DNA from: a virus
Reading direction: 5' to 3' (one strand)
Length of the DNA: 64,000 nucleotides
Virus record (IMG/VR): IMGVR_UViG_3300042975_000098
Positions 1-64,000 of this stretch are shown one piece after another (positions within the stretch are counted from its first letter, which is position 1; each line of letters begins with the position of its first letter). Position numbers and translations under genes: made by a program. The notes below the pieces were generated by a model. The model saw only the letters and a program-made list of their open reading frames with translations. It was not told the DNA's origin and did not search any database.

Positions 1-3
1 TCC

Positions 4-2184
4 ATGTACGAGAACGGCGTGCTCCCGTCGCGCCACCCCAGCAAGTCGATCACCGTCGTCGGCGCCGTGCTCGGCGCGTACCACCCGCACGGCGATGCCT
101 CCGTGTACGACGCGATGGCGACGCTGGCGCAGGATTTCACCACGCGCGTCCCGCTCATCGACGGCAAGGGCAACTGGGGCTATCATCCCGGTGACGAGCC
201 GGCTGCGAGCAGGTACACGGAATGCCGGCTCGCGCCGCCCGCGCTGGAGGCGCTGCGCGACATCAAGGACGGCGCCGCGGAGATGGGCAAGAACTTCGAT
301 GGCAAGCACGACGAGCCGAAGTTCCTCCCCGTCAGGTTCCCGAACCTCATCATCAACGGTACGAACGGCATCGCCGTAGGCTACGCCAGCCACATGCCGT
401 CGCACAACCCCGTCGAGGCGATACGCGCATGCCAGTACGTGCTGAACCACGAGGACGCCACCATCGATGACGTCCTACGCATCATGCCCGGCCCCGACTG
501 GTGCACCGGCGGCACCATCATCGGCACCGATGGCATTCGCGACTACTACCGCACCGGGCGCGGTTCCGTGATCGTGAGGGCCAAGTACAAGATCGAGTAC
601 GCGACGGCTGGACGGGCCACCATCGTGTTCTACCAGCTTCCACCGAACGTCAGCGTGGCATCCGTCGTAGAGAAGGTCCGCGGGCTGGTTAAGAACAGCA
701 AGACCGGCATCTGGAACAAGATATCCAGCATCGACAACTACACGGGGCGCGATCAGGGCGGCGACGTGAAACTCGTCCTACGCACGAAGACCGGGGCCAA
801 CGTCCGGGCCGTCATCGCCGCCCTCTTCTCGAAGACGCCGCTGCAGACCACGTTCTCGGTGAACAACACCACGCTGGTGGACAACAAGCCGACCGTGCTG
901 AACGAGCTTGAACTCATCAAGGACTTCCTCCAGTTCCGCCGCGGCTGCGTGCTGCGTAAGGCCGGGCACGCCATGACCATCAAGGTCGCCCGCGTCCACG
1001 CCATCGACGGTCTGCTGTCCGTCATCGTCGACATCGACGCCGCGATCAGCATCATCAGGCACTCGGAGTCCGTGGAGACGGCGCGTACGAAGCTCATGAA
1101 GCGTTTCTCCATCGACGCCAACCAGGCCGATTACGTGCTGTCCATGCAGCTCAGGCGACTCACCAAGCAGGACAGTCTCGCGCTGCGCAACGAGCGCAAG
1201 GGCATCGAATCCGACATCCGCGACCTCAACAAGGTCATCAAGAGCCGGCCCGCGCTGGACAAGTACATCGATGACGAACTGGACGGCGAGGCCGAGATAC
1301 TCAAGGATCCGCGGCATACCGAGATACTCGACAAGGATGCCGCGCAGGCCATGAAGGATGACCGCAAGGCCATCAGGGCCGTCGATCACAACGACCGCAA
1401 GTACGTGTACGAGACCGCCGACGGCCGCATCCTGCTGACGGCGAACGCGCCCGCCGTGAAACCGGAGCCGGGTTCACGCATCACTCCGCACCACGACGTG
1501 ATCCGCACCGAGGATAACGGCGTCATGGTCATGCTCATGGCGAACGGCGACGGCGAGCCCACGCCGGCGTCGTATCTCCGCGAGGACACGGCCATGAAGT
1601 ACTCCGACGTCCACCGCACCGGGACCGGCGTGGCCCTGCTGCCGTTGAAGACCGACATGATCGTCGCCACGCGCGGCGGCAAGATCAGAAGGTACGGCAT
1701 CGAACTGTCGCCTAACGCCGCCGGCCGCCAACTGGTGAACGTCAAGGATGATGACGTCATCGCCGCCGTGGACGTGAGCGGGGTCGCCGCCAAGTCCACC
1801 GTCGTGCTCGTCACGGCGCGCGGCCGCGTGCTGCGGTTCCCGCTCGACTCGCTCAGGGCGGCGGGCGCCGGCTCCGCCCCCATCGTCGGCATGAAGCTGG
1901 CGAAGGGCGACGAGGTGGCGTCGCTGCTGGTCGCCCGTCCCGGCGCCGGGGTCCTGCTGTCGGCCTCCGAGAGGACGCTGAAGGCGACGCCGCTGTCCGA
2001 CATCCCCACGCAGTCCCGCGCTGGCGCCGGCGTGATCTGCCACACGGTGGCGGCCGCCGACCGCATCATCGACGCGGTGATCGACGGAGTGGCCACGAAG
2101 GGCGGCAAGGTCATCGTGCCGCCGCCGGCCACCGTCCGCGGTCGACGGCCCATGCCGGCCATGGGCGTGAAACTCAGCATCTGA
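4..2184 (+). CDS. gyrA: Type IIA topoisomerase subunit A (GyrA/ParC family), probably 5'-truncated by the window
   Basis: HPHGD-A-SVYD QRDR-like segment, catalytic ASRYTE, FPNLIINGTNGIAVG motif, C-terminal pinwheel-like repeats; gyrase versus topo IV not resolved. Confidence 0.9.
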   Translation: MYENGVLPSRHPSKSITVVGAVLGAYHPHGDASVYDAMATLAQDFTTRVPLIDGKGNWGYHPGDEPAASRYTECRLAPPALEALRDIKDGAAEMGKNFDGKHDEPKFLPVRFPNLIINGTNGIAVGYASHMPSHNPVEAIRACQYVLNHEDATIDDVLRIMPGPDWCTGGTIIGTDGIRDYYRTGRGSVIVRAKYKIEYATAGRATIVFYQLPPNVSVASVVEKVRGLVKNSKTGIWNKISSIDNYTGRDQGGDVKLVLRTKTGANVRAVIAALFSKTPLQTTFSVNNTTLVDNKPTVLNELELIKDFLQFRRGCVLRKAGHAMTIKVARVHAIDGLLSVIVDIDAAISIIRHSESVETARTKLMKRFSIDANQADYVLSMQLRRLTKQDSLALRNERKGIESDIRDLNKVIKSRPALDKYIDDELDGEAEILKDPRHTEILDKDAAQAMKDDRKAIRAVDHNDRKYVYETADGRILLTANAPAVKPEPGSRITPHHDVIRTEDNGVMVMLMANGDGEPTPASYLREDTAMKYSDVHRTGTGVALLPLKTDMIVATRGGKIRRYGIELSPNAAGRQLVNVKDDDVIAAVDVSGVAAKSTVVLVTARGRVLRFPLDSLRAAGAGSAPIVGMKLAKGDEVASLLVARPGAGVLLSASERTLKATPLSDIPTQSRAGAGVICHTVAAADRIIDAVIDGVATKGGKVIVPPPATVRGRRPMPAMGVKLSI

Positions 2185-2199
2185 CGATATTGCCCGCGC

Positions 2200-3051
2200 A
2201 TGAACGATATGCGCGACACGCTTGAATCCGAGTCCGGTTTCTCCGGCGTCACGCACGCGCTGTCGGCGGTCGCCATCATCCTCGCGGCCTTCACGTGGAG
2301 GCCGGCGTGGTATGACGTGCTGTTCCACACGAGGAGCCTGTGGGTGCTCGCGCTGATGCTGCTCGTCGCCACGGGCGGCGCGCTGATGCCGGACCTCGAC
2401 AACACCAGGTCGAGCGCCAAGTCGGCGCTCGGTTTCATCGGCGACGGGCTGTCCGCGTTCATGCGCATGACCGCGCCCATGATTCAAAGCGTGTTCCATA
2501 CGAAGTACGATAAGGATTACGGGAACGCCCACCGCGGCTTCTACCATTACGGCATCACCGCCGTCGGCGCCGGCGCCCTGTTCTACTGGCTGTGCTCCAT
2601 GAGGCGGGTGGGCGTGGTCGCCGGGTTCGCGGTCAGCGGCGCCACGGTGGCCATCGCGCTGGCGTTCGTCGCCGTTCACATCGCGCTGAGCGTGCTCATC
2701 AAGCCGATCCTGGGGAAGATGCGCAGCGGGGCCGGGGCGCTCGGCGACGTCATCCCGCTGCTGGTGAGCGTCGGCGTCGTCGGCGTCATATGGCATTCAC
2801 TGCCAGCGGACGCGAACTACGCGCTCGTCGGGCTGGCGTTCGGCGTCGGATGGTTCATCCATGAACTCGGCGACTGCTTCACCACGGATGGCGACCCTAT
2901 TCTCGCGCCGTTGAGGATACGGGGCAAGATGATGTACGACGTGAGGTTCCTCCCCATCGCGTCCGGTGGCGCCGTGGAGAAGATGGTCATCGCCCCCCTG
3001 CTCATCGTCGTCATCATCTGGGCGCTCTTCACGCTCGTCGGAGTGCTGTGA
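2200..3051 (+). CDS. Inner-membrane metal-dependent hydrolase (YdjM-like)
   Basis: TH..SA, PDLD, HRGFYH and HELGD motifs; several transmembrane stretches. Confidence 0.75.
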   Translation: MNDMRDTLESESGFSGVTHALSAVAIILAAFTWRPAWYDVLFHTRSLWVLALMLLVATGGALMPDLDNTRSSAKSALGFIGDGLSAFMRMTAPMIQSVFHTKYDKDYGNAHRGFYHYGITAVGAGALFYWLCSMRRVGVVAGFAVSGATVAIALAFVAVHIALSVLIKPILGKMRSGAGALGDVIPLLVSVGVVGVIWHSLPADANYALVGLAFGVGWFIHELGDCFTTDGDPILAPLRIRGKMMYDVRFLPIASGGAVEKMVIAPLLIVVIIWALFTLVGVL

Positions 3052-3121
3052 CCCCCCGTGGAATACCATCCGCCGAATCCTGTTAGATTAAGGGCATCAC
3101 GAATCATAAGGAGAGCCGGCC

Positions 3122-3793
3122 ATGAGAAGAATGGGCATCATGAAGAACGCTGACGGAACATTCTCCACGAGCATATGCCGCGCCAAGCTCGGCAATGAGG
3201 GGAAGTTCGGCTGTCCCCACTTCGCCCATAGGAACAACGCCGGCGAGGCCAAATCGCTGCTCCTGTTCCTGGAGAAGCACAAGGACGAGTTCAAGGACGT
3301 CGACATGACCGCGGACTCGCTCTCGCTCACCGACTCGTTCCGCAACTACCTGACGGACAAGATGGACGTGGACCCGGAATCGCTGGCGTCCGATGACCCG
3401 CGCGACTGGTTCCCCGACGAGAAGTCGTACGAGGAGTCGCTGGCGCGCGCGGTCGGCGGCGACGGCATGCCGAGCATGCGCGTCTGCGAATCGCTCCACC
3501 GCGACATCGCCACGCTCGCGGGCGCCGGCGTGAGCACGCAGGTCGTGGCCGACCGGACCATCGGCATGAAGGAGTCGTGCGAGTCCGACACCGACGTGTG
3601 GATGAGGGCGAACGGCATCGGGTCGCACCGGTACTCCGATGACGCGGTGCTCACCGTCATGGTGGATGGCCCGGATGGCGAGTCCGCCGCCGCGGCCAGC
3701 GCGCGTCGATCGTTCGAGCCTCCCAGTGACGTCAACGCCGGCATCGACCGGCGTCGCGCGCTGGCGGCGCTCGGCTACGCTTCCGTTCGCTGA
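3122..3793 (+). CDS. Hypothetical protein with N-terminal Cys/His leader motif
   Basis: RBS-like AAGGAG upstream; DGTFSTSICRAK..N.G..GCPH motif resembles the N-terminus of 25806-26495. Confidence 0.75.
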   Translation: MRRMGIMKNADGTFSTSICRAKLGNEGKFGCPHFAHRNNAGEAKSLLLFLEKHKDEFKDVDMTADSLSLTDSFRNYLTDKMDVDPESLASDDPRDWFPDEKSYEESLARAVGGDGMPSMRVCESLHRDIATLAGAGVSTQVVADRTIGMKESCESDTDVWMRANGIGSHRYSDDAVLTVMVDGPDGESAAAASARRSFEPPSDVNAGIDRRRALAALGYASVR

Positions 3794-3928
3794 CGGCGAA
3801 CAATACATCACCGCGATCCCCATGACCGATACGGCATCGACATGGGGATCGCTCTCGCTCGCGATCGACGCCGGTTCCGCCGGCGTCACGCCGCCGCTCT
3901 CACCGCCCATCCCGTAAACAGTGTGATA

Positions 3929-4876
3929 ATGGATTCTATGCTGAAAACACAGGAAAACAATGATGACAAACTCAACCGCCTCGCGATGAAGGCCTCGCGC
4001 GGCCTGTTCTTCACCGCATCCGAGGAGTTGTTCCTTGGTTCAATGCTATCACGGGCCCGCGCCGATGGCAAATCGGCAGGCGACGCCGCACGCGGTCGCA
4101 AGGCGGCGAACATGCTGGCGACCGCCAACGTCAGACTCGTCCATAAGATGGCGAAGCAGATGTATGACCGGTACCCGCGCGGCGGCCGGCTCGAGGACTT
4201 CGACGCCGAGGGCATGGTCGGCATGGCCCGGGCGATCATGACGTATGACGATCGCGGGTACAAGTTCTCCACGTACGCGACATGGTGGATACGGCATTAC
4301 ATCCAGCGGCACGCCTACGACATCGCCCGCGTGGCCCACATACCGGACTCGAAGGTGGACAAGATCATCGCGGTGAATCATGACATCGACGCCGCCCGCG
4401 AGCAGGGGATCAGGGGCACCGGGGCCATGCTCGACGCGATCCTCTCGGACAACGGTCTCGACAAGGAGGATTATATGAAGACCCGGTCCCTCAACCTCTC
4501 CCCGATCTCGCTGGAGGGCCCCGCGTTCAAGGCCGATGCCACGACGGCGCTCGCCGACGTGCTCGACGTGTCGGAGTCCACGATCAGCACGCTCGGCACT
4601 GGCGGGTTAAGTCCGGAGGCCGACGCGGAGCGCGTGGAGACCATCAGGGCGGTGAGCACGGCGCTGTCAAGGCTCACCACGCAGGAGAAGGAGGCGATCT
4701 GCCTCATGTACGCGGAGGCTGACGACCGCGGGCGCAGGCCCACGCAGACGTACGCGCGGCGCGAGATGGGGCTGAGCAAGTCCGAGTTCCAACAAGTGTT
4801 CGCGTCGGCATGCGGGAAGATGAAGGCTACGCTCACCGAACTCGGCGAGACGCGTGGCGACGGGGCCGTACGATGA
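3929..4876 (+). CDS. Sigma70-family RNA polymerase sigma factor
   Basis: ANVRLV, GMVGMARAIMTYD..GYKFSTYATWWIR (region 2), region 4-like LSRLTTQEKEAI; start moved to ATG 3929. Confidence 0.9.
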   Translation: MDSMLKTQENNDDKLNRLAMKASRGLFFTASEELFLGSMLSRARADGKSAGDAARGRKAANMLATANVRLVHKMAKQMYDRYPRGGRLEDFDAEGMVGMARAIMTYDDRGYKFSTYATWWIRHYIQRHAYDIARVAHIPDSKVDKIIAVNHDIDAAREQGIRGTGAMLDAILSDNGLDKEDYMKTRSLNLSPISLEGPAFKADATTALADVLDVSESTISTLGTGGLSPEADAERVETIRAVSTALSRLTTQEKEAICLMYAEADDRGRRPTQTYARREMGLSKSEFQQVFASACGKMKATLTELGETRGDGAVR

Positions 4877-7005
4877 CGCGGGCCGATGAGACGCGCGAGT
4901 CCGACATGAGGGCCGTCGACGCGATGGCGGACCGTCTCGAACGCGCGGCGCGTCTCTATTACCAGGATGACGCGGACTCCGACCTCACCGACGAGGAGTA
5001 CGACGCCGGGGTCGCGTACCTCCGCACCATGATCGCGCGATACCATCTCCATGACGACCGGCTGACGGCGCTGACGAAAGGTCTCGCCGCGGGCACGTCG
5101 CCGGGCGCGAACGCGAACGCAGGCGGCGTCGTCATCCACGACACGCCGATGCTGTCGCTGGAGAAGGCCGACTCCCGCGAGGACGTCATCGCCTACCTCG
5201 ACCGCCTGCGGGCCGCCGGCGCCACCGGGTTCAGGCTCCAGGCCAAGTTCGACGGCATCGCATGCTCCGCCGTGTACCATGACGGGCGGCTGGCGGACAT
5301 GTCATCGCGCGGTGACGGCCGCACCGGCGAGGACATGGCGTACCTCATCGGCAACGGGAACGTGACCATTGACGGGCTTCCCGCCCGTCTCGCCGGCCCG
5401 TTGGCGGGCGCGGACGTGGAGATACGGGGCGAACTGTTCCTGCGCCCGTCCGAGTTCGCGCGACTGAACGCGCGGCGGTCGGCCGCCGGACTGCCCGCAT
5501 TCGCCAACCCGAGGAACACGAACGCCGGCATCGTCAAACGGGCCGCGACCGGTGGTGACGGAGGCGAGCGTTCACGGCTCCAGTTCGTCATGTACCGCAT
5601 CGTCGGCGACGCGCGCGAGCGCGATCTCATCGCAACCGGTGTGGCCGAGGCGACGGCGGTCACGATGGAGGAATGGGGACGATCGGGCGCGGTCATACCC
5701 GGCGGGTCGCTTACCGTCAGGGACGGCGATGGCGCGGACGATCGGGTGATGGCCATCGTGGATGCGTTCGACCCGGTGCGCGCCCGCACCGACCTGTCGC
5801 TCGACGGCATCGTCATCAAACCGCTGAACGAGCATGACATGGATGTTGCGCTCGGGGCCACGGATCATCACCCGCGCTCGCAGATCGCCTACAAGTACCC
5901 CGGCGCCAAGGCGCAGGTGCGCATCACCGGCGTCGACTGGACCATAGGCAAATCCGGGAAGCTCACACCCAGGCTGAACTATGAGCGCACGTGGATCGGC
6001 GGGTCATGGAACGAGCACGCGACGCTCCACAACACGGCGATACTCGCCGGCCTTGGACTCAAGGTCGGCTCCGTGGTCGAGATCGAGAAGCGTCATGACG
6101 TGATACCGGAGGTGGTCACCGCAGTCGGCGCGCTGTACACGCCGGATGATGGCGTGGTCATCGCCGCGCCCGCGCGCTGCCCCGCGTGCGGGACCGCCAT
6201 CGACGTCGGCGATCGCGTGTCCTACTGTCCGAACGCGGCGTGCCCGGGTCGCGGCGCGAACATGGCGAGGGCCGCTGTCGGCCGGACGCTGCTGGACATC
6301 GACGGCATGGGCGAATCGCTCGTCGACGCCCTGTACGAGCGTGGCGTCGTGGTGACGATAGCCGACCTGTACGATCTGGACGAGACGTCGCTCGCGGGAA
6401 CCGTCATCGGTTCGACGTCGACGGGCGGCGAGCGGACGGTCGGCGGCAAGCGCGCGCGGCACATCATGGAATCGCTGGCCGCAAGCAGGAACGTCCCATA
6501 CCCGCGCGTGCTCGCGTCGCTGGCGATACCGGGCCTTGGAAGGAGACTTGCGGCACGGCTCATCACGAGGTACCCGGACATCGACGCGCTCCATGGCGCC
6601 GATGTGGATGATCTCGCCGGCATCGATGGCGTCGGCCCGGTCCGCGCGCGCGTCATCGTCGACGGCATCGCCGACCGTTGGCCCGTCATCGAGCGTCTGC
6701 GCGCCGCCGGTCTGCGGTTCCACGCGGATACGGCGGCCGCGGCGGCGACCGCCGACCCCGCGGCCGGGTTCATCAGCGGTCACCGGTTCTCCATATCCGG
6801 CGCCGTGCCGACCGGGTGGGAGAACCGCGCGGACTGGCAGGCGTTCATCGAGTCCATGGGCGGCATCGCCCAGTCGTCGCCGACCAGGGATACCGATTAC
6901 ATGGTCGGCGACGCCAACGGCTCGTCATCGAAGATCCGCAAGGCGCTGGCGTACGGAGTCCGCATCATCACGCCCGATGAGTTCACAAGAGCGGCCGGCC
7001 GCTGA
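4873..7005 (+). CDS. ligA: NAD-dependent DNA ligase
   Basis: MLSLEK, KFDG adenylation motif, EIRGE, DGIVIK, Cys4 zinc finger, HhH repeats, C-terminal BRCT; ATGA overlap with the sigma gene. Confidence 0.95.
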   Translation: MTRADETRESDMRAVDAMADRLERAARLYYQDDADSDLTDEEYDAGVAYLRTMIARYHLHDDRLTALTKGLAAGTSPGANANAGGVVIHDTPMLSLEKADSREDVIAYLDRLRAAGATGFRLQAKFDGIACSAVYHDGRLADMSSRGDGRTGEDMAYLIGNGNVTIDGLPARLAGPLAGADVEIRGELFLRPSEFARLNARRSAAGLPAFANPRNTNAGIVKRAATGGDGGERSRLQFVMYRIVGDARERDLIATGVAEATAVTMEEWGRSGAVIPGGSLTVRDGDGADDRVMAIVDAFDPVRARTDLSLDGIVIKPLNEHDMDVALGATDHHPRSQIAYKYPGAKAQVRITGVDWTIGKSGKLTPRLNYERTWIGGSWNEHATLHNTAILAGLGLKVGSVVEIEKRHDVIPEVVTAVGALYTPDDGVVIAAPARCPACGTAIDVGDRVSYCPNAACPGRGANMARAAVGRTLLDIDGMGESLVDALYERGVVVTIADLYDLDETSLAGTVIGSTSTGGERTVGGKRARHIMESLAASRNVPYPRVLASLAIPGLGRRLAARLITRYPDIDALHGADVDDLAGIDGVGPVRARVIVDGIADRWPVIERLRAAGLRFHADTAAAAATADPAAGFISGHRFSISGAVPTGWENRADWQAFIESMGGIAQSSPTRDTDYMVGDANGSSSKIRKALAYGVRIITPDEFTRAAGR

Positions 7006-7143
7006 CGCTCTACGTCGATTACGCTCATACGGCAAGTGTTTGCTTGCCGTATGAGCGTATTTTCTCGACGGCGTGCGAAAAACGGCGTTTTCGATGCCAC
7101 GGTCACAAAACCGTGTCATCGCGTTCTACGTGGCTTACAGCGC
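7006..7143 (+). repeat. Dispersed ~138-bp hairpin-containing intergenic repeat, copy A
   Basis: Near-identical to 38825-38962; perfect 15-bp inverted repeat CGCTCATACGGCAAG/CTTGCCGTATGAGCG and CACGGT/ACCGTG hairpin. Confidence 0.9.
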
Positions 7144-7454
7144 GCGGCGGCGCTCGCCGGTCTGCCCGGTAATCGGCATCAACCAATCACGACCCCAACG
7201 TGACCATCAACAGCCCCGCCGACTCCGTGGGAATCATGCTCGCGCCCGACGCCACTACGATCACGCGTACGCGAACGGCATGCGAGTGGATGCCCACTTC
7301 CCACTAGGTTCCCCACTACGATCACGTGTACGGTAACGGCGCCGGCACGACCATCGTCACCAGCGGTGACGGGTTCCGGCTCGTGTGGACGAAATCATGA
7401 CGCCCGCCAAGCCGCTGACGGTCGCGGTCGCCGCGCGGACGGTATCATGAACGT

Positions 7455-8573
7455 ATGAGCGATTACATCGAACTATACAAGAAGTACCGGCCACGCACAT
7501 GGGCCGACGTCATCGGACAGGACACCATCGTCAACGACCTGCGGGCATCGGTGGCGAACGGCCGCACCGCGAACGTGTACCTGTTCTCCGGCCAGCGCGG
7601 CTGCGGCAAGACCAGCACCGCGTTCATCCTCGCGAAGGCCGTGAACTGTCCGAACGCGGTCGACGGCACGCCCTGTAATACGTGCGACGTGTGCCGCGCC
7701 ATCGACGCCGACCGCGCGTTCGGGTTCCACTACATATCCATGGCCAACGACGGTTCCGTGGACTCCGTGCGCTCCATCGTCGACAAGTCGCGCCAACGGG
7801 CGGCCGACATGAAACGGCCCGTGTGGGTCCTCGACGAGGTGCACAACCTCAGCAAGGCCGCGTTCGACGCGCTGCTCATACCGCTGGAGAAGAAGGACAT
7901 CAACTCCATGTTCATTCTCTGCACCACGGAGATCAACAAGATCCCCAAGACGATACTCAGCCGCGTCCAGCACCGATCGTTCCACCTCGTGGGCATCCGC
8001 GACCTCGGCGAACTCTGCGTCCGCGTGTGCAAGGACGAGGGCATAAGCATCTCCAAGGAGCCGGTGGCCGACCCGCTGGCATCATCCGCAGTGTCCATCC
8101 AGCAGATCAAGGCGGCCATCCGCGCCGCCGGGTACAACCTGTCCGGCGGCAGCGTCCGCGACACGCTGTCGAGCCTCGAACGGCTCCTGTCCACGGGCGA
8201 GACGCCGGGGCTTCACTCGGCGGACCTCACCAAGGCCATCTACGCGGACATGGACATCGCTGCCGCGTTCGCCGCCATCACCGCGGACGGTCGCGATGGC
8301 GGCGACGCCGGGCTGCTGGCGAACGCCATCATGGCCGACACGAGGTCGCTGCTGCTGCTCGCCAACGGGGACAAGGACGCCGCATCGGCCCTCATGTTGC
8401 CGGACCCGGCCGCGATCGCCCGCGGCATCGGCAACGACGCGCTCGCACGGTGCTTCCTCACGGCCGGCGAGATCATCCGCGATCTCACGTTCGCCGACGA
8501 TACGCAGACGGTCCTCCAACTGGGCGTCGTGAAGATCATCATGTTCCTCCGGTATCACGCCGCGAAGAAGTAG
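7455..8573 (+). CDS. dnaX: DNA polymerase III subunit gamma/tau-like clamp loader
   Basis: LYKKYRP.TWADVIGQ, Walker A GQRGCGKT, C4 zinc motif, DEVH, TILSRVQ. Confidence 0.92.
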   Translation: MSDYIELYKKYRPRTWADVIGQDTIVNDLRASVANGRTANVYLFSGQRGCGKTSTAFILAKAVNCPNAVDGTPCNTCDVCRAIDADRAFGFHYISMANDGSVDSVRSIVDKSRQRAADMKRPVWVLDEVHNLSKAAFDALLIPLEKKDINSMFILCTTEINKIPKTILSRVQHRSFHLVGIRDLGELCVRVCKDEGISISKEPVADPLASSAVSIQQIKAAIRAAGYNLSGGSVRDTLSSLERLLSTGETPGLHSADLTKAIYADMDIAAAFAAITADGRDGGDAGLLANAIMADTRSLLLLANGDKDAASALMLPDPAAIARGIGNDALARCFLTAGEIIRDLTFADDTQTVLQLGVVKIIMFLRYHAAKK

Positions 8574-8760
8574 TCGGCTGGCGTCGGCGGCGGCATATCG
8601 GATAGCCGGTGATATTGGTTGATCCGTCGTCGTTGCCGACTGGTATAATGGTCGGGTGAAGGCGCTGGCGGCCGTGTGCGATTCACGGCTTGACGGTGAT
8701 TTGGATGAACCGTGATATTGTGGTACTGTAGTTAACAAGCGGTTCGGGAAGGAGCAGGGC

Positions 8761-8916
8761 ATGGAGTCATCGACTATCATGTTGACGACCGTCGGCATCA
8801 TGCCGTCGCCGTTGTCCTGCCGCGCCCAAGCCGGTTCCAAACTGGATGGCGTGTTCGTGCTCGCAGGTAACGGGTATAGGCATGCGAACCCGTGGGATCA
8901 GGGGCATATCGTGTAA
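8761..8916 (+). CDS. Possible 51-aa small or leader peptide upstream of the tRNA array
   Basis: AAGGAG RBS before ATG; followed by hairpin AAGCCCCGG/CCGGGGCTT; no homology evidence. Confidence 0.3.
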   Translation: MESSTIMLTTVGIMPSPLSCRAQAGSKLDGVFVLAGNGYRHANPWDQGHIV

Positions 8917-9031
8917 GCAGCATTCGTTCGTTGCGATCACGCAAGCCCCGGCCCCGTAAGGAATCCGGGGCTTGTTTAGTATATAATCGAATACGCATGA
9001 TTGGTGGCGGCTCCACGTCGCTGCCGATCGC

Positions 9032-9074
9032 CGACACGCCGGCGGTTGACATGATCCCATGATCGTGGTACGAT
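9032..9074 (+). promoter_or_regulatory. Sigma70-type promoter with upstream CGACACGCCGGCG motif
   Basis: TTGACA-17-TACGAT ahead of the first tRNA. Confidence 0.75.
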
Positions 9075-9105
9075 GGCTCATCGGTGACATACATAACTGA
9101 AGAAA

Positions 9106-9179
9106 CAGCGATTAGGAAAGCTTGGTAATCCGCCTGCCCTGGGAGCAGGAGACCGTGGGTTCGAATCCCGCATCGCTGA
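9106..9179 (+). tRNA. tRNA-Pro(TGG), C33
   Basis: CAGCGAT/ATCGCTG acceptor, CCTGC-ccTGGga-GCAGG, GGTTCGAATCC. Confidence 0.9.
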
Positions 9180-9200
9180 CGCGGCCCGTCATGTGGTCCG

Positions 9201-9242
9201 CGACACGCCGGCGGTTGACAACGCTGGCCGTCGCGGTATGAT
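9201..9242 (+). promoter_or_regulatory. Sigma70-type promoter with CGACACGCCGGCG motif
   Basis: TTGACA-16-TATGAT. Confidence 0.7.
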
Positions 9243-9668
9243 GGGGACATAACTTAACGACGAGGACCGGTTCGCACCGGTGGCGGAGAGCGCGCGACGG
9301 CGACGGTACCGGAATGTGAAAGAACTACCGTGTTTGGTCACGATGACCACCATGCCTCGTCAGGCGCGGTGAGCAGCGACGGAGCGCCTGAACACAGGAT
9401 CGAGCATGGGGAAGACAACGCCCTCAACGATCGCCGACGAAAGCCGACGAAGGATTACATATGTACTCCGGGCACGCGTTGATAACCCATGAACGGGACA
9501 CCAACGTCAATCGTGAAGCAATGACGGCCCGTAGCCATTAAACAAGCTTCTTCAGATGAACACATATGCAAGCATGATGCTGACGCAGGTCGTGCGCGCT
9601 GATCAAGATTCCGAGCAGTCGGATAGAAAAACATGCCGTCATGCCGGCGGACGTTAAACGCCGGTTAT

Positions 9669-9759
9669 TCCGTAGGGTTGACCTTTGTCGGTTGTCATGC
9701 GCGTGACTGTTAATCGAGCGTATCGAGAGACATCGCTGGTTCGATCCCAGCCTACGGAG
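9669..9759 (+). tRNA. Atypical 91-nt tRNA-Asn(GTT)-like gene
   Basis: TCCGTAG/CTACGGA acceptor, ctGTTaa loop, T arm; distorted D and variable regions. Confidence 0.5.
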
Positions 9760-9923
9760 CGTGAGCGGGGTGAGCACGATGGCCTGGGGGTCAGTAAAGA
9801 ATCCCCTCGCCGATTTTCTCACGACCCGGCGATGGATAAAGACAGAGCCATGGCCCCACCCGCAGTCCATCACATGTACACCTGAAGTCGGCTCATAGGA
9901 ATCATGATCGCCGACGATAGCAC

Positions 9924-9999
9924 ACGGGCATAGTTCATCGGTACAGAACATCACTCTGATACAGTGATAAGGGTAGTTCGACTCTACCTGCCCGTACCA
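9924..9999 (+). tRNA. tRNA-Ile(GAT), CCA encoded
   Basis: ACGGGCA/TGCCCGT, TCACT-ctGATac-AGTGA. Confidence 0.88.
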
Positions 10000-10077
10000 A
10001 AGCCGCCGGCGAGCATACGGTTCTCCGCGAGCGCTCGCCAGCGGCCTAGTCCTCATGATGACGTTAAAAGCATGAAC

Positions 10078-10151
10078 GCCTCTGTAGTTTAACCGGATTA
10101 AAATCACTGACTACGAATCACTAGTTCCGGGTTCGACTCCCGGCGGGGGCA
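10078..10151 (+). tRNA. tRNA-Arg(ACG)
   Basis: GCCTCTG/CGGGGGC, ctACGaa loop, T arm. Confidence 0.82.
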
Positions 10152-10263
10152 CGCAATCCAACAAGAATGTTGGCAGAGACCAGAAATAACGTGGTTAGCG
10201 GCAGACGACGAGGATCGGTTCTTCACGGACTATGGAGTGTTCGATTCCTCAGAGTCTGCCAAT

Positions 10264-10336
10264 GGCTGTGAAGCTCTACGGTTTGAGCACCTTCCCGTCG
10301 AGAAGGATGAAGCGGGTTCGACTCCCGGCATAGTCG
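10264..10336 (+). tRNA. tRNA-Asp(GTC), C33
   Basis: GGCTGTG/CATAGTC, CCTTC-ccGTCga-GAAGG. Confidence 0.85.
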
Positions 10337-10339
10337 CTT

Positions 10340-10451
10340 GTATCCGGCATCTATACTTCAGGAATGGCTCCTAGCCATTCCATGATGCCCGGTGAGAAAC
10401 ACATGGGGACGTGAAAACAGCACGAGAACATGCACGCCTCACCGTCTGTTT
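10340..10451 (+). ncRNA. Unclassified pseudoknotted structured RNA, copy 1
   Basis: Four stems covary with copy 2 (12413-12523); loop AAACAG complementary to 3' CTGTTT. Confidence 0.8.
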
Positions 10452-10538
10452 ACTTTACGGCGGTGATGTTACGACCAATGAGGCGGGCGAAAACTCATAA
10501 AGCATCTCACATGATGTCCGTTAAGCATCATTTCTTAT

Positions 10539-10609
10539 TCCCCTGTAGTTCAACGGCAGAACGAATGACTGTTAATCATTTAATGAAAGTTCGATTCTTT
10601 CTAGGGGAG
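10539..10609 (+). tRNA. tRNA-Asn(GTT)
   Basis: TCCCCTG/TAGGGGA, AATGA-ctGTTaa-TCATT. Confidence 0.9.
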
Positions 10610-10625
10610 CGTCAGCACACTCCGC

Positions 10626-11018
10626 ATGGAGAACCTGAAATGGGTCACTGGCAGCACGTACGGTTCAAAATGGAACCATTCCGCGCAGCAGGAAGCAATC
10701 GCGCACGCCACCGCCCGGATCGGCGTGACCACGAAACAGGTAAACCCAAAGAACACCTCGCAATCATGCTCACGATGCGGCGCCAGAATCACGCATGACA
10801 CGAGCAAGAGAACAATCCACTGCCCCGCATGCGACCTCACCATGGACAGGGATTATAACGCAGCAATCAACATCGCACACATCACGAGAACGCACCCCGC
10901 GAGTCATTACGGTAATCGCGGGGGTAAGTGTAGCGGACCGGATGGTCCGCAGCTTATGGGGCTGGGTGCTCCTGTGGGCGCGCTAGGAAGTGGTACTGTT
11001 ATAGGTATTGCAACTTAG
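10626..11018 (+). mobile_element. tnpB: IS200/IS605-family TnpB C-terminal remnant
   Basis: VNPKNTSQSCSRCG...CPACDLTMDRDYNAAINI zinc ribbon plus RuvC-III motif; N-terminal part absent. Confidence 0.85.
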
Positions 11019-11061
11019 TGCGTCACCGTATGATTACATAGTTAACAAGTAATCATCATAT

Positions 11062-11099
11062 TGTGGATTGGCAGAGCGGCAATTGCGGCTGACTGTAGA
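11062..11099 (+). pseudogene. 5' half of a tRNA-Tyr(GTA)
   Basis: GTGGATTGGCAGAGCGGC..TGCGGCTGACTGTAGA matches the 5' half of the Tyr tRNA at 13321; no T arm follows. Confidence 0.65.
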
Positions 11100-11156
11100 T
11101 GCGCTTTTACCACTGCGTGGATTGCTTGTCCTCATGATGACAATAAAAGCATGAAC

Positions 11157-11229
11157 GCCTCTATAGTTCAATTGGTAGAACACCGGACTTTTACTCCGGG
11201 TGTTGTCTGTTCGAGTCAGATTGGGGGCA
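11157..11229 (+). tRNA. tRNA-Lys(TTT)
   Basis: CCGGA-ctTTTac-TCCGG; GCCTCTA/TGGGGGC. Confidence 0.85.
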
Positions 11230-11548
11230 CGCAATCCATGTAGTTTTGGATTACATTCAAGACTTAAGTTCCTTGTTATTAGCGCAAAAATAAAAATACT
11301 ATATTACCGCGCGACATGCCGATTGAACGCAGATTTGCGCTCATGAGAACTTCGTGTTATGATAATAATCATTAACGCGCTGGTTGATAACATAATAGTG
11401 ATTAGTTGTGGGGCTTGTTCATCAGGTGTGTCGGTGATGATTTATACAGGTTCGATTCCTGTTACAAGCACGATGATCCACGGGTTCGGCTTGTTACCTG
11501 ACTCTTGTGTGGGTCACGTCGGGAGTCACTAACCCGACGTTAAACTCT

Positions 11549-11637
11549 GGTTGATTGGCCGAGCATGGTTTATGGCACCTGTCTTGAAAACAGGCGTGGG
11601 GCAACACCCACCGGGGGTTCGAATCCCTCATCAACCG
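11549..11637 (+). tRNA. tRNA-Ser(TGA)
   Basis: CCTGT-ctTGAaa-ACAGG, long variable arm, G73. Confidence 0.92.
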
Positions 11638-11749
11638 CGCAGTTCCAGTAGGCTTTGAGTTAGTCGCGTAGTTAACTACTACCATGGTTAGTTGTGACCG
11701 CTAACGAGCCGAACGCATATAGCAACCGAGCGGGTGCAAGGCCCGCGAT

Positions 11750-11823
11750 GCTTCCATAGCCCAATAGGTAGAGGCAGTAGATTTAGGATCTACTCAGTGC
11801 GGGTTCGACTCCTGCTGGAAGCA
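11750..11823 (+). tRNA. tRNA-Leu(TAG), short variable loop
   Basis: GCTTCCA/TGGAAGC, GTAGA-ttTAGga-TCTAC. Confidence 0.9.
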
Positions 11824-11826
11824 CAA

Positions 11827-11915
11827 TGTCTGAATCGCTTACCAGAAGAGGAGCAGCGGCCTAAAAGCCGTGCCGGCTCATTACCGACCCGTAGGGTGAG
11901 ACTCCCACCAGACAG
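11827..11915 (+). pseudogene. Degenerate class II tRNA-like gene (possibly Leu-derived)
   Basis: TGTCTG/CAGACA ends, GCGGC-ctaaaa-GCCGT 6-nt loop, variable arm, variant T loop TGAGACT; partial second copy after 12068. Confidence 0.4.
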
Positions 11916-11998
11916 GAACCAAGAAGCCATTATGACGATAATGCGCGGATTGGCTCACCCTTGCGTTATGATGATAACGTGTCGACATAACGCAAGGT

Positions 11999-12068
11999 GC
12001 TTCCATAGCCCAACAGGTAGAGGCGGCAAGGAACCGTTACAGTGCTGGTTCGAGTCCAGCTGGAAGCA
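11999..12068 (+). pseudogene. tRNA-Leu pseudogene with deletion in the anticodon arm
   Basis: Paralog of the 11750 and 14213 tRNAs; arm reduced to GGC-AAGGA-ACCGTT. Confidence 0.7.
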
Positions 12069-12213
12069 CGATGTCCGAATAGCTTGTGTCCGGTCATGCC
12101 AGCGGCCTACAAGCCGCTCCGGTTCATTACCGGTATACGTTCGCCGCCGATGACACATGCCGGCGAACTGGTCACCATTCATCTTGTTGCGTGGCCGCGA
12201 GCATGAAACCGCG

Positions 12214-12256
12214 CGACACGCCGGCGATTGAAAACGTTCAACCATTGTGGTATCTT
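12214..12256 (+). promoter_or_regulatory. Sigma70-type promoter with CGACACGCCGGCG motif
   Basis: TTGAAA-17-TATCTT with extended TG. Confidence 0.6.
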
Positions 12257-12340
12257 GTAATCATAGCGCAACGGGAGGAATGAACATGAGCACGGAAGCC
12301 TGAACAGCTGACCGATGAGCATTGATTGAATGCCACGGCA

Positions 12341-12409
12341 GTTCATGATTCCAATAGGGGAATCGTCGGCGGTAACGCTGACGAGCGGGTTCGAGTCCCG
12401 TCATGAACA
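12341..12409 (+). ncRNA. Anticodon-less tRNA-like RNA, copy 1 (69 nt)
   Basis: GTTCATG/CATGAAC acceptor, D-like hairpin, 8-bp stem with GGTAAC loop, canonical T arm. Confidence 0.75.
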
Positions 12410-12412
12410 CTA

Positions 12413-12523
12413 GTATCCGGTGTCCATACATAGAGTCGGCCCCTGGCCGGCTCACGACACCCGGTCGGAAACGCATGGGAGCATGAAAACAGCATGTGAG
12501 CATGAACGCCCGACCGTCTGTTT
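12413..12523 (+). ncRNA. Unclassified pseudoknotted structured RNA, copy 2
   Basis: Compensatory changes relative to 10340-10451. Confidence 0.8.
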
Positions 12524-12574
12524 CTTTTCCCGCGCGACGCAATGCGCGGGTCGCGTCCCCTAGGGGCGCGGGTG

Positions 12575-12643
12575 GTTCATGGTTCCGATAGGGGAATCGC
12601 CGGCGAAAGCACCGGCGAGCGGGTTCGAGTCCCGTCATGAACA
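12575..12643 (+). ncRNA. Anticodon-less tRNA-like RNA, copy 2 (69 nt)
   Basis: Same fold as 12341-12409; central stem capped by a GAAA tetraloop. Confidence 0.75.
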
Positions 12644-12968
12644 CTAGAGTCTGATTCGCTGTGGTGGCGATGAAAAAGCTCAAGACTCGATACGCAAGCA
12701 TGAATGCATAGAGCAATAGTTTCATGTAGCTGCTGGTGCTGCTTAAACAGGTCGCGGTAAACGAATAACCAGATGATTCACGGGCGGCATCCCGTGATGA
12801 CATGAAAAGCATGAGGCCAACCACCGATTGCTTCCTGTTCCCTACGTTAGTGGGGTCCTAGGATAGTGGCAAGATGGTGAAACCCCGTCGAGGAGCATGA
12901 GAGCGGATGACATGATTAATCATTCGCGTGGCAGGAATCTAAAACCCTGCCACCTATGCTCCGTTTAT

Positions 12969-13042
12969 GCTTCTATGGCTCAATTGGTTAAAGCAACTGA
13001 CTCTTAATCAGTGGATTTCGGGTTCGAGTCCCGATGGAAGCA
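12969..13042 (+). tRNA. tRNA-Lys(CTT)
   Basis: ACTGA-ctCTTaa-TCAGT. Confidence 0.92.
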
Positions 13043-13065
13043 CGTATCAACATATGTTGATATGT

Positions 13066-13211
13066 GGGGCGACCAAGGTGGTGAACAGCGGGAGTGGTTA
13101 ACCGTGAGAAACCATAGGTCAGCAGTGGTGGCGGGTTAACCGTCCGTCACTGAGAAAGCCCGTGCGCTGTCAAAGCGATACGGTATCACGGTTCGAATCC
13201 GTGGCGCTCCA
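13066..13211 (+). ncRNA. 146-nt tRNA-Ala-like / mini-tmRNA-like RNA
   Basis: GGGGCG.../CGCTCC-A acceptor with G3.U70 and A73, perfect T arm CACGG-TTCGAAT-CCGTG, large internal insert, no anticodon arm. Confidence 0.6.
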
Positions 13212-13320
13212 CTATGCCGGTGCCCTCCCATGTTCGCACAATACCATGGGTTCACATCGGCGATGCCGTGTGTACGACCGCGAGAGCGGGCGGATGCCGG
13301 GCATGGGTTCATGGATATTT

Positions 13321-13402
13321 GGTGGGTTGGCAGAGTTGGTCAAATGCGGTCGGCTGTAAACCGACTCCTACGGGTACGGGGGTTCGAATCCCTCACCCAC
13401 CA
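13321..13402 (+). tRNA. tRNA-Tyr(GTA)
   Basis: GTCGG-ctGTAaa-CCGAC, variable arm. Confidence 0.92.
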
Positions 13403-13519
13403 CGACGGGTACTGGCAGGCATCTTGGATATCGGGAATAGCCATAAGGTTGATTACCGGAAGCGATTTCCCGAAGCTCCGCCCCTCATCATGACGCCGAT
13501 TTGATCACTCATGATGTAT

Positions 13520-13590
13520 ACGCCTATGGTGCAGTGGCAGCACAAGAGCTTCCAAACCTCCTGATCTGGGTTCGATTCCTGGTGGGCGTG
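13520..13590 (+). tRNA. tRNA-Trp(CCA) (alternative reading Gly(TCC))
   Basis: A1-U72 and G73 favour Trp; anticodon stem has mismatches (AGAGC-ttCCAaa-CCTCC). Confidence 0.6.
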
Positions 13591-13595
13591 CGTAT

Positions 13596-13668
13596 GGTCC
13601 CATAGAGCAACGGTCACCTCGCCTGATTCTCAATCAGGAGATTCCGGGTTCGAATCCCGGTGGGACTA
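13596..13668 (+). tRNA. tRNA-Glu(CTC)
   Basis: CCTGA-ttCTCaa-TCAGG. Confidence 0.92.
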
Positions 13669-13832
13669 CTGGTCATCGGCAATACGCGAACGACGGGATA
13701 CCTGCCGCTCACGGTGCCAACGGGCGTTGGCGATGACATGGTTTGCTGGGAGCCGAAGACCAGCCGGTATGATGCCGCCGCGGAATCACCGCGAGCGACA
13801 CTGTTCATCGAATCTCCGTCAAGGATTCGAAT

Positions 13833-13905
13833 GGCCACGAGGTTCTACGGTTTGAACACCTGCCTGTCGAGCAGGACCAAGCGGGTTCGACTCCCGTCGT
13901 GGTCG
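13833..13905 (+). tRNA. tRNA-Asp(GTC)
   Basis: CCTGC-ctGTCga-GCAGG; paralog of 10264. Confidence 0.88.
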
Positions 13906-14078
13906 CGATCATCGTCATGCCGATGCCAAGCGCCGGCGACAATGAATCGCCGACACCGGTCGGCGATGGCAGTCGGGTTACTCCTCAAACGCGAACGGTT
14001 CGACTCCGAGCGCGAGCGAGTGGAACGCTGCCATCAACGCCGGCGGGCACGCACATGTCGCCATGCCCGTCGGCGTTC

Positions 14079-14152
14079 GCTCGTCTAGCCCAATCGGCAG
14101 AGGCGACGGTTTCAAAAGCCGTACAGTGCGGGTTCGAATCCCGCGGCGAGCA
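14079..14152 (+). tRNA. tRNA-Leu(CAA), short variable loop
   Basis: ACGGT-ttCAAaa-GCCGT. Confidence 0.9.
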
Positions 14153-14212
14153 CGCGCGTTGCCAACGAACGCCATCGATTGTCGAGCGATGGGGCGCCAT
14201 ACAGCGAGTCAA

Positions 14213-14285
14213 GCTTCCGTAGCCCAACGGCAGAGGCAGTGGTCTAAGGAACCACACAGTGCGAGTTCGAGTCTCGCCGGGAGCA
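14213..14285 (+). tRNA. tRNA-Leu(AAG), A34
   Basis: GTGGT-ctAAGga-ACCAC. Confidence 0.88.
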
Positions 14286-14286
14286 C

Positions 14287-14426
14287 GATGACGGAGGTGA
14301 TGATCGGGGTTACTTCTCATGTTAAGGGGGAGGTTCCGGGTTCGAATCCCGGTCGGTTGGCCTTGCGCCTTCCGGTAGCTCAACGGCAGAGCGCCAATAT
14401 TCCCCGGTCGGTTTTTACCCGTCATC
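14287..14426 (+). ncRNA. Circularly permuted tRNA-like / YrlA-like RNA, copy 1
   Basis: Outer stem enclosing, in order, anticodon-like hairpin, T arm, looped acceptor stem and D arm. Confidence 0.8.
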
Positions 14427-14431
14427 AACAT

Positions 14432-14518
14432 GGTCGGTTGTCCGAGTCCGGTTTAAGGAACCTGTCCAGAAAACAGGCATGGCCGACGCCATCGGGGGTT
14501 CGAATCCCTCACCGACCG
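14432..14518 (+). tRNA. tRNA-Ser(AGA), A34, C33
   Basis: CCTGT-ccAGAaa-ACAGG, long variable arm, G73. Confidence 0.88.
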
Positions 14519-14985
14519 CGCGCCGTTGATAATCGCTCATCATGTGGTATAAATAGACGCTGATGTTTTGTACGTAATGGTATAATACATCACGCATTGA
14601 TGCGAGGAATCGTGTCAATACGCAGCGTGATGGTAATGAGCAGCGTAACTCCTCGACTCATGACGGTGAATCAATTATTAGCGTCCCCAGCACGATTAAC
14701 GCTGGTTAGATGCAAGACACCGCCGAGGAGGGATTACTACTTACTACTCACCGCGTCATGCAACCGGGATGGCGGCTCTCGCCTCCTACCCGGTAGAGGG
14801 TACTGCAGTGCACCCAGTGAGGCGCGAGCCTCACGAACACTAAGCGTAGCGCAATTTGTACTATCGCTTAATAACTGTTATACTCATGATGGGCGACGAT
14901 CAACGCCCGATGTTCCCCACGCTAACGGGGGTTCATCACGTTGCAGTTCCAGCTGTATCTATCCCCCACGCAAATGGGGGTGTAC

Positions 14986-15059
14986 GCTTCCATAGCTCAA
15001 TTGGTTAGAGCATCCGCCTCTTAAGCGGAGGGTTGTGGGTCCGAGTCCCACTGGGAGCA
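14986..15059 (+). tRNA. tRNA-Lys(CTT)
   Basis: TCCGC-ctCTTaa-GCGGA; T loop TCCGAGT. Confidence 0.88.
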
Positions 15060-15060
15060 C

Positions 15061-15261
15061 GATGACGGAGGTGATGATCGAGGTTACTTCCATGATAAGG
15101 GGAGGTTCCGGGTTCGAATCTCGGCCGGTCGGCCTTAGCCGGTCGCCGGCTTGCTTGGCGGTTCTCGCTTCGCGGTTCGAATCCCGGTCGGTTGGCCTTG
15201 CGCCTTCCGGTAGCTCAATGGTTAGAGCGCCCTAACCCTCGATCGGTTTTTACCCGTCATC
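15061..15261 (+). ncRNA. Circularly permuted tRNA-like / YrlA-like RNA, copy 2, with internal duplication
   Basis: Same ends as copy 1 with compensatory change in the outer stem (GATCGAGG/CCTCGATC); two T-arm motifs. Confidence 0.75.
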
Positions 15262-15266
15262 AACAC

Positions 15267-15355
15267 GGTCGGTTGTCCGAGTCCGGTTTAAGGAGCCTGC
15301 TTCGAATACAGGTGTGGCCGCAAGACCACCGGGGGTTCGAATCCCTCACCGACCG
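15267..15355 (+). tRNA. tRNA-Ser(CGA)
   Basis: CCTGC-ttCGAat-ACAGG; paralog of 14432. Confidence 0.88.
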
Positions 15356-15405
15356 CTAGCGGTGCGCCATCGATCGATGCCCGCGCCGCCGATATCGCCG
15401 TCAAC

Positions 15406-15479
15406 GGGGGTTTAGCTCAGTCGGTTAGAGCAAACGACTCATAATCGTTCGGTCCAGGGTTCAAGCCCCTGAATCCCCA
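15406..15479 (+). tRNA. tRNA-Met/Ile2(CAT)
   Basis: AACGA-ctCATaa-TCGTT; elongator-type. Confidence 0.88.
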
Positions 15480-15496
15480 CACGTGGTATGTATCTT

Positions 15497-15570
15497 GTCG
15501 ACGTAGCTCAGATGGCCAGAGCGCCGAGTCGAAGCCTCGGAGGTCGTTCGTTCGATGCGAACCGTCGACA
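15497..15570 (+). tRNA. tRNA-Phe(GAA), C33
   Basis: CCGAG-tcGAAgc-CTCGG; GTCGACG/CGTCGAC. Confidence 0.85.
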
Positions 15571-15628
15571 CTGGGGAGCGGTCAGCCGCTCCAGCCCGCG
15601 ATCGGCATCAGTCGAGGGCATTAACCAT

Positions 15629-15711
15629 ATGTCGGCATCAGATTGGTGACTCAAGCGCTCTCCAAAAGCGTCGCCCCTCGGGGCTTGCAGGTTCGAATCC
15701 TGCCCGGCGTG
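15629..15711 (+). tRNA. tRNA-Trp(CCA) with long variable arm
   Basis: GCGCT-ctCCAaa-AGCGT, GCCCC/GGGGC variable stem, weak D arm. Confidence 0.65.
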
Positions 15712-15786
15712 CTCATTCCCCTGTTTGACTGATCGACGGCTCATAGTATGATGATGAGCAACTTGCCAATCAATCAGGGGGGGACA

Positions 15787-16350
15787 ATGAAACCGATCGT
15801 CTGCCATGGCGATATCACCACCATGAACGTGGATGCGATAGTCAACGCAGCCAACAGTGAGCTCGCGCGGGGCCGCGGCGTGTGCGGAGCCATTTTCGCC
15901 GCCGCCGGTGACGACGCCGGGCGATTACAGGACGAGTGCTTCTCGAAAGCGCCCGTACGCCCCGGCGGCGCCGTGCTGACGAAAGCTTACGGTCTGCCCG
16001 CGCGATTCATCATCCACGCGGTCGGCCCGGTGTACGACCCTGCCGACGCCGCCGGCAGCGAGCGGCTTCTCCGCTCAACGTATGATGCCGCGCTGGCGAT
16101 AGCCGACGAGCATCATATGGGCAGCGTCGCGTTCCCGCTGATATCCTCGGGGATCTACGGTTATCCTCATGATGACGCGCTGGCGATAGCGCTCGACGCG
16201 CTGGCAGGTCATCGCAATCGGAATGAACGGCATATGGATGTTTACCTTGTCCTGTTCGATTCCTCGCGCGAAGCCGTCCCATCATGGTGGCGGCGCGCCA
16301 TCGGGAACGTCATCGCCTCCATACTCCAACGGCAGAGAGTGCGGGCCTAA
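15787..16350 (+). CDS. Macro domain protein (YmdB-like ADP-ribose hydrolase)
   Basis: GDIT, DAIVNAAN, GRGVCGAI, IIHAVGP, AFPLISSGIYGYP. Confidence 0.92.
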   Translation: MKPIVCHGDITTMNVDAIVNAANSELARGRGVCGAIFAAAGDDAGRLQDECFSKAPVRPGGAVLTKAYGLPARFIIHAVGPVYDPADAAGSERLLRSTYDAALAIADEHHMGSVAFPLISSGIYGYPHDDALAIALDALAGHRNRNERHMDVYLVLFDSSREAVPSWWRRAIGNVIASILQRQRVRA

Positions 16351-16387
16351 ACCCCGCTGGTTCCCGGTTCGAATCCGGGTGGGGGCA
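16315..16387 (+). tRNA. tRNA-Leu(TAA), C33; overlaps the 3' end of the macro gene
   Basis: GCGGG-ccTAAac-CCCGC; GCCTCCA/TGGGGGC. Confidence 0.82.
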
Positions 16388-16687
16388 CTTCGGTTAGTTC
16401 AATCGTCGCATTCGCGTCGCGATCCCAATCACTCGCTTCGCGGAGGTCGGCGCCAAGTCCTGACGGCGATTGGGAGCCATCAGGGATGAGGTAGAACGCC
16501 GGGAGCATATCCCGGAGATGTCGTGCGAATCGACGCCAATCACGTATGCGGTCGCGGCCATCGACGTCGCAGGCGCATCATTCGACTCCATGCGCTGGGC
16601 ATGGGACGGCCGCACAGGCCGTCAGCGGGTTCGACTCCCGGTCGGGTGACGATGGCGGGAGCGGGCGGTCGCTCCCGCCGTCATTTC

Positions 16688-16761
16688 GCGGACATAGCTT
16701 AGCTGGTTAAAGCGCGACCTTGCCAAGGTCGAGACCGCGGGTTCGAGTCCCGCTGTCCGCT
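16688..16761 (+). tRNA. tRNA-Gly(GCC)
   Basis: CGACC-ttGCCaa-GGTCG. Confidence 0.95.
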
Positions 16762-16817
16762 CGATGACGCACGCCGGAGACAATCATCGCCGGCACCGTC
16801 AGCATCAGTGTACGTTC

Positions 16818-16891
16818 GCTCACGTGGCGCAGCCGGTCAGCGCGCCTGCATCACACGCAGGAGGTCCGTGGTTCGATCCCACGCGCGAGCA
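16818..16891 (+). tRNA. tRNA-Val(CAC)
   Basis: CCTGC-atCACac-GCAGG. Confidence 0.9.
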
Positions 16892-16931
16892 CGACCACGG
16901 TCGATGACGATCATCGCCGACCGTTGGCAAT

Positions 16932-17002
16932 GCGGGTATGGCTTAATGGCAGAGCATCGTCCTTCCAAGTCGATCATGCGGGTTCGATTCCCGCTGCCCG
17001 CT
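16932..17002 (+). tRNA. tRNA-Gly(TCC)
   Basis: ctTCCaa loop, GCGGGTA/TGCCCGC, U73. Confidence 0.9.
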
Positions 17003-17149
17003 CGATGATCACCCGGAACCTGCGCTGCGGCCGCGTTCCGTTAGCGGCATGGGAACCTGGTGATCCATACCATGCACTGCGTCCCCGTTGGGCGGCAAGC
17101 GCCGCCCGCGCAGCATACCGACCGGAGCTCAGGGACGGCTCCGGTCACT

Positions 17150-17220
17150 GCGGATGTGGTTCAACGGCAGAACTGCGGCTTCCCAAGTCGCCGGCGCGGG
17201 TTCGACCCCCGCCATCCGCT
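17150..17220 (+). tRNA. tRNA-Gly(CCC)
   Basis: GCGGC-ttCCCaa-GTCGC. Confidence 0.92.
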
Positions 17221-17232
17221 CGCATCGGTCAT

Positions 17233-17305
17233 GCTCCCGTGGCCCAGTGGTCAGGGCGCCTCGCTTACACCGAGGACATCATGGGTTCGAATCCCATCGG
17301 GAGCA
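17233..17305 (+). tRNA. tRNA-Val(TAC)
   Basis: CCTCG-ctTACac-CGAGG. Confidence 0.92.
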
Positions 17306-17316
17306 CGATCGCTCAC

Positions 17317-17392
17317 GGGGATGTGGCTCAACAGGTAGGGCATCTCGCCAGCAACGAGAAGGCAGCGGGTTCGACCCCCGCCATCTCCACCA
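17317..17392 (+). tRNA. tRNA-Ala(AGC), A34, C33, CCA encoded
   Basis: G3.U70, TCTCG-ccAGCaa-CGAGA. Confidence 0.88.
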
Positions 17393-17510
17393 CGCCGACG
17401 ACCAGCCGTCGATCGAAACCGGTTCGATGGCGTTCGGCGTCATGTATGCGCGCCCGCGGGAATCACACCGTCCGCGCGCGCCCGCGATCGGCTACGGAAC
17501 CCGATCACAT

Positions 17511-17583
17511 GCCCGCATAGCTCAACCGGCAGAGCGGCGCTCTCGTAAAGCGCAGGTACGCGGTTCGACACCGCGTGCGGGCT
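17511..17583 (+). tRNA. tRNA-Thr(CGT)
   Basis: GCGCT-ctCGTaa-AGCGC. Confidence 0.92.
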
Positions 17584-17651
17584 CGATGGCATCGATGACA
17601 CGATGTCGTTCGCCATCGGCGGTCGGCTCCACGCCGGCCATCGATGGCATC

Positions 17652-17724
17652 GTCCGCGTGGCGCAGTTGGCAGCGCGCCTGCATGACCCGCAGGTGGTCC
17701 GTGGTTCGATTCCACGCGCGGACA
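17652..17724 (+). tRNA. tRNA-Val(GAC)
   Basis: CCTGC-atGACcc-GCAGG. Confidence 0.88.
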
Positions 17725-17760
17725 CTGCTCGGCGATGATTTCGCAGGTCGCCGAGAATAT

Positions 17761-17833
17761 CGTGGCGTAGCTCAGTTGGCAGAGCACCCGGCTCATAACC
17801 GGGAGGGGGATGGTTCGATCCCATCCGCCACGA
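17761..17833 (+). tRNA. tRNA-Met(CAT)
   Basis: CCCGG-ctCATaa-CCGGG; paired C1-G72. Confidence 0.88.
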
Positions 17834-17869
17834 CGACGCTCGCGGTCTAATCGTCGACCGTCAACACAC

Positions 17870-17942
17870 TGTCCGATGGTGAAACTGGCATCACGCCCGG
17901 CCCTGAACCGGGAGACTGCAGGTTCGAATCCTGCTCGGACAA
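17870..17942 (+). tRNA. tRNA-Gln(CTG), C33
   Basis: CCCGG-ccCTGaa-CCGGG; U1-A72. Confidence 0.88.
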
Positions 17943-17962
17943 CGACCTGGTATAATGCCAGC

Positions 17963-18391
17963 ATGGCTAACAAGAAGACGACGTTATCGTTGATCGCCGC
18001 GCTGGCGGCGGTCATCATCCTGTATTTCGTACCGCAGGGCGCGTCATACCTCACCTCGCACATAGGATTCCTTCGACCGGTGCAGACCGGTGTGGAATCC
18101 ACGAGCGCGTTGGCTCTGCGCAACGGCGTCATGGTCGGCAAGGCCACGCTGACGACGGACTCGCCCGGCAGCGGCAAGACGGTGACCGTGAACATGGAAC
18201 TGTACCGTAACGGCGGCAAGGTGCGCGAATGCTCGCAGGCGTCGTACCCGTTGTCATCATCGCGAACGAACGTCATCGTCAACTGCGGTATGGCCGACGG
18301 CGTGAAGGCCGGTCGCAGTGGCGGGTACACGGTCAAGGTCATCAAGGCCCGCGTGATATCGATGCCATCCGGTGACAGTAGCAATGATTAA
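17963..18391 (+). CDS. Hypothetical exported protein (leaderless)
   Basis: TATAAT-N6-ATG; N-terminal hydrophobic signal or anchor; two Cys. Confidence 0.75.
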   Translation: MANKKTTLSLIAALAAVIILYFVPQGASYLTSHIGFLRPVQTGVESTSALALRNGVMVGKATLTTDSPGSGKTVTVNMELYRNGGKVRECSQASYPLSSSRTNVIVNCGMADGVKAGRSGGYTVKVIKARVISMPSGDSSND

Positions 18392-18432
18392 CGACTTGCC
18401 GGCGCCGGTCATCGGCCGACGCCGGTTCCCTT

Positions 18433-18505
18433 GGGGATGTAGCTCAACTGGTAGAGCGCCTCGTCCGCAACGAGGAGGCAGTGGGTTCGACCCCCATCAT
18501 CTCCA
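18433..18505 (+). tRNA. tRNA-Ala(CGC), C33
   Basis: G3.U70, CCTCG-tcCGCaa-CGAGG. Confidence 0.88.
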
Positions 18506-18580
18506 CTCCGCCCGCATCCGAATGTTGATGCTGGCGGCGCGCCGCCAGCGAGGGCGCGAACGATGTGATATGATGTACTT

Positions 18581-18669
18581 GGATGGGATTGCAACTCGGT
18601 GAATGCTAATCGGTTTGCTAAACCGGTGCGGCCGCAAGACCGCCGTGGGTTCGACTCCCACCCCATCCG
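18581..18669 (+). tRNA. tRNA-Ser(GCT)
   Basis: ttGCTaa loop, long variable arm, G73. Confidence 0.88.
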
Positions 18670-18761
18670 CGGGCGCCTAACGCACAGAAGCGCCGTAACA
18701 ACCCGAGTGCATAGTCAGCAGCCGCGGGCGATGATGATCATCGCCGGCGATTGGTGGCACC

Positions 18762-18836
18762 GCCTTCGTAGCTCAACGGATTAGAGCACCGGTCCTCGGA
18801 ACCGGGTTGTAGTGGGTTCGACACCCACCGGGGGCA
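18762..18836 (+). tRNA. tRNA-Arg(TCG), C33
   Basis: CCGGT-ccTCGga-ACCGG. Confidence 0.87.
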
Positions 18837-18907
18837 CGTCGCGGGGCGGCCGACTGGTCGCACCCGATTGGCCGCGGTCGTCCGTTCGCTGGCGATCGCT
18901 GCCCATG

Positions 18908-18978
18908 TGGTCCATAGCTCAATGGCAGAGCGACGGCTTGTGGCGCCGTATATCCGGGTTCGATCCCCGGTGGTCCAA
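18908..18978 (+). tRNA. tRNA-His(GTG)
   Basis: ACGGC-ttGTGgc-GCCGT; G-1 present at 18907 but position 73 is A. Confidence 0.85.
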
Positions 18979-18980
18979 CT

Positions 18981-19054
18981 CGCGGGGTAGAGCAGTTCGG
19001 TAGCTCGCCGGCCTCATAAGCCGGAGGTCACGGGTTCGAATCCCGTCCCCGCCA
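18981..19054 (+). tRNA. Initiator-like tRNA-fMet(CAT)
   Basis: CGCGGGG start, unpaired C1, GAGC/GCTC D stem; anticodon stem GGC/GCC instead of GGG/CCC. Confidence 0.88.
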
Positions 19055-19085
19055 CGATAAGCCGGTTCGTCCGGCGATTCAACAT

Positions 19086-19156
19086 GCTGGGATAGCCAAG
19101 CGGCAGGGCGACGGTCTGCAAAACCGTACAGGCGGGTTCGACTCCCGTTCCCAGTT
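19086..19156 (+). tRNA. tRNA-Cys(GCA)
   Basis: ACGGT-ctGCAaa-ACCGT, U73. Confidence 0.92.
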
Positions 19157-19195
19157 CGGATGCGACCGTCGGCATCGTCGGCGATCACGTTCATT

Positions 19196-19266
19196 TGCCC
19201 ATTCGTCCATTGGCAGGACGGGAGCCTTTGGTGCTCCAGAAGGTGGTTCGATCCCATCATGGGCAG
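19196..19266 (+). tRNA. tRNA-Gln(TTG)
   Basis: GGAGC-ctTTGgt-GCTCC. Confidence 0.92.
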
Positions 19267-19267
19267 C

Positions 19268-19340
19268 GCGCCGGTAGCTCACTGGATAGAGCGCCCGTCT
19301 ACGGAGCGGGAGGTCGTGGGTTCGAATCCCACTCGGCGCA
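19268..19340 (+). tRNA. tRNA-Arg(ACG)
   Basis: CCCGT-ctACGga-GCGGG. Confidence 0.93.
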
Positions 19341-19485
19341 CTCGGGTTCATTTCGGAGCCACAAGTACTGGGTCGCCGAATGGCGGTAACGAGGGTCGGC
19401 ATCGGTTGCCGGCCGTTCGCTAGGATTCCTTTGTCGTGGTGAACCTGACCGCCCCGTCGAACCGATCGGCGGGGTCTTTCCTTAT

Positions 19486-19561
19486 GGTCCGGCGGTGTGC
19501 GGGGATTCGCGCATACGCGACCTTCAATCGCGTGGTTCGGGTTCGATTCCCGATCGGACTA
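19486..19561 (+). tRNA. tRNA-Glu(TTC), C33, atypical D arm
   Basis: CGCGA-ccTTCaa-TCGCG; GGTCCGG/TCGGACT. Confidence 0.75.
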
Positions 19562-19588
19562 CGATTTTCCATACGATATTAACCGCTC

Positions 19589-20152
19589 ATGACCGATGAG
19601 CAAGCAAACAGCGATGACGTTGACGATGCCGATGGCCTCTGGCCGTCGACCGCTGGCGACGGCGTTCCACCGGCGGTCACGGAGTCCATAGCCAAACACA
19701 AGGCGCTGGCGGTTACACGCCGGGGGCGGATGCGGTTCAGAAGATGCATGAGCACGTTGAAATGGAATCGCTGGTTCAGCACGCGCGACATCACACGCGC
19801 CTATGTCCGCAATGATGGTCGAACCCTGGTGTTCCTCAGCGTGATGTACGCCGGCGTCGGTCTCACGTCGCTCGTATGCGGGCACGGCGTCATCAGAATC
19901 GCGTTCAGCGTGGCATTCCTCCTTGGCGCTCCGGTGGCGTTCCTGCTGGGGCGGGGCTCGTTGGCGGCCGCGTGCGATACGGCCGATGACGCCACGCTCA
20001 TGGACATGGCGCTGAAGCTCGCATGGGCCACCACATGGGAGCGTCTTCGCATGCTCCGCGTCACCGGCGCCGGCGATGACGGGAGCGAACACGCCGCCGA
20101 TGGCATCAAGCCGCCGGCGGACGACGGGCGGCGGCGAGAACCGTTATCATGA
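19589..20152 (+). CDS. Hypothetical membrane protein
   Basis: Two hydrophobic segments; CGATATT-N8-ATG upstream. Confidence 0.65.
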   Translation: MTDEQANSDDVDDADGLWPSTAGDGVPPAVTESIAKHKALAVTRRGRMRFRRCMSTLKWNRWFSTRDITRAYVRNDGRTLVFLSVMYAGVGLTSLVCGHGVIRIAFSVAFLLGAPVAFLLGRGSLAAACDTADDATLMDMALKLAWATTWERLRMLRVTGAGDDGSEHAADGIKPPADDGRRREPLS

Positions 20153-20246
20153 TGCGATCGGCGGCGACACGCCGGCGGAATCGATGTCGATATTCGTGGT
20201 ATACTTCTGTATGGTCGCGGGAACGTGATCATTGATAATCGAACAG

Positions 20247-20320
20247 GCCCGTGTAGCTCATCTGGATAGAGCGTTTTCCCCCTAAGAAAAAGGCAGTCGG
20301 TTCGAGTCCGACCGCGGGCA
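20247..20320 (+). tRNA. tRNA-Arg(CCT), C33
   Basis: TTTTC-ccCCTaa-GAAAA. Confidence 0.87.
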
Positions 20321-20391
20321 CGATTACGGTGGCGACACCGTGATCAACGTCGGCGCGGGTCCGCCCTTCATGGGCACCCCGTCGGCACCTC

Positions 20392-20465
20392 GCCTCCGTG
20401 GCCTAACTGGATAAGGTTGTGAGCCTCTACCTCACCGATTGTGGGTTCGAGTCCCACCGGGGGCA
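20392..20465 (+). tRNA. tRNA-Arg(TCT), C33
   Basis: GTGAG-ccTCTac-CTCAC. Confidence 0.87.
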
Positions 20466-20505
20466 CAGTGATTTGCGGATCATCGTCATTCAGGAGACCC
20501 GCAAC

Positions 20506-20576
20506 GCCCGATTAGCTCAATGGGAGAGCAACCGCCCTGTAAGCGGTGGACGTCGGTTCGATACCGGCATCGGGCT
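20506..20576 (+). tRNA. tRNA-Thr(TGT), C33
   Basis: ACCGC-ccTGTaa-GCGGT. Confidence 0.87.
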
Positions 20577-20781
20577 CGTGGACGGCGTGAACGTGATGCG
20601 CCCCGTGGTACCCGGGGAGCGCGATCGCGATCGCCGTCAACATGGGGGTTGACAGGCCGGATGCGTTGTCGAACGTTACTTCTTGCAACGAAAAAACACG
20701 TTCGACGGGTTTTTCACCGGCACGACCCCAACGCATAAGCCATCGATCGGCAGCGAGAGCCACCGATCGACGGCCGTCCCT

Positions 20782-20820
20782 GACCCGCGCGGACCTCATC
20801 GTCCGCGCGGGTCTTTTTTA
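20782..20820 (+). terminator. Intrinsic terminator closing the tRNA array
   Basis: GACCCGCGCGGAC/GTCCGCGCGGGTC 13-bp stem followed by a T tract. Confidence 0.9.
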
Positions 20821-21029
20821 TTGCACTGGCGACTGGAACCCACCGGTACCGTTCGATGGAGGCGAGTTTCCAAGTATGAGCCGACTGGAAGCGTTCCATA
20901 CGAACTCGCTCGGCGCTTGGGGGTCCGCTATGGGCGTGACCGGTCGGCGATCGCCCGCGGCCCATGTATCATGGAACCTACGGGTTCCCTATATTCACAG
21001 TACGAGCAACGGGCCAGGGAGGATTCGAC

Positions 21030-21476
21030 ATGAGCGACATCACGATACGAGGCAATGAGGTGGAGATCGATCTGAGGGGAATGAGGAGCATCGTCGCGCT
21101 GCGTCGACGCGTGACGTTCAGGCGATCGGATATCGCCAGCGTTACGCCGCCGACCGCGACCGACAGGCGGCGGTTCCGCCGGCTGGTCGACGAACGACAC
21201 GTCAGGCTCGGCGGCGCCAAAGTACCCGGTCATTACATGGGCGGCACATTCGTTAACGTCAGCGCGCCCGCCGGTCGGCGTTTCGAGTTCTGGGACGTGG
21301 ATGACATGGACCGAACGGTGGTCATACGACTCAGGAACGGCCACTACTCGACCGTGTACGTCACCGTCGAAAGGATCGCCAGCGCGGGCGACGAGACCGG
21401 TTCCGAGAGTATGGTCCGCGTCGGCAGGAACGGTAGCGGGATGGACAAGGCGATTGCGATTCTGTTAGATCAGTAA
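21030..21476 (+). CDS. Hypothetical protein (bacterial PH-like fold suspected)
   Basis: GGAGG RBS before ATG 21030; coding-like GC3 pattern. Confidence 0.6.
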   Translation: MSDITIRGNEVEIDLRGMRSIVALRRRVTFRRSDIASVTPPTATDRRRFRRLVDERHVRLGGAKVPGHYMGGTFVNVSAPAGRRFEFWDVDDMDRTVVIRLRNGHYSTVYVTVERIASAGDETGSESMVRVGRNGSGMDKAIAILLDQ

Positions 21477-21496
21477 GGAGCGATCGGAGGCGTGAC

Positions 21497-23173
21497 ATGG
21501 CGGCGAAATGGCATATCAGCAAGGATGGAATCCCACGAAAATGCGACGCCAAGGTGCAGTGCCCCCTCGGCGCGGGCACGCCGCACTACCCGACGTTGGC
21601 CGCCGCGCTGAATGCCGCCGAGGAGGCGGCGAGGGAAACGGCGCCCGCGAGCGCGCCGCTGACGAAATCGCAGACCGCCGGCGCAGAGGCCGGCGGCGAT
21701 GTCATCGATGAGAGCACGCGAATCACCACGCTGCTCACGGCGCGCATCCCGTTGGCGGATGACCGCAAGGGCAAGGTGCCGGCGATCAAGCCGGATGACC
21801 TTCCCTATCAGGTCGTGTCGAAGCTCGGACGGTATTTGGAGGCCAACTTCGACGGTGATGCCGAGCAGACGAGCGCGCAGGCGCTGACCGACCTGTTCCA
21901 CGCGAACGGTCTGCGTCGCGTCGACGGGTCGGACGACCCGCAGGTGGCCCATCTTCTTGATAACTATGAGTGGCGTAACGGTTCGCGGCCGCTCGCGTTC
22001 GTCGACGATGACAACGCCGTGTACGTCGTCTGCCTTGGCAAGACCCCGCAGAGAGCGTTGAAGGCGAACGCGCGGTTCGTCAGATCGAACCGCAGTGTCC
22101 ACTCCGTGTCGTTCGCGCAGCTGCTGGCGACGCGCGAGGCCATGTCCGGCATCGATTTCACCGTGATACCCGACGAGGAGCGACGCAAGGACATGGAGGA
22201 TCGGGTTCGGACGACGCTGCTCAACAAGGTGAAGTTCGGGTATTACACGGGCAACAACATGGTGATGGACGACGAACTCGACACCACGGGTCTGGCTGAT
22301 TACCTTGGCCACGAACCGCCCAGCGACCCGCGGGCGCTTCTCCAAGCATATGATACGGCGATCGCCGACATGAACGCGAAGGGCGGCGGAGGGAGCAGGA
22401 CAGGCACGCGGTCGCTCCGCGTCGAACGCGACCGGGCCGAACGCCACATCGTGCGGCCGGCGGACAAGGCGATGGAATCCATGGCCAACATCCTTGATGA
22501 CGAGCGTAACGGAGAGATGAACCGCGCTTACGCGCAACGCGCCAACAACGCCCACTCCGCCACCGTGTACGAGGATAAGAAGAACATGGATGACGAGCAC
22601 GTCCGCGCCGGCAGGGCCAGCGCGTTCGCCCGCGATTTCGGGCACATCGAGGTCGATGACAGCGTGGATCTCGGCAAGTTCAAGGCGATATCGGATGAGT
22701 ACGGCACGTACTCGGCGATGCTGCCCAAGCAGCGCGTGACCGCCGACTTCAGGTTCCGTAAGACCGGGCGGCATCACGCCACCGGCGTGTACACGCCAGC
22801 CGTCAGGAACATCGCAGTGGATCCCCGCTCGCCGTCATCGTTCACGCACGAGTACATGCATCATCTCGATTTCACGGATAAGCCCGGCATGCAGCTGTCC
22901 ATGACCCCGGGTTTCAGGGGAATCGTCCGCGATTATTCCAAGAAGCTTGATCGGAGCAAGGCGGCGGGAACGGACATCAGCAATTACATCGCGCCGACCG
23001 AAGTGTTCGCGCGCGCCGGCGAACTGTGGATGCATTGGAGCCACCCGAATGCGAAGACGTCATTCCTGCAGACCGATGACGAGTATTCCAAGCAATTCGA
23101 CTACGCGCCGCTGCTCGCCCATAAGCAGGAGATCATGGACCTGTTCGGATCCATGTTCGGAGGGAAGAGCTAG
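21497..23173 (+). CDS. Polyvalent-type protein: Cys/His leader plus C-terminal zincin-like metallopeptidase
   Basis: HISKDG..RKCDAKVQCPLG.G..HY leader; GVYTP...FTHEYMHHLD (HExxH) ...PTEVFARA. Confidence 0.7.
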   Translation: MAAKWHISKDGIPRKCDAKVQCPLGAGTPHYPTLAAALNAAEEAARETAPASAPLTKSQTAGAEAGGDVIDESTRITTLLTARIPLADDRKGKVPAIKPDDLPYQVVSKLGRYLEANFDGDAEQTSAQALTDLFHANGLRRVDGSDDPQVAHLLDNYEWRNGSRPLAFVDDDNAVYVVCLGKTPQRALKANARFVRSNRSVHSVSFAQLLATREAMSGIDFTVIPDEERRKDMEDRVRTTLLNKVKFGYYTGNNMVMDDELDTTGLADYLGHEPPSDPRALLQAYDTAIADMNAKGGGGSRTGTRSLRVERDRAERHIVRPADKAMESMANILDDERNGEMNRAYAQRANNAHSATVYEDKKNMDDEHVRAGRASAFARDFGHIEVDDSVDLGKFKAISDEYGTYSAMLPKQRVTADFRFRKTGRHHATGVYTPAVRNIAVDPRSPSSFTHEYMHHLDFTDKPGMQLSMTPGFRGIVRDYSKKLDRSKAAGTDISNYIAPTEVFARAGELWMHWSHPNAKTSFLQTDDEYSKQFDYAPLLAHKQEIMDLFGSMFGGKS

Positions 23174-23256
23174 GGGATCTACCGGGTCCATGTTCCCGTT
23201 GACGCCGCCGACCTCGGTATCGACAGTCGTCGGCGGCAACGTGCTATCATGAAAGC

Positions 23257-24296
23257 ATGAACAACACAAGGATATGGATAATCGTCAACGGGGTGTACGA
23301 TGATGACGGGTATTATCCCGGCGACCCGCTGCTCGATGCGACCGGCAGGACCATATGGTTCGATGATGGCGATGCCGCCGGCGACGTCGCCAAACGACTA
23401 TCGGCGCGGTCACGCGAGGCGTTCAGGCGCACCGCAGGTGATTGGGTTCAAAGCGCTTCTATGGTGATTCACCAATCACATACCAGGCGATGGAGGTCGG
23501 GCGGCTGGCGGCGGACCCCAGCGGCGACGAAATCGTCGACGAGATCACCGGTATCAATGCCGACCGATGGCCATACGGCATGGACATTGACGCGCATGAG
23601 CATGTGCTCATTGAAGAGGCGCGCCGACGATTCCTCGACTCACCCGAGCATGACGCCATCATCAAACAGTTCCGCGATTACTGCGCGCCAAGCGTGAAGG
23701 CATTGCGCGTCGATTACCCGGATATCAAGGATGACGATTTCACCGTCATGTTCCCCAACGATCATGACGTCACCATCGAGTATGACCCGTTGCGATCCGG
23801 CTATTCCATCTGCGTCGCCACCGTGGCCAACCCGGCGGGCGGCTCGCCGGCGATCACGGACACCCAGTCGACGGACCCAATGGATTACGTCGACGAGGCC
23901 GACATGTGCGCCGAGGGCCGGCATGACTGGACGGACGATGACTCGCCAAGCGCCTACGCCGACTGGAGGGCGAGACGCGCGGCCAGGACGCTGGGCGTGA
24001 CCATCGGCGAGACCATACCGATCAGTGCCGGTGCCGGCTTCCACATGGCCGGCACCGTTTACGTCGATGATGGCGGCGCGATCAAGTTCGACGCATTCGA
24101 TGATGAAGAGGCCGGTGGATGGGAGGCTGGCGTCATGTTCCGCGACGGTGACCGTTGGTGCGTGGTGTTCCATGATTTCGCCGCCGCTCCGGGCACAGGC
24201 GGAACCGCCGATGAGGCGATAGCCGCGTTCCTGCTGCGCAATGGCGACAGCAAGGCGCTGGGCCCCGCGCGAGATTCACACAGGTGCGACAGTTGA
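23257..24296 (+). pseudogene. Hypothetical gene apparently split by a frameshift near 23445
   Basis: Leaderless start at 23257; acidic coding frame continues in ORF 23442-24296. Confidence 0.5.
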
Positions 24297-24799
24297 GCGG
24301 CGTCGATGATGACGACGATCGCCCGCGAACCGGCGTGTACTCGTGGGATGAGTCGTTCATGCTCATGGCGCTGGCGATCGCCGGCAGGTCGAAGGACCCT
24401 CGCACGCAGGTCGGCGCGGTGTTCGTGAACGCCGATCACCGCGTCATGAGCGTCGGCTATAACGGCGCGCCGCGCGGACTGCCTGACGCGGACATGCACT
24501 GGCGGCGTCACGCCGACGATCCCGCGTTGACGAAGTACCCGTATGTCATTCATGCGGAGCGTAACGCGATTCTGAACTACCGGGGACTATTGTCTGATTT
24601 CCTCGGTTCGACCCTGTACGTGACCTTGTTCCCCTGCCATGAGTGCGCGAAGTCGCTGGCGCAGATCGGCGTCGGCCGCGTGGCGTGGCTGAACGGTCCG
24701 CGACACGCCGATGACGCCGCGGTGGCGATGGATCTTCTGAAGTGGGCCGGGACGGCCGTCGACGCCGCCGCCATCGATATTCCCCCTGCATCACGATGA
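24284..24799 (+). CDS. dCMP deaminase (ComEB/CDA family)
   Basis: WDESFM.MA...RSKDP.TQVGA, GYNG, HAERNAI, TLFPCHECAK. Confidence 0.92.
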   Translation: MRQLSGVDDDDDRPRTGVYSWDESFMLMALAIAGRSKDPRTQVGAVFVNADHRVMSVGYNGAPRGLPDADMHWRRHADDPALTKYPYVIHAERNAILNYRGLLSDFLGSTLYVTLFPCHECAKSLAQIGVGRVAWLNGPRHADDAAVAMDLLKWAGTAVDAAAIDIPPASR

Positions 24800-24812
24800 G
24801 GGAGGTTCGCGC

Positions 24813-25247
24813 ATGAGAATCGTCATGAGGGTGCTCGGCATACTGGTGGCTTCGCTGCTGGTCATGGCCGTAGCGTTGAACGCGGCGGGGTATGGCATTC
24901 CCGGCTACCATACCCTGTACGCCTACGTCCATGACGTGAGCCCTGAGCGCGAGCCGGTTCGACTCGCCAGCGAGACCACGACGGTGACGGCGAAGGACAA
25001 CGGCTACGGCACGCAGCCATACGCCGAGAACATCCTCGTGAACGATTCGGATGAGAGGTATCTGATCCTTCGCATCGGGTTCGACGCCTACGGGTCGCCG
25101 GATTACAAGACCGGATCGTGCTCGCAGACGTTCATCAACGTGAAACCGCACTCGAGGATGAGGGTGATGGCGTTGTGCGCCGGCGGCGGCATCACGTCGA
25201 ACCGTGACGTGACGCTGATCGAGAAACCAAGGATATACGGGTACTGA
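24813..25247 (+). CDS. Hypothetical exported protein
   Basis: GGAGG RBS, signal peptide-like N-terminus. Confidence 0.7.
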   Translation: MRIVMRVLGILVASLLVMAVALNAAGYGIPGYHTLYAYVHDVSPEREPVRLASETTTVTAKDNGYGTQPYAENILVNDSDERYLILRIGFDAYGSPDYKTGSCSQTFINVKPHSRMRVMALCAGGGITSNRDVTLIEKPRIYGY

Positions 25248-25354
25248 TCGGCGGCGATCGCCGCCGCCCGCCGCCGATGATGACGCGCGGCCGGGGACGA
25301 TTCCGCGCGTTCCGATCAAACTTATAGAAAATAACTAAGGAAGCGGTAAAACCA

Positions 25355-25730
25355 ATGAGAACCACGCTTATGATCGTATTCGCCCTGCTGGCGGTCGCCG
25401 AGATGGCCACGGGCGTCATCACCACCGAGAACCACCGGCCGCAGATCAAGCACGTCGCGGATGCGTGCGGGTTCCTGGCGTTCGCCCTCGCGGCCGGCGT
25501 ATGGCCGGCGTCATCGTGGGCGGGCGTCGGCGCGCTGATCCTCGGGTGCGCCGGCATCGTCGCCGGCGTGTTCCTCGCGTCCTCGGACGAGAGGGCCGCC
25601 GCCGCCGACAAGCGCCGGCTGGGAGGAGAGCGAGGCCAACGCGATGCTGACGGGCGCGAACATGGACATGGTGCGCGCCGAGGCCACCCGACTGGTCGAG
25701 CAGGAGTCGGCGCGCGGCCGGAACCGTTGA
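25355..25730 (+). pseudogene. Small membrane protein, copy 1 (frameshift near 25620)
   Basis: Differs from the intact copy 29881-30255 by a 1-nt insertion. Confidence 0.65.
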
Positions 25731-25805
25731 GCAGTATGACATCCACGCCCCCGACATCTGTTAGATGACTGTCGTAACAGAGAACGGGCAGGATCGGAGC
25801 ATGTG

Positions 25806-26495
25806 ATGCCAACGGAAGCGAAGGCCGTATACGGTCGTGAACCTGACGGTACGTACTCACGATGCCGGGCACGGCCCGAGAACATGGGGACCGGGCGCTG
25901 CCATCATCGACCGGGGCCGTCCATGGGCGTGAACGCGGCGGCGCATCTGAGCATGACGGCGAACGAGGTGAACGCGCTTAACGAGCGGGTGATCGCATGG
26001 AACCATGATTCCGGCGCGTCCGCGCTGACGAAGGTCCGGGGCGGTCGCGGGCGATCGGGCGCGAGGTCCGCGGGCGGCGACATGGCCATGCGGATGATCA
26101 TGGCGAAGATGGGGTACCGCGCGGACGGTGACGGCGATAGCCGACCGGTCGGCGACGCGATCGAGCGCACTCGCCGGTTCCGCGGCGCCGATGGCAGGAT
26201 CGCCATCACCACGGTCGAGCGTGACGGCGGCGTCGTCGGCGCCTATCATGACGCGGTGATCGGCGGGACGGTCGTGTCGACGGAGCTTGACGCCCGGCAG
26301 ATGGATGACGCGACGGCGGCGCGAGTGCTGACGAACTCGATCAGGGCCGCGAGAAGGACCGACGCGAAGCGCATGGACGTGAGCGTCGCCCATGACGGCG
26401 ATGACCCGCTGGCGTCCGAGGGCGATATCGTCATCGGCTATGGCGACGCCGCGGGGCGTATCACCGACATCGACGTCATCCGCGCCCGGGACTGA
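25806..26495 (+). CDS. Hypothetical protein with Cys/His leader, copy 1
   Basis: DGTYSRCRARPENMGTGRCHH motif. Confidence 0.7.
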   Translation: MPTEAKAVYGREPDGTYSRCRARPENMGTGRCHHRPGPSMGVNAAAHLSMTANEVNALNERVIAWNHDSGASALTKVRGGRGRSGARSAGGDMAMRMIMAKMGYRADGDGDSRPVGDAIERTRRFRGADGRIAITTVERDGGVVGAYHDAVIGGTVVSTELDARQMDDATAARVLTNSIRAARRTDAKRMDVSVAHDGDDPLASEGDIVIGYGDAAGRITDIDVIRARD

Positions 26496-26531
26496 CGATA
26501 TTGCCCACGCGATCCACGGGAGGGCAATCAC

Positions 26532-26858
26532 ATGAGTACCATCAGCGACACCACGAGAAGCAGGGCCATGACCATCCACGACATGGTGATGGGCATGGGG
26601 CTGCCGGAACCGGACGTCCACGCCACGCGCGTGGGCACCGCGGTCGTAAGCTCCATCGGCGATGATTCCATCGGGTTCATCGAGTTCGATGACGTGGCCG
26701 GCGCCTCGTACCATAAGGACCCGCATGTGCCGGTCATCGACCCGATGAACGCCGACGAGGGATTCAGGAACGCGGACATAGCCGATTTCGACCCGGCGTC
26801 ATTCACGCAGGACGAGATCAGGGCCGTGTTCACCGCCGCCGACACGCCGGCGGAGTAG
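26532..26858 (+). CDS. Hypothetical acidic protein, copy 1
   Basis: GGAGGG RBS; acidic ORF. Confidence 0.7.
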   Translation: MSTISDTTRSRAMTIHDMVMGMGLPEPDVHATRVGTAVVSSIGDDSIGFIEFDDVAGASYHKDPHVPVIDPMNADEGFRNADIADFDPASFTQDEIRAVFTAADTPAE

Positions 26859-26890
26859 ATCGTCCGCCCCTGACGGTATCATTGGTGATC

Positions 26891-27361
26891 ATGAGAATAC
26901 TAGTGACCGGAAGCCGATACCGCCCGGGGGTCGACGTGCGCAACGTGCTCGACCGTTATCGTGGCGTGGCCACCGAGATCGTCGTGGGAAGCTCCACCGG
27001 GGCCGACGCGGCGGCCAGGGCGTGGGCGCGCGCGAACGGGGTGCCGTGCAAGACGTTCCAGAGTGATGACGAGCATAATCATCTCATCGGGTTCAGCAAG
27101 GACGCCATGGACGAGAAGCCCGACCTATGCCTTGCGTTCCCCATCGGGAACTCGCGTGGAACGATCACGGCGATAGAGATGATGCGCAGATCGGGAACGC
27201 CCGTCACCGTCATCCCGGAGTTCGATAACGAGGACTTCGACCGTAAGCATGACGGCGCGGTCATCATGGCGGCGCCGAGCGACGGCGAACTGATGAGGGT
27301 CACGCTCGACAAGACCGTGGAAATCTACGACAAGGGCATCAGGGAGCTGGCGGACCTATGA
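26891..27361 (+). CDS. SLOG-family (DUF2493/YspA-like) protein with antitoxin-like C-terminal tail, copy 1
   Basis: MRILVTGSR, GADAAARAWA, CLAFP.GNSRGT; tail EIYDKGIRELA. Confidence 0.75.
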   Translation: MRILVTGSRYRPGVDVRNVLDRYRGVATEIVVGSSTGADAAARAWARANGVPCKTFQSDDEHNHLIGFSKDAMDEKPDLCLAFPIGNSRGTITAIEMMRRSGTPVTVIPEFDNEDFDRKHDGAVIMAAPSDGELMRVTLDKTVEIYDKGIRELADL

Positions 27362-27783
27362 ACGGTTACGGACTCAAACCAGTGGAGTTCGACGAGGAGC
27401 GGCTCGACGATCTGGTCGACGTGATCATGAGCGCCCATGGCGTCGCGACATCGGTCGGCGGCGGGCTTACCGCGGCCAACGCGACGAACAGGGAGCGCGT
27501 GCGCGCGGCCATCACCGGCATCGTGTGCTATCACGTCGAACGGTTCGCCGACCTGGGGGTGCAGGGCGTCGCGCTCATCGTCCGCATAGCCAAGGCGCAC
27601 GCGTTCGCCGACGGCAACAAGCGCACGGCCATGCTCACCGGCATCACGTTCCTTGAGACGTATGGCCTTCCCGTGGCGTGCTCGCAGCATGACTTCGCGC
27701 TCGCCGGCGTGGCCGCCGCCGTCGGCGACGCCGATGGCGTTCGCTCGCGGCTGTTCGCCGGGGACCACGACGTGGTACAATGA
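27358..27783 (+). CDS. doc: Fic/Doc-family toxin, copy 1
   Basis: HAFADGNKRTA Fic motif; ATGA overlap with the upstream gene. Confidence 0.88.
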   Translation: MNGYGLKPVEFDEERLDDLVDVIMSAHGVATSVGGGLTAANATNRERVRAAITGIVCYHVERFADLGVQGVALIVRIAKAHAFADGNKRTAMLTGITFLETYGLPVACSQHDFALAGVAAAVGDADGVRSRLFAGDHDVVQ

Positions 27784-27834
27784 AACGTATGTGGCACGCG
27801 GGTGGCGCGTGCTTGACCGATTGGAGAGTCTAAG

Positions 27835-28668
27835 ATGGCTGACATGACCGATGCCGAGCAGGCGAGGGAGAACAGGAAATACACGCTGATAGGCGTGATC
27901 GTCACGATCATCGCGGCGATCGCGATCATCGGCGCGGCGATCGCGATCGTCCACGCCAACAGGGCGAAGAACATCAGCGACGAGAGCAAGTCCAGGGCCG
28001 CGTTCTCCAGGATCGCCGACAAGCCGGCTCACGTCGCCGCCGACGGCGCTCTCGTCTACGATCGGCACGGGCTCGAGAAGAGCCCCGTGGACGCCGCGGC
28101 TTCCAACGTCGACCGGGGCGCCAAAGCGGTCGACGTGTACATGGACATGAACTGCCCCGCGTGCGCCATCACCGAGAACACGCTCGCGGACACGTACTCG
28201 AGCCTATTGAAGAGCGGCAGGATACAGCTTCGCATCCACATCGTGTCGTTCCTCGACAACATGAGCAGCGATAAGTACTCGGAGCGGGCCGGGCGCTTCG
28301 TTCTCGCCGCCAGCGACATCGATGGCGACAAGACGCTGAACCTCATCCGGCTCATGTACTCGAACAAGTACTTCCCGGGCGAGGGAACGTCCTACAAGAA
28401 GACCACGTTGAAGGATCTCCGTTCGACCGCGGTCGCCGCCGGGTTCACGAAGGCGCAGGCCGCGCGCATCAGCGAGACCAAGTACGCGGACTGGCTCACC
28501 GCGAAGACGAACTGGTCTCTGGACCGCAAGGACCTGAAGAAGTCCGATGGCACGTTCAGCACGCCTATCGTCCAGGTGAACGGCAAGCACATCGACTACA
28601 ACAACGCCGACCTGCACAAGGCGCTGACCACGCTCGTCGACGCTTCAGCCAAGACGAAGGCGAAGTGA
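27835..28668 (+). CDS. Membrane-anchored DsbA/thioredoxin-fold protein, copy 1
   Basis: N-terminal TM helix, YMDMNCPAC (CxxC), STP cis-Pro loop. Confidence 0.88.
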   Translation: MADMTDAEQARENRKYTLIGVIVTIIAAIAIIGAAIAIVHANRAKNISDESKSRAAFSRIADKPAHVAADGALVYDRHGLEKSPVDAAASNVDRGAKAVDVYMDMNCPACAITENTLADTYSSLLKSGRIQLRIHIVSFLDNMSSDKYSERAGRFVLAASDIDGDKTLNLIRLMYSNKYFPGEGTSYKKTTLKDLRSTAVAAGFTKAQAARISETKYADWLTAKTNWSLDRKDLKKSDGTFSTPIVQVNGKHIDYNNADLHKALTTLVDASAKTKAK

Positions 28669-28703
28669 CGGCGATGGCGTAGACGACCGCCGGCACATGG
28701 CAG

Positions 28704-28751
28704 GGCCGGCGCGATGGGAGAGGTTATCCCCCTCATCGCGCCGGCCTTTCT
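28704..28751 (+). terminator. Hairpin terminator after the DsbA-like gene (repeated in copy 2)
   Basis: GGCCGGCGCGATG/CATCGCGCCGGCC followed by TTTCT. Confidence 0.7.
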
Positions 28752-28791
28752 GTTAGATGGTTTACCGTAACGAAATGGTAAGGAGACCGTC

Positions 28792-29733
28792 ATGGCATAT
28801 CACATCTCACCGAAGACGCACAAGCCGGAACGATGCGTCGCTAAGATCGGCTGCCGGTACGGGGCCGGGGTCAAGCACTTCGACACGCTACGAGAAGCCG
28901 AGGATTACCAAGAGACGCAATACGAGCAGGAGTACGCTAAGAAAGCGCAGTCGCCGTTGGTGGCGCGCAGGATACGCCGCGAGCACGAGCAGCTGAACCA
29001 CGTCGACAATCCCATCGTCGACGCCGAGCTTCAAGGCATCATCGATTCCAGCGCACGGTCGCGGACGATGGTCATGGCATTGTCGTCCAACGGCAATTAT
29101 GCGGAGTACCCGGTGCGCAAGCTCCGGTACTCGAATCGCGCGGACGTGGCCGCCGCGGTCAAATCGTATGACGATACGATGTCCTATGTCGACGGCATCA
29201 AGGACCCGGAGCAGAAACTCGCCGTCCTGTACTCGAACCGCGATCGCATCGACGCCGATTACGAGGCGCTGCGCAAGAGCATCGACCTGTCCGGCGTGGA
29301 CGCCGACACCATTTACGAGGGTCGCAACGGCGGCTCGTTCGTCATCGGCTCATACGCCACGGTGGATGTCGATGCCATGGCCGCGGACGGGGTGGACGTG
29401 GACGAGTATCGTCATGCCGTCGATCAGATCGATGAGACGGCGTTGAAGAAGGCGGTCGTCGAACTTGGCGACGAGGGCAAGTCGATGCTCGACCGGAACA
29501 CCATATTCTTCGCGCGGAAGACATCGTACAACGAGTTGAACTCGGACCCGCGCGGGAACCTGTACCAGCCGACCACCGGCGGCATCGCCGCCATGAGCGA
29601 GGCGCATAAGCGCGCGCTGCTGTGCGAGACCGGGCTGATGAAGAAGAACATCACCGAGCGCATCGACCGCTCCGCACTCGAGGATGAGGGTGATGGCGTT
29701 GTGCGACGGCGGCGGCATCACGTCGAACCGTGA
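28792..29733 (+). pseudogene. C-terminally truncated copy of 33321-34520, cut by the duplication junction
   Basis: Identical until ERIDRS, then reads into duplicated sequence. Confidence 0.8.
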
Positions 29734-29880
29734 CGTGACGCTGATCGAGAAACCAAGGATATACGGGTACTGATCGGCGGCGATCGCCGCCGCCCGCCGC
29801 CGATGATGACGCGCGGCCGGGGACGATTCCGCGCGTTCCGATCAAACTTATAGAAAATAACTAAGGAAGCGGTAAAACCA

Positions 29881-30255
29881 ATGAGAACCACGCTTATGAT
29901 CGTATTCGCCCTGCTGGCGGTCGCCGAGATGGCCACGGGCGTCATCACCACCGAGAACCACCGGCCGCAGATCAAGCACGTCGCGGATGCGTGCGGGTTC
30001 CTGGCGTTCGCCCTCGCGGCCGGCGTATGGCCGGCGTCATCGTGGGCGGGCGTCGGCGCGCTGATACTCGGGTGCGCCGGCATCGTCGCCGGCGTGTTCC
30101 TCGCGTCCTCGGACGAGAGGGCAGCTGCCGCCGACAAGCGCCGGCGGGAGGAGAGCGAGGCCAACGCGATGCTGACGGGCGCGAACATGGACATGGTGCG
30201 CGCCGAGGCCACCCGACTGGTCGAGCAGGAGTCGGCGCGCGGCCGGAACCGTTGA
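29881..30255 (+). CDS. Small membrane protein, intact copy 2
   Basis: Three hydrophobic segments. Confidence 0.7.
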   Translation: MRTTLMIVFALLAVAEMATGVITTENHRPQIKHVADACGFLAFALAAGVWPASSWAGVGALILGCAGIVAGVFLASSDERAAAADKRRREESEANAMLTGANMDMVRAEATRLVEQESARGRNR

Positions 30256-30330
30256 GCAGTATGACATCCACGCACCCGACATCTGTTAGATGACTGTCGT
30301 AACAGAGAACGGGCAGGATCGGAGCATGTG

Positions 30331-31020
30331 ATGCCAACGGAAGCGAAGGCCGTATACGGTCGTGAACCTGACGGTACGTACTCACGATGCCGGGCACGGC
30401 CCGAGAACATGGGGACCGGGCGCTGCCATCATCGACCGGGGCCGTCCATGGGCGTGAACGCGGCGGCGCATCTGAGCATGACGGCGAACGAGGTGAACGC
30501 GCTTAACGAGCGGGTGATCGCATGGAACCATGATTCCGGCGCGTCCGCGCTGACGAAGGCTCGGGGCGGTCGCGGGCGATCGGGCGCGAGGTCCGCGGGC
30601 GGCGACATGGCCATGCGGATGATCATGGCGAAGATGGGGTACCGCGCGGACGGTGACGGCGATAGCCGACCGGTCGGCGACGCGATCGAGCGCACTCGCC
30701 GGTTCCGCGGCGCCGATGGCAGGATCGCCATCACCACGGTCGAGCGTGACGGCGGCGTCGTCGGCGCCTATCATGACGCGGTGATCGGCGGGACGGTCGT
30801 GTCGACGGAGCTTGACGCCCGGCAGATGGATGACGCGACGGCGGCGCGAGTGCTGACGAACTCGATCAGGGCCGCGAGAAGGACCGACGCGAAGCGCATG
30901 GACGTGAGCGTCGCCCATGACGGCGATGACCCGCTGGCGTCCGAGGGCGATATCGTCATCGGCTATGGCGACGCCGCGGGGCGTATCACCGACATCGACG
31001 TCATCCGCGCCCGGGACTGA
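30331..31020 (+). CDS. Cys/His leader protein, copy 2
   Basis: Duplicate of 25806-26495. Confidence 0.7.
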   Translation: MPTEAKAVYGREPDGTYSRCRARPENMGTGRCHHRPGPSMGVNAAAHLSMTANEVNALNERVIAWNHDSGASALTKARGGRGRSGARSAGGDMAMRMIMAKMGYRADGDGDSRPVGDAIERTRRFRGADGRIAITTVERDGGVVGAYHDAVIGGTVVSTELDARQMDDATAARVLTNSIRAARRTDAKRMDVSVAHDGDDPLASEGDIVIGYGDAAGRITDIDVIRARD

Positions 31021-31056
31021 CGATATTGCCCACGCGATCCACGGGAGGGCAATCAT

Positions 31057-31383
31057 ATGAGTACCATCAGCGACACCACGAGAAGCAGGGCCATGACCAT
31101 CCACGACATGGTGATGGGCATGGGGCTGCCGGAACCGGACGTCCACGCCACGCGCGTGGGCACCGCGGTCGTAAGCTCCATCGGCGATGATTCCATCGGG
31201 TTCATCGAGTTCGATGACGTGGCCGGCGCCTCGTACCATAAGGACCCGCATGTGCCGGTCATCGACCCGATGAACGCCGACGAGGGATTCAGGAACGCGG
31301 ACATAGCCGATTTCGACCCGGCGTCATTCACGCAGGACGAGATCAGGGCCGTGTTCACCGCCGCCGACACGCCGGCGGAGTAG
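31057..31383 (+). CDS. Hypothetical acidic protein, copy 2
   Basis: Duplicate of 26532-26858. Confidence 0.7.
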   Translation: MSTISDTTRSRAMTIHDMVMGMGLPEPDVHATRVGTAVVSSIGDDSIGFIEFDDVAGASYHKDPHVPVIDPMNADEGFRNADIADFDPASFTQDEIRAVFTAADTPAE

Positions 31384-31416
31384 ATCGTTCCGCCCCTGAC
31401 GGTATCATTGGTGATC

Positions 31417-31887
31417 ATGAGAATACTAGTGACCGGAAGCCGATACCGCCCGGGGGTCGACGTGCGCAACGTGCTCGACCGTTATCGTGGCGTGGCCACC
31501 GAGATCGTCGTGGGAAGCTCCACCGGGGCCGACGCGGCGGCCAGGGCGTGGGCGCGCGCGAACGGGGTGCCGTGCAAGACGTTCCAGAGTGATGACGAGC
31601 ATAATCATCTCATCGGGTTCAGCAAGGACGCCATGGACGAGAAGCCCGACCTATGCCTTGCGTTCCCCATCGGGAACTCGCGTGGAACGATCACGGCGAT
31701 AGAGATGATGCGCAGATCGGGAACGCCCGTCACCGTCATCCCGGAGTTCGATAACGAGGACTTCGACCGTAAGCATGACGGCGCGGTCATCATGGCGGCG
31801 CCGAGCGACGGCGAACTGATGAGGGTCACGCTCGACAAGACCGTGGAAATCTACGACAAGGGCATCAGGGAGCTGGCGGACCTATGA
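31417..31887 (+). CDS. SLOG-antitoxin-like fusion, copy 2
   Basis: Duplicate of 26891-27361. Confidence 0.75.
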   Translation: MRILVTGSRYRPGVDVRNVLDRYRGVATEIVVGSSTGADAAARAWARANGVPCKTFQSDDEHNHLIGFSKDAMDEKPDLCLAFPIGNSRGTITAIEMMRRSGTPVTVIPEFDNEDFDRKHDGAVIMAAPSDGELMRVTLDKTVEIYDKGIRELADL

Positions 31888-32309
31888 ACGGTTACGGACT
31901 CAAACCAGTGGAGTTCGACGAGGAGCGGCTCGACGATCTGGTCGACGTGATCATGAGCGCCCATGGCGTCGCGACATCGGTCGGCGGCGGGCTTACCGCG
32001 GCCAACGCGACGAACAGGGAGCGCGTGCGCGCGGCCATCACCGGCATCGTGTGCTATCACGTCGAACGGTTCGCCGACCTGGGGGTGCAGGGCGTCGCGC
32101 TCATCGTCCGCATAGCCAAGGCGCACGCGTTCGCCGACGGCAACAAGCGCACGGCCATGCTCACCGGCATCACGTTCCTTGAGACGTATGGCCTTCCCGT
32201 GGCGTGCTCGCAGCATGACTTCGCGCTCGCCGGCGTGGCCGCCGCCGTCGGCGACGCCGATGGCGTTCGCTCGCGGCTGTTCGCCGGGGACCACGACGTG
32301 GTACAATGA
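31884..32309 (+). CDS. doc: Fic/Doc-family toxin, copy 2
   Basis: Duplicate of 27358-27783. Confidence 0.88.
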   Translation: MNGYGLKPVEFDEERLDDLVDVIMSAHGVATSVGGGLTAANATNRERVRAAITGIVCYHVERFADLGVQGVALIVRIAKAHAFADGNKRTAMLTGITFLETYGLPVACSQHDFALAGVAAAVGDADGVRSRLFAGDHDVVQ

Positions 32310-32360
32310 AACGTATGTGGCACGCGGGTGGCGCGTGCTTGACCGATTGGAGAGTTTAAG

Positions 32361-33195
32361 ATGGCTGACATGACCGATGCCGAGCAGGCGAGGGAGAACA
32401 GGAAATACACGCTGATAGGCGTGATCGTCACGATCATCGCGGCGATCGCGATCATCGGCGCGGCGATAGCGATCGTCCACGCCAACAGGGCGAAGAACAT
32501 CAGCGACGAGAGCAAGTCCAAGGCCGCGTTCTCCAGGATCGCCGACAAGCCGGCTCACGTCGCCGTCGACGGCGCTCTCGTCTACGATCGCCGAGGGTTC
32601 GAGAAGGACCCCGTGGACCACCGCGGCTTCCAACGTCGACCGGGGCGCCAAAGCGGTCGACGTGTACATGGACATGAACTGCCCCGCGTGCGCCATCACC
32701 GAGAACACGCTCGCGGACACGTACTCGAGCCTATTGAAGAGCGGCAGGATCCAGCTTCGCATCCACATCGTGTCGTTCCTCGACAACATGAGCAGCGATA
32801 AGTACTCGGAGCGGGCCGGGCGCTTCGTTCTCGCCGCCAGCGACATCGATGGCGACAAGACGCTGAACCTCATCCGGCTCATGTACTCGAACAAGTACTT
32901 CCCGGGCGAGGGAACGTCCTACAAGAAGACCACGTTGAAGGATCTCCGTTCGACCGCGGTCGCCGCCGGGTTCACGAAGGCGCAGGCCGCGCGCATCAGC
33001 GAGACCAAGTACGCGGACTGGCTGACGGCGAAGACGAACTGGTCTCTGGACCGCAAGGACCTGAAGAAGTCCGATGGCACGTTCAGCACGCCTATCGTCC
33101 AGGTGAACGGCAAGCACATCGACTACAACAACGCCGACCTTCCCAAGGCGCTGACCACGCTCGTCGACGCTTCAGCCAAGACGAAGGCGAAGTGA
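32361..33195 (+). pseudogene. DsbA-like gene copy 2, frameshifted near 32620
   Basis: +1 nt relative to copy 1 within a cluster of mismatches. Confidence 0.75.
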
Positions 33196-33320
33196 CGGCG
33201 ATGGCGTAGACGACCGCCGGCACATGGCAGGGGCCGGCGCGATGGGAGAGGTTATCCCCCCTCATCGCGCCGGCCTTTCTGTTAGATGGTTTACCGTAAC
33301 GAAATGGTAAGGAGACCGTC

Positions 33321-34520
33321 ATGGCATATCACATCTCACCGAAGACGCACAAGCCGGAACGATGCGTCGCTAAGATCGGCTGCCGGTACGGGGCCGGGGT
33401 CAAGCACTTCGACACGCTACGAGAAGCCGAGGATTACCAAGAGACGCAATACGAGCAGGAGTACGCTAAGAAAGCGCAGTCGCCGTTGGTGGCGCGCAGG
33501 ATACGCCGCGAGCACGAGCAGCTGAACCACGTCGACAATCCCATCGTCGACGCCGAGCTTCAAGGCATCATCGATTCCAGCGCACGGTCGCGGACGATGG
33601 TCATGGCATTGTCGTCCAACGGCAATTATGCGGAGTACCCGGTGCGCAAGCTCCGGTACTCGAATCGCGCGGACGTGGCCGCCGCGGTCAAATCGTATGA
33701 CGATACGATGTCCTATGTCGACGGCATCAAGGACCCGGAGCAGAAACTCGCCGTCCTGTACTCGAACCGCGATCGCATCGACGCCGATTACGAGGCGCTG
33801 CGCAAGAGCATCGACCTGTCCGGCGTGGACGCCGACACCATTTACGAGGGTCGCAACGGCGGCTCGTTCGTCATCGGCTCGTACGCCACGGTGGATGTCG
33901 ACGCCATGGCCGCGGACGGGGTGGACGTGGACGAGTATCGTCATGCCGTCGATCAGATCGATGAGACGGCGTTGAAGAAGGCGGTCGTCGAACTTGGCGA
34001 CGAGGGCAAGTCGATGCTCGACCGGAACACCATATTCTTCGCGCGGAAGAAATCGTACAACGAGTTGAACTCGGACCCGCGCGGGAACCTGTACCAGCCG
34101 ACCACCGGCGGCATCGCCGCCATGAGCGAGGCGCATAAGCGCGCGCTGCTGTGCGAGACCGGGCTGATGAAGAAGAACATCACCGAGCGCATCGACCGCT
34201 CCGAGCGCGATCTGCGCAAGGCCGGCGTCGCGAAGCACAAGGACGAGGGCTGGTACTTCCGCAAGGGGAACGGGAAGATCGGGTTCACGGCGCGGACGAA
34301 CACGACGGTGAACCACGCCGCCGCGGCCAAGCACTTCGGGAATCTCGACTTCGCGAAGCGTAGCGTCGGCGCCGTCACCGTTGATGCGGTGAAGGAGCAG
34401 TACGGGTACCGTTACCTGAAGCCGGCGAAGCGGCTGTACTTCCGCGACATCAGCAGCGGCGAGGCCGAGCGCATACCGGACAAGCCGAAGACCGCGTACA
34501 GCGAGCGTCCCAAGGCGTGA
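33321..34520 (+). CDS. Hypothetical protein with Cys/His leader (full-length copy)
   Basis: MAYHISPKTHKPERCVAKIGCRYGAGVKHF leader. Confidence 0.8.
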   Translation: MAYHISPKTHKPERCVAKIGCRYGAGVKHFDTLREAEDYQETQYEQEYAKKAQSPLVARRIRREHEQLNHVDNPIVDAELQGIIDSSARSRTMVMALSSNGNYAEYPVRKLRYSNRADVAAAVKSYDDTMSYVDGIKDPEQKLAVLYSNRDRIDADYEALRKSIDLSGVDADTIYEGRNGGSFVIGSYATVDVDAMAADGVDVDEYRHAVDQIDETALKKAVVELGDEGKSMLDRNTIFFARKKSYNELNSDPRGNLYQPTTGGIAAMSEAHKRALLCETGLMKKNITERIDRSERDLRKAGVAKHKDEGWYFRKGNGKIGFTARTNTTVNHAAAAKHFGNLDFAKRSVGAVTVDAVKEQYGYRYLKPAKRLYFRDISSGEAERIPDKPKTAYSERPKA

Positions 34521-34650
34521 GCGGCGAACGCGAACCAGGCGGGGCGCGAGTGGGAACGATTCATCATCGTCCGCTCGCGCCCCCTTCTTATATTCCGCGG
34601 TATAATGCCAGCGATTCGCAAACGAATGACGACGAATGATTGGAGAGACC

Positions 34651-34921
34651 ATGAAAACGAACATGCTGTTCCTTAACGAGAACCCGGGGTACAAGGTGGA
34701 CGAGAAGCGAAGCGTCGTGTTCCAGCCCATGCAAGGGCGATAACATCGACTACAAGCTCGGCCCGCTCGTCGTGGAGTTCACGTCAAGGGAGAACCGCGA
34801 CCTGTTCTTCGCATCCAAGATCGGCGAGTTCAAGGCGGCCATCGACAGGAAGTACGGCGCCGACTTCCAGCCCATCCATGCCGTGGACGCCGACAGGCGC
34901 GACGGCGACATGGAGGCGTGA
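34651..34921 (+). pseudogene. Small hypothetical gene with apparent frameshift at ~34737
   Basis: GGAGAG RBS; premature TAA at GGGCGATAA, with coding-like frame continuing DNIDYKLGPL... Confidence 0.45.
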
Positions 34922-35016
34922 CCTGATTGACCGTCCCTGTGCCGCGACACGCGCGGACACCCGGTCGTGCCCATCGTGGTACAGTTGTGATAACGCCGCC
35001 GATATTGACGGCGAAC

Positions 35017-35379
35017 GGGGCCGAAAGGCATCGATTGGCCCGGATAACCGAATAGGGCAGGTACGACGAACCATGCTACCCTCGTCAACGGGATGTATGG
35101 AACCACTAACTGACGCCAGTAAGCCAGTTGACTTCGCTCTAGCAGCGTAGTCCGTGGACGTGATGAAGCTACGATTCCATAATCACGTCCGCGTCGCCAT
35201 CGAATCGGGAACGATGATGGGTCTACGGTCGCCCGCATCGTCCCTATGAGCACCGCGAACGGCATGGGCACGAATGCGACCGGACACCATGCCGCGATGA
35301 CACCCGATCGCGGAAACCTGTAATCCCCTACCGGTCATGCGGGAGCAAGACCCGGGTTCGATTCCCGGCGGCTCCACCC
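35017..35379 (+). ncRNA. ssrA: tmRNA, tag (A)DASKPVDFALAA
   Basis: GGGGCCG/CGGCTCC-A acceptor with G3.U70, T arm, TAACT before the resume codon GAC (35112), tag ORF ending ALAA-TAG at 35150. Confidence 0.93.
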
Positions 35380-35381
35380 AT

Positions 35382-35419
35382 GGAACGGCCCGACGATTCC
35401 CACATCGTCGGGCCGTTCC
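35382..35419 (+). terminator. 16-bp perfect hairpin after tmRNA
   Basis: GGAACGGCCCGACGAT/ATCGTCGGGCCGTTCC. Confidence 0.7.
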
Positions 35420-35554
35420 CGTATCCCGTCTGGAAAACGCGATCGGAATCGCTTCCGACACCGCTCTACGTCGATTACGCTCATACGATAAGCAAACGCT
35501 TGCCATATGAGCGTATTTTTCATGCGCCGTCGGAAAAACGGCGTTTTCGATACC
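35394..35554 (+). repeat. Dispersed repeat copy B, left half (with extended upstream homology to 38757)
   Basis: Matches copies A and C up to CGATACC, then interrupted. Confidence 0.9.
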
Positions 35555-35640
35555 TAGTATACACTACTTGTTGTTCTTGATGACCAGTTCCCTGGCCTGG
35601 GCTTCATGGAAAGCCGTCAAAAACCGTATACGCGGAACCC

Positions 35641-35850
35641 ATGTTCACGGATGCGCACCATGTACTCTATGGATTCAGGCTGTCGTATCAAGGAGATAAT
35701 GCCGATGAGCATCGTATCGAACCATTCATCATGCCGGAAGACGTCATAGCAATGATTCCTCATGATGCTCGTGATGATGAAGGCATGTATCCATTTTCAC
35801 TCGAAGCATTCGTTCGTGGAATCAATGAAAGAAAAACACCGAGGGATTAG
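35641..35850 (+). CDS. Small hypothetical protein
   Basis: 69-aa acidic ORF in the low-GC cargo. Confidence 0.4.
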   Translation: MFTDAHHVLYGFRLSYQGDNADEHRIEPFIMPEDVIAMIPHDARDDEGMYPFSLEAFVRGINERKTPRD

Positions 35851-35904
35851 CACATTGCCGAAATCCGTGATACACTGATAACAGTATGCAATAGGAGTGA
35901 TATC

Positions 35905-36351
35905 ATGAGTATGCAGTATGCGAAAAAGGCGGAACTGTTCGCCAGAAGAATGCATAAAGGTCAGGTGGATAAGGGAGGGAACCCATATATCCTTCATCCA
36001 CAAGCCGTAGCCGATGGTGTATCCGGCGATAGGAACAAGGCCGTAGCCTGGCTTCATGATGTTTTGGAGGATTGCGATGAACATTGCGATGAGGACGTGC
36101 TGAAAAGCGAAGGTTTCCCAGACGATATCATTCAAGCGGTAAAGCTTCTTACCCATAGACGATGGGTTCCTTATCAGGATTATATTCATGAGCTATCATC
36201 TAATCCTATGGCAAAATCAGTGAAAATCAGTGATTTACGTAATAATATGGATATCAGCAGAATGCATGGTATCGATGATTGCAGAATATCCAAGCGTATG
36301 GAAAAATACCGGAAAGCCTATGATTACCTTATGAAAGAGGAGCAACAATGA
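35905..36351 (+). CDS. Small HD-domain hydrolase (RelA/SpoT HD-like, Mesh1/SAH type)
   Basis: HKGQVDKGGNPYILHP, AWLHDVLED, VKISDLRNN. Confidence 0.85.
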   Translation: MSMQYAKKAELFARRMHKGQVDKGGNPYILHPQAVADGVSGDRNKAVAWLHDVLEDCDEHCDEDVLKSEGFPDDIIQAVKLLTHRRWVPYQDYIHELSSNPMAKSVKISDLRNNMDISRMHGIDDCRISKRMEKYRKAYDYLMKEEQQ

Positions 36352-38150
36352 AGGAATGGTTCAAGAAGCATTGGAAGCAGCTCTCCATCATGACTTTATC
36401 ACTGGTATTCGTTGTGGTGATATCTCTGAATTCACTGAACAGCCAAACTGACGCGAAGGTAAGCACTGACGTTGGACTACGAAGCATGAAGGAATACTCC
36501 AAGGTGGAGAAGGTGGCCGTGAATGACTACATGCAATCAGTGGTGGTAACATTCAAGCATGAACAGCGCTACAAGAATGCGGATGTTGATGGAAAATTCA
36601 AGACGTTTTCATTCAGCTACACTGCCGGTCAGCGTGATGAGGTTGCGAAGATACTCGAAGGAGGAAGGTATGCGTCGGGGTATCAGGTAACAAGGCAGGT
36701 ATCCAGTACACTATCATCAATATTGGTCAGTATTCTGCCGACGTTCATCTTTGTTGGGCTTCTCTATTGGTTCTACAAGAATAGCATGGGTGGCGGCGGA
36801 AAGCAGCAGGTGGTTAAGGCAAGCGAGGAATCCATACGATTCGATGATGTCAAGGGTGAGGACACTGCGGTATCCGAGCTGCAGGAAATCAAGGATATGA
36901 TGGTTCATCCAGATTCTTATAAGCGGGTAGGCGCTGCAATGCCCAAGGGAATATTGCTCTATGGTCCACCAGGAACGGGAAAGACACTGATTGCACGGGC
37001 ACTGGCGGGTGAAACGAAATCTTCCTTCTACTATGCCAATGGCTCGTCATTTGTCGAAATGTTCGTAGGCCTTGGAGCAAAAAGAGTACGTTCTCTGTTT
37101 GAAACGGCACGACAGAATGCTCCATCGATTATCTTCATTGATGAAATAGATGCGGTGGGAGCTTCAAGAGGAAGAAGTTCCAGCAATAGTGAGGGCGACC
37201 AGACTCTTAATCAGTTGCTGGTGGAGATGGATGGATTCGAGGCAAATGGGGATGTGCTTGTAGTGGCGGCTACCAACAGGCCGGATATCCTTGACAAGGC
37301 TCTACTTCGTCCGGGAAGGTTTGATAGACAGGTGGAAGTGGATATACCGGATATGGATGGTCGTGAAGACATTCTTCGAGTCCATTCTAAAGACAAGAAA
37401 ACCGCCGATGACGTTGACTTTCACTGGGTGGCGCAGCAAACCAGCGGATTCTCCGGAGTGCAGCTTGCCAACGTCATGAACGAAGCAGCGGTAATGTCGG
37501 TTCGCAACGATCATGATACCATTACACAGGCTGATATCAGTGAAGGCATTGATAGGGTAATGGCCGGACCGCAGAAAGATAAACGACATGATTACAAAAG
37601 CAGTATGAGGCACACGGCGTATCATGAGGGAGGTCATGCTATCGTAGCGATGTCATTGAAGCATGCAGACCCGGTAACCAAAGTCACTATTCTTCCCCGT
37701 GGTAGAGCACTTGGTTATACCATGATCAGTTCCGACGATGATAAAACCAACTATACGGAAATCCAAATCAAAGCGCAGCTTGCGTATATGATGGGTGGAA
37801 AAGCTGCAGAAGAACTCATTTTCGGTGAATCAAGCACCGGTGCCGGAAGCGATATAGAAAAAGCCGCTGGTCTCGCAAGGGATGCGGTACAGAAGTATGG
37901 ATTCAGTAAAAGCATGGGAATCGGCATATGGGATACGAAGGAAGATAATGCTACCATATCAGAGTATACCAAGTCCAAGATAGACCAGGAAATTGCTGAT
38001 ATGCTTAACGATGCGTTCCAGACCGCCAAGGATTCACTACAAAAGAACAAGGAATCCCTGGATGCTTTGGCAGCTCTGTTAATGGACAGGGAAACGGTTT
38101 CCAACGGTGAACTGCAGACAATCAAGGAATCGGTGAATATTATCCAATAG
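36348..38150 (+). CDS. ftsH: ATP-dependent zinc metalloprotease FtsH
   Basis: Two TM segments, GPPGTGKT, FIDEID, TLNQLLVEMDGF, ALLRPGRFDR, HEGGH. Confidence 0.96.
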   Translation: MKEWFKKHWKQLSIMTLSLVFVVVISLNSLNSQTDAKVSTDVGLRSMKEYSKVEKVAVNDYMQSVVVTFKHEQRYKNADVDGKFKTFSFSYTAGQRDEVAKILEGGRYASGYQVTRQVSSTLSSILVSILPTFIFVGLLYWFYKNSMGGGGKQQVVKASEESIRFDDVKGEDTAVSELQEIKDMMVHPDSYKRVGAAMPKGILLYGPPGTGKTLIARALAGETKSSFYYANGSSFVEMFVGLGAKRVRSLFETARQNAPSIIFIDEIDAVGASRGRSSSNSEGDQTLNQLLVEMDGFEANGDVLVVAATNRPDILDKALLRPGRFDRQVEVDIPDMDGREDILRVHSKDKKTADDVDFHWVAQQTSGFSGVQLANVMNEAAVMSVRNDHDTITQADISEGIDRVMAGPQKDKRHDYKSSMRHTAYHEGGHAIVAMSLKHADPVTKVTILPRGRALGYTMISSDDDKTNYTEIQIKAQLAYMMGGKAAEELIFGESSTGAGSDIEKAAGLARDAVQKYGFSKSMGIGIWDTKEDNATISEYTKSKIDQEIADMLNDAFQTAKDSLQKNKESLDALAALLMDRETVSNGELQTIKESVNIIQ

Positions 38151-38440
38151 GAAAGACACTCCATCATGGATTCATCTCCATGAAAACAGTGCCAGCATTG
38201 AAGATTGTGTATGACGAGGAGATAACATGCTACCATTACATCGAGCAATGGAAAAGGACGATAACCAACAATCGAATGAAGAGGAGCACACGGTATCGTT
38301 TGATTTCAAAAACGATGGTTTCATTCTTGATTCTGAATCGGATGGAGTGAAAAACCCGAAGAGCTGCCGACTGAACCTGAATATGAGGTAAGACGTAGGC
38401 GGAAAATGGGTGAAAGTCAGGAAAGGAACCCATTCATTGC

Positions 38441-38492
38441 CGATACCACGGTCACAAAACCGTGTTACAGCGTTCTACGTGGCTTACAGCGC
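38441..38492 (+). repeat. Dispersed repeat copy B, right half
   Basis: CGATACCACGGTCACAAAACCG...CTTACAGCGC. Confidence 0.9.
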
Positions 38493-38756
38493 ATCCGTTG
38501 GCGATCGCCATCGCGCTCGCCGCGGTCGCCAGTGATCATCATTCACGCCGCCGTCGATGGCGATCGCCCACCACATCACCACCCCACGAGCATCCGGGTG
38601 GTTGTTACGGAGGCGTAGGTTACGGTAGCGTAAGTTAGCATATACCACGAGCAGTGGTGGCGGCACGGGCGTGAATGAGATTGGCCCCGGTCACGATGAC
38701 CCCCGGTCATGAAACCCGTGCATCATCTCACTGTCATACGGAGCGGGACATAGGTG

Positions 38757-38972
38757 CGATTCCCACATCGTCGGGCCGTTCCCGTATCCCGTCGGGAAAA
38801 CGCGATCGGAATCGCTTCCGACATCGCTCTACGTCGATTACGTTCATACGATAAGCAAACGCTTGCCGTATGAGCGTATTTTTCATGCACCGTCGAAAAA
38901 ACGGCGTTTTCGATGCCACGGTCACAAAACCGCGTTATCGGGTTCTACGTGGCTTACAGCGCATCCGTTGGC
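38757..38972 (+). repeat. Dispersed repeat copy C (intact, with extended flanks)
   Basis: Equals B-left plus B-right joined; core 38825-38962 matches copy A. Confidence 0.92.
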
Positions 38973-38987
38973 GACCGCGGACCGACG

Positions 38988-39863
38988 TCACCGACCGCAC
39001 TCGCCGGCCGCCTTCGACATCGCCTCTGCGTCCCTGTTCGTGATCGTCAACCCGTACTTGCCGATCGTGTTCGCCCATATGGTCACGTACTCGCAACGCT
39101 CCTCCGAGCGCGGCATCCAATCGGACGGACCCTTATCGCCCTTCGCCCGGTTCGCGGACGCGGACACCGCCAGCAGCTGGCTCGTATCGTTGGCGAACGC
39201 CTGCTTGCGCGACCGCGACCATGCGTGCGCCCCGTGCGCGTCCGCGTACCCCAATGGCACCACGTGATCGATGTCCAGCGCGGACGGGTCGCTGACCCTC
39301 ATCCCCGCGTACGGCTCGGTGTACACGAACGCGGTGGTCCGGGCGCGGCACGTCGACGGGTCCACGGCGAACCCGTCGTCGCGCAGCACGAGTTCACGGG
39401 TGTCGCACGCACCCGACGCCATGGCCCAGTGCGGGTAATCGGCCCGCGAGTATGAAGTCTTCGCGGCGGCCGCCACGGGGAGCGCCGCGATGCGCTTCTG
39501 CAGGTCGTTCGCACCGGCGACAGGGGACGAGGCCGACCCGCCGCCGCTTCCCGTGGCACCGTTCCCGCCGCCACCGCCGGCGGTCGCGGTCGGGCCGCCG
39601 TCGCCGTTCACGCAGTTCGGGCTCTTGACGACGTTGCAGGGCGTCTTGTCCTTGATGTCCACGTTCGAGGCGGCGTGGCTCATGGACGAGCCGGCATCGC
39701 GCAGGTAGGCGACCGCGGAATCGATGCTGTCGATGCGGTTCGCCCGAAGGAACGCGAAGCCGAACCCGATTAGTACGATCAGCAGAATGAACGACAGGAC
39801 CTTGCCGCCGAACCCCGAGCCGCCGCCGCGTCCTCGTCTAGCCGGTCTACGTCGATTGGCCAT
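38988..39863 (-). CDS. Membrane-anchored HNH nuclease (DUF1524-like)
   Basis: DIDHVVPL, ANDTSQLLAVSASANRAKGDKGPSDW; GGAGGA RBS. Confidence 0.85.
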   Translation of the reverse strand: MANRRRPARRGRGGGSGFGGKVLSFILLIVLIGFGFAFLRANRIDSIDSAVAYLRDAGSSMSHAASNVDIKDKTPCNVVKSPNCVNGDGGPTATAGGGGGNGATGSGGGSASSPVAGANDLQKRIAALPVAAAAKTSYSRADYPHWAMASGACDTRELVLRDDGFAVDPSTCRARTTAFVYTEPYAGMRVSDPSALDIDHVVPLGYADAHGAHAWSRSRKQAFANDTSQLLAVSASANRAKGDKGPSDWMPRSEERCEYVTIWANTIGKYGLTITNRDAEAMSKAAGECGR

Positions 39864-39924
39864 CGTCTGCTCCTCCCGAATCACCGCACGTCATGACGCC
39901 ATCGGAATATCGAACCGGGCGCGC

Positions 39925-41631
39925 TCACGCCTTGCGGCGTCGGACCCGGCGCGCGCGATGATCGGCGATGTAATCGATGACGGCGCGGTCGGATGCGAAC
40001 AGCGCGTGCGCGGACGGGCTGTCGCCTATCTTCGCCACGGCGGCGCGCCGCTCGGTCTTCGACATGAACCCCATGGTGCCCTCGATGCTCCTCGTCTCCC
40101 CCTCATGCCGCGCGAAACCGGCGCGGGCGGCGACCGCGCGTCGGCGGATGGCCGCGTCGATGGCGATGGCCTCCGGGTCGACGAGCAGCGCGTCCTTGGG
40201 CAGCCGGCCCTCCATGATGACGCTATCAAGGCTCTTCGTGCGGGAGAGCGCCACGTACCCGAGTCCGCGCTGGAACGATCTGGTGAGGTCGATGATCGCG
40301 CCGTCCAGCGTCATGCCCTGCGACTTGTGGACGGTGATCGCCCATGCCAGTCGGAGCGGCAGGTAATCGACCTCGGCCACGACGCGCTCCACGTCCTCGG
40401 TGTGCTCGAACCCGTCATCACCGGTGACCTGGCGCTGCTCGACGACCGTCTTCTTCCGGGGGGTGCGTCGCACGAGCTCCTCGCCGCCGTCGTTGAAGCG
40501 GACGTTGACGGCGGAGTGGTCGTCATCGAAGCCGATGACCCTGCCCATTGACCCGTTCACGTAATGCGAGCCGGGTATGCCGACGTTGCTGGTGAGCATG
40601 ACCACGGCGCCCGTCTTCAGGTCGACCGGTCGTATCTTGCCGTCCTTGATCATGGCCTTGCAGTCATCGGGGTCGCCGCTGCGGTACGCCCCGAACGTGT
40701 GCACGGCGCCGCCGAGCGATTCGAGCCGGCGCTTGTTGTACTCGTCCACGTTCCTGTTCATGGTGTGAAGGCGGGTGTATGCGCGTTTGGGGTCGGGCTT
40801 CGCGTTGAACCGCTCCATCAGCGGCGCGAGCAGCTTCGCATCGAGCCGCTGTTCGCGGATGGCGTTCAGCAGGGCGTTCAGCCTGTCGTCGCCGGACCTG
40901 CGGATGCGGTCGAGGTAGCAGCACGTGAAGTCCGCATCGAGGAACGACGGCGATCGGAAGCAGTAGCGTGCGTCCACGGCCTCGCCATGCGAGTCCAGCT
41001 GACCGGTGTCGACGGGCGGGAGCTGCATGAAATCGCCCACGAGCACGATCTGCAGGCCGCCGAACGGCTTATCGTTGCCGCGGGCGTTCCTGCAGGCGCG
41101 GTCGAGGTTCGTCAGGAAGTAGGCGGGAAGCATGCTCACCTCGTCGACGATGAGGCAATCCGTGTCCCGTATCCGCCGTTTCGCCTTGATCCACACGGCC
41201 TTGTCGCGGCCGCGGAGGTCCTCCGGGTCGAAATCATCCACACGTATGCCCAGTCCGGACCACGAGTGGACCGTCTTTCCGAAGATCAGCGCGGCGGCGG
41301 CGCCGGTGCTGGCGGTGACCTCCAGGTTGAACTTCCTCCCGTTGCGCTCAAGCTCGTCCGAGTACGCCATGATGAGGTTGCGGAACGTGGACACCACCCA
41401 CGACTTCCCCGTGCCGGCCTGACCGCACAGAAGCATGTTGTCTCCGCGAACGAGATAGTACAACGCCTCCATCTGCGATGTCATCGCGCTCTGGCTCAAC
41501 TCGTCATCCTCATCGAAATCGGGGATGTACTGTCTGACCGGCGCCGGCTCGTCATCGACCGCGAGGCTCGCCATCGACATGGGCGTTCCCGGGCGCTCGG
41601 GGATGACGAACGCGTTCTTGTTATCATTCAT
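39925..41631 (-). CDS. Pif1/RecD-like SF1B DNA helicase
   Basis: GQAGTGKS, DEVSM, GDFMQLPP, PLRLAWAITVHKSQG, YVALSR. Confidence 0.92.
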   Translation of the reverse strand: MNDNKNAFVIPERPGTPMSMASLAVDDEPAPVRQYIPDFDEDDELSQSAMTSQMEALYYLVRGDNMLLCGQAGTGKSWVVSTFRNLIMAYSDELERNGRKFNLEVTASTGAAAALIFGKTVHSWSGLGIRVDDFDPEDLRGRDKAVWIKAKRRIRDTDCLIVDEVSMLPAYFLTNLDRACRNARGNDKPFGGLQIVLVGDFMQLPPVDTGQLDSHGEAVDARYCFRSPSFLDADFTCCYLDRIRRSGDDRLNALLNAIREQRLDAKLLAPLMERFNAKPDPKRAYTRLHTMNRNVDEYNKRRLESLGGAVHTFGAYRSGDPDDCKAMIKDGKIRPVDLKTGAVVMLTSNVGIPGSHYVNGSMGRVIGFDDDHSAVNVRFNDGGEELVRRTPRKKTVVEQRQVTGDDGFEHTEDVERVVAEVDYLPLRLAWAITVHKSQGMTLDGAIIDLTRSFQRGLGYVALSRTKSLDSVIMEGRLPKDALLVDPEAIAIDAAIRRRAVAARAGFARHEGETRSIEGTMGFMSKTERRAAVAKIGDSPSAHALFASDRAVIDYIADHRARRVRRRKA

Positions 41632-41801
41632 GCCATCATTGTACCGCCGTGCCGGGGAAGACGGCGCAGGCGCAGGCGTCGAGCGCGGCACTGCCTTGGT
41701 GACTCTCAACCGTTAAATCATGGTGAAGCCTATCGACGCAACAAGGCCGAACCCACCGTCATGACGAAGCCGCATGAGCATCAAAAGCTACGCGCATACC
41801 C

Positions 41802-42027
41802 CTCGGAATCGCGTTAAAGGAGGAAGCTATCAGGTATACGGGCGATGGCCCGAGGGAACAACCGCTCACACCGGGAACAACACCACCGCAACGTGGTGCG
41901 CCGGCCCGCCGTCATCAGGGCCAACCACTCACACCAGGAACGACCGCTCCTTCAGCACTCCCGCTCCTCATAAAAGCTACAAGCCGACCTCTCGAAATCG
42001 CGTTAAAGGAGGGAGCTATCAGGTATA
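41802..42027 (+). repeat. Two ~37-bp direct repeats upstream of rep (candidate origin/iterons)
   Basis: CTCGGAATCGCGTTAAAGGAGGAAGCTATCAGGTATA at 41802 and a 2-mismatch copy at 41991; weaker homology extends to ~75 bp. Confidence 0.75.
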
Positions 42028-42179
42028 GCGGGCGACAGCCCGAAGCCTGGCCCCGACCCTCAACACGCCCACGCCATCAGCCGCCCCTCCCCGTTAGATT
42101 TCCCCTCGCCACCAGTCTGCCGGCCATCCTGCCTCACGACTCGGTATGATAACGGCGAACACGGAGAAAGGACAGGCAC

Positions 42180-44021
42180 ATGGGCACTACGAACTGCGGG
42201 GTCGCTGGACTCACACAGCAGGGCTGGCATGTCATGAGGACGGGTGACTTCACCCCGATGCTCGGCACCGAGCAATGCTACTCGGACTCGCTGCGCCCCT
42301 GCTCCATGCCCTTCACCCATATGCGTGGTCATACCAGCGCGTCGGCCATCGTCTTCGACCCGCATCGTCTCTGCTCGTGGACCATCGCCCTCACCGATGA
42401 GCCGGGGTCGCTGGCGTCGCTGGCGGTCCCCCCGGACATGGTGATACTCTCCAGTCCGGCCGTGGCCGTGTGGACGTTCAGGCCCTCGTCGGACACGGCG
42501 CTGTTGCTTGACCTGTACGCACGGGTGAACGCCATGGTGGCTCCGGGCATGTGGTCGCCGGACCCCGTTGCGGTTCACGTGGCGAACCCGGACGCGCCGG
42601 AAGGCCCCGCCGTGCTCCGCCTCGGTGCTGGTGATGGCGCATCCCGTACCGCGCGGTCGCTTCGCGATTCGCTGCCGTCCGCCCCGGTGACGCCGGCGGG
42701 CGTGGTCGTGCTTCCAGGCGAGCGTGACGCCGGCCATGCGATGCGTCTGACGGCGCTCGCCGACCGCATGTCGCTTGACGTGAACCATGGTCCGCTGCCC
42801 GCCGATTCGCTGGGTCTGCTCTCCATGCGCTCCACGATTCCCGAGGTCGGCGACGGCAAGGATGGTCTCGCGCGGTTCCGCCAGTCGAAGGCGTCGATCG
42901 CCCGGTGGAGCCACTGGAGCATGGAGACGTCGCGGCTCACCTCACCGTGGGTGGCCGTCGACCTCGACGAGTCGGATAGCGTCGACAGGATTCTCGCATC
43001 CGGTCTGCCATCACCGTCGTTCATCATCAGGAAGCGCCGCACCGGCCACGCGCAGGCGTTCTGGCTGATCAACCCCGTCCGCCGCCGTGATGACCGGGCG
43101 TTCTCCTTCTACCGCGCGGTATCCCGCAACCTGACGTCGGCTCTCGGCGGCGATCCCGAGTTCGTCGCGCATCGCGTGCAGAACCCGTACTGGGCGGGCA
43201 TGGCCGGCATCGACGCGGATGTCCTCGTGCCCTCGCCTACGACCATGCGGCACTCGCTGACCGGTCTGTACCACGCGCTGCGTGATGCGGGACTATGGTC
43301 AAGCTCGTCCCGGCGCCGACCGTTGGCGGGCGTGCGCTGCTCGGCGTCCACGAACGGCCGCGAGTGGGACATGGAGGCCATTCGCGAGTACATCGGCGGC
43401 GACGCCGTGGTGCCGGAGGGGTCTCGGAACGCCACGCTGTTCTCCATGGCCACGTGGATGCGCTGGCATGGCTACGAGCCGTCCATCATCCGTCAGGTGA
43501 ACGTCGCCGGCGGCATGAGCGAGCGCGAGGTCACGGGCATCATCGTCTCGGTGAACAAGTACTACCAGTCGATGTTCGATGGCAAGTGGCGCCCGGAGCG
43601 CGGCTCCGCGGAGCTTGCCGAACTGGGCCGGCGCGGCGGCCGGGCGAACACGGCGAGACAGGGTTCGGCCCGTCGTTCGAATCTTGACGCCGGTCGCGGC
43701 ATCGCGGTCAGCGCGTCCACGGACCTTCGCAGGCGCGTGTACGCGGCGACGATAGCCCACCCGGGGGTCACGAGGGCGGAGCTGGCGCGCATCGCCGGCG
43801 TGTCGCGTCCAACGCTGTACAAGCATCTCCATGCGATTCACGAGATGATCCGCGATATGGTGAACCACAAGGGCGATGACGGCGCGGTGCGCGCATGGTT
43901 CGATTTCGTGAACAAGTCGCTTCGCTACGTGGACCTCCCCGAGTTCCACACGTCGAGGGGGCGTCGCGACCTGCGCGTCACCGGCAGCGGGCCCGTGATC
44001 ATACACTGGGGCGGCAAGTAA
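42180..44021 (+). CDS. Plasmid replication initiator (replicase/PriCT/HTH type); start uncertain
   Basis: WVAVDLD, GHAQAFWLI, GGDPEF..RVQNP, EGSRNATLF (PriCT-like), C-terminal HTH RAELARIAGVSRPTLYKHL. Confidence 0.7.
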   Translation: MGTTNCGVAGLTQQGWHVMRTGDFTPMLGTEQCYSDSLRPCSMPFTHMRGHTSASAIVFDPHRLCSWTIALTDEPGSLASLAVPPDMVILSSPAVAVWTFRPSSDTALLLDLYARVNAMVAPGMWSPDPVAVHVANPDAPEGPAVLRLGAGDGASRTARSLRDSLPSAPVTPAGVVVLPGERDAGHAMRLTALADRMSLDVNHGPLPADSLGLLSMRSTIPEVGDGKDGLARFRQSKASIARWSHWSMETSRLTSPWVAVDLDESDSVDRILASGLPSPSFIIRKRRTGHAQAFWLINPVRRRDDRAFSFYRAVSRNLTSALGGDPEFVAHRVQNPYWAGMAGIDADVLVPSPTTMRHSLTGLYHALRDAGLWSSSSRRRPLAGVRCSASTNGREWDMEAIREYIGGDAVVPEGSRNATLFSMATWMRWHGYEPSIIRQVNVAGGMSEREVTGIIVSVNKYYQSMFDGKWRPERGSAELAELGRRGGRANTARQGSARRSNLDAGRGIAVSASTDLRRRVYAATIAHPGVTRAELARIAGVSRPTLYKHLHAIHEMIRDMVNHKGDDGAVRAWFDFVNKSLRYVDLPEFHTSRGRRDLRVTGSGPVIIHWGGK

Positions 44022-44068
44022 CACAGCCGGCACCGTGTGGACAGATGTTGATGAGTGAAGGGAATGGA

Positions 44069-45112
44069 ATGATGGAATTGATGGCGAGACTGGGCGCGTG
44101 GACGTCGAACTTCAGGGCGAGGATGCGTGACCCCGCGGATCGAGCGCGCGTCATCGCCGCCGCCATGTCGCTCCCCGCGTTCATCGCCGCCAGCGTGATC
44201 ACCAGCGTCATCGGCCTGATCGCATGGGTGTCCGTGAACTCCGACTGGCTGTCATGCTCCGATTACTCACGCGGCCGCTGCACGCTCGCGTACTCCGGCG
44301 TGGTGCTCGCGATGGCGGTCGCCGGCGAGGCCGGGTTCCTGCTGCTGTTCCGCTCACGCTTCCCCTGGCCGACGCGCGTGAACGGCCGCTGGGGATGGCG
44401 GTGGCTGTTCTTCGCCCCGTTCATGGCGCACGCCATCGCCGCAAACGGCGGCGTCGGACTGCCCACGAGGCGCCGGCGGCTCGCCGATCGCGTCGGCGGG
44501 AACGGCGAGCTCATCGCATGGCTTCGCTCCGCCGGCATCGGCCTGGTGCTCGCGGGCGTGCTGTTCGGCCTGGCGCAGGGGCTGGGCGCGCTCATTCAAC
44601 TGTTCACCGGTCCCGTGAAGGCCGACTCCGGGTCGATCATGAGCCAGACCACGCAGGCGCTCTCCATGGCGACGTCCGAGCTTCTCCGCGGCTCGTCCCC
44701 GCACCCGGTGCTGGCGGCGCTGACCACGCTGATCGTCATCGTCATCGGCCCGTTCCTCGAGGAATGCCTGTTCCGCGGCGTCATCGCCCGCTCGCTCGCG
44801 CTGTCGTCCATCGGGTCGAGCGATCTCGTCGGCGCGCCGACCGGGGATGCCGCCGACCCGCGACGGGTGGTCGCGTCCCCGGTTCGCCAGGCGCTCGTGA
44901 GCGTGCTCGCCGGCGCGGTGTTCGGCGTCGCGCACGCGCAGTTCACGGGGTCGCCGACCGTTGACGCGTCCTCGGTGCTGGTGCCGTGGCTCATGGGGTC
45001 CGTGCTGTCATGGCTGTCCTCGTACAAGTTCGACAGCATCGTGCCGACGTTCTTCGCGCACATGTTCTACAACACGATCACCATGGTCGCGGCGCTGTTG
45101 CTGGCGTCGTAG
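44069..45112 (+). CDS. CPBP/CAAX (Abi-family) intramembrane metalloprotease
   Basis: EECLFRG, FGVAH, HMFYN motifs; many TM segments. Confidence 0.85.
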   Translation: MMELMARLGAWTSNFRARMRDPADRARVIAAAMSLPAFIAASVITSVIGLIAWVSVNSDWLSCSDYSRGRCTLAYSGVVLAMAVAGEAGFLLLFRSRFPWPTRVNGRWGWRWLFFAPFMAHAIAANGGVGLPTRRRRLADRVGGNGELIAWLRSAGIGLVLAGVLFGLAQGLGALIQLFTGPVKADSGSIMSQTTQALSMATSELLRGSSPHPVLAALTTLIVIVIGPFLEECLFRGVIARSLALSSIGSSDLVGAPTGDAADPRRVVASPVRQALVSVLAGAVFGVAHAQFTGSPTVDASSVLVPWLMGSVLSWLSSYKFDSIVPTFFAHMFYNTITMVAALLLAS

Positions 45113-45150
45113 GTCGGAAGCACAATGACAGCCAACGAGAAGAGGCATGT

Positions 45151-46068
45151 ATGACAGCACTAGCAGTAGAACCCATCGAGACCAAGGAGCCAGAGGCCAT
45201 CGAAGCGAAGCCCGCATTCACGACTGATCTGGGCAGGCTGTATCAGGGAGATTGCCTTGATCTGTTCGACCTGATCGAGCCGGGCAGTATCGACTGCTTC
45301 TTCGCAGACCCGCCGTTCAACCTTGACAAGGACTACGGTCGAGGCATTGACGACAACCTTCCGGAGGAGAAGTATGAGCGGTGGCTCTACGAATGGCTCG
45401 ACCGCGCCGTTGATACGCTCGCTGATGGCGGCGCTTTGTGGGTGTATAACCTTCCCAAATGGAACCTCCTCGCAGGTGCGCACCTTCTCAAAGACAAGCG
45501 TCTGACCTTCAAGCATCAGGTCGCGGTGTCAATGAAGATGAGTCTGCCGATTCCGAACAAACTCTCTCCGGCACACTATTCCCTTCTCTATTTCATCAAA
45601 GGCAAGAAGCCGAAGCGCTTCACCCGGCCTCGTATTCCTATCGAGGTCTGCCGTCATTGCGGCAAGGAGATTCACGATTACGGCGGACATCGGGACAAGA
45701 TGAATCCGGCGGGTGTCAATCTTTCGGATGTCTGGACCGATCTATCGCCGGTCAGACATCGCAAGACGAAGTTTCGATAGGCGAACGCATTGCCGGAGAA
45801 GATGCTCGAACGAGTGCTGACCATCTCGACCGAACCCGGCGATCTTGTGCTCGATCCATTCGGCGGCTCGGGAACGACGTATGCCGTCGCGGAGCGCACG
45901 CATCGGCATTGGATAGGTTTCGAAATCGGAGACATCGAGCCGATTGTGATGCGCCTGCAAGGTCAGAAGGCGGAGTTCGAGATGCCCAATCACGGCGATG
46001 CGGCGCCTCAGCGAGGCAAGAGGAACGCCGAAGTCAGACCAGAGCGCGGCCGTCAGTCCCTTTTTTGA
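45151..46068 (+). pseudogene. Beta-class N4C/N6A DNA methyltransferase resembling M.BamHI, with in-frame TAG at 45778-45780
   Basis: GDCL, FADPPFNL, VLDPFGGSGTT; reading frame continues after the TAG; lower GC than flanks. Confidence 0.85.
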
Positions 46069-46214
46069 TCGTCGGAACGGACTGGTCGAATCCGTCCTGT
46101 TCGACAACGAGAATGCCGAGATGGCGTGGCCTGTCGGCAAGGTGATCCCATCGTTCGCCATTAGTTCCCAAAGAGGATGGCATGTCATCAGCTCCGCGAC
46201 GGTATAATGCCATC

Positions 46215-48872
46215 ATGAAGCTGATGCTGAAACTTGACGGTGATGACGGGCACATGCTCATGACCACCGATTTCGATGCCGCGGAGCATGGCGTGCGCGA
46301 CGTGCCGACCTGCTCCGAGCGGTTCATGTTCGGGGATATGCGGTCCTACCGTTTCGAGTCTTCCCCTACGGTGGCGGTGGCGCTCCGCTGGTTCCTCATG
46401 CGGCTCCCCGCCGATGTGACCAGGGCGATCGACGCCGATGTGAAGGCGCTCATGCGGGACATGGAATCCCGTGCGACCCCCGTGGTCGTCGGGTTCGACG
46501 GGGAGAAGCAGCGCCCACTGCTCGCCGCGCCGCATTGCGAGCCGTTCGCGTCGATGGCGCGCAAGTGCAAGGGGTTCCTCCGCTCCGATGGCGTCTGGTC
46601 GATGCCGTTCACCAGCGGGCAGGACATCGTGGCCTACGCGCGCATCATCGCGAGGGCGGGCATGGCCGTGACCATCGACCCGGCGTTGACGGCCGTGCTC
46701 ACGGAATCGCTCCCCGCCCCGTTCGACGGCACGCTGGACTCGCTGATCGGCATGCCCACGAGCGTGCTGCGCGTGGTGCGCGGCAACATCCAGAACCGCG
46801 CGATGATCGCCGCCGATTCGTCGTCGATCGAGGCCAAGCTCACGGCGATGGGCATCCGCGACCTCCATGACCTCATCCTCCACCAGCCGAAGAACTACAT
46901 CAACCGCTCCGATCCGAGCCGCATAGCCGATCTCATCCCCGGGGAGAACGCCACGATCGTCGGCGTGGTCCGCGAGGTGTCCTCCCCGTCCACCCGCCTG
47001 ACCGTGGTCCGCCTCATCGACGCGCGCGGCGACGGCATCGACTGCACGTTCTTCAACGCGAACTGGATGCGCAACGAGTACCGGCCGGGCGATGAGGTCA
47101 TGGCCACGGGGCCGTTCCAGATCAAGGATTTCCATGGCCACCAGTACCCGCAGCTTTCCCAGCCGACGCTCGACTTCATCGATGGAGGCGCGGTGCTGCC
47201 GATCGTTCCCGCGTACTCGGGGTCGACGTCGCTGAACAGCCAGACGATACTGCGATGCGAGCAGGAGCTCATGTCGCGCATCGGCGATGACGATCTGCGC
47301 GCCCCGTTCGAGGACGGCATGATCGCCAGGCGGCGCGTCTCGGACATGCGGTACGGTCAGGCGGTGCGGCTCCTCCACTTCCCGCGGACCATGGATGACG
47401 TCCACGCCGCGGGCGACGTCATGGCGTTCATCGAGCTGGAACGGCTCATGACGTTCATCCTCGCCGACCGCGGGCTCTCGACCGCTCGCTCCGGCGTCGC
47501 GCAGCCGTCCGCCGGCGATTTCGACCGCGCGTACGCGCAGTCGCTCCCCTATGACCTCACGGGCGCGCAGCAACGGGCCGTGAGCGGCATCGCCGAGGCG
47601 ATGGCCTCGCCGAGGCGCATGCACGCGCTGCTCGTCGGCGACGTCGGCAGCGGCAAGACCACGGTGATGCACATGGCAGCGCTGAACGCCGTGGAGGCCG
47701 GTCACCAGGCGGCCGTGGTCGCGCCGACATCCATTCTCGCCGACCAGTTGTACGAGGTGTTCGTCCGGCAGCTTCACCGCATGCCCGCGAACGTCCGCGA
47801 TCGCATCCACCCGGCGCTTCACTCCTCGTACCATGGCCGTGGGGCCGCGGCGCGCCGCCGGGCGACGCTCGCCGGCATCGCCGACGGTTCCATCAACATC
47901 GTCTTCGGCACCCATTCCCTGCTGTCCGTGGGGTTCCATGACCTCACGTTCATCGGCGTGGACGAGCAGCACAAGTTCGGCGCGGTGCAGCGGGACAGTC
48001 TGCTCTCGGCCCGTGAGGACGGTTCGGTGCCGGACATGCTCATGCAGACGGCGACGCCGATACCCCGTTCCATGGCGCAGGTGGTGTACGGCGAGGTGTC
48101 GTACATAGCGCTGGACGAGATGCCGGCCGGCCGTCAGCCCATCGTGACGAAGTGGGTGCGCCGCAAGGGGCAGCAGGTGCTTGATGACATCGAAAGCCCG
48201 ATATGGCGTGACGTGAAGTCGGAGGCGGTCGCGGGGCATGGCGTGTTCGTCGTGTGCCCGATGGTGAACGACAGCGAGAAGATAGCGGCCGCCGGCGTTC
48301 GTCGCACGCTGGCCCGGCTGCGATCGCTCATGGGGCCGAACGTGAGCGTGGAGGCCGTGTACGGCGGTCAGGCGAAGGACAAGCAGGACGCGATCATCGA
48401 GGGGTTCAAGGATGGCCGGGTGAGCGTGCTCGTCGCCAGTTCCGTGGTCGAGGTCGGCGTGTCGTGCGATCTCGCCACGCGCATGGTCGTGCTCGACGCG
48501 GACAGGTTCGGCATCGCCTCGCTTCATCAGATACGCGGTCGCATCGGCCGCGGAGGTCTGCCGGCGACGTGCTGGCTCGTGGCCATGCCGTTCACGCAGC
48601 CGGGGATACGGCGCCTGACCGCGCTGGTGGACACTCTTGACGGCTGGAAGCTCTCGAAGGCCGATCTGCGGACGCGCGGCGCCGGCTCGCTGTTCGGCAC
48701 CCGGCAGCATGGCCGTTCCGACCTTCGGTTCGCCGATCTCATCGTCCACGCGAAGTGGATAGAGCCGGCGCGCGAGGAGGCGCGGGCCGCGTTGTCCGGC
48801 CCGGATGGCGATCGCCGGCTGGAGGAGGCGAAACGCTACTTCCACGTCGGCGATGACGGCATGCTGTCATGA
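46215..48872 (+). CDS. recG: RecG-like ATP-dependent DNA helicase
   Basis: OB wedge, LTGAQ, GDVGSGKT, DEQHKFG, TATPIPR, LHQIRGRIGRG. Confidence 0.92.
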   Translation: MKLMLKLDGDDGHMLMTTDFDAAEHGVRDVPTCSERFMFGDMRSYRFESSPTVAVALRWFLMRLPADVTRAIDADVKALMRDMESRATPVVVGFDGEKQRPLLAAPHCEPFASMARKCKGFLRSDGVWSMPFTSGQDIVAYARIIARAGMAVTIDPALTAVLTESLPAPFDGTLDSLIGMPTSVLRVVRGNIQNRAMIAADSSSIEAKLTAMGIRDLHDLILHQPKNYINRSDPSRIADLIPGENATIVGVVREVSSPSTRLTVVRLIDARGDGIDCTFFNANWMRNEYRPGDEVMATGPFQIKDFHGHQYPQLSQPTLDFIDGGAVLPIVPAYSGSTSLNSQTILRCEQELMSRIGDDDLRAPFEDGMIARRRVSDMRYGQAVRLLHFPRTMDDVHAAGDVMAFIELERLMTFILADRGLSTARSGVAQPSAGDFDRAYAQSLPYDLTGAQQRAVSGIAEAMASPRRMHALLVGDVGSGKTTVMHMAALNAVEAGHQAAVVAPTSILADQLYEVFVRQLHRMPANVRDRIHPALHSSYHGRGAAARRRATLAGIADGSINIVFGTHSLLSVGFHDLTFIGVDEQHKFGAVQRDSLLSAREDGSVPDMLMQTATPIPRSMAQVVYGEVSYIALDEMPAGRQPIVTKWVRRKGQQVLDDIESPIWRDVKSEAVAGHGVFVVCPMVNDSEKIAAAGVRRTLARLRSLMGPNVSVEAVYGGQAKDKQDAIIEGFKDGRVSVLVASSVVEVGVSCDLATRMVVLDADRFGIASLHQIRGRIGRGGLPATCWLVAMPFTQPGIRRLTALVDTLDGWKLSKADLRTRGAGSLFGTRQHGRSDLRFADLIVHAKWIEPAREEARAALSGPDGDRRLEEAKRYFHVGDDGMLS

Positions 48873-48947
48873 TCCGTGATATCTTAGAGGTGATATAGGT
48901 TCATTCGAGGGGAGGTCAGCGCGAGACCACGGGCCGCGCGCGTCATT

Positions 48948-49796
48948 ATGAAACACGCCAGATCGGGAAAACCAGTCCATAAGCTAGCCATAGCCGCCTC
49001 GTCGGCGGGCGCCGCCGTCCTCATGTCCCTCGCCTCGTCGGGCGCGCTCGCCGACACCGTTTCAAGCGCCGTGGCCGACCCCGTGTCCGCGCCGGCCGCG
49101 ACCTCCATGACCTCCATGAGGAGGTTCGGCTCGTCGGATCGTCATGCCGTGCCGGCGACGCGCACGCAGTCGATGACGAACGACGGCTACTGGCAGCTTG
49201 GCGATGATCAGGACATCGGCTCCAATCTCATCAGGCAGGCGCAGGAGCAGACGGACAGGATCGCCAAGGATAAGGCGGCCGCCGACGAGGCGGCCCGTCA
49301 GCTTGCGTTGGCCCAGCAGTCGGCGTCGGCGGCCGCGAGCCGTTCAGCGTCGCGCGATGACGAGTCCGCATCGTTGAACGCGAGCCTGTCGGCGAAGCCG
49401 TTCGACATCAACTCGGTCACGGCCGCCCCGCCGCTCTCGGCGGACCAGTCGGCGCGTGGTCAGCAGATCGTCGCGTACGCGCTTCAGTTCGTGGGCAGGC
49501 CGTACGTGTGGGGCGGGACGAGTCCGGTGACCGGCTGGGACTGCTCCGGGTACGTGCAGTACGTGTATCGTAACTTCGGCATCCAGCTTCCCCGGGTCAG
49601 CGGGGATCAGGCAGCGGGCGGCGTTCACGTGGCGCAGTCGGCGGCGCAGCCGGGCGATGTCATAGCGAACGGCGTCCATGCCGCCATCTACATCGGCAAC
49701 GGCATGGTGGTGAACGCGGCGAACCCTTCGGTGGGCACCATCGTGAGTCCGTTGTCATCGTTCCCCGGCTCGTTCACGGTGACTCGCTACTACTGA
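48948..49796 (+). CDS. Secreted NlpC/P60 peptidoglycan hydrolase
   Basis: Signal-like N-terminus; GRPYVWGG...DCSG, HAAIYIGNG. Confidence 0.92.
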   Translation: MKHARSGKPVHKLAIAASSAGAAVLMSLASSGALADTVSSAVADPVSAPAATSMTSMRRFGSSDRHAVPATRTQSMTNDGYWQLGDDQDIGSNLIRQAQEQTDRIAKDKAAADEAARQLALAQQSASAAASRSASRDDESASLNASLSAKPFDINSVTAAPPLSADQSARGQQIVAYALQFVGRPYVWGGTSPVTGWDCSGYVQYVYRNFGIQLPRVSGDQAAGGVHVAQSAAQPGDVIANGVHAAIYIGNGMVVNAANPSVGTIVSPLSSFPGSFTVTRYY

Positions 49797-49819
49797 TCGC
49801 CCGTTCGTTTCCCCGGCGT

Positions 49820-49911
49820 GCTTTCCTTGCGCAGGTGGGGGTTTATCCCCGAAGGCGCGGCCGCTCTTGATGCTTACAGGAAGCTTTCCCCGCGCAGGTG
49901 GGGGTTTATCC
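49820..49911 (+). CRISPR. Orphan two-repeat, one-spacer type I-E-like mini-array
   Basis: GCTTTCC(TT/CC)GCGCAGGTGGGGGTTTATCC at 49820 and 49883, 34-nt spacer; no cas genes in window. Confidence 0.7.
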
Positions 49912-49942
49912 GTGTGCGGTTCACACCTGGTATACTTGATGT

Positions 49943-50386
49943 ATGGAAGAAACCAAACGTGTAGTCACAGGGTCGGCCTCCCGGAACGGGAGCGGCGCCG
50001 CCGGCCGGCAACGCCCCTCGCGTCGCGTTGGCCGGCGGGCCGTCGCCGCCATCGGGAATCGTCATAGCATCGAGGTCGGGCACATAGGATTGACCCGTCT
50101 GGCCATGGTCGCGTTCGTCATGTCCACGGCGTTCTCGTTGACCTTGGTGCTCGCGGGTTCCGCGCTGGCGCTGCTGGCCGACCACGCGGGCATCCTGAAG
50201 CAGTTGAACGCGCTTCTCGGCGGTCTCATGACGATCGACGCGAACTCGCTGATCATGGTGCTCATCGTCATCGGCGTCGGGCTGGTCGTGGTGAACACGC
50301 TCGTCGGCACGCTGACGGGGGTGTTGTACAACATGACGTCGGCGCTCGTCGGCGGCGTTCGACTGGGGGTCGATGATGGCGATTGA
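49943..50386 (+). CDS. DUF3566-like membrane protein
   Basis: Two TM helices and C-terminal LYN..SALVGGVRL, typical of this actinobacterial family; leaderless start. Confidence 0.65.
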   Translation: MEETKRVVTGSASRNGSGAAGRQRPSRRVGRRAVAAIGNRHSIEVGHIGLTRLAMVAFVMSTAFSLTLVLAGSALALLADHAGILKQLNALLGGLMTIDANSLIMVLIVIGVGLVVVNTLVGTLTGVLYNMTSALVGGVRLGVDDGD

Positions 50387-50708
50387 TCTCATGGGGGCCG
50401 ACTCGGCCCCGGTCGCCGACCTGCGGGTCAGGGTGTACGCGTATATCCAGCGCGCCGACGTGGCGTCGTATGAGCGTTGGGTTCATGACAACGCGCCGGC
50501 CGATGACGTGCTGTCCATCTCGGACTTCAACGTCGGCGGCGTCTCCGCGCCCGGCACCGGTCTCATCGAGGTGTCGTTCGTCATCGGACCGCCGGCGGCG
50601 CGGCATGCGGACGGCCGCGCCATGCTGACGTGGATGCGCGACGTGATCGACGCGCACCCGGATCAGAACATCCAGTTCGAGGTGTTCACGAGGACAGGGG
50701 AGGAATGA
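50373..50708 (+). CDS. Hypothetical protein
   Basis: Coding-like GC3; translationally coupled to neighbours. Confidence 0.7.
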   Translation: MMAIDLMGADSAPVADLRVRVYAYIQRADVASYERWVHDNAPADDVLSISDFNVGGVSAPGTGLIEVSFVIGPPAARHADGRAMLTWMRDVIDAHPDQNIQFEVFTRTGEE

Positions 50709-52171
50709 TGGCCACGTTCGTGAAGACGAAGCCGCGCTGGTCGGCGGAGGAGTTCTACGGGTTCGATGACGGGTTCAAGGTCTCCGCGGTGCTCAGTGAC
50801 GGGCAGTGGTATGACGCCGGAAAGATCAAGTCGCTCACCTGCATACGCAAACCAGGCCGCACGAAGGCCATTCTCGACGGTCTGGTCGCCTCCGGTGCCG
50901 CGCTGACGTCGTTCAACGGGGTCGGATCGTCGTACCGCATGACGCTGGACCAGCTTCGCGCATGGCGCGCCGCGCACGGCGTGGGCCTGCGCGAGCAGCT
51001 TATACCCGGCATACTGTACCCGAGGATCTTCGGCTCCGGCGAGGGCATGATGACAGAGGCCGAGCTTTTCCTATCGGTCCCGCTGCGCAAGGTGGGGTTC
51101 TGCACGTTCACCCTGGCCCCGTCCGTGAACATCGATGACGTGAAGCGCGACATCGGGTATCTGGGCAAGTTCCGCGAGGAGGAGTCGCGCAAGGACGATG
51201 GCGCCGAGCCCGATTACGCGGGAGAGACCTACAAGATCTACTGCCTTGCCAGCGATTGCGTCCGCGATAAGCTCCGCGCGTATGAGTCAAGGTTCGGCGA
51301 GCGGGGTTCCGTGTTCGCGAAGGTGAGTTCATTCAACATGGGCCGTCGCCGCGAACTCACGCAGTTCGGCCAGTCGGCCGTGGCGGACCTCATCGGGTTC
51401 TACACGAAGTTCGCGGTCGTTCTCGTGCCGTACCTGCGCAAGACCCTGCAGGCGGTGAACGGGGAGTCCACGTCGCCGAACGCCAAGTTCGTGATGACGG
51501 AGGAGAAGGAATCCGTCATCAAGTCATGGATCATCATCGTCGTCCAGCGTTACGACGAGTCCTCGTGCATACCGTTCAGCGTGTACGTCCAGCAGGTCCT
51601 CCCGAGACTCGCGGCGAGTTACGCGTCGAATGCGATCGGCGGCAACGTGAACAAGTTCCAGATCGAGAAGAACAAGGCGATCAAGAGGATACGGAAGAAC
51701 ACGGGCAACTACGACGCGTCCACGATGTTCGCCGACGACGCGATACTGGAGACCATGCGCGAGTCCGATTACCTCATCGACGGCGCCGAGTACCGTCAGC
51801 TGAACTCGCAGCTGACGACATGGCGCCAGACGAAGCATCCAACGGCCCTGCAATGGGATGAGACGAACGAGGACAAGCGGCTCAAGACGTCCGTCGAGTA
51901 CGTCGGCTCGACCACATCCGCCATCGACGACATCGAACGCAAGCACGTCATCCAGTCCGCGATCGTGCACGCCGGGGTGAGCACCGGTGATTACCATTCG
52001 GCGCTGCTCATGCTGCGCATCGTGTCATCGAGGTCGCTGGCTTCAGCGCTCATGTCCACGGTGGACACGGTGCCGGACGAGTACAAGGAGGCGCTGGCCC
52101 GCGAACTGTCGTCGAACGGCTCGCGCGTCGGCGTCATGATGACCGACGAGGACGATATTGAGTCGGTATGA
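50705..52171 (+). CDS. Hypothetical protein with sigma region 2-like segment
   Basis: VQRYDESSCIPFSVYVQQVL resembles the FD...G..FSTY..W pattern. Confidence 0.6.
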   Translation: MMATFVKTKPRWSAEEFYGFDDGFKVSAVLSDGQWYDAGKIKSLTCIRKPGRTKAILDGLVASGAALTSFNGVGSSYRMTLDQLRAWRAAHGVGLREQLIPGILYPRIFGSGEGMMTEAELFLSVPLRKVGFCTFTLAPSVNIDDVKRDIGYLGKFREEESRKDDGAEPDYAGETYKIYCLASDCVRDKLRAYESRFGERGSVFAKVSSFNMGRRRELTQFGQSAVADLIGFYTKFAVVLVPYLRKTLQAVNGESTSPNAKFVMTEEKESVIKSWIIIVVQRYDESSCIPFSVYVQQVLPRLAASYASNAIGGNVNKFQIEKNKAIKRIRKNTGNYDASTMFADDAILETMRESDYLIDGAEYRQLNSQLTTWRQTKHPTALQWDETNEDKRLKTSVEYVGSTTSAIDDIERKHVIQSAIVHAGVSTGDYHSALLMLRIVSSRSLASALMSTVDTVPDEYKEALARELSSNGSRVGVMMTDEDDIESV

Positions 52172-53358
52172 CGCGCCATCGATATGAGTTCATCTCGGAC
52201 CTCTCGAAGCTTCATCACCTGAAGCTCCTGCGGGACCTGAGCGTGGTGTTCTCCCGCTATCATCTGGAGGCGGTCGACTGGCCGACGCCGTACGAACTGG
52301 CGCGCGAGGGCTACCGCGCCATCGTGTGCCATGACATCGACGGCATGGACGAGTCATGGTCGATAGCGCTGGTGTTCAAGCTCGGCCGCGAACGCAAGGC
52401 GATATGGCATACGGTCGCCCGCGTCGATTACGTGCTGATCGACCCGTCATCGAAGGCGACGTTCGACCGCGTGTCCAACGCGATACGCGCGCTGTACCAG
52501 TACGTGCTCAGACGCAGCAAGGCATCCATCGATGACGTGATGGTGTCGATGGATTCGCAGCTGAACCCCGCCATCGCGTTGAAACTGGAGGACGTTCTCG
52601 CCGCGGAGGGCTTCAAGCAGATGCCGAAATCCGGTTCGTGGTCGAAACGCATACGATCGATCAACAAGGAATCGGGGCGTGACGCGGCGACGGTGCCGCT
52701 GCCTCGCGTGGGCCGTTCGAGCTTCGTGGGCATCCGACCGCTCACGCAGTCCACGATACCGCCGATAGCCGTGTCGCCGGACGAGGTGGTCAGATTCATA
52801 GGCCGCGTGAAGCCGAACAGCAAGCAGCATCGCGCCATCCTCGCGTTCTGCCGATTGCACCCAGACTGGATGGACCCGCCCATCGACCGCAGGCTCACGT
52901 ACATGCAGACGCTGTTCACCCGCGACGGCGGCGACATCGACAAGTACGTCGCCTCGCTGATCGAGGACGCGCATTTCATCGTCGGTCTTGACGGGCACGG
53001 CAGGATATCGTCGTTCATGGCCGTCATCATCGGCTACAGCGCGCCATCGCTGTTCTCCGAGGGCGAGTACGTGGCGCCCGATCATGTGGTGTTCGTCCCC
53101 ACGGTCGTATGCGACTCCAAGGGCGGCGGCCGATGGACGCGCGAGGGACTCAACCAGGCGCTCGCCGCATACAAGATGCTCATCCGCGTGCTCGGCCTAC
53201 GCGAGAACAAAGGCCGTTTCGACATCATCGGGTCCCTGGTCGCCTCGCGTGACATCCACGCCAATCTTCTCGACGCGCTCGGCTTCGGCAAGCGGTCGTC
53301 GTTCTCGAACGCGCCGGATTACCCGTTCACCTCGGACTTCTACGCGCTTCGTATCTGA
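52168..53358 (+). CDS. Hypothetical protein
   Basis: Long ORF with ATGA overlap. Confidence 0.75.
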   Translation: MTRHRYEFISDLSKLHHLKLLRDLSVVFSRYHLEAVDWPTPYELAREGYRAIVCHDIDGMDESWSIALVFKLGRERKAIWHTVARVDYVLIDPSSKATFDRVSNAIRALYQYVLRRSKASIDDVMVSMDSQLNPAIALKLEDVLAAEGFKQMPKSGSWSKRIRSINKESGRDAATVPLPRVGRSSFVGIRPLTQSTIPPIAVSPDEVVRFIGRVKPNSKQHRAILAFCRLHPDWMDPPIDRRLTYMQTLFTRDGGDIDKYVASLIEDAHFIVGLDGHGRISSFMAVIIGYSAPSLFSEGEYVAPDHVVFVPTVVCDSKGGGRWTREGLNQALAAYKMLIRVLGLRENKGRFDIIGSLVASRDIHANLLDALGFGKRSSFSNAPDYPFTSDFYALRI

Positions 53359-53378
53359 TCGGTCGATATTCCATCATC

Positions 53379-53945
53379 ATGAGCGATATCGATGATGGGG
53401 TAAGGCTTTCCAGCGATGTGGTCAAGGTCGAGACCGGGTACATGGTCAGGGTCATGCTCGGTCGCTTCCTCGCGCGCCTATGCATGGTCGCGCTGGTGAT
53501 CGCCGGCTTCTACATGCTCTCGATCGTCCCCACCGTCGTCAGGTTCATCCCGACGACGAACATGGGGGTCGTGCTCACGAAGAACACGGACATGCGCATG
53601 GGGGTCATACCGAAGGACTCGGTGGTGTACACGCGCATCGGCACCGACAACGGGCTGCTGGCGACCGTGAACGGGCGGTGGACGCTCGGCGTCGCCCCGC
53701 AGTCGAACGTCAGCATGGTCCGCGTGCTCACCCGCGACGATGGTCGGCTGACCATCGACGCCGACGGGTGGACCAACTGGAACGGGCAGCATGTCAGCCG
53801 CAAAAAGCCCGTGAACATGCCCGCTGGCGGCTGGCTCACGGATTCGTATCTCGTGGAATGCACGGGAGGGGCCTGCCGTCACGGCCAGTTGTACGTGACG
53901 TCGACGGCCGACATCATCGGACAACGAGTGGGAGGATCGAAATGA
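53379..53945 (+). CDS. Membrane-anchored hypothetical protein
   Basis: Single TM; CGATATT-N8-ATG upstream. Confidence 0.7.
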   Translation: MSDIDDGVRLSSDVVKVETGYMVRVMLGRFLARLCMVALVIAGFYMLSIVPTVVRFIPTTNMGVVLTKNTDMRMGVIPKDSVVYTRIGTDNGLLATVNGRWTLGVAPQSNVSMVRVLTRDDGRLTIDADGWTNWNGQHVSRKKPVNMPAGGWLTDSYLVECTGGACRHGQLYVTSTADIIGQRVGGSK

Positions 53946-54184
53946 TCAAGTTCGGAGGGGCGTTCGACAGCACCGAATGGTCCGACAGGGAGCCCCGTAG
54001 GGCCGGGAAGATGAAGGACAGGCACGACCATTCCAAGGCCGTGGACAGCATCGACAAGGCCGAGTCGGGCGGCAACAGGTTCATGGGGCTTCTGCAAGTC
54101 GTTCTCACCCTGATATTCGTAGCGTTGATGATCGGCGGCGTGGGCGCGTTGTTCTACTGGACGTTCACGACGATGATGGCGTAA
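53942..54184 (+). CDS. Small membrane protein
   Basis: GGAGG RBS, ATGA overlap, C-terminal TM. Confidence 0.65.
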   Translation: MIKFGGAFDSTEWSDREPRRAGKMKDRHDHSKAVDSIDKAESGGNRFMGLLQVVLTLIFVALMIGGVGALFYWTFTTMMA

Positions 54185-54194
54185 GGGGGCCGTT

Positions 54195-55169
54195 TTGGAG
54201 CAGAAGAACGATGACGACTTCGGACTCTCGCATCTCGACGAGGAGGTCGCGGACACCCCGGCCGTCGACGATGCGCCGGCATCGGTCCCGGACCACAAGT
54301 GGCGTCGGCGCGCCATGTACATCGTCGGCGGCCTGCTGACGATCGCCGCCATCGGCGGTCTCGCCATGCTGGCGATGGGCGGCGGCGGTCAGAAGACGGT
54401 GAAGCAGAACAGCAGCAGCGTGAGCAACACGATCGGCGGCGGCTCGGACGCCGCGGTCAGCGATACTGAGAGCAGGCTCACGAAGGCCGGCGTGCCGAAG
54501 TTCTATCAGAAGGCGGAGCCGAAGCTCGATGCAAGCGACAAGAAGCAGGCGGCCGCCTACAACGTCGGCTACGCGCCGTCGAACATGTACACGGCGTTCG
54601 CCAGCACGGGCGACGCGACCGGCAATGCGACGAACTCGGATGGCACGCTGAACGGCGATTACTCGTACCTCAACGCGGGCAACGTCACCCAGCAGGTCAT
54701 GGATGACGTCCAGCGCATCATCAACCCGATCTACGGCGAGTGGACCTATCTGCAGAGCCCGTCGAACATGGATCAGTATGACCGGACGGTGGTCGCCAGC
54801 AGGTTCGCCTCCATGTTCACTCGCGACAAGGCGGCCGCGATATCGAATACGGACATCAGCGCCGCCGACATGAGGGGCATTCTGCCGTTGTTCGCAGATT
54901 GGGACGCGAACGCGTATAACGGCGACGGTCTGGGCGCTGGCGACATCGTTGGCGTCGCGCAGGCGCCGCTCACCTGCCAGTTCAACATACGGGGGTCCGA
55001 TGACGATAACGTGTCATGCTCGATACCGGTGAGATATTCATTCATATACGGGGCCGATGAGAAGAAGCAGTCGAAGACCGTCGACAAGACTTTGACGCTT
55101 CGCTACCTGCCGAACTATAACAACGATTCGCCCGACAGGGTGCTTATGTTAGATTCGGTTGAGCAATGA
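54195..55169 (+). CDS. Bitopic membrane protein (possible conjugation component)
   Basis: Acidic N-terminus, single TM, large extracellular domain. Confidence 0.65.
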   Translation: MEQKNDDDFGLSHLDEEVADTPAVDDAPASVPDHKWRRRAMYIVGGLLTIAAIGGLAMLAMGGGGQKTVKQNSSSVSNTIGGGSDAAVSDTESRLTKAGVPKFYQKAEPKLDASDKKQAAAYNVGYAPSNMYTAFASTGDATGNATNSDGTLNGDYSYLNAGNVTQQVMDDVQRIINPIYGEWTYLQSPSNMDQYDRTVVASRFASMFTRDKAAAISNTDISAADMRGILPLFADWDANAYNGDGLGAGDIVGVAQAPLTCQFNIRGSDDDNVSCSIPVRYSFIYGADEKKQSKTVDKTLTLRYLPNYNNDSPDRVLMLDSVEQ

Positions 55170-57670
55170 GACGAATGGGGGTTCGCATGGTGCGATCGAT
55201 TACTACGAAGAGGTTCTTTCTTCTTATATTGATTGGGTTCGCGTTGACCTGCGTCTTCGCCATGCTCCCGCACGCCGCTTTCGCCAAGGTAGGATATGGA
55301 CCGGGCACTGGCGCTTCTGGCGCCGGTGGTGGTTTTGGTTATGCGAATCGCATGGTTGTCCGTTTCGATGATGATGCGAATAATAACAACTTCAGGGATA
55401 ATAGAAGAAACTGGGCCATCTGGGATTTCTATAACAATAATCAAGGGGGGCGCGGCGCGGCCGACCCAAACCAGCGTAATAACAGTGGACAACTAGTTAA
55501 CTTTTCTCTTAGGTCCCTTGAAAACGCTTGCCAGGGTGCGCTCGATGACGCCGGTCCAAACTCCAGAGTGATAGGTTATGCGGCTTCCCTTCGCGATGGT
55601 CAATTTCCGTGGCCGGCGGCATGGCTCGCGTCGCCTGGTTCTTGGCAGGGTCTTTACGATGGTGCCCGTGGTGATGGTGCCATCAATGGCGGGTTGAGGA
55701 ACTATGATGAATCGTTGAAATCAGATATCCGCTGGAACGTACGTAACTATAACGGTACGCACGGTACATACTGCGTTGCCCTTAATCAGAACGATATCAT
55801 TGTCCGCGGCTGGAAGCGCAGCGAGGAGAAGGGCTATGACGTCGCCTCGAAGTCATCGTCCAAGCCGGTCGAGATGCCGGTCTGCTACGCCTATTACAAG
55901 GATGAGACGCAGGGCACCGACGGCTACCCGCTGAAGACGTCCGCAGTCGGATCGGGGGCCATCCAGACGGCATACGGCAAGCTCGTCAACGACTTCCTGC
56001 TCGGCAGGTACGGCGACTTCTCACCCGGCAAGGACATCGCCGCGCAGCAGGCCAACGTCAGCAAGCTCCAGGACGCCATCAAGGCGGCCTGTAACCAGTC
56101 GGATAGCCAGAAGACCGGCGTCACCATGAGCTCGACACAGAAGAACGCTCTGGCCAAGGGCGGCATCCAGCTGTTCACGCACTTCGGCAAGCGCGCGACC
56201 GTCAGCATACCCACGCCGTCGAGCCAGTGGTGGTGGCGCGAGTCCAATCACGTAACATGGAGACATGGCTGCATCGTCGGCCGCGACCGCGGTTGCCAGA
56301 AGACCACGAACGGCGAATCTACAAACTGGTGGTGGAACTCCGGGTGGCATTCGCTCGGCACCAAGCGGCAGACGACCGTCAGCGGGCATGGCGTTCGCCG
56401 CACCCCGTACTGCATGGGCGATCCGTCCAAGAAGGACAATCAGGGCGGCGGGGCACGGACCGATTGGGCCAATTACAATGGCGGCTGCTACTCGGTCATC
56501 AGGGACGGCATGCACCCGGTCGCGAACGACAAGCAGTCGTTCGTCCATATCTCGCATTACTACGTGGCGAACATCCTCTGCGACATCAAGGACTTCGCGG
56601 CCTACAGGGATCGCGTGTCCCGTTTCATCCTATCGGTGAACACGGACACGTCGGGCGGCAAGTACCATGGCACGATCGTCAGCACGGCGAGCGGCGACCC
56701 CAACGAGGTCCAGCTTCCCCGCATGACCGCGACGTTGACGAACAACCTGTCCGATATCGACCATTACCGCGCGGTGTCGCCGAATGCGGACGCCGGCGCG
56801 TTCGCCACGTTCAAGGCAGCGTACCTCTACCCCGACAGGTATGACCCCGCCGCTGACCCCGTGTACACGAAGGAATGCCCGTGGGATTGCGTCGCCACGA
56901 AGTCGGGCGGTTCCAACGGCTCGTCGGCGAACGTCGGCTCCACCGGTTCGGATGGCAAGTCGTACGGCAACCGTCTCACCGTGAACGACGCTGACGGCAA
57001 GCAGACCGGCAAGGTCAACAACACGGCGAACCTCGTCCTGTTCCGCAACAACGTGTGGAACAAGATTCAGCCCGACGTGTGGTACCCGGTCGTGAAGAGC
57101 GAGGACGGGCTTTCCTACGGGAACGCCGCCGCGAAGACGACGACGCTGGTGGTCAACGGCGATGGCACGCCATGGCAGTTCCCCTCCGGCGGGTTCATCA
57201 CGAAGATCAACGCGACGGGCACCGGTGACGACAGTGTGTTCGGTTCGTCATCGGCGTCACCGGCCGCAGCCGCGTCGCCGATCGCGCAGCGCCGCTTCGG
57301 AGGCGTCCGCTCGGCCACGGTATCCGGTCAGCTCAGCACGCTGTACGTGAAGAGCGGCTGGGCGTCCGATCCGAACAAGCCGATCAAGCTCGCCGTGAAG
57401 TACGAGTACGACGTGAGCAACTCCACGTCCGTGCCGTCATCGCCGACGTTCAATGGAGCGGATTTCGTCGTGACGACGAACAGCGAGAAGCTGACCGCCA
57501 CGTCGGATGGCAAGTGCTACGCGCAGTTCGGCCCGGACAACGGGTCGGCCCCCGACATGGTGTCGGAGACGCATGACGACACGGGCGCCGGTTCGAAGAA
57601 CGTGGTCGACGCGACGATCGACAACAAGCCGTACATTCTGTTGACGTTCGTTAGATCGACTGCTGAGTGA
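55166..57670 (+). CDS. Large exported surface or adhesin-like protein
   Basis: Signal peptide (..AAFA), Gly/Asn/Trp/Cys-rich; AT-richer 5' third. Confidence 0.75.
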   Translation: MRRMGVRMVRSITTKRFFLLILIGFALTCVFAMLPHAAFAKVGYGPGTGASGAGGGFGYANRMVVRFDDDANNNNFRDNRRNWAIWDFYNNNQGGRGAADPNQRNNSGQLVNFSLRSLENACQGALDDAGPNSRVIGYAASLRDGQFPWPAAWLASPGSWQGLYDGARGDGAINGGLRNYDESLKSDIRWNVRNYNGTHGTYCVALNQNDIIVRGWKRSEEKGYDVASKSSSKPVEMPVCYAYYKDETQGTDGYPLKTSAVGSGAIQTAYGKLVNDFLLGRYGDFSPGKDIAAQQANVSKLQDAIKAACNQSDSQKTGVTMSSTQKNALAKGGIQLFTHFGKRATVSIPTPSSQWWWRESNHVTWRHGCIVGRDRGCQKTTNGESTNWWWNSGWHSLGTKRQTTVSGHGVRRTPYCMGDPSKKDNQGGGARTDWANYNGGCYSVIRDGMHPVANDKQSFVHISHYYVANILCDIKDFAAYRDRVSRFILSVNTDTSGGKYHGTIVSTASGDPNEVQLPRMTATLTNNLSDIDHYRAVSPNADAGAFATFKAAYLYPDRYDPAADPVYTKECPWDCVATKSGGSNGSSANVGSTGSDGKSYGNRLTVNDADGKQTGKVNNTANLVLFRNNVWNKIQPDVWYPVVKSEDGLSYGNAAAKTTTLVVNGDGTPWQFPSGGFITKINATGTGDDSVFGSSSASPAAAASPIAQRRFGGVRSATVSGQLSTLYVKSGWASDPNKPIKLAVKYEYDVSNSTSVPSSPTFNGADFVVTTNSEKLTATSDGKCYAQFGPDNGSAPDMVSETHDDTGAGSKNVVDATIDNKPYILLTFVRSTAE

Positions 57671-58236
57671 GCATGGAGGAAATCATGAACATACGTCGAC
57701 GATTGAGGTCGGTCGCGGACACGCTTGGCTCCGAGAGCGGCGAGAACACGATGACGATGATCATCGCGTTCCCGTTCCTCATGGCCATCATCTTCACGAT
57801 CATGGACTTCGCTTTCTACATGAACGACATGGCGATGCTTCGCAGCGATCTTCGTGACGGGGCGCGCACGGCCGCCATCTTCGGCGGCAACGGCTCCGGC
57901 ACCGGGTTGTCATCGAACCTCGCGAAATCATACGGGGCTACGTGCTCCGGCGTGGGTTCGGGCGGCGACGTGGTGTCGTGCCTCGTGAAGAACCAGATAG
58001 GCGCCGATCATGGGTACATATCCCTTGAGGTGTCGAACGTGAAGTGCGACGCCGATGCCAGCAAGGTGAAGATAGGAGCGCCCGTGTACTGCCAGGCCGA
58101 CTATCAGTACGATGGCGTCCCCGGTTCGGCGTTCGGCATGCTCGGGCCGACTTTCAGCAGCCAGGCCGGAACCCATGTCGGCGCGTGGAACAAGGGCACC
58201 GTGAAGGTCAGCGCCCAGTCCGAAGTCGCGGGTTAG
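57667..58236 (+). CDS. TadE-like (Flp pilus) pseudopilin
   Basis: ESGE.TMTMIIAFPFLMAIIFTIMDF...ARTAA. Confidence 0.8.
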   Translation: MSMEEIMNIRRRLRSVADTLGSESGENTMTMIIAFPFLMAIIFTIMDFAFYMNDMAMLRSDLRDGARTAAIFGGNGSGTGLSSNLAKSYGATCSGVGSGGDVVSCLVKNQIGADHGYISLEVSNVKCDADASKVKIGAPVYCQADYQYDGVPGSAFGMLGPTFSSQAGTHVGAWNKGTVKVSAQSEVAG

Positions 58237-58247
58237 GAGATACCACA

Positions 58248-58913
58248 ATGAACATGGCGATTCGTCTTCGACGGGCCCTGCGCTCGGAATCGGGCGACAG
58301 CGTGACGGTGATGCTCATCACGGGCATGGTCTTCATCCTCGTATGCCTCGGCATCAGCGTGGACATGAGCAAGAACGCCGCCGCGCGTCAGGACTACACG
58401 TCGATAGCGCAGGAGTCGACGCAGGCGGCGATCCGCCTGCAGGATGGTTCCGGCAACATCGAGTGCGGCGACACCAGTACGACAACGCTTCGCGGGCTCG
58501 CCCAGATGAAGTCGTACGTATCCGATTTCAGCCAGCCGGCGTCGAAGCGGCTGGCGGTGCAGACGTATCTTCAGAAGACGGGGCGTCTCACGGCCACGAC
58601 CCGCGCGCTCGGTTCCGATTCGAACTACAACCGCAACATGCGCGCCATGGCGTCCAACGGCGCGTCGATCGACGCTGATGGCGACAGGTTCTCCATGAAG
58701 CTGTTCTGCTCATCGGGAATCAGCAGTTCGTTCGGCGCCGGCAAGAGGAACACGCTGACGCCCGGAGGGTCGTCGAGCAAACTCAACGTCATCTCCATGG
58801 AGGTGAACGATTGGACCGACAACTTCATCCTCGGCATCATCGGACTGCCGATGCAGAGTTACGACGTCACCGCCCGCGCCATCGCCTCGTGGAATGGTTC
58901 GTCCATATCCTGA
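58248..58913 (+). CDS. TadE/TadG-like pilus assembly protein
   Basis: SESGDSVTVMLI...LGISVDMS...AQESTQAA. Confidence 0.78.
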   Translation: MNMAIRLRRALRSESGDSVTVMLITGMVFILVCLGISVDMSKNAAARQDYTSIAQESTQAAIRLQDGSGNIECGDTSTTTLRGLAQMKSYVSDFSQPASKRLAVQTYLQKTGRLTATTRALGSDSNYNRNMRAMASNGASIDADGDRFSMKLFCSSGISSSFGAGKRNTLTPGGSSSKLNVISMEVNDWTDNFILGIIGLPMQSYDVTARAIASWNGSSIS

Positions 58914-58938
58914 CGATTCGACCATCATTCGATCGTCT

Positions 58939-58973
58939 CAGCGCCCCGGCATGCGTAGTCAGCCGGGGCGCTG
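58939..58973 (+). terminator. Hairpin after the Tad genes
   Basis: CAGCGCCCCGGC/GCCGGGGCGCTG. Confidence 0.65.
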
Positions 58974-58985
58974 TCGTTGCATGAG

Positions 58986-59115
58986 AGCCACGTATGACCC
59001 TCGTTTCGCGCTTTCGTGATGCGATGGTCGAAAACGCCGTTTTTCGCGCGGCGTTGAAAAATTACGTTCAAAAGGCAAGCGTTCGCTTATCATATGAACG
59101 CAATCAACGCAAACG
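58986..59115 (-). repeat. Dispersed repeat copy D, inverted and diverged
   Basis: Reverse complement gives CGTTCATATGATAAGCGAACGCTTGCC..TGAACG...AAAAACGGCGTTTTCGA...TACGTGGCT. Confidence 0.8.
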
Positions 59116-59212
59116 CCGTCCGCATTCGCCGTCTGCGCGTTAATTCGCCGGTGTTTCGCGTACATGTGTTGACGGCCGGCCATCTTCGCGTCCGCATCGG
59201 TATAATGCCCGC

Positions 59213-61093
59213 ATGACCAACACGGGAACAGTAAGCAACAACGCGGATGAACTGCAAGCGATCATCGACGCGCAGGCCGAGAGGCTACGCGCGCTGGATG
59301 CTACGATCAAGGACCAGGAACGGCTGCTCGCTATCGGTCATCACCTCGGCCTCGCGTACAACACGATCCCAGAGCACGGCGACGCGCAGAGGCTGCTGAA
59401 CGGGGAGGTGCCCGTGCTCACCGCCGACGATGCGCACTCAACGGTGAAGACCGGTGCCAGCGAGGATGATCACGTGCTCATCGAGGGCGATAACCTGACC
59501 GCGCTGACCATGCTCCAAGCCACGCACGCGGGCAAGGTGAACGTGATCTACATCGACCCGCCGTACAACACTGGTAACCAGGACTTCGTGTATAACGACA
59601 GGTTCGTTGACCCTGAGGACTCGTACCGGCATAGTAAGTGGCTGTCGTTCATGCGGGCGCGACTTGTCCTCGCGCGCGAACTGCTCACGAACGATGGCGT
59701 GATCTTCGTGAGCATCGATGATCACGAGCAAGCATACCTGAGAGTGCTCATGGACGAGGTGTTCGGCGAGCAGAACTTCATCACCACATTCTCGTGGATA
59801 GCTTCTCGCCATTTCATTGACGAGGCTAACGTTGATAAGTATATCCCCACTCTTGGCGCTAATCTTGGGAAGTTCAAGGGTACACATGAGTATGTTCATG
59901 CCTATGGGAAAACAAATGCGTTCTCCTTCGGTCTGCTGCCTTCGGAGAACAAGTCCATCACTAGCCGGTTGACCAAAGCCGGCAATGCGACCCGTGTGCT
60001 GACATTGCCGGCGGGAACCCCATGCGAACTTGAATCAGCAGTGTTCACGGGATCCGTGGGTGGCCCCTCGGAACGGTTAAAGCTGATCGATGACATGGTG
60101 ATAAAAAATCATCGTCTTGTCAACGACACCCGCATACAAGGCGATTTTAGTTCACCCAACATGTTCAATCGGTTCTTCGCGCACGAGGAAGTGAGAGATC
60201 ACAAGGGACAACGGGTTACGGACATCTACATTACACGCATCGGCGTCCCGTATATGCGTAAGGAGAACTTTGGAACCATTCCCTCGAATACGTTATCCGG
60301 GTTCGGGGACACAAGTATCGCAAGCAAGGAACTGTCAAACATTGTCGGCGCAAGCGTGTTCGGCTACCCAAAGCCTGTGGACCTTATCAAACACTTGTTG
60401 ACGATATCGACAACCACTGATTCCATCGTCCTTGACTTCTTCGCCGGGTCGGGCACCACGGGGCAGGCGGTCGCTGAACTGAACAAGGAGGATGGCGGGC
60501 ATCGCCGGGCCATCCTCGTGACGAACAATTACGAGCAGGATGGCGCGGAGAACGGGATCGCTCGTAGCGTGACCGCGGTTCGCTTGCGCCGCGTGCTCAC
60601 TGGTGAGGGCTGGACCGATGGGAAGAAGCATGACCCGCTCCCGGGGAACCTGCGGTACTACCGCATCGGTTTCAAGGCGCGGGCCGATGATGCGGACGTG
60701 TTTACCGGGGCGTTCGCCGCGCCCGTTGACATCGCCGGGGTCATCGCGCTTGCTCGTGGAACACATGACGTGGTGAGTGCCGAATCGCTGGCGGTCGCTT
60801 GCCCGGTACTCGCCGCGGCCGTCGCTAACGGCAGGGCGATGGTGCTCACGAATGGGCACGGTGATCGGGTGCTCGTGTACGCGGATGCCGTAGCCGTGAT
60901 GAACGGGGCCGATGAGTACGAGGACGCGCTGGCCGAGTTCCGCGAGTGGGCCGGTGATAAGGGTGCCGTGTACTTGGCGAGTCTTGATGAGTCGGATGAT
61001 GATGGTGTCGTGTACCCGTTGCCGTACGTGAGGACCGTGCGGCGCACTGTTAATGGGCTTGAGCGTCAGGGATTGCTGGCCCGTGAGAAGTGA
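59213..61093 (+). CDS. Type III Mod-like adenine DNA methyltransferase (no res gene adjacent)
   Basis: IEGDNL, IYIDPPYNTG, HSKWLSFMRARL, YPKP, VLDFFAGSGTTGQAV. Confidence 0.9.
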   Translation: MTNTGTVSNNADELQAIIDAQAERLRALDATIKDQERLLAIGHHLGLAYNTIPEHGDAQRLLNGEVPVLTADDAHSTVKTGASEDDHVLIEGDNLTALTMLQATHAGKVNVIYIDPPYNTGNQDFVYNDRFVDPEDSYRHSKWLSFMRARLVLARELLTNDGVIFVSIDDHEQAYLRVLMDEVFGEQNFITTFSWIASRHFIDEANVDKYIPTLGANLGKFKGTHEYVHAYGKTNAFSFGLLPSENKSITSRLTKAGNATRVLTLPAGTPCELESAVFTGSVGGPSERLKLIDDMVIKNHRLVNDTRIQGDFSSPNMFNRFFAHEEVRDHKGQRVTDIYITRIGVPYMRKENFGTIPSNTLSGFGDTSIASKELSNIVGASVFGYPKPVDLIKHLLTISTTTDSIVLDFFAGSGTTGQAVAELNKEDGGHRRAILVTNNYEQDGAENGIARSVTAVRLRRVLTGEGWTDGKKHDPLPGNLRYYRIGFKARADDADVFTGAFAAPVDIAGVIALARGTHDVVSAESLAVACPVLAAAVANGRAMVLTNGHGDRVLVYADAVAVMNGADEYEDALAEFREWAGDKGAVYLASLDESDDDGVVYPLPYVRTVRRTVNGLERQGLLAREK

Positions 61094-61319
61094 GAGCGTT
61101 CGTTGGCGATGCGTCATCGTGAATCGGCTTCATGCGTGAAGAGTTATTGATGCTGGTTATCGGGACGATTCCCGAGGGAGCGCGGCGTTCGACGGCTTCT
61201 GGACTGCGGCGTGTTATGAATAGACGCTGATATGTCGATTTTGAATCGCATGGTGATCACGACTCGCCGACGATCGCGAACGTTAGATTCCGTGTATGGC
61301 AAACTGGTATGATGAGGGC

Positions 61320-61907
61320 ATGAGCAGAAATAATCATCACCGTCTTGGGCCTGACGCTGTTGGCGAGGTTCGGCGTTTCGATCGGTGCGGTTTCGGCATT
61401 GATTGGATGAAGTCGCGCGGGTTCTCGTCGTTGTTGGTGGTGGGTTCGCGTCGTCATGCGTCCATGCTGCGAAGCATTCATGATTCCTTCGTGGATTATG
61501 GTCCATGCGTCGATATGCGCGCGAATGACCCTATGGGGAACAGGCGCGCTCTAGCCGGTTTGTCTGCTGCGTCCGGCGAGCCCGTCATTGTCGAAGGGCA
61601 TGATGCTGTTCTTTCCGGAGTCGCGTCGTCGGCGCGCCGCATCTCATTACTGCGCGATCTTTGCGGCATCATCTCGCGTGACCGTCTGTTCGTCATGACC
61701 GAGGTGATTGACGATGATTCGCTGTCGTTGATTGGAGGTGAAAGGAACCTGTACGATGCCATCGTGTCCGCTGGCGAGCTGAGTCCGATATACAGCGAGC
61801 TTGTGTTCGGTGGCGGTTTGGGCGCGGGTGTGCCATCCGGCCGTCCGTTCCTCGGAGTACTCACAGGCGCGGGCGACCGCGCGCGTAGAAAGAACCAACA
61901 TGTCTGA
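61320..61907 (+). CDS. Hypothetical protein
   Basis: TATGAT-N6-ATG leaderless start; overlaps the next gene. Confidence 0.55.
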   Translation: MSRNNHHRLGPDAVGEVRRFDRCGFGIDWMKSRGFSSLLVVGSRRHASMLRSIHDSFVDYGPCVDMRANDPMGNRRALAGLSAASGEPVIVEGHDAVLSGVASSARRISLLRDLCGIISRDRLFVMTEVIDDDSLSLIGGERNLYDAIVSAGELSPIYSELVFGGGLGAGVPSGRPFLGVLTGAGDRARRKNQHV

Positions 61908-63318
61908 TAAGAGAATCGTTTCCGTGATCGATACCAATGTGTTCCTGAGCACTGGCGACGAATTGTTCCACAAGCTCGATAACAGGGACATCGTGATCCC
62001 GCTCATCGTGTACAAGGAGATCGAGAAGTACCGAACGAATCCGGGCGGTCTCGGCCGCGCGGCTCGTACGGTCATCCGTTTCCTTGAATCGGTTCGCGTC
62101 GCTTCCGATGCGAACATGTCCGTGGTACCGGTGCCTATCAGTGGAACCGGGAACACCGTCCGAATCGAGATCGATCATAAGGATCAGTCGAAGCTCGATG
62201 CCGACGTTCGCGATGATAAGAGCAATGACACGATTATCATGGCCGTAGCGAAGAATCTCGATGCCGATGCCCGCGCCCGCGGAACCGGCCCGGTGGAACT
62301 CATCACGAACGATGCGCCCTTGCGGTTCCTTGCCAACGTGACGGCCGGCATCCGCGCGGTTCCCTACGACACGGGAGATCACGAGGCGTTCGACGGCTTC
62401 GTTCAGGTTGACGCGGCCGGCTTCGCGTCAAGTCTCGATGACGTGCGTGATCCCGCTGAGCCATTCGACGACGAGGACGTGGTGGCCGCCATCGACGCCG
62501 GCTACCGGCGGCCGCCGGCGAACGCGCTCGCGGTCATCGATCATGGCGATTGGCATGATCTCAAGCTTAAAAAGACGGTGGGCGACCGGGTGACCGTGGA
62601 CAACTTCGATGAGCGTGCGTGGCGGTCGGCCGGTCCGGTGAAGCCGCGGAACCTGGAGCAGGCATTGGCGTCCGAGTGGCTCAACGATCCGAACATCCAG
62701 ATGCTGTCGCTCGGCGGAGTCGCGGGCGGCGGCAAGTCGCTGCTGACCATCGCATACGGTCTTGACGCCGTTCGCCATCACCAGTTCGATCATGTGACGG
62801 TGTTCCGCTCCATGTACGCCGTCGGCCGGCAGGACGCCGGTTTCCTGCCCGGCGACATCGATGACAAGATGCGGCCGTGGGCGCAGGCGGTGTGGGACAG
62901 CGTGCGCAAGTACGATTCGCTGCTCAGCCGCAGCCGCCGCCGGCGCAAGCAGCCAGCCGCCGCCGATGGCGTTCCCGAGACGCTTGAGGACAGGTACGCG
63001 GATATGATCACCATCAGCCCGCTGACGTGGATTCGCGGTCGCACGTTCGAGAATCAGCTTATCATCGTGGATGACGCGCAGTCGCTTGACAGGTCGGTGC
63101 TGCTCGACATGGTTTCGAGACTGGGCAGCGGGAGCAAGATCGTATTCACATTCGACATGGATCAGCAGGACAACCCGTACTTGTCGAAGGGGACCAGCAT
63201 CGTGAGCCTGGTGAACCGTCTCAAGAGCGAGCCGCTGTTCGCCCACGTCGAGTTCGTGAAGTCCGAACGCTCCGCGCTCGCCCAGCTTGCCGGCAGGCTG
63301 TTGAAGGAGCTTGACTGA
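61900..63318 (+). CDS. PhoH-family PIN-domain/ATPase protein (PhoH2-like)
   Basis: VIDTNV PIN motif, GVAGGGKS, IRGRTF, IVDDAQ, DMDQQDNPYL. Confidence 0.92.
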   Translation: MSDKRIVSVIDTNVFLSTGDELFHKLDNRDIVIPLIVYKEIEKYRTNPGGLGRAARTVIRFLESVRVASDANMSVVPVPISGTGNTVRIEIDHKDQSKLDADVRDDKSNDTIIMAVAKNLDADARARGTGPVELITNDAPLRFLANVTAGIRAVPYDTGDHEAFDGFVQVDAAGFASSLDDVRDPAEPFDDEDVVAAIDAGYRRPPANALAVIDHGDWHDLKLKKTVGDRVTVDNFDERAWRSAGPVKPRNLEQALASEWLNDPNIQMLSLGGVAGGGKSLLTIAYGLDAVRHHQFDHVTVFRSMYAVGRQDAGFLPGDIDDKMRPWAQAVWDSVRKYDSLLSRSRRRRKQPAAADGVPETLEDRYADMITISPLTWIRGRTFENQLIIVDDAQSLDRSVLLDMVSRLGSGSKIVFTFDMDQQDNPYLSKGTSIVSLVNRLKSEPLFAHVEFVKSERSALAQLAGRLLKELD

Positions 63319-63336
63319 CATCGGCTTGTCATGACC

Positions 63337-63370
63337 GGCGCCCCGCGAACCCGAGCGTTCGCGGGGCGCC
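63337..63370 (+). terminator. GC hairpin after the PhoH-like gene
   Basis: GGCGCCCCGCGAAC/GTTCGCGGGGCGCC. Confidence 0.7.
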
Positions 63371-63424
63371 GCGGGTTCCGGGGCGATATTCACGTGTGGT
63401 GACGTTCGAGAACCGGAGGTGGGC

Positions 63425-64000
63425 ATGAGAACCGCATCGTATGTGACATCGACTGATACGGTGTATGACGGGCGTATCCGCCCGCGCTCCGGCATCCGCG
63501 CCGTCTCGGCGGTCCTCGCGCTGCTCTTCGCTGCCATGTCGATGTTCCTCGCCGCCGGGCCGGGCGGGGCCAGCGCGCTCCTTGATGGCGTGCTGTGCGG
63601 TTCCGATCTCGGCGCTAACACCCGTTACCAGAGCGCCACCCCCGGCGGCGTCCTCGCGTCCGGCGATTCGAGCGGCAACAAGTACTCCATACAGGACCTG
63701 TACTCGGACACCATCAAGTATACGACGTTCAACGGCTCGTCCGACCCATCGAAGATAGGGAGCGGCGACGGCTCGTCGTTCGCCGGCGTCGATGGCTCGA
63801 AGGAGGTGTCCGCACGGGCGAAGAACGTGTCCGCTGCGGCGGGGGAGGTTCACGAGGGCTTCGCCTGCGTCACCCGGTTCATGGCCGGCGGCATGTCGAA
63901 CATGATGCTTGGACTGGCCAGTCTGAACGCGCGCCTCATATCGCTGTTCGTAAGCAAGGCGTCGAACCCGGACATCATCTGCAAGTCGGCGGATGATACC
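63425..64000 (+). CDS. 5' part of a large membrane or exported protein running off the window
   Basis: Open frame MRTASYVTSTD...AVLALLFAAMSMFLAAG... with no stop before 64000; absent from the ORF track. Confidence 0.7.
   Translation, partial: MRTASYVTSTDTVYDGRIRPRSGIRAVSAVLALLFAAMSMFLAAGPGGASALLDGVLCGSDLGANTRYQSATPGGVLASGDSSGNKYSIQDLYSDTIKYTTFNGSSDPSKIGSGDGSSFAGVDGSKEVSARAKNVSAAAGEVHEGFACVTRFMAGGMSNMMLGLASLNARLISLFVSKASNPDIICKSADDT

What the first reader, a model, noticed from the sequence alone, without database searches (positions are those of the whole stretch)
14287..15261. Two circularly permuted tRNA / YrlA-like RNAs embedded between real tRNAs
Seen: a long outer stem (GATGACGG/CCGTCATC plus GATCGGGG/CCCCGGTC, with compensatory GATCGAGG/CCTCGATC in copy 2) encloses tRNA parts in permuted order: an anticodon-like loop (atGTTaa in copy 1, atGATaa in copy 2), variable loop, T arm, an acceptor stem closed by a loop, then TAGCTC..GAGC D arm. 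Copy 2 has a duplicated T-arm segment. Each follows a tRNA directly and precedes a Ser tRNA. Known: bacterial YrlA Y RNAs have T-acceptor-D order under a Ro60/Rsr-binding stem; permuted tRNA genes are described in algae and archaea. No TROVE/Rsr gene is in this window. Inference: a Y-RNA variant retaining an anticodon-like loop, or a bacterial permuted tRNA precursor.
Basis: partly seen in the sequence, partly recalled or inferred. Interest (0 to 1): 0.82.

Follow-up and report, generated by a model that had tools for sequence, protein, structure and literature searches.

The report
Two YrlA Y RNAs inside tRNA array
The two odd "scrambled tRNA" elements are real. They belong to a known class, the bacterial YrlA Y RNAs that partner the Ro60/Rsr protein, and are unusual only in lying between tRNA genes on a giant plasmid-like element with no Ro60 gene nearby.

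Summary
Copy 1 (14287-14426) and copy 2 (15061-15261) have a two-part closing stem around a hairpin with an anticodon-like loop. After the hairpin come a 5-nt variable loop, a T arm, a closed acceptor-like stem and a D arm. Each copy starts 1 nt after a tRNA and ends 5 nt before a tRNA-Ser.

They are YrlA-type Y RNAs. I built a covariance model only from 55 YrlA RNAs that lie beside Ro60 genes in other genomes. It scores copy 1 at 103 bits and copy 2 at 79 bits. Independent YrlAs score 74-107 bits and tRNA dimers at most 56.5 bits. Rfam's own YrlA model gives only 28.6 bits, but it scores Ro-adjacent actinophage YrlAs equally low.

The "anticodon-like" hairpin is the family's ordinary V arm. 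Its consensus loop is C-U-N-N-U-A-A, so it is not a special variant. The resemblance to permuted tRNAs is already discussed in the literature.

Two things are less usual. No Ro60 gene lies in the window or in about 25 kb of flanks on related contigs. Copy 2 carries a 60-nt internal T-arm/acceptor duplication.

The verdict is a new member of a known kind, of modest interest. The scan has noted Y RNAs in tRNA arrays on other DNA before.

The parts
14287..14426 (+). YrlA-type Y RNA, copy 1 (about 140 nt, from the P1 5' strand to the P1 3' strand)
   Evidence: Model R1 scores 103.1 bits, E 1e-32, full length. Rfam YrlA scores 28.6 bits.
14287..14309 (+). Copy 1, 5' strand of the presumed Ro60-binding module. 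P1 is GAUGACGG, the internal loop is AGGUGAU (family motif G-N-G-N-A-G, here G-U-G-A-U-G), and P2 is GAUCGGGG, running into the GGUUAC motif.
   Evidence: The A at the motif's fifth position is U here, as in 4 of 55 family members.
14313..14332 (+). Copy 1 V arm: an anticodon-arm-like hairpin with a 5-6 bp stem and loop AUGUUAA(G)
   Evidence: It is followed by 5 nt and then the T stem, as in a class I tRNA.
14336..14352 (+). Copy 1 T arm (CCGGG UUCGAAU CCCGG)
14353..14375 (+). Copy 1 closed acceptor-like stem (AS): 9 bp with tandem U.U mismatches and loop CUUGC
   Evidence: The AS helix covaries strongly in the family.
14376..14393 (+). Copy 1 U8-A9, D arm (GCUC AACGGCA GAGC) and G26. A15 pairs with U48 (Levitt pair).
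14402..14426 (+). Copy 1, 3' strands of P2 (CCCCGGUC) and P1 (CCGUCAUC), with internal loop GGUUUUUAC between them
15061..15261 (+). YrlA-type Y RNA, copy 2 (about 201 nt)
   Evidence: Model R1 scores 78.8 bits, E 2e-24, full length, with a 72-nt insertion placed in the AS loop. The fold z-score is -4.2.
15087..15104 (+). Copy 2 V arm with loop AUGAUAA(G)
15108..15149 (+). Copy 2 first T arm (15108-15124, intact) and first acceptor-like hairpin (15125-15149, fully paired). Part of this stretch is the extra material of the internal duplication.
15173..15228 (+). Copy 2 second T-arm remnant (its stem keeps only 3 of 5 pairs), second acceptor-like hairpin 15188-15210, and D arm 15213-15228
   Evidence: In RNA-library variants the U.U/U.U mismatches of this hairpin are replaced by U-A and C-G.
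14213..14286 (+). tRNA-Leu(AAG), directly upstream of copy 1
14432..14519 (+). tRNA-Ser(AGA), 5 nt downstream of copy 1. Its RNase P site would set the 3' end of copy 1.
   Evidence: The processing role is inference.
14986..15060 (+). tRNA-Lys(CTT), directly upstream of copy 2
15267..15356 (+). tRNA-Ser(CGA), 5 nt downstream of copy 2. It belongs to the duplicated unit [tRNA 3' end - YrlA - tRNA-Ser].
9046..20813 (+). The surrounding same-strand array of 44 real tRNA genes. Promoter-like sites lie at 9046-9074 and 9215-9242, and a strong terminator-like hairpin at 20782-20813.
   Evidence: Consensus matches only; co-transcription is inferred.

Best explanation
Both elements are YrlA-class bacterial Y RNAs.

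Anatomy. Each has two modules. The first is a terminal bipartite helix (P1 and P2, with the G-N-G-N-A/U-G internal loop and the GGUUAC motif), which in this family is the Ro60/Rsr-binding handle. The second is a tRNA-like body in the order V arm, 5-nt variable loop, T arm, closed acceptor-like stem, D arm.

Production (inferred). The copies lie 1 nt and 5 nt from neighbouring tRNAs and have no promoter or terminator of their own. They are therefore most likely co-transcribed with the tRNA array and released by the tRNA-processing enzymes. RNase P cutting at the downstream tRNA-Ser would set the 3' end. 3' maturation of the upstream tRNA would set the 5' end.

Action (inferred). The released RNA of about 140 nt (copy 1) or 200 nt (copy 2) would bind a Ro60/Rsr ring supplied in trans, either from the host chromosome or from elsewhere on the 346-kb-or-larger conjugative plasmid-like element. 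It would present its tRNA-shaped module to an effector such as PNPase, RtcB-type repair enzymes or another tRNA-elbow binder. That makes it part of the RNA quality-control and translation-support cargo (45-gene tRNA array, tmRNA) of the element.

What is shown: family membership, the structure, covariation, and presence in RNA libraries. What is inferred: processing, Ro60 binding in trans, and the effector.

History. Copy 2 is a paralogue from a segmental duplication of [tRNA 3' end - YrlA - tRNA-Ser]. It later gained a 60-nt internal T-arm/acceptor duplication.
For: (1) Sequence relatives. blastn of copy 1 finds Gordonia phages Trax, Neville and Rabbitrun, Mycobacterium phage Nappy and Rhodococcus phage Weasels2. 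The matches lie just 5' of Ro-like/TROVE genes, or near RtcB in Weasels2.

(2) Family pattern. The motif pattern GGTTACYTC..GGGTTCGAATCCC..GTAGCTCA finds 32 viral contigs and at least 120 genome contigs. Of the 152 loci, 124 have a Ro60 gene on the same strand, mostly within 1 kb. Of 10 genomes whose locus showed no Ro60 hit, 9 have TROVE elsewhere in the genome.

(3) Covariance model. Model R1 was built from 55 non-redundant Ro60-adjacent YrlAs with the window excluded.
- Its structure is supported: 86% of cells paired against at most 50% when partners are slid, and covariation score 0.435 against at most 0.15.
- Copy 1 scores 103.1 bits and copy 2 78.8 bits, both full length.
- Independent YrlAs score 74-107 bits.
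- tRNA dimers score 40.5 bits in the window and at most 56.5 bits in five megaplasmids.

(4) Rfam. Rfam YrlA scores copy 1 at 28.6 bits. It scores the Ro60-adjacent actinophage YrlAs at 44, 36 and 26 bits, so the low score is a limit of the model.

(5) Tertiary signature. The Levitt pair 15:48 is G:C in 41 and A:U in 14 of 55 family members, with no exceptions. Both window copies have A15:U48.

(6) Compensatory change among close relatives.
- P2: G-C to A-U between copy 1 and copy 2. The A-U version also occurs in an insertion-free variant.
- Acceptor-like stem: U.U/U.U become U-A and C-G in variants from two RNA libraries.

(7) RNA libraries. Contigs from four RNA libraries in three studies cover copy 1 or copy 2 at about 95-97% identity.

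(8) Precedent. YrlA embedded in tRNA arrays occurs elsewhere together with Ro60: L021 and L130 (Ro60 within 1 kb), and L161 (YrlA between tRNA-Val and tRNA-Lys, Ro60 6.7 kb downstream).
Against: - No Ro60/TROVE gene was found in the 64-kb window. None was found in 7.8 kb upstream or about 17 kb downstream on related contigs. In the family the gene is normally within 4 kb on the same strand.
- The fifth position of the conserved handle motif is U instead of A. This is a minority state (4 of 55).
- The Rfam gathering score is not reached.
- Copy 2's internal duplication leaves its T-arm usage ambiguous. Its minimum-energy fold pairs the two T-arm copies with each other.
- RNA-library contigs do not prove transcription and cannot show RNA ends.
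- No Ro60 binding, processing or effector has been tested for these RNAs.
Confidence: 0.8

Rival explanations
1. Ro60-independent tRNA mimic. On this element YrlA has been uncoupled from Ro60 and acts alone. It could be a decoy or sponge for tRNA-targeting nucleases or tRNA-binding proteins. Alternatively, after RNase P cleavage in the acceptor loop and CCA addition (as in M. smegmatis YrlA), it could act as a two-piece tRNA-like molecule.
For: - No Ro60 gene was found in about 89 kb examined.
- Both acceptor-like hairpins carry G-C-C directly after the 7-nt 3'-acceptor-equivalent strand.
- The V arm has the exact geometry of an anticodon arm, and model positions 31-69 align to positions 27-65 of real tRNAs.
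- M. smegmatis YrlA is cleaved by RNase P and receives CCA (PMC4201824).
Against: - The Ro60-binding handle (P1/P2, the G-N-G loop, GGUUAC) is fully retained, and P2 is kept by compensatory change. That argues the handle is still used.
- YrlA and Ro60 co-occur in nearly all genomes checked.
- The acceptor helix runs 2 bp beyond position 1:72, which is not the usual RNase P substrate shape.
Confidence: 0.1
2. Decaying or non-functional copies. The elements, copy 2 above all, are relics carried along in the array by duplication and no longer make a working Y RNA.
For: - Copy 2 has a 60-nt internal duplication, a damaged second T stem (3 of 5 pairs) and a score 24 bits lower than copy 1.
- No partner Ro60 gene is nearby.
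Against: - Both copies keep every helix.
- P2 differs between the copies by a compensatory pair.
- In relatives about 96% identical, copy 2 keeps the insertion, and its acceptor-like stem has gained pairs through changes on both strands.
- Contigs from RNA libraries cover both copies.
Confidence: 0.07
3. Bacterial circularly permuted tRNA genes. The precursor would be circularised or re-ligated at the closing stem and opened in the acceptor loop to give decoding tRNA-Asn(GUU) and tRNA-Ile(GAU).
For: - The order of parts is a circular permutation of a tRNA.
- ARAGORN calls 14289-14362 a tRNA-Asn.
- Wang et al. (10.1101/312249) raise the resemblance as a possibility.
Against: - The elements belong to a Ro60-linked family in which loop positions 33, 36, 37 and 38 are conserved while 34 and 35 vary freely.
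- Rfam's tRNA model does not match them.
- The acceptor-like stem has tandem U.U mismatches.
- The array already has canonical tRNA-Asn(GTT) at 10539 and tRNA-Ile(GAT) at 9924.
- No bacterial splicing endonuclease is known (10.1101/312249).
- The closing stem joins between the D arm and the hairpin, not inside an anticodon loop.
Confidence: 0.03

Closest known systems
YrlA Y RNAs of Actinomycetota and their phages (M. smegmatis YrlA, mycobacteriophage ET08/Bxz1-type; Chen et al. 2014, PMC4201824; Rfam RF02553)
   Same: - Same two-module plan: a Ro60-binding terminal helix carrying GGUUAC, and a tRNA-like body in the order V arm, T, AS, D.
- Same invariant T-loop and D-arm sequences.
- Same 15:48 covariation.
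- Full-length match of 103 and 79 bits to a model of the family.
- Direct blastn similarity to the Trax and Nappy YrlA loci.
   Different: - No rsr gene within 4 kb; none found in about 89 kb examined.
- Wedged between tRNA genes at distances of 1 nt and 5 nt.
- One handle position is A-to-U.
- Copy 2 has an internal T/AS duplication.
- The carrier is a conjugative megaplasmid-like element, not a chromosome or phage.
S. [quoted passage not shown]
   Same: T-AS-D order, closed acceptor-like stem, and tRNA tertiary contacts.
   Different: In Salmonella YrlA the junction is closed directly by an anticodon-stem-like helix and the variable region is short. Here, and in much of the actinobacterial branch, a separate 5-bp, 7-nt-loop hairpin sits before a 5-nt variable loop and makes a five-helix junction.
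tRNA-array-embedded YrlA with nearby Ro60 (L021 and L130 viral/genomic loci; Actinomycetes MAG contig L065/L161)
   Same: YrlA flanked by tRNAs at 22-50 nt inside arrays of 22-32 tRNA genes, on the same strand. R1 scores the L161 YrlA at 101 bits.
   Different: Those loci have Ro60 0.5-6.7 kb downstream. The window has none.
Circularly permuted tRNA genes of red and green algae and Thermofilum (as cited in 10.1101/312249)
   Same: The acceptor stem is first a closed loop, and the RNA ends pair in a stem.
   Different: Those precursors mature into decoding tRNAs through a splicing endonuclease acting at the permuted junction. There is no such enzyme or evidence here, and the family is linked to Ro60.

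Membership tests
YrlA (bacterial Y RNA) | tRNA-like module in the order T arm, closed acceptor-like stem, D arm, with the conserved GGGUUCGAAUCCC and GUAGCUCA..GAGC sequences | tested here: met
   Both copies.
YrlA (bacterial Y RNA) | Terminal helix formed by the 5' and 3' ends that carries the conserved Ro60-binding 5' strand (G-N-G-N-A-G loop and GGUUAC) | tested here: met
   P1 and P2 are present and P2 is kept by a compensatory change. The motif reads G-U-G-A-U-G; U at the A position is seen in 4 of 55 members.
YrlA (bacterial Y RNA) | Score above threshold with a family covariance model | tested here: inconclusive
   Rfam RF02553 gives 28.6 bits against a gathering score of 69 (not met), but Ro60-adjacent actinophage YrlAs also score only 26-44 bits. 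The custom model R1, built from Ro60-adjacent YrlAs, gives 103.1 and 78.8 bits. Independent positives score 74-107 bits and tRNA-dimer background at most 56.5 bits.
YrlA (bacterial Y RNA) | tRNA tertiary signature: covarying Levitt pair 15:48 | tested here: met
   Family: G:C in 41, A:U in 14, no exceptions. The window copies have A15:U48.
YrlA (bacterial Y RNA) | Encoded within about 4 kb of, and on the same strand as, an rsr (Ro60/TROVE) gene | tested here: not met
   No TROVE in the window by tblastn or profile HMM, and none in the flanks on related contigs. The rest of the 346-kb contig and the host could not be searched.
YrlA (bacterial Y RNA) | Physical binding by Rsr/Ro60; tRNA-type modifications (pseudouridine 55, dihydrouridine) | not testable with these tools
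   Needs co-immunoprecipitation or EMSA and modification mapping.
Canonical tRNA | Cloverleaf in the order acceptor-D-anticodon-T, recognised by a tRNA model | tested here: not met
   Rfam tRNA reports no match on either element at E up to 10. The ARAGORN tRNA-Asn call at 14289-14362 uses the handle as a false acceptor and D arm. ARAGORN also places false tRNA calls on many Ro60-adjacent YrlAs.
Circularly permuted tRNA gene | Processing junction recognised by a splicing endonuclease, and maturation to a decoding tRNA | not tested
   No bulge-helix-bulge analysis was run. No bacterial enzyme is known (10.1101/312249). Canonical Asn(GTT) and Ile(GAT) tRNAs are already in the array.

The most novel reading that the evidence does not exclude
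These are orphan YrlA RNAs that a Ro60-less conjugative megaplasmid carries inside its tRNA operon and that work without an element-encoded Ro60. They might hijack the recipient host's Rsr. Or RNase P might open them and CCA be added, giving two-piece, anticodon-arm-bearing tRNA-like molecules or decoys that protect the element's tRNA supply from host tRNA-targeting defences.
Probability: 0.1. Interest if true: 0.7.

Novelty: new member of a known kind. Interest (0 to 1): 0.3.

Why it matters
The result corrects the annotation. One of the 45 ARAGORN tRNA calls is really a Y RNA, and Rfam's YrlA model misses this branch of the family.

It adds a case of YrlA transcribed as part of a tRNA operon on a giant conjugative element with no Ro60 gene nearby. 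If the element truly lacks Ro60, a mobile element would be supplying only the RNA half of a Ro60 particle to its host. That would be a useful handle on the still unknown function of the tRNA-like module.

The family-wide finding that the V arm has exact anticodon-arm geometry fits the published idea that YrlA arose from a tRNA dimer. It suggests the V arm is the first tRNA's anticodon arm.

Tried and rejected
- No whole genome is held for the window, and the metagenome record cannot be searched through a handle.
- Exact-pattern scans for the handle found nothing in viral or metagenome contigs.
- blastn of copy 1 against plasmids gave no match.
- Several exact-protein look-ups failed.
- Walking related contigs covered only 7.8 kb upstream and about 17 kb downstream of the window and met no TROVE gene. 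The remaining roughly 250 kb of the 346-kb contig is unsearched.
- PHROGs gave no hit for ten unannotated window proteins.
- The 558-aa ORF just after the array is LPD1-like, not Ro60-like.
- Five complete actinobacterial megaplasmids with tRNA arrays have neither TROVE nor a true YrlA. Their best R1 matches are tRNA dimers.
- I tested whether each copy's D-arm half or V/T half derives from a neighbouring tRNA of the array and found no convincing signal.
- The RNA-library contigs left 21-29 kb (protein genes) uncovered.
- DNA runs that hold the stretch are mainly bioreactor-sludge metagenomes, some of which may be the source sample.
- Small-share RNA runs were used only where contigs were laid.
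Full report
OBSERVATION

The region lies in a same-strand array of tRNA genes running from 9106 to 20577, followed by a tmRNA gene at 35017. Two related elements sit in the array.

Copy 1 is 14287-14426 and copy 2 is 15061-15261. They are nearly identical at both ends and differ by a 60-nt insert in copy 2.

In copy 1 the helices are as follows (coordinates):
- P1: GAUGACGG 14287-14294 pairs with CCGUCAUC 14419-14426.
- P2: GAUCGGGG 14302-14309 pairs with CCCCGGUC 14402-14409.
- Between the P2 strands lie a hairpin (14313-14332, loop AUGUUAA), five unpaired bases, a canonical T arm (14336-14352), a closed acceptor-like stem (14353-14375) and U8-A9 with a canonical D arm (14376-14392).

The minimum-energy folds reproduce this layout, with z-scores of -2.6 and -4.2.

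Copy 2's P2 is GAUCGAGG/CCUCGAUC. Relative to copy 1, one G-C pair has become A-U through changes on both strands, and one U.G pair has become U-A.

Copy 1 begins 1 nt after tRNA-Leu(AAG) and ends 5 nt before tRNA-Ser(AGA). Copy 2 begins 1 nt after tRNA-Lys(CTT) and ends 5 nt before tRNA-Ser(CGA).

WHAT IT IS

Rfam's YrlA model aligns to copy 1 over its whole length, but at only 28.6 bits against a gathering score of 69.

blastn of copy 1 against phage genomes found short but telling matches in Gordonia phages Trax, Neville and Rabbitrun, Mycobacterium phages Nappy and Flabslab, and Rhodococcus phage Weasels2. In Trax and Nappy the match lies directly upstream of the Ro-like (TROVE) gene. In Weasels2 an RtcB ligase gene is nearby.

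Rfam's YrlA model scores these Ro60-adjacent phage RNAs at 44, 36 and 26 bits. The Rfam model therefore under-scores this whole branch of the family.

All these RNAs share the motif GGUUACYUC followed by a hairpin. A pattern built on that motif plus the T-loop and D-arm sequences found 32 viral contigs and at least 120 bacterial genome contigs, mostly Actinomycetota but also Acidobacteriota, Hyphomicrobiaceae and others.
- In 124 of the 152 loci a Ro60 orthologue lies on the same strand, usually 80-1000 nt downstream.
- Of ten genomes whose fetched locus showed no Ro60 hit, nine have a TROVE gene elsewhere in the genome.

I aligned 55 non-redundant Ro60-adjacent RNAs with the window excluded (A2) and wrote a six-helix structure: P1, P2, V, T, AS and D.
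- 86% of cells form pairs, against 36-50% when partners are slid.
- The covariation score is 0.435, against at most 0.15 in the slid controls.
- 0 of 500 shuffles reach the observed values.

The model built from this alignment (R1) scores as follows:

| Sequence | R1 score |
|---|---|
| Copy 1 (full length, E 1e-32) | 103.1 bits |
| Copy 2 (full length, insert placed in the AS loop, E 2e-24) | 78.8 bits |
| YrlAs not used for training, including Weasels2 | 74-107 bits |
| Best tRNA dimer in the window | 40.5 bits |
| Best tRNA dimer in five actinobacterial megaplasmids | 56.5 bits |

The tRNA tertiary signature also fits. In the family, positions 15 and 48 are G:C in 41 sequences and A:U in 14, with no exceptions. 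Both window copies have A15:U48.

The handle motif G-N-G-N-A-G reads G-U-G-A-U-G here. U at the A position is a minority state, seen in 4 of 55 members.

I conclude that both elements are YrlA-family Y RNAs.

THE "ANTICODON-LIKE" HAIRPIN

This hairpin is not peculiar to the window. It is the arm that Chen et al. (PMC4201824) call V.
- It covaries across the family. The inner pairs are GC 19 / CG 13 / UA 3 / AU 1, and AU 19 / CG 12 / UA 4 / GC 2.
- In 76 of 147 distinct sequences it has a 7-nt loop on a 4-5 bp stem, with consensus C-U-N-N-U-A-A. It mostly lies 5-6 nt before the T stem by the script's count, which the structural alignment resolves to 5 nt.
- Positions 34 and 35 vary freely, while position 36 is U in 48 of 76.

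The triplets GUU and GAU in the window are therefore two of many. They are unlikely to be decoding anticodons.

The geometry is nonetheless exactly that of a tRNA anticodon arm plus a class I variable loop. Real tRNAs in the window match model positions 31-69 (V arm, 5 nt, T arm) with their own positions 27-65, at up to 34.6 bits. ARAGORN miscalls many YrlAs as tRNAs, including 14289-14362 here.

This fits the published idea that YrlA arose from a tRNA dimer, with the T arm from the first tRNA and the D arm from the second (Sim and Wolin, as cited in 10.1101/312249). On my reading the V arm would be the first tRNA's anticodon arm. That is an inference.

From my own knowledge and untested here: the C32-U33-N-N-U36-A37-A38 pattern is that of tRNAs reading ANN codons, which carry t6A37.

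WHAT IS ALREADY KNOWN

- The resemblance of YrlA to circularly permuted tRNAs (10.1101/312249).
- The fact that some Y RNAs lie next to tRNA genes (10.1101/312249).
- RNase P cleavage in the acceptor loop followed by CCA addition, shown for M. smegmatis YrlA (PMC4201824).

Earlier notes of this scan also record Ro60/Y-RNA modules in or beside tRNA arrays on other DNA.

My own survey found such cases:
- L021 and L130 have arrays of 26-32 tRNAs, with YrlA 39 nt from a tRNA and Ro60 within 1 kb.
- In an Actinomycetes MAG contig, YrlA lies between tRNA-Val and tRNA-Lys in a 24-tRNA array, with Ro60 6.7 kb downstream.

Multi-copy YrlA is also common (L022, L090, L129, L136, L153).

WHAT IS UNUSUAL HERE

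No Ro60 gene nearby. tblastn with two phage Ro60 proteins found nothing in the window. A profile of 102 YrlA-adjacent Ro60 orthologues, searched against all six-frame ORFs, also found nothing (best E 1.4). Pfam scans of 20 of the larger window ORFs, plus JGI's Pfam annotations on related contigs, show no RtcB, PNPase or vWA gene.

The carrier. The window is 99.8% identical over 16.4 kb to JGI metagenome contigs, one of them 346 kb long. DNA runs that hold it are mostly bioreactor-sludge metagenomes. Genes on or beside the window include:
- a TraG/TrwB-type coupling protein just upstream;
- GyrA, an NAD-dependent ligase, a sigma factor, a DnaX-like clamp-loader subunit, FtsH, RecG, a PF03090 replicase and an NlpC/P60 protein;
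- a class A penicillin-binding protein downstream.

There are no PHROG matches. This looks like a conjugative megaplasmid-like element, probably of an actinobacterium. The host assignment is inferred from the tRNA-array matches.

Walking related contigs found no TROVE gene in 7.8 kb upstream or about 17 kb downstream of the window. The rest of the element and the host could not be searched.

Copy 2's internal duplication. Copy 2 holds:
- an intact first T arm (15108-15124);
- a fully paired first acceptor-like hairpin (15125-15149);
- a 23-nt spacer;
- a second T-arm remnant whose stem keeps 3 of 5 pairs (15173-15187);
- the second acceptor-like hairpin (15188-15210) next to the D arm.

The model reads the first T arm, then an acceptor-like stem made of the first 5' strand and the last 3' strand. 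The minimum-energy fold instead pairs the two T-arm copies with each other. Which fold forms is open.

EVIDENCE THAT BOTH COPIES ARE MAINTAINED

Contigs from four RNA libraries in three studies cover copy 1 (14246-14454 and 14321-14551) and copy 2 (15078-15297 and 15152-15356) at about 95-97% identity. Such contigs do not prove transcription and cannot show RNA ends, but they supply close natural variants.
- One variant at the copy 1 position has copy 2's P2 sequence (GAUCGAGG/CCUCGAUC) and no insertion.
- Two variants of copy 2 keep the insertion. In them the tandem U.U mismatches of the acceptor-like stem are changed to U-A and C-G by substitutions on both strands: 15193 T>C with 15205 T>G, and 15206 T>A. 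In addition, 15188 T>C turns a U.G pair into C-G.

This is the pattern expected of an RNA helix under selection.

HOW IT MOST LIKELY WORKS

Shown:
- family membership;
- the structure and its covariation;
- the tight packing between tRNAs;
- promoter-like sites at the head of the array (9046, 9215) and a strong terminator-like hairpin at its end (20782-20813), with no predicted terminator and no promoter-like site meeting the scan's criteria next to the copies.

Inferred:
- The copies are co-transcribed with the tRNAs.
- They are released by RNase P at the downstream tRNA-Ser and by 3' maturation of the upstream tRNA.
- They bind a Ro60/Rsr ring made elsewhere, in the host or in another part of the element.
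- They present the tRNA-shaped module to an effector, as proposed for YrlA generally (PNPase, RtcB-type repair, tRNA-elbow binders; PMC4201824, 10.1101/312249).

On an element that also brings 44 tRNAs and a tmRNA, this fits a translation-support and RNA-repair cargo.

RIVALS

| Rival | Odds | Main point against |
|---|---|---|
| Ro60-independent tRNA mimic or two-piece tRNA-like molecule | about 0.1 | The retained, covarying handle |
| Decaying relic, chiefly copy 2 | about 0.07 | The compensatory changes in relatives |
| True permuted tRNA precursor | about 0.03 | The family evidence and the canonical Asn and Ile tRNAs already in the array |

VERDICT

The Y-RNA reading is supported and the permuted-tRNA reading is not. 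This is a new member of a known kind, with an unusual context. Interest is modest.

Noticed in passing
window 14289-14362: ARAGORN's tRNA-Asn(GTT) call is an artefact of YrlA copy 1, so the array has 44 tRNA genes, not 45. ARAGORN also places false tRNA calls on many Ro60-adjacent YrlAs in other genomes.
   Followed up: yes
window 14520-14985: This is a 466-nt gap in the tRNA array with promoter-like TTGATA..TATAAA and TATAAT boxes near 14526-14590. Contigs from two RNA libraries cover 14662-14920 and 14743-14878 at about 97% identity. No Rfam family matches at E up to 10. It may be an unannotated small RNA or a small gene (an ORF spans 14597-14995).
   Followed up: partly
window 18977-19152; plasmid loci L168, L171, L172: Adjacent tRNA pairs (for example tRNA-Met plus tRNA-Cys) align full length to the YrlA model at 40-56 bits, with the T arm taken from the first tRNA and the D arm from the second. 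This illustrates the published dimeric-tRNA origin idea. It also sets a background score that annotators should keep in mind.
   Followed up: partly
family alignment A2 and loci L004-L155: The YrlA V arm has the exact geometry of an anticodon arm: a 4-5 bp stem, a 7-nt loop with consensus C-U-N-N-U-A-A, then 5 nt to the T stem. The U36-A37-A38 pattern is that of tRNAs reading ANN codons. I found no statement of this in the two YrlA papers I read.
   Followed up: partly
window 1-64000; related contig Ga0527070_018 (L158, L162): The carrier is a conjugative plasmid-like element of at least 346 kb from bioreactor-sludge metagenomes. It encodes a TraG/TrwB coupling protein, GyrA, an NAD-dependent ligase, a sigma factor, DnaX, FtsH, RecG, a PF03090 replicase and a PBP. 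It has no PHROG matches.
   Followed up: partly
window 25800-34520: A module of about 4.5 kb (190-aa and 108-aa proteins, YAcAr, Fic, thioredoxin-like, 399-aa protein) is tandemly duplicated in the window and in the 346-kb contig. It is single in two related contigs. One of those contigs instead carries a resolvase plus TnpB/Cas12f-like insertion.
   Followed up: no
window 9046-9242 and 20782-20813: Near-consensus promoter-like sites lie at the head of the array, and a 13-bp GC-rich terminator hairpin with a T run lies just after the last tRNA. The whole array therefore looks like one or a few operons.
   Followed up: no
plasmids NZ_CP099467.1, NZ_MF600313.1, NZ_LR134450.1, CP018784.1, NC_011879.1: Five complete actinobacterial megaplasmids (274-567 kb) with tRNA arrays have no TROVE gene and no true YrlA. 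A Y RNA in such an array is therefore not a general feature of these plasmids.
   Followed up: yes
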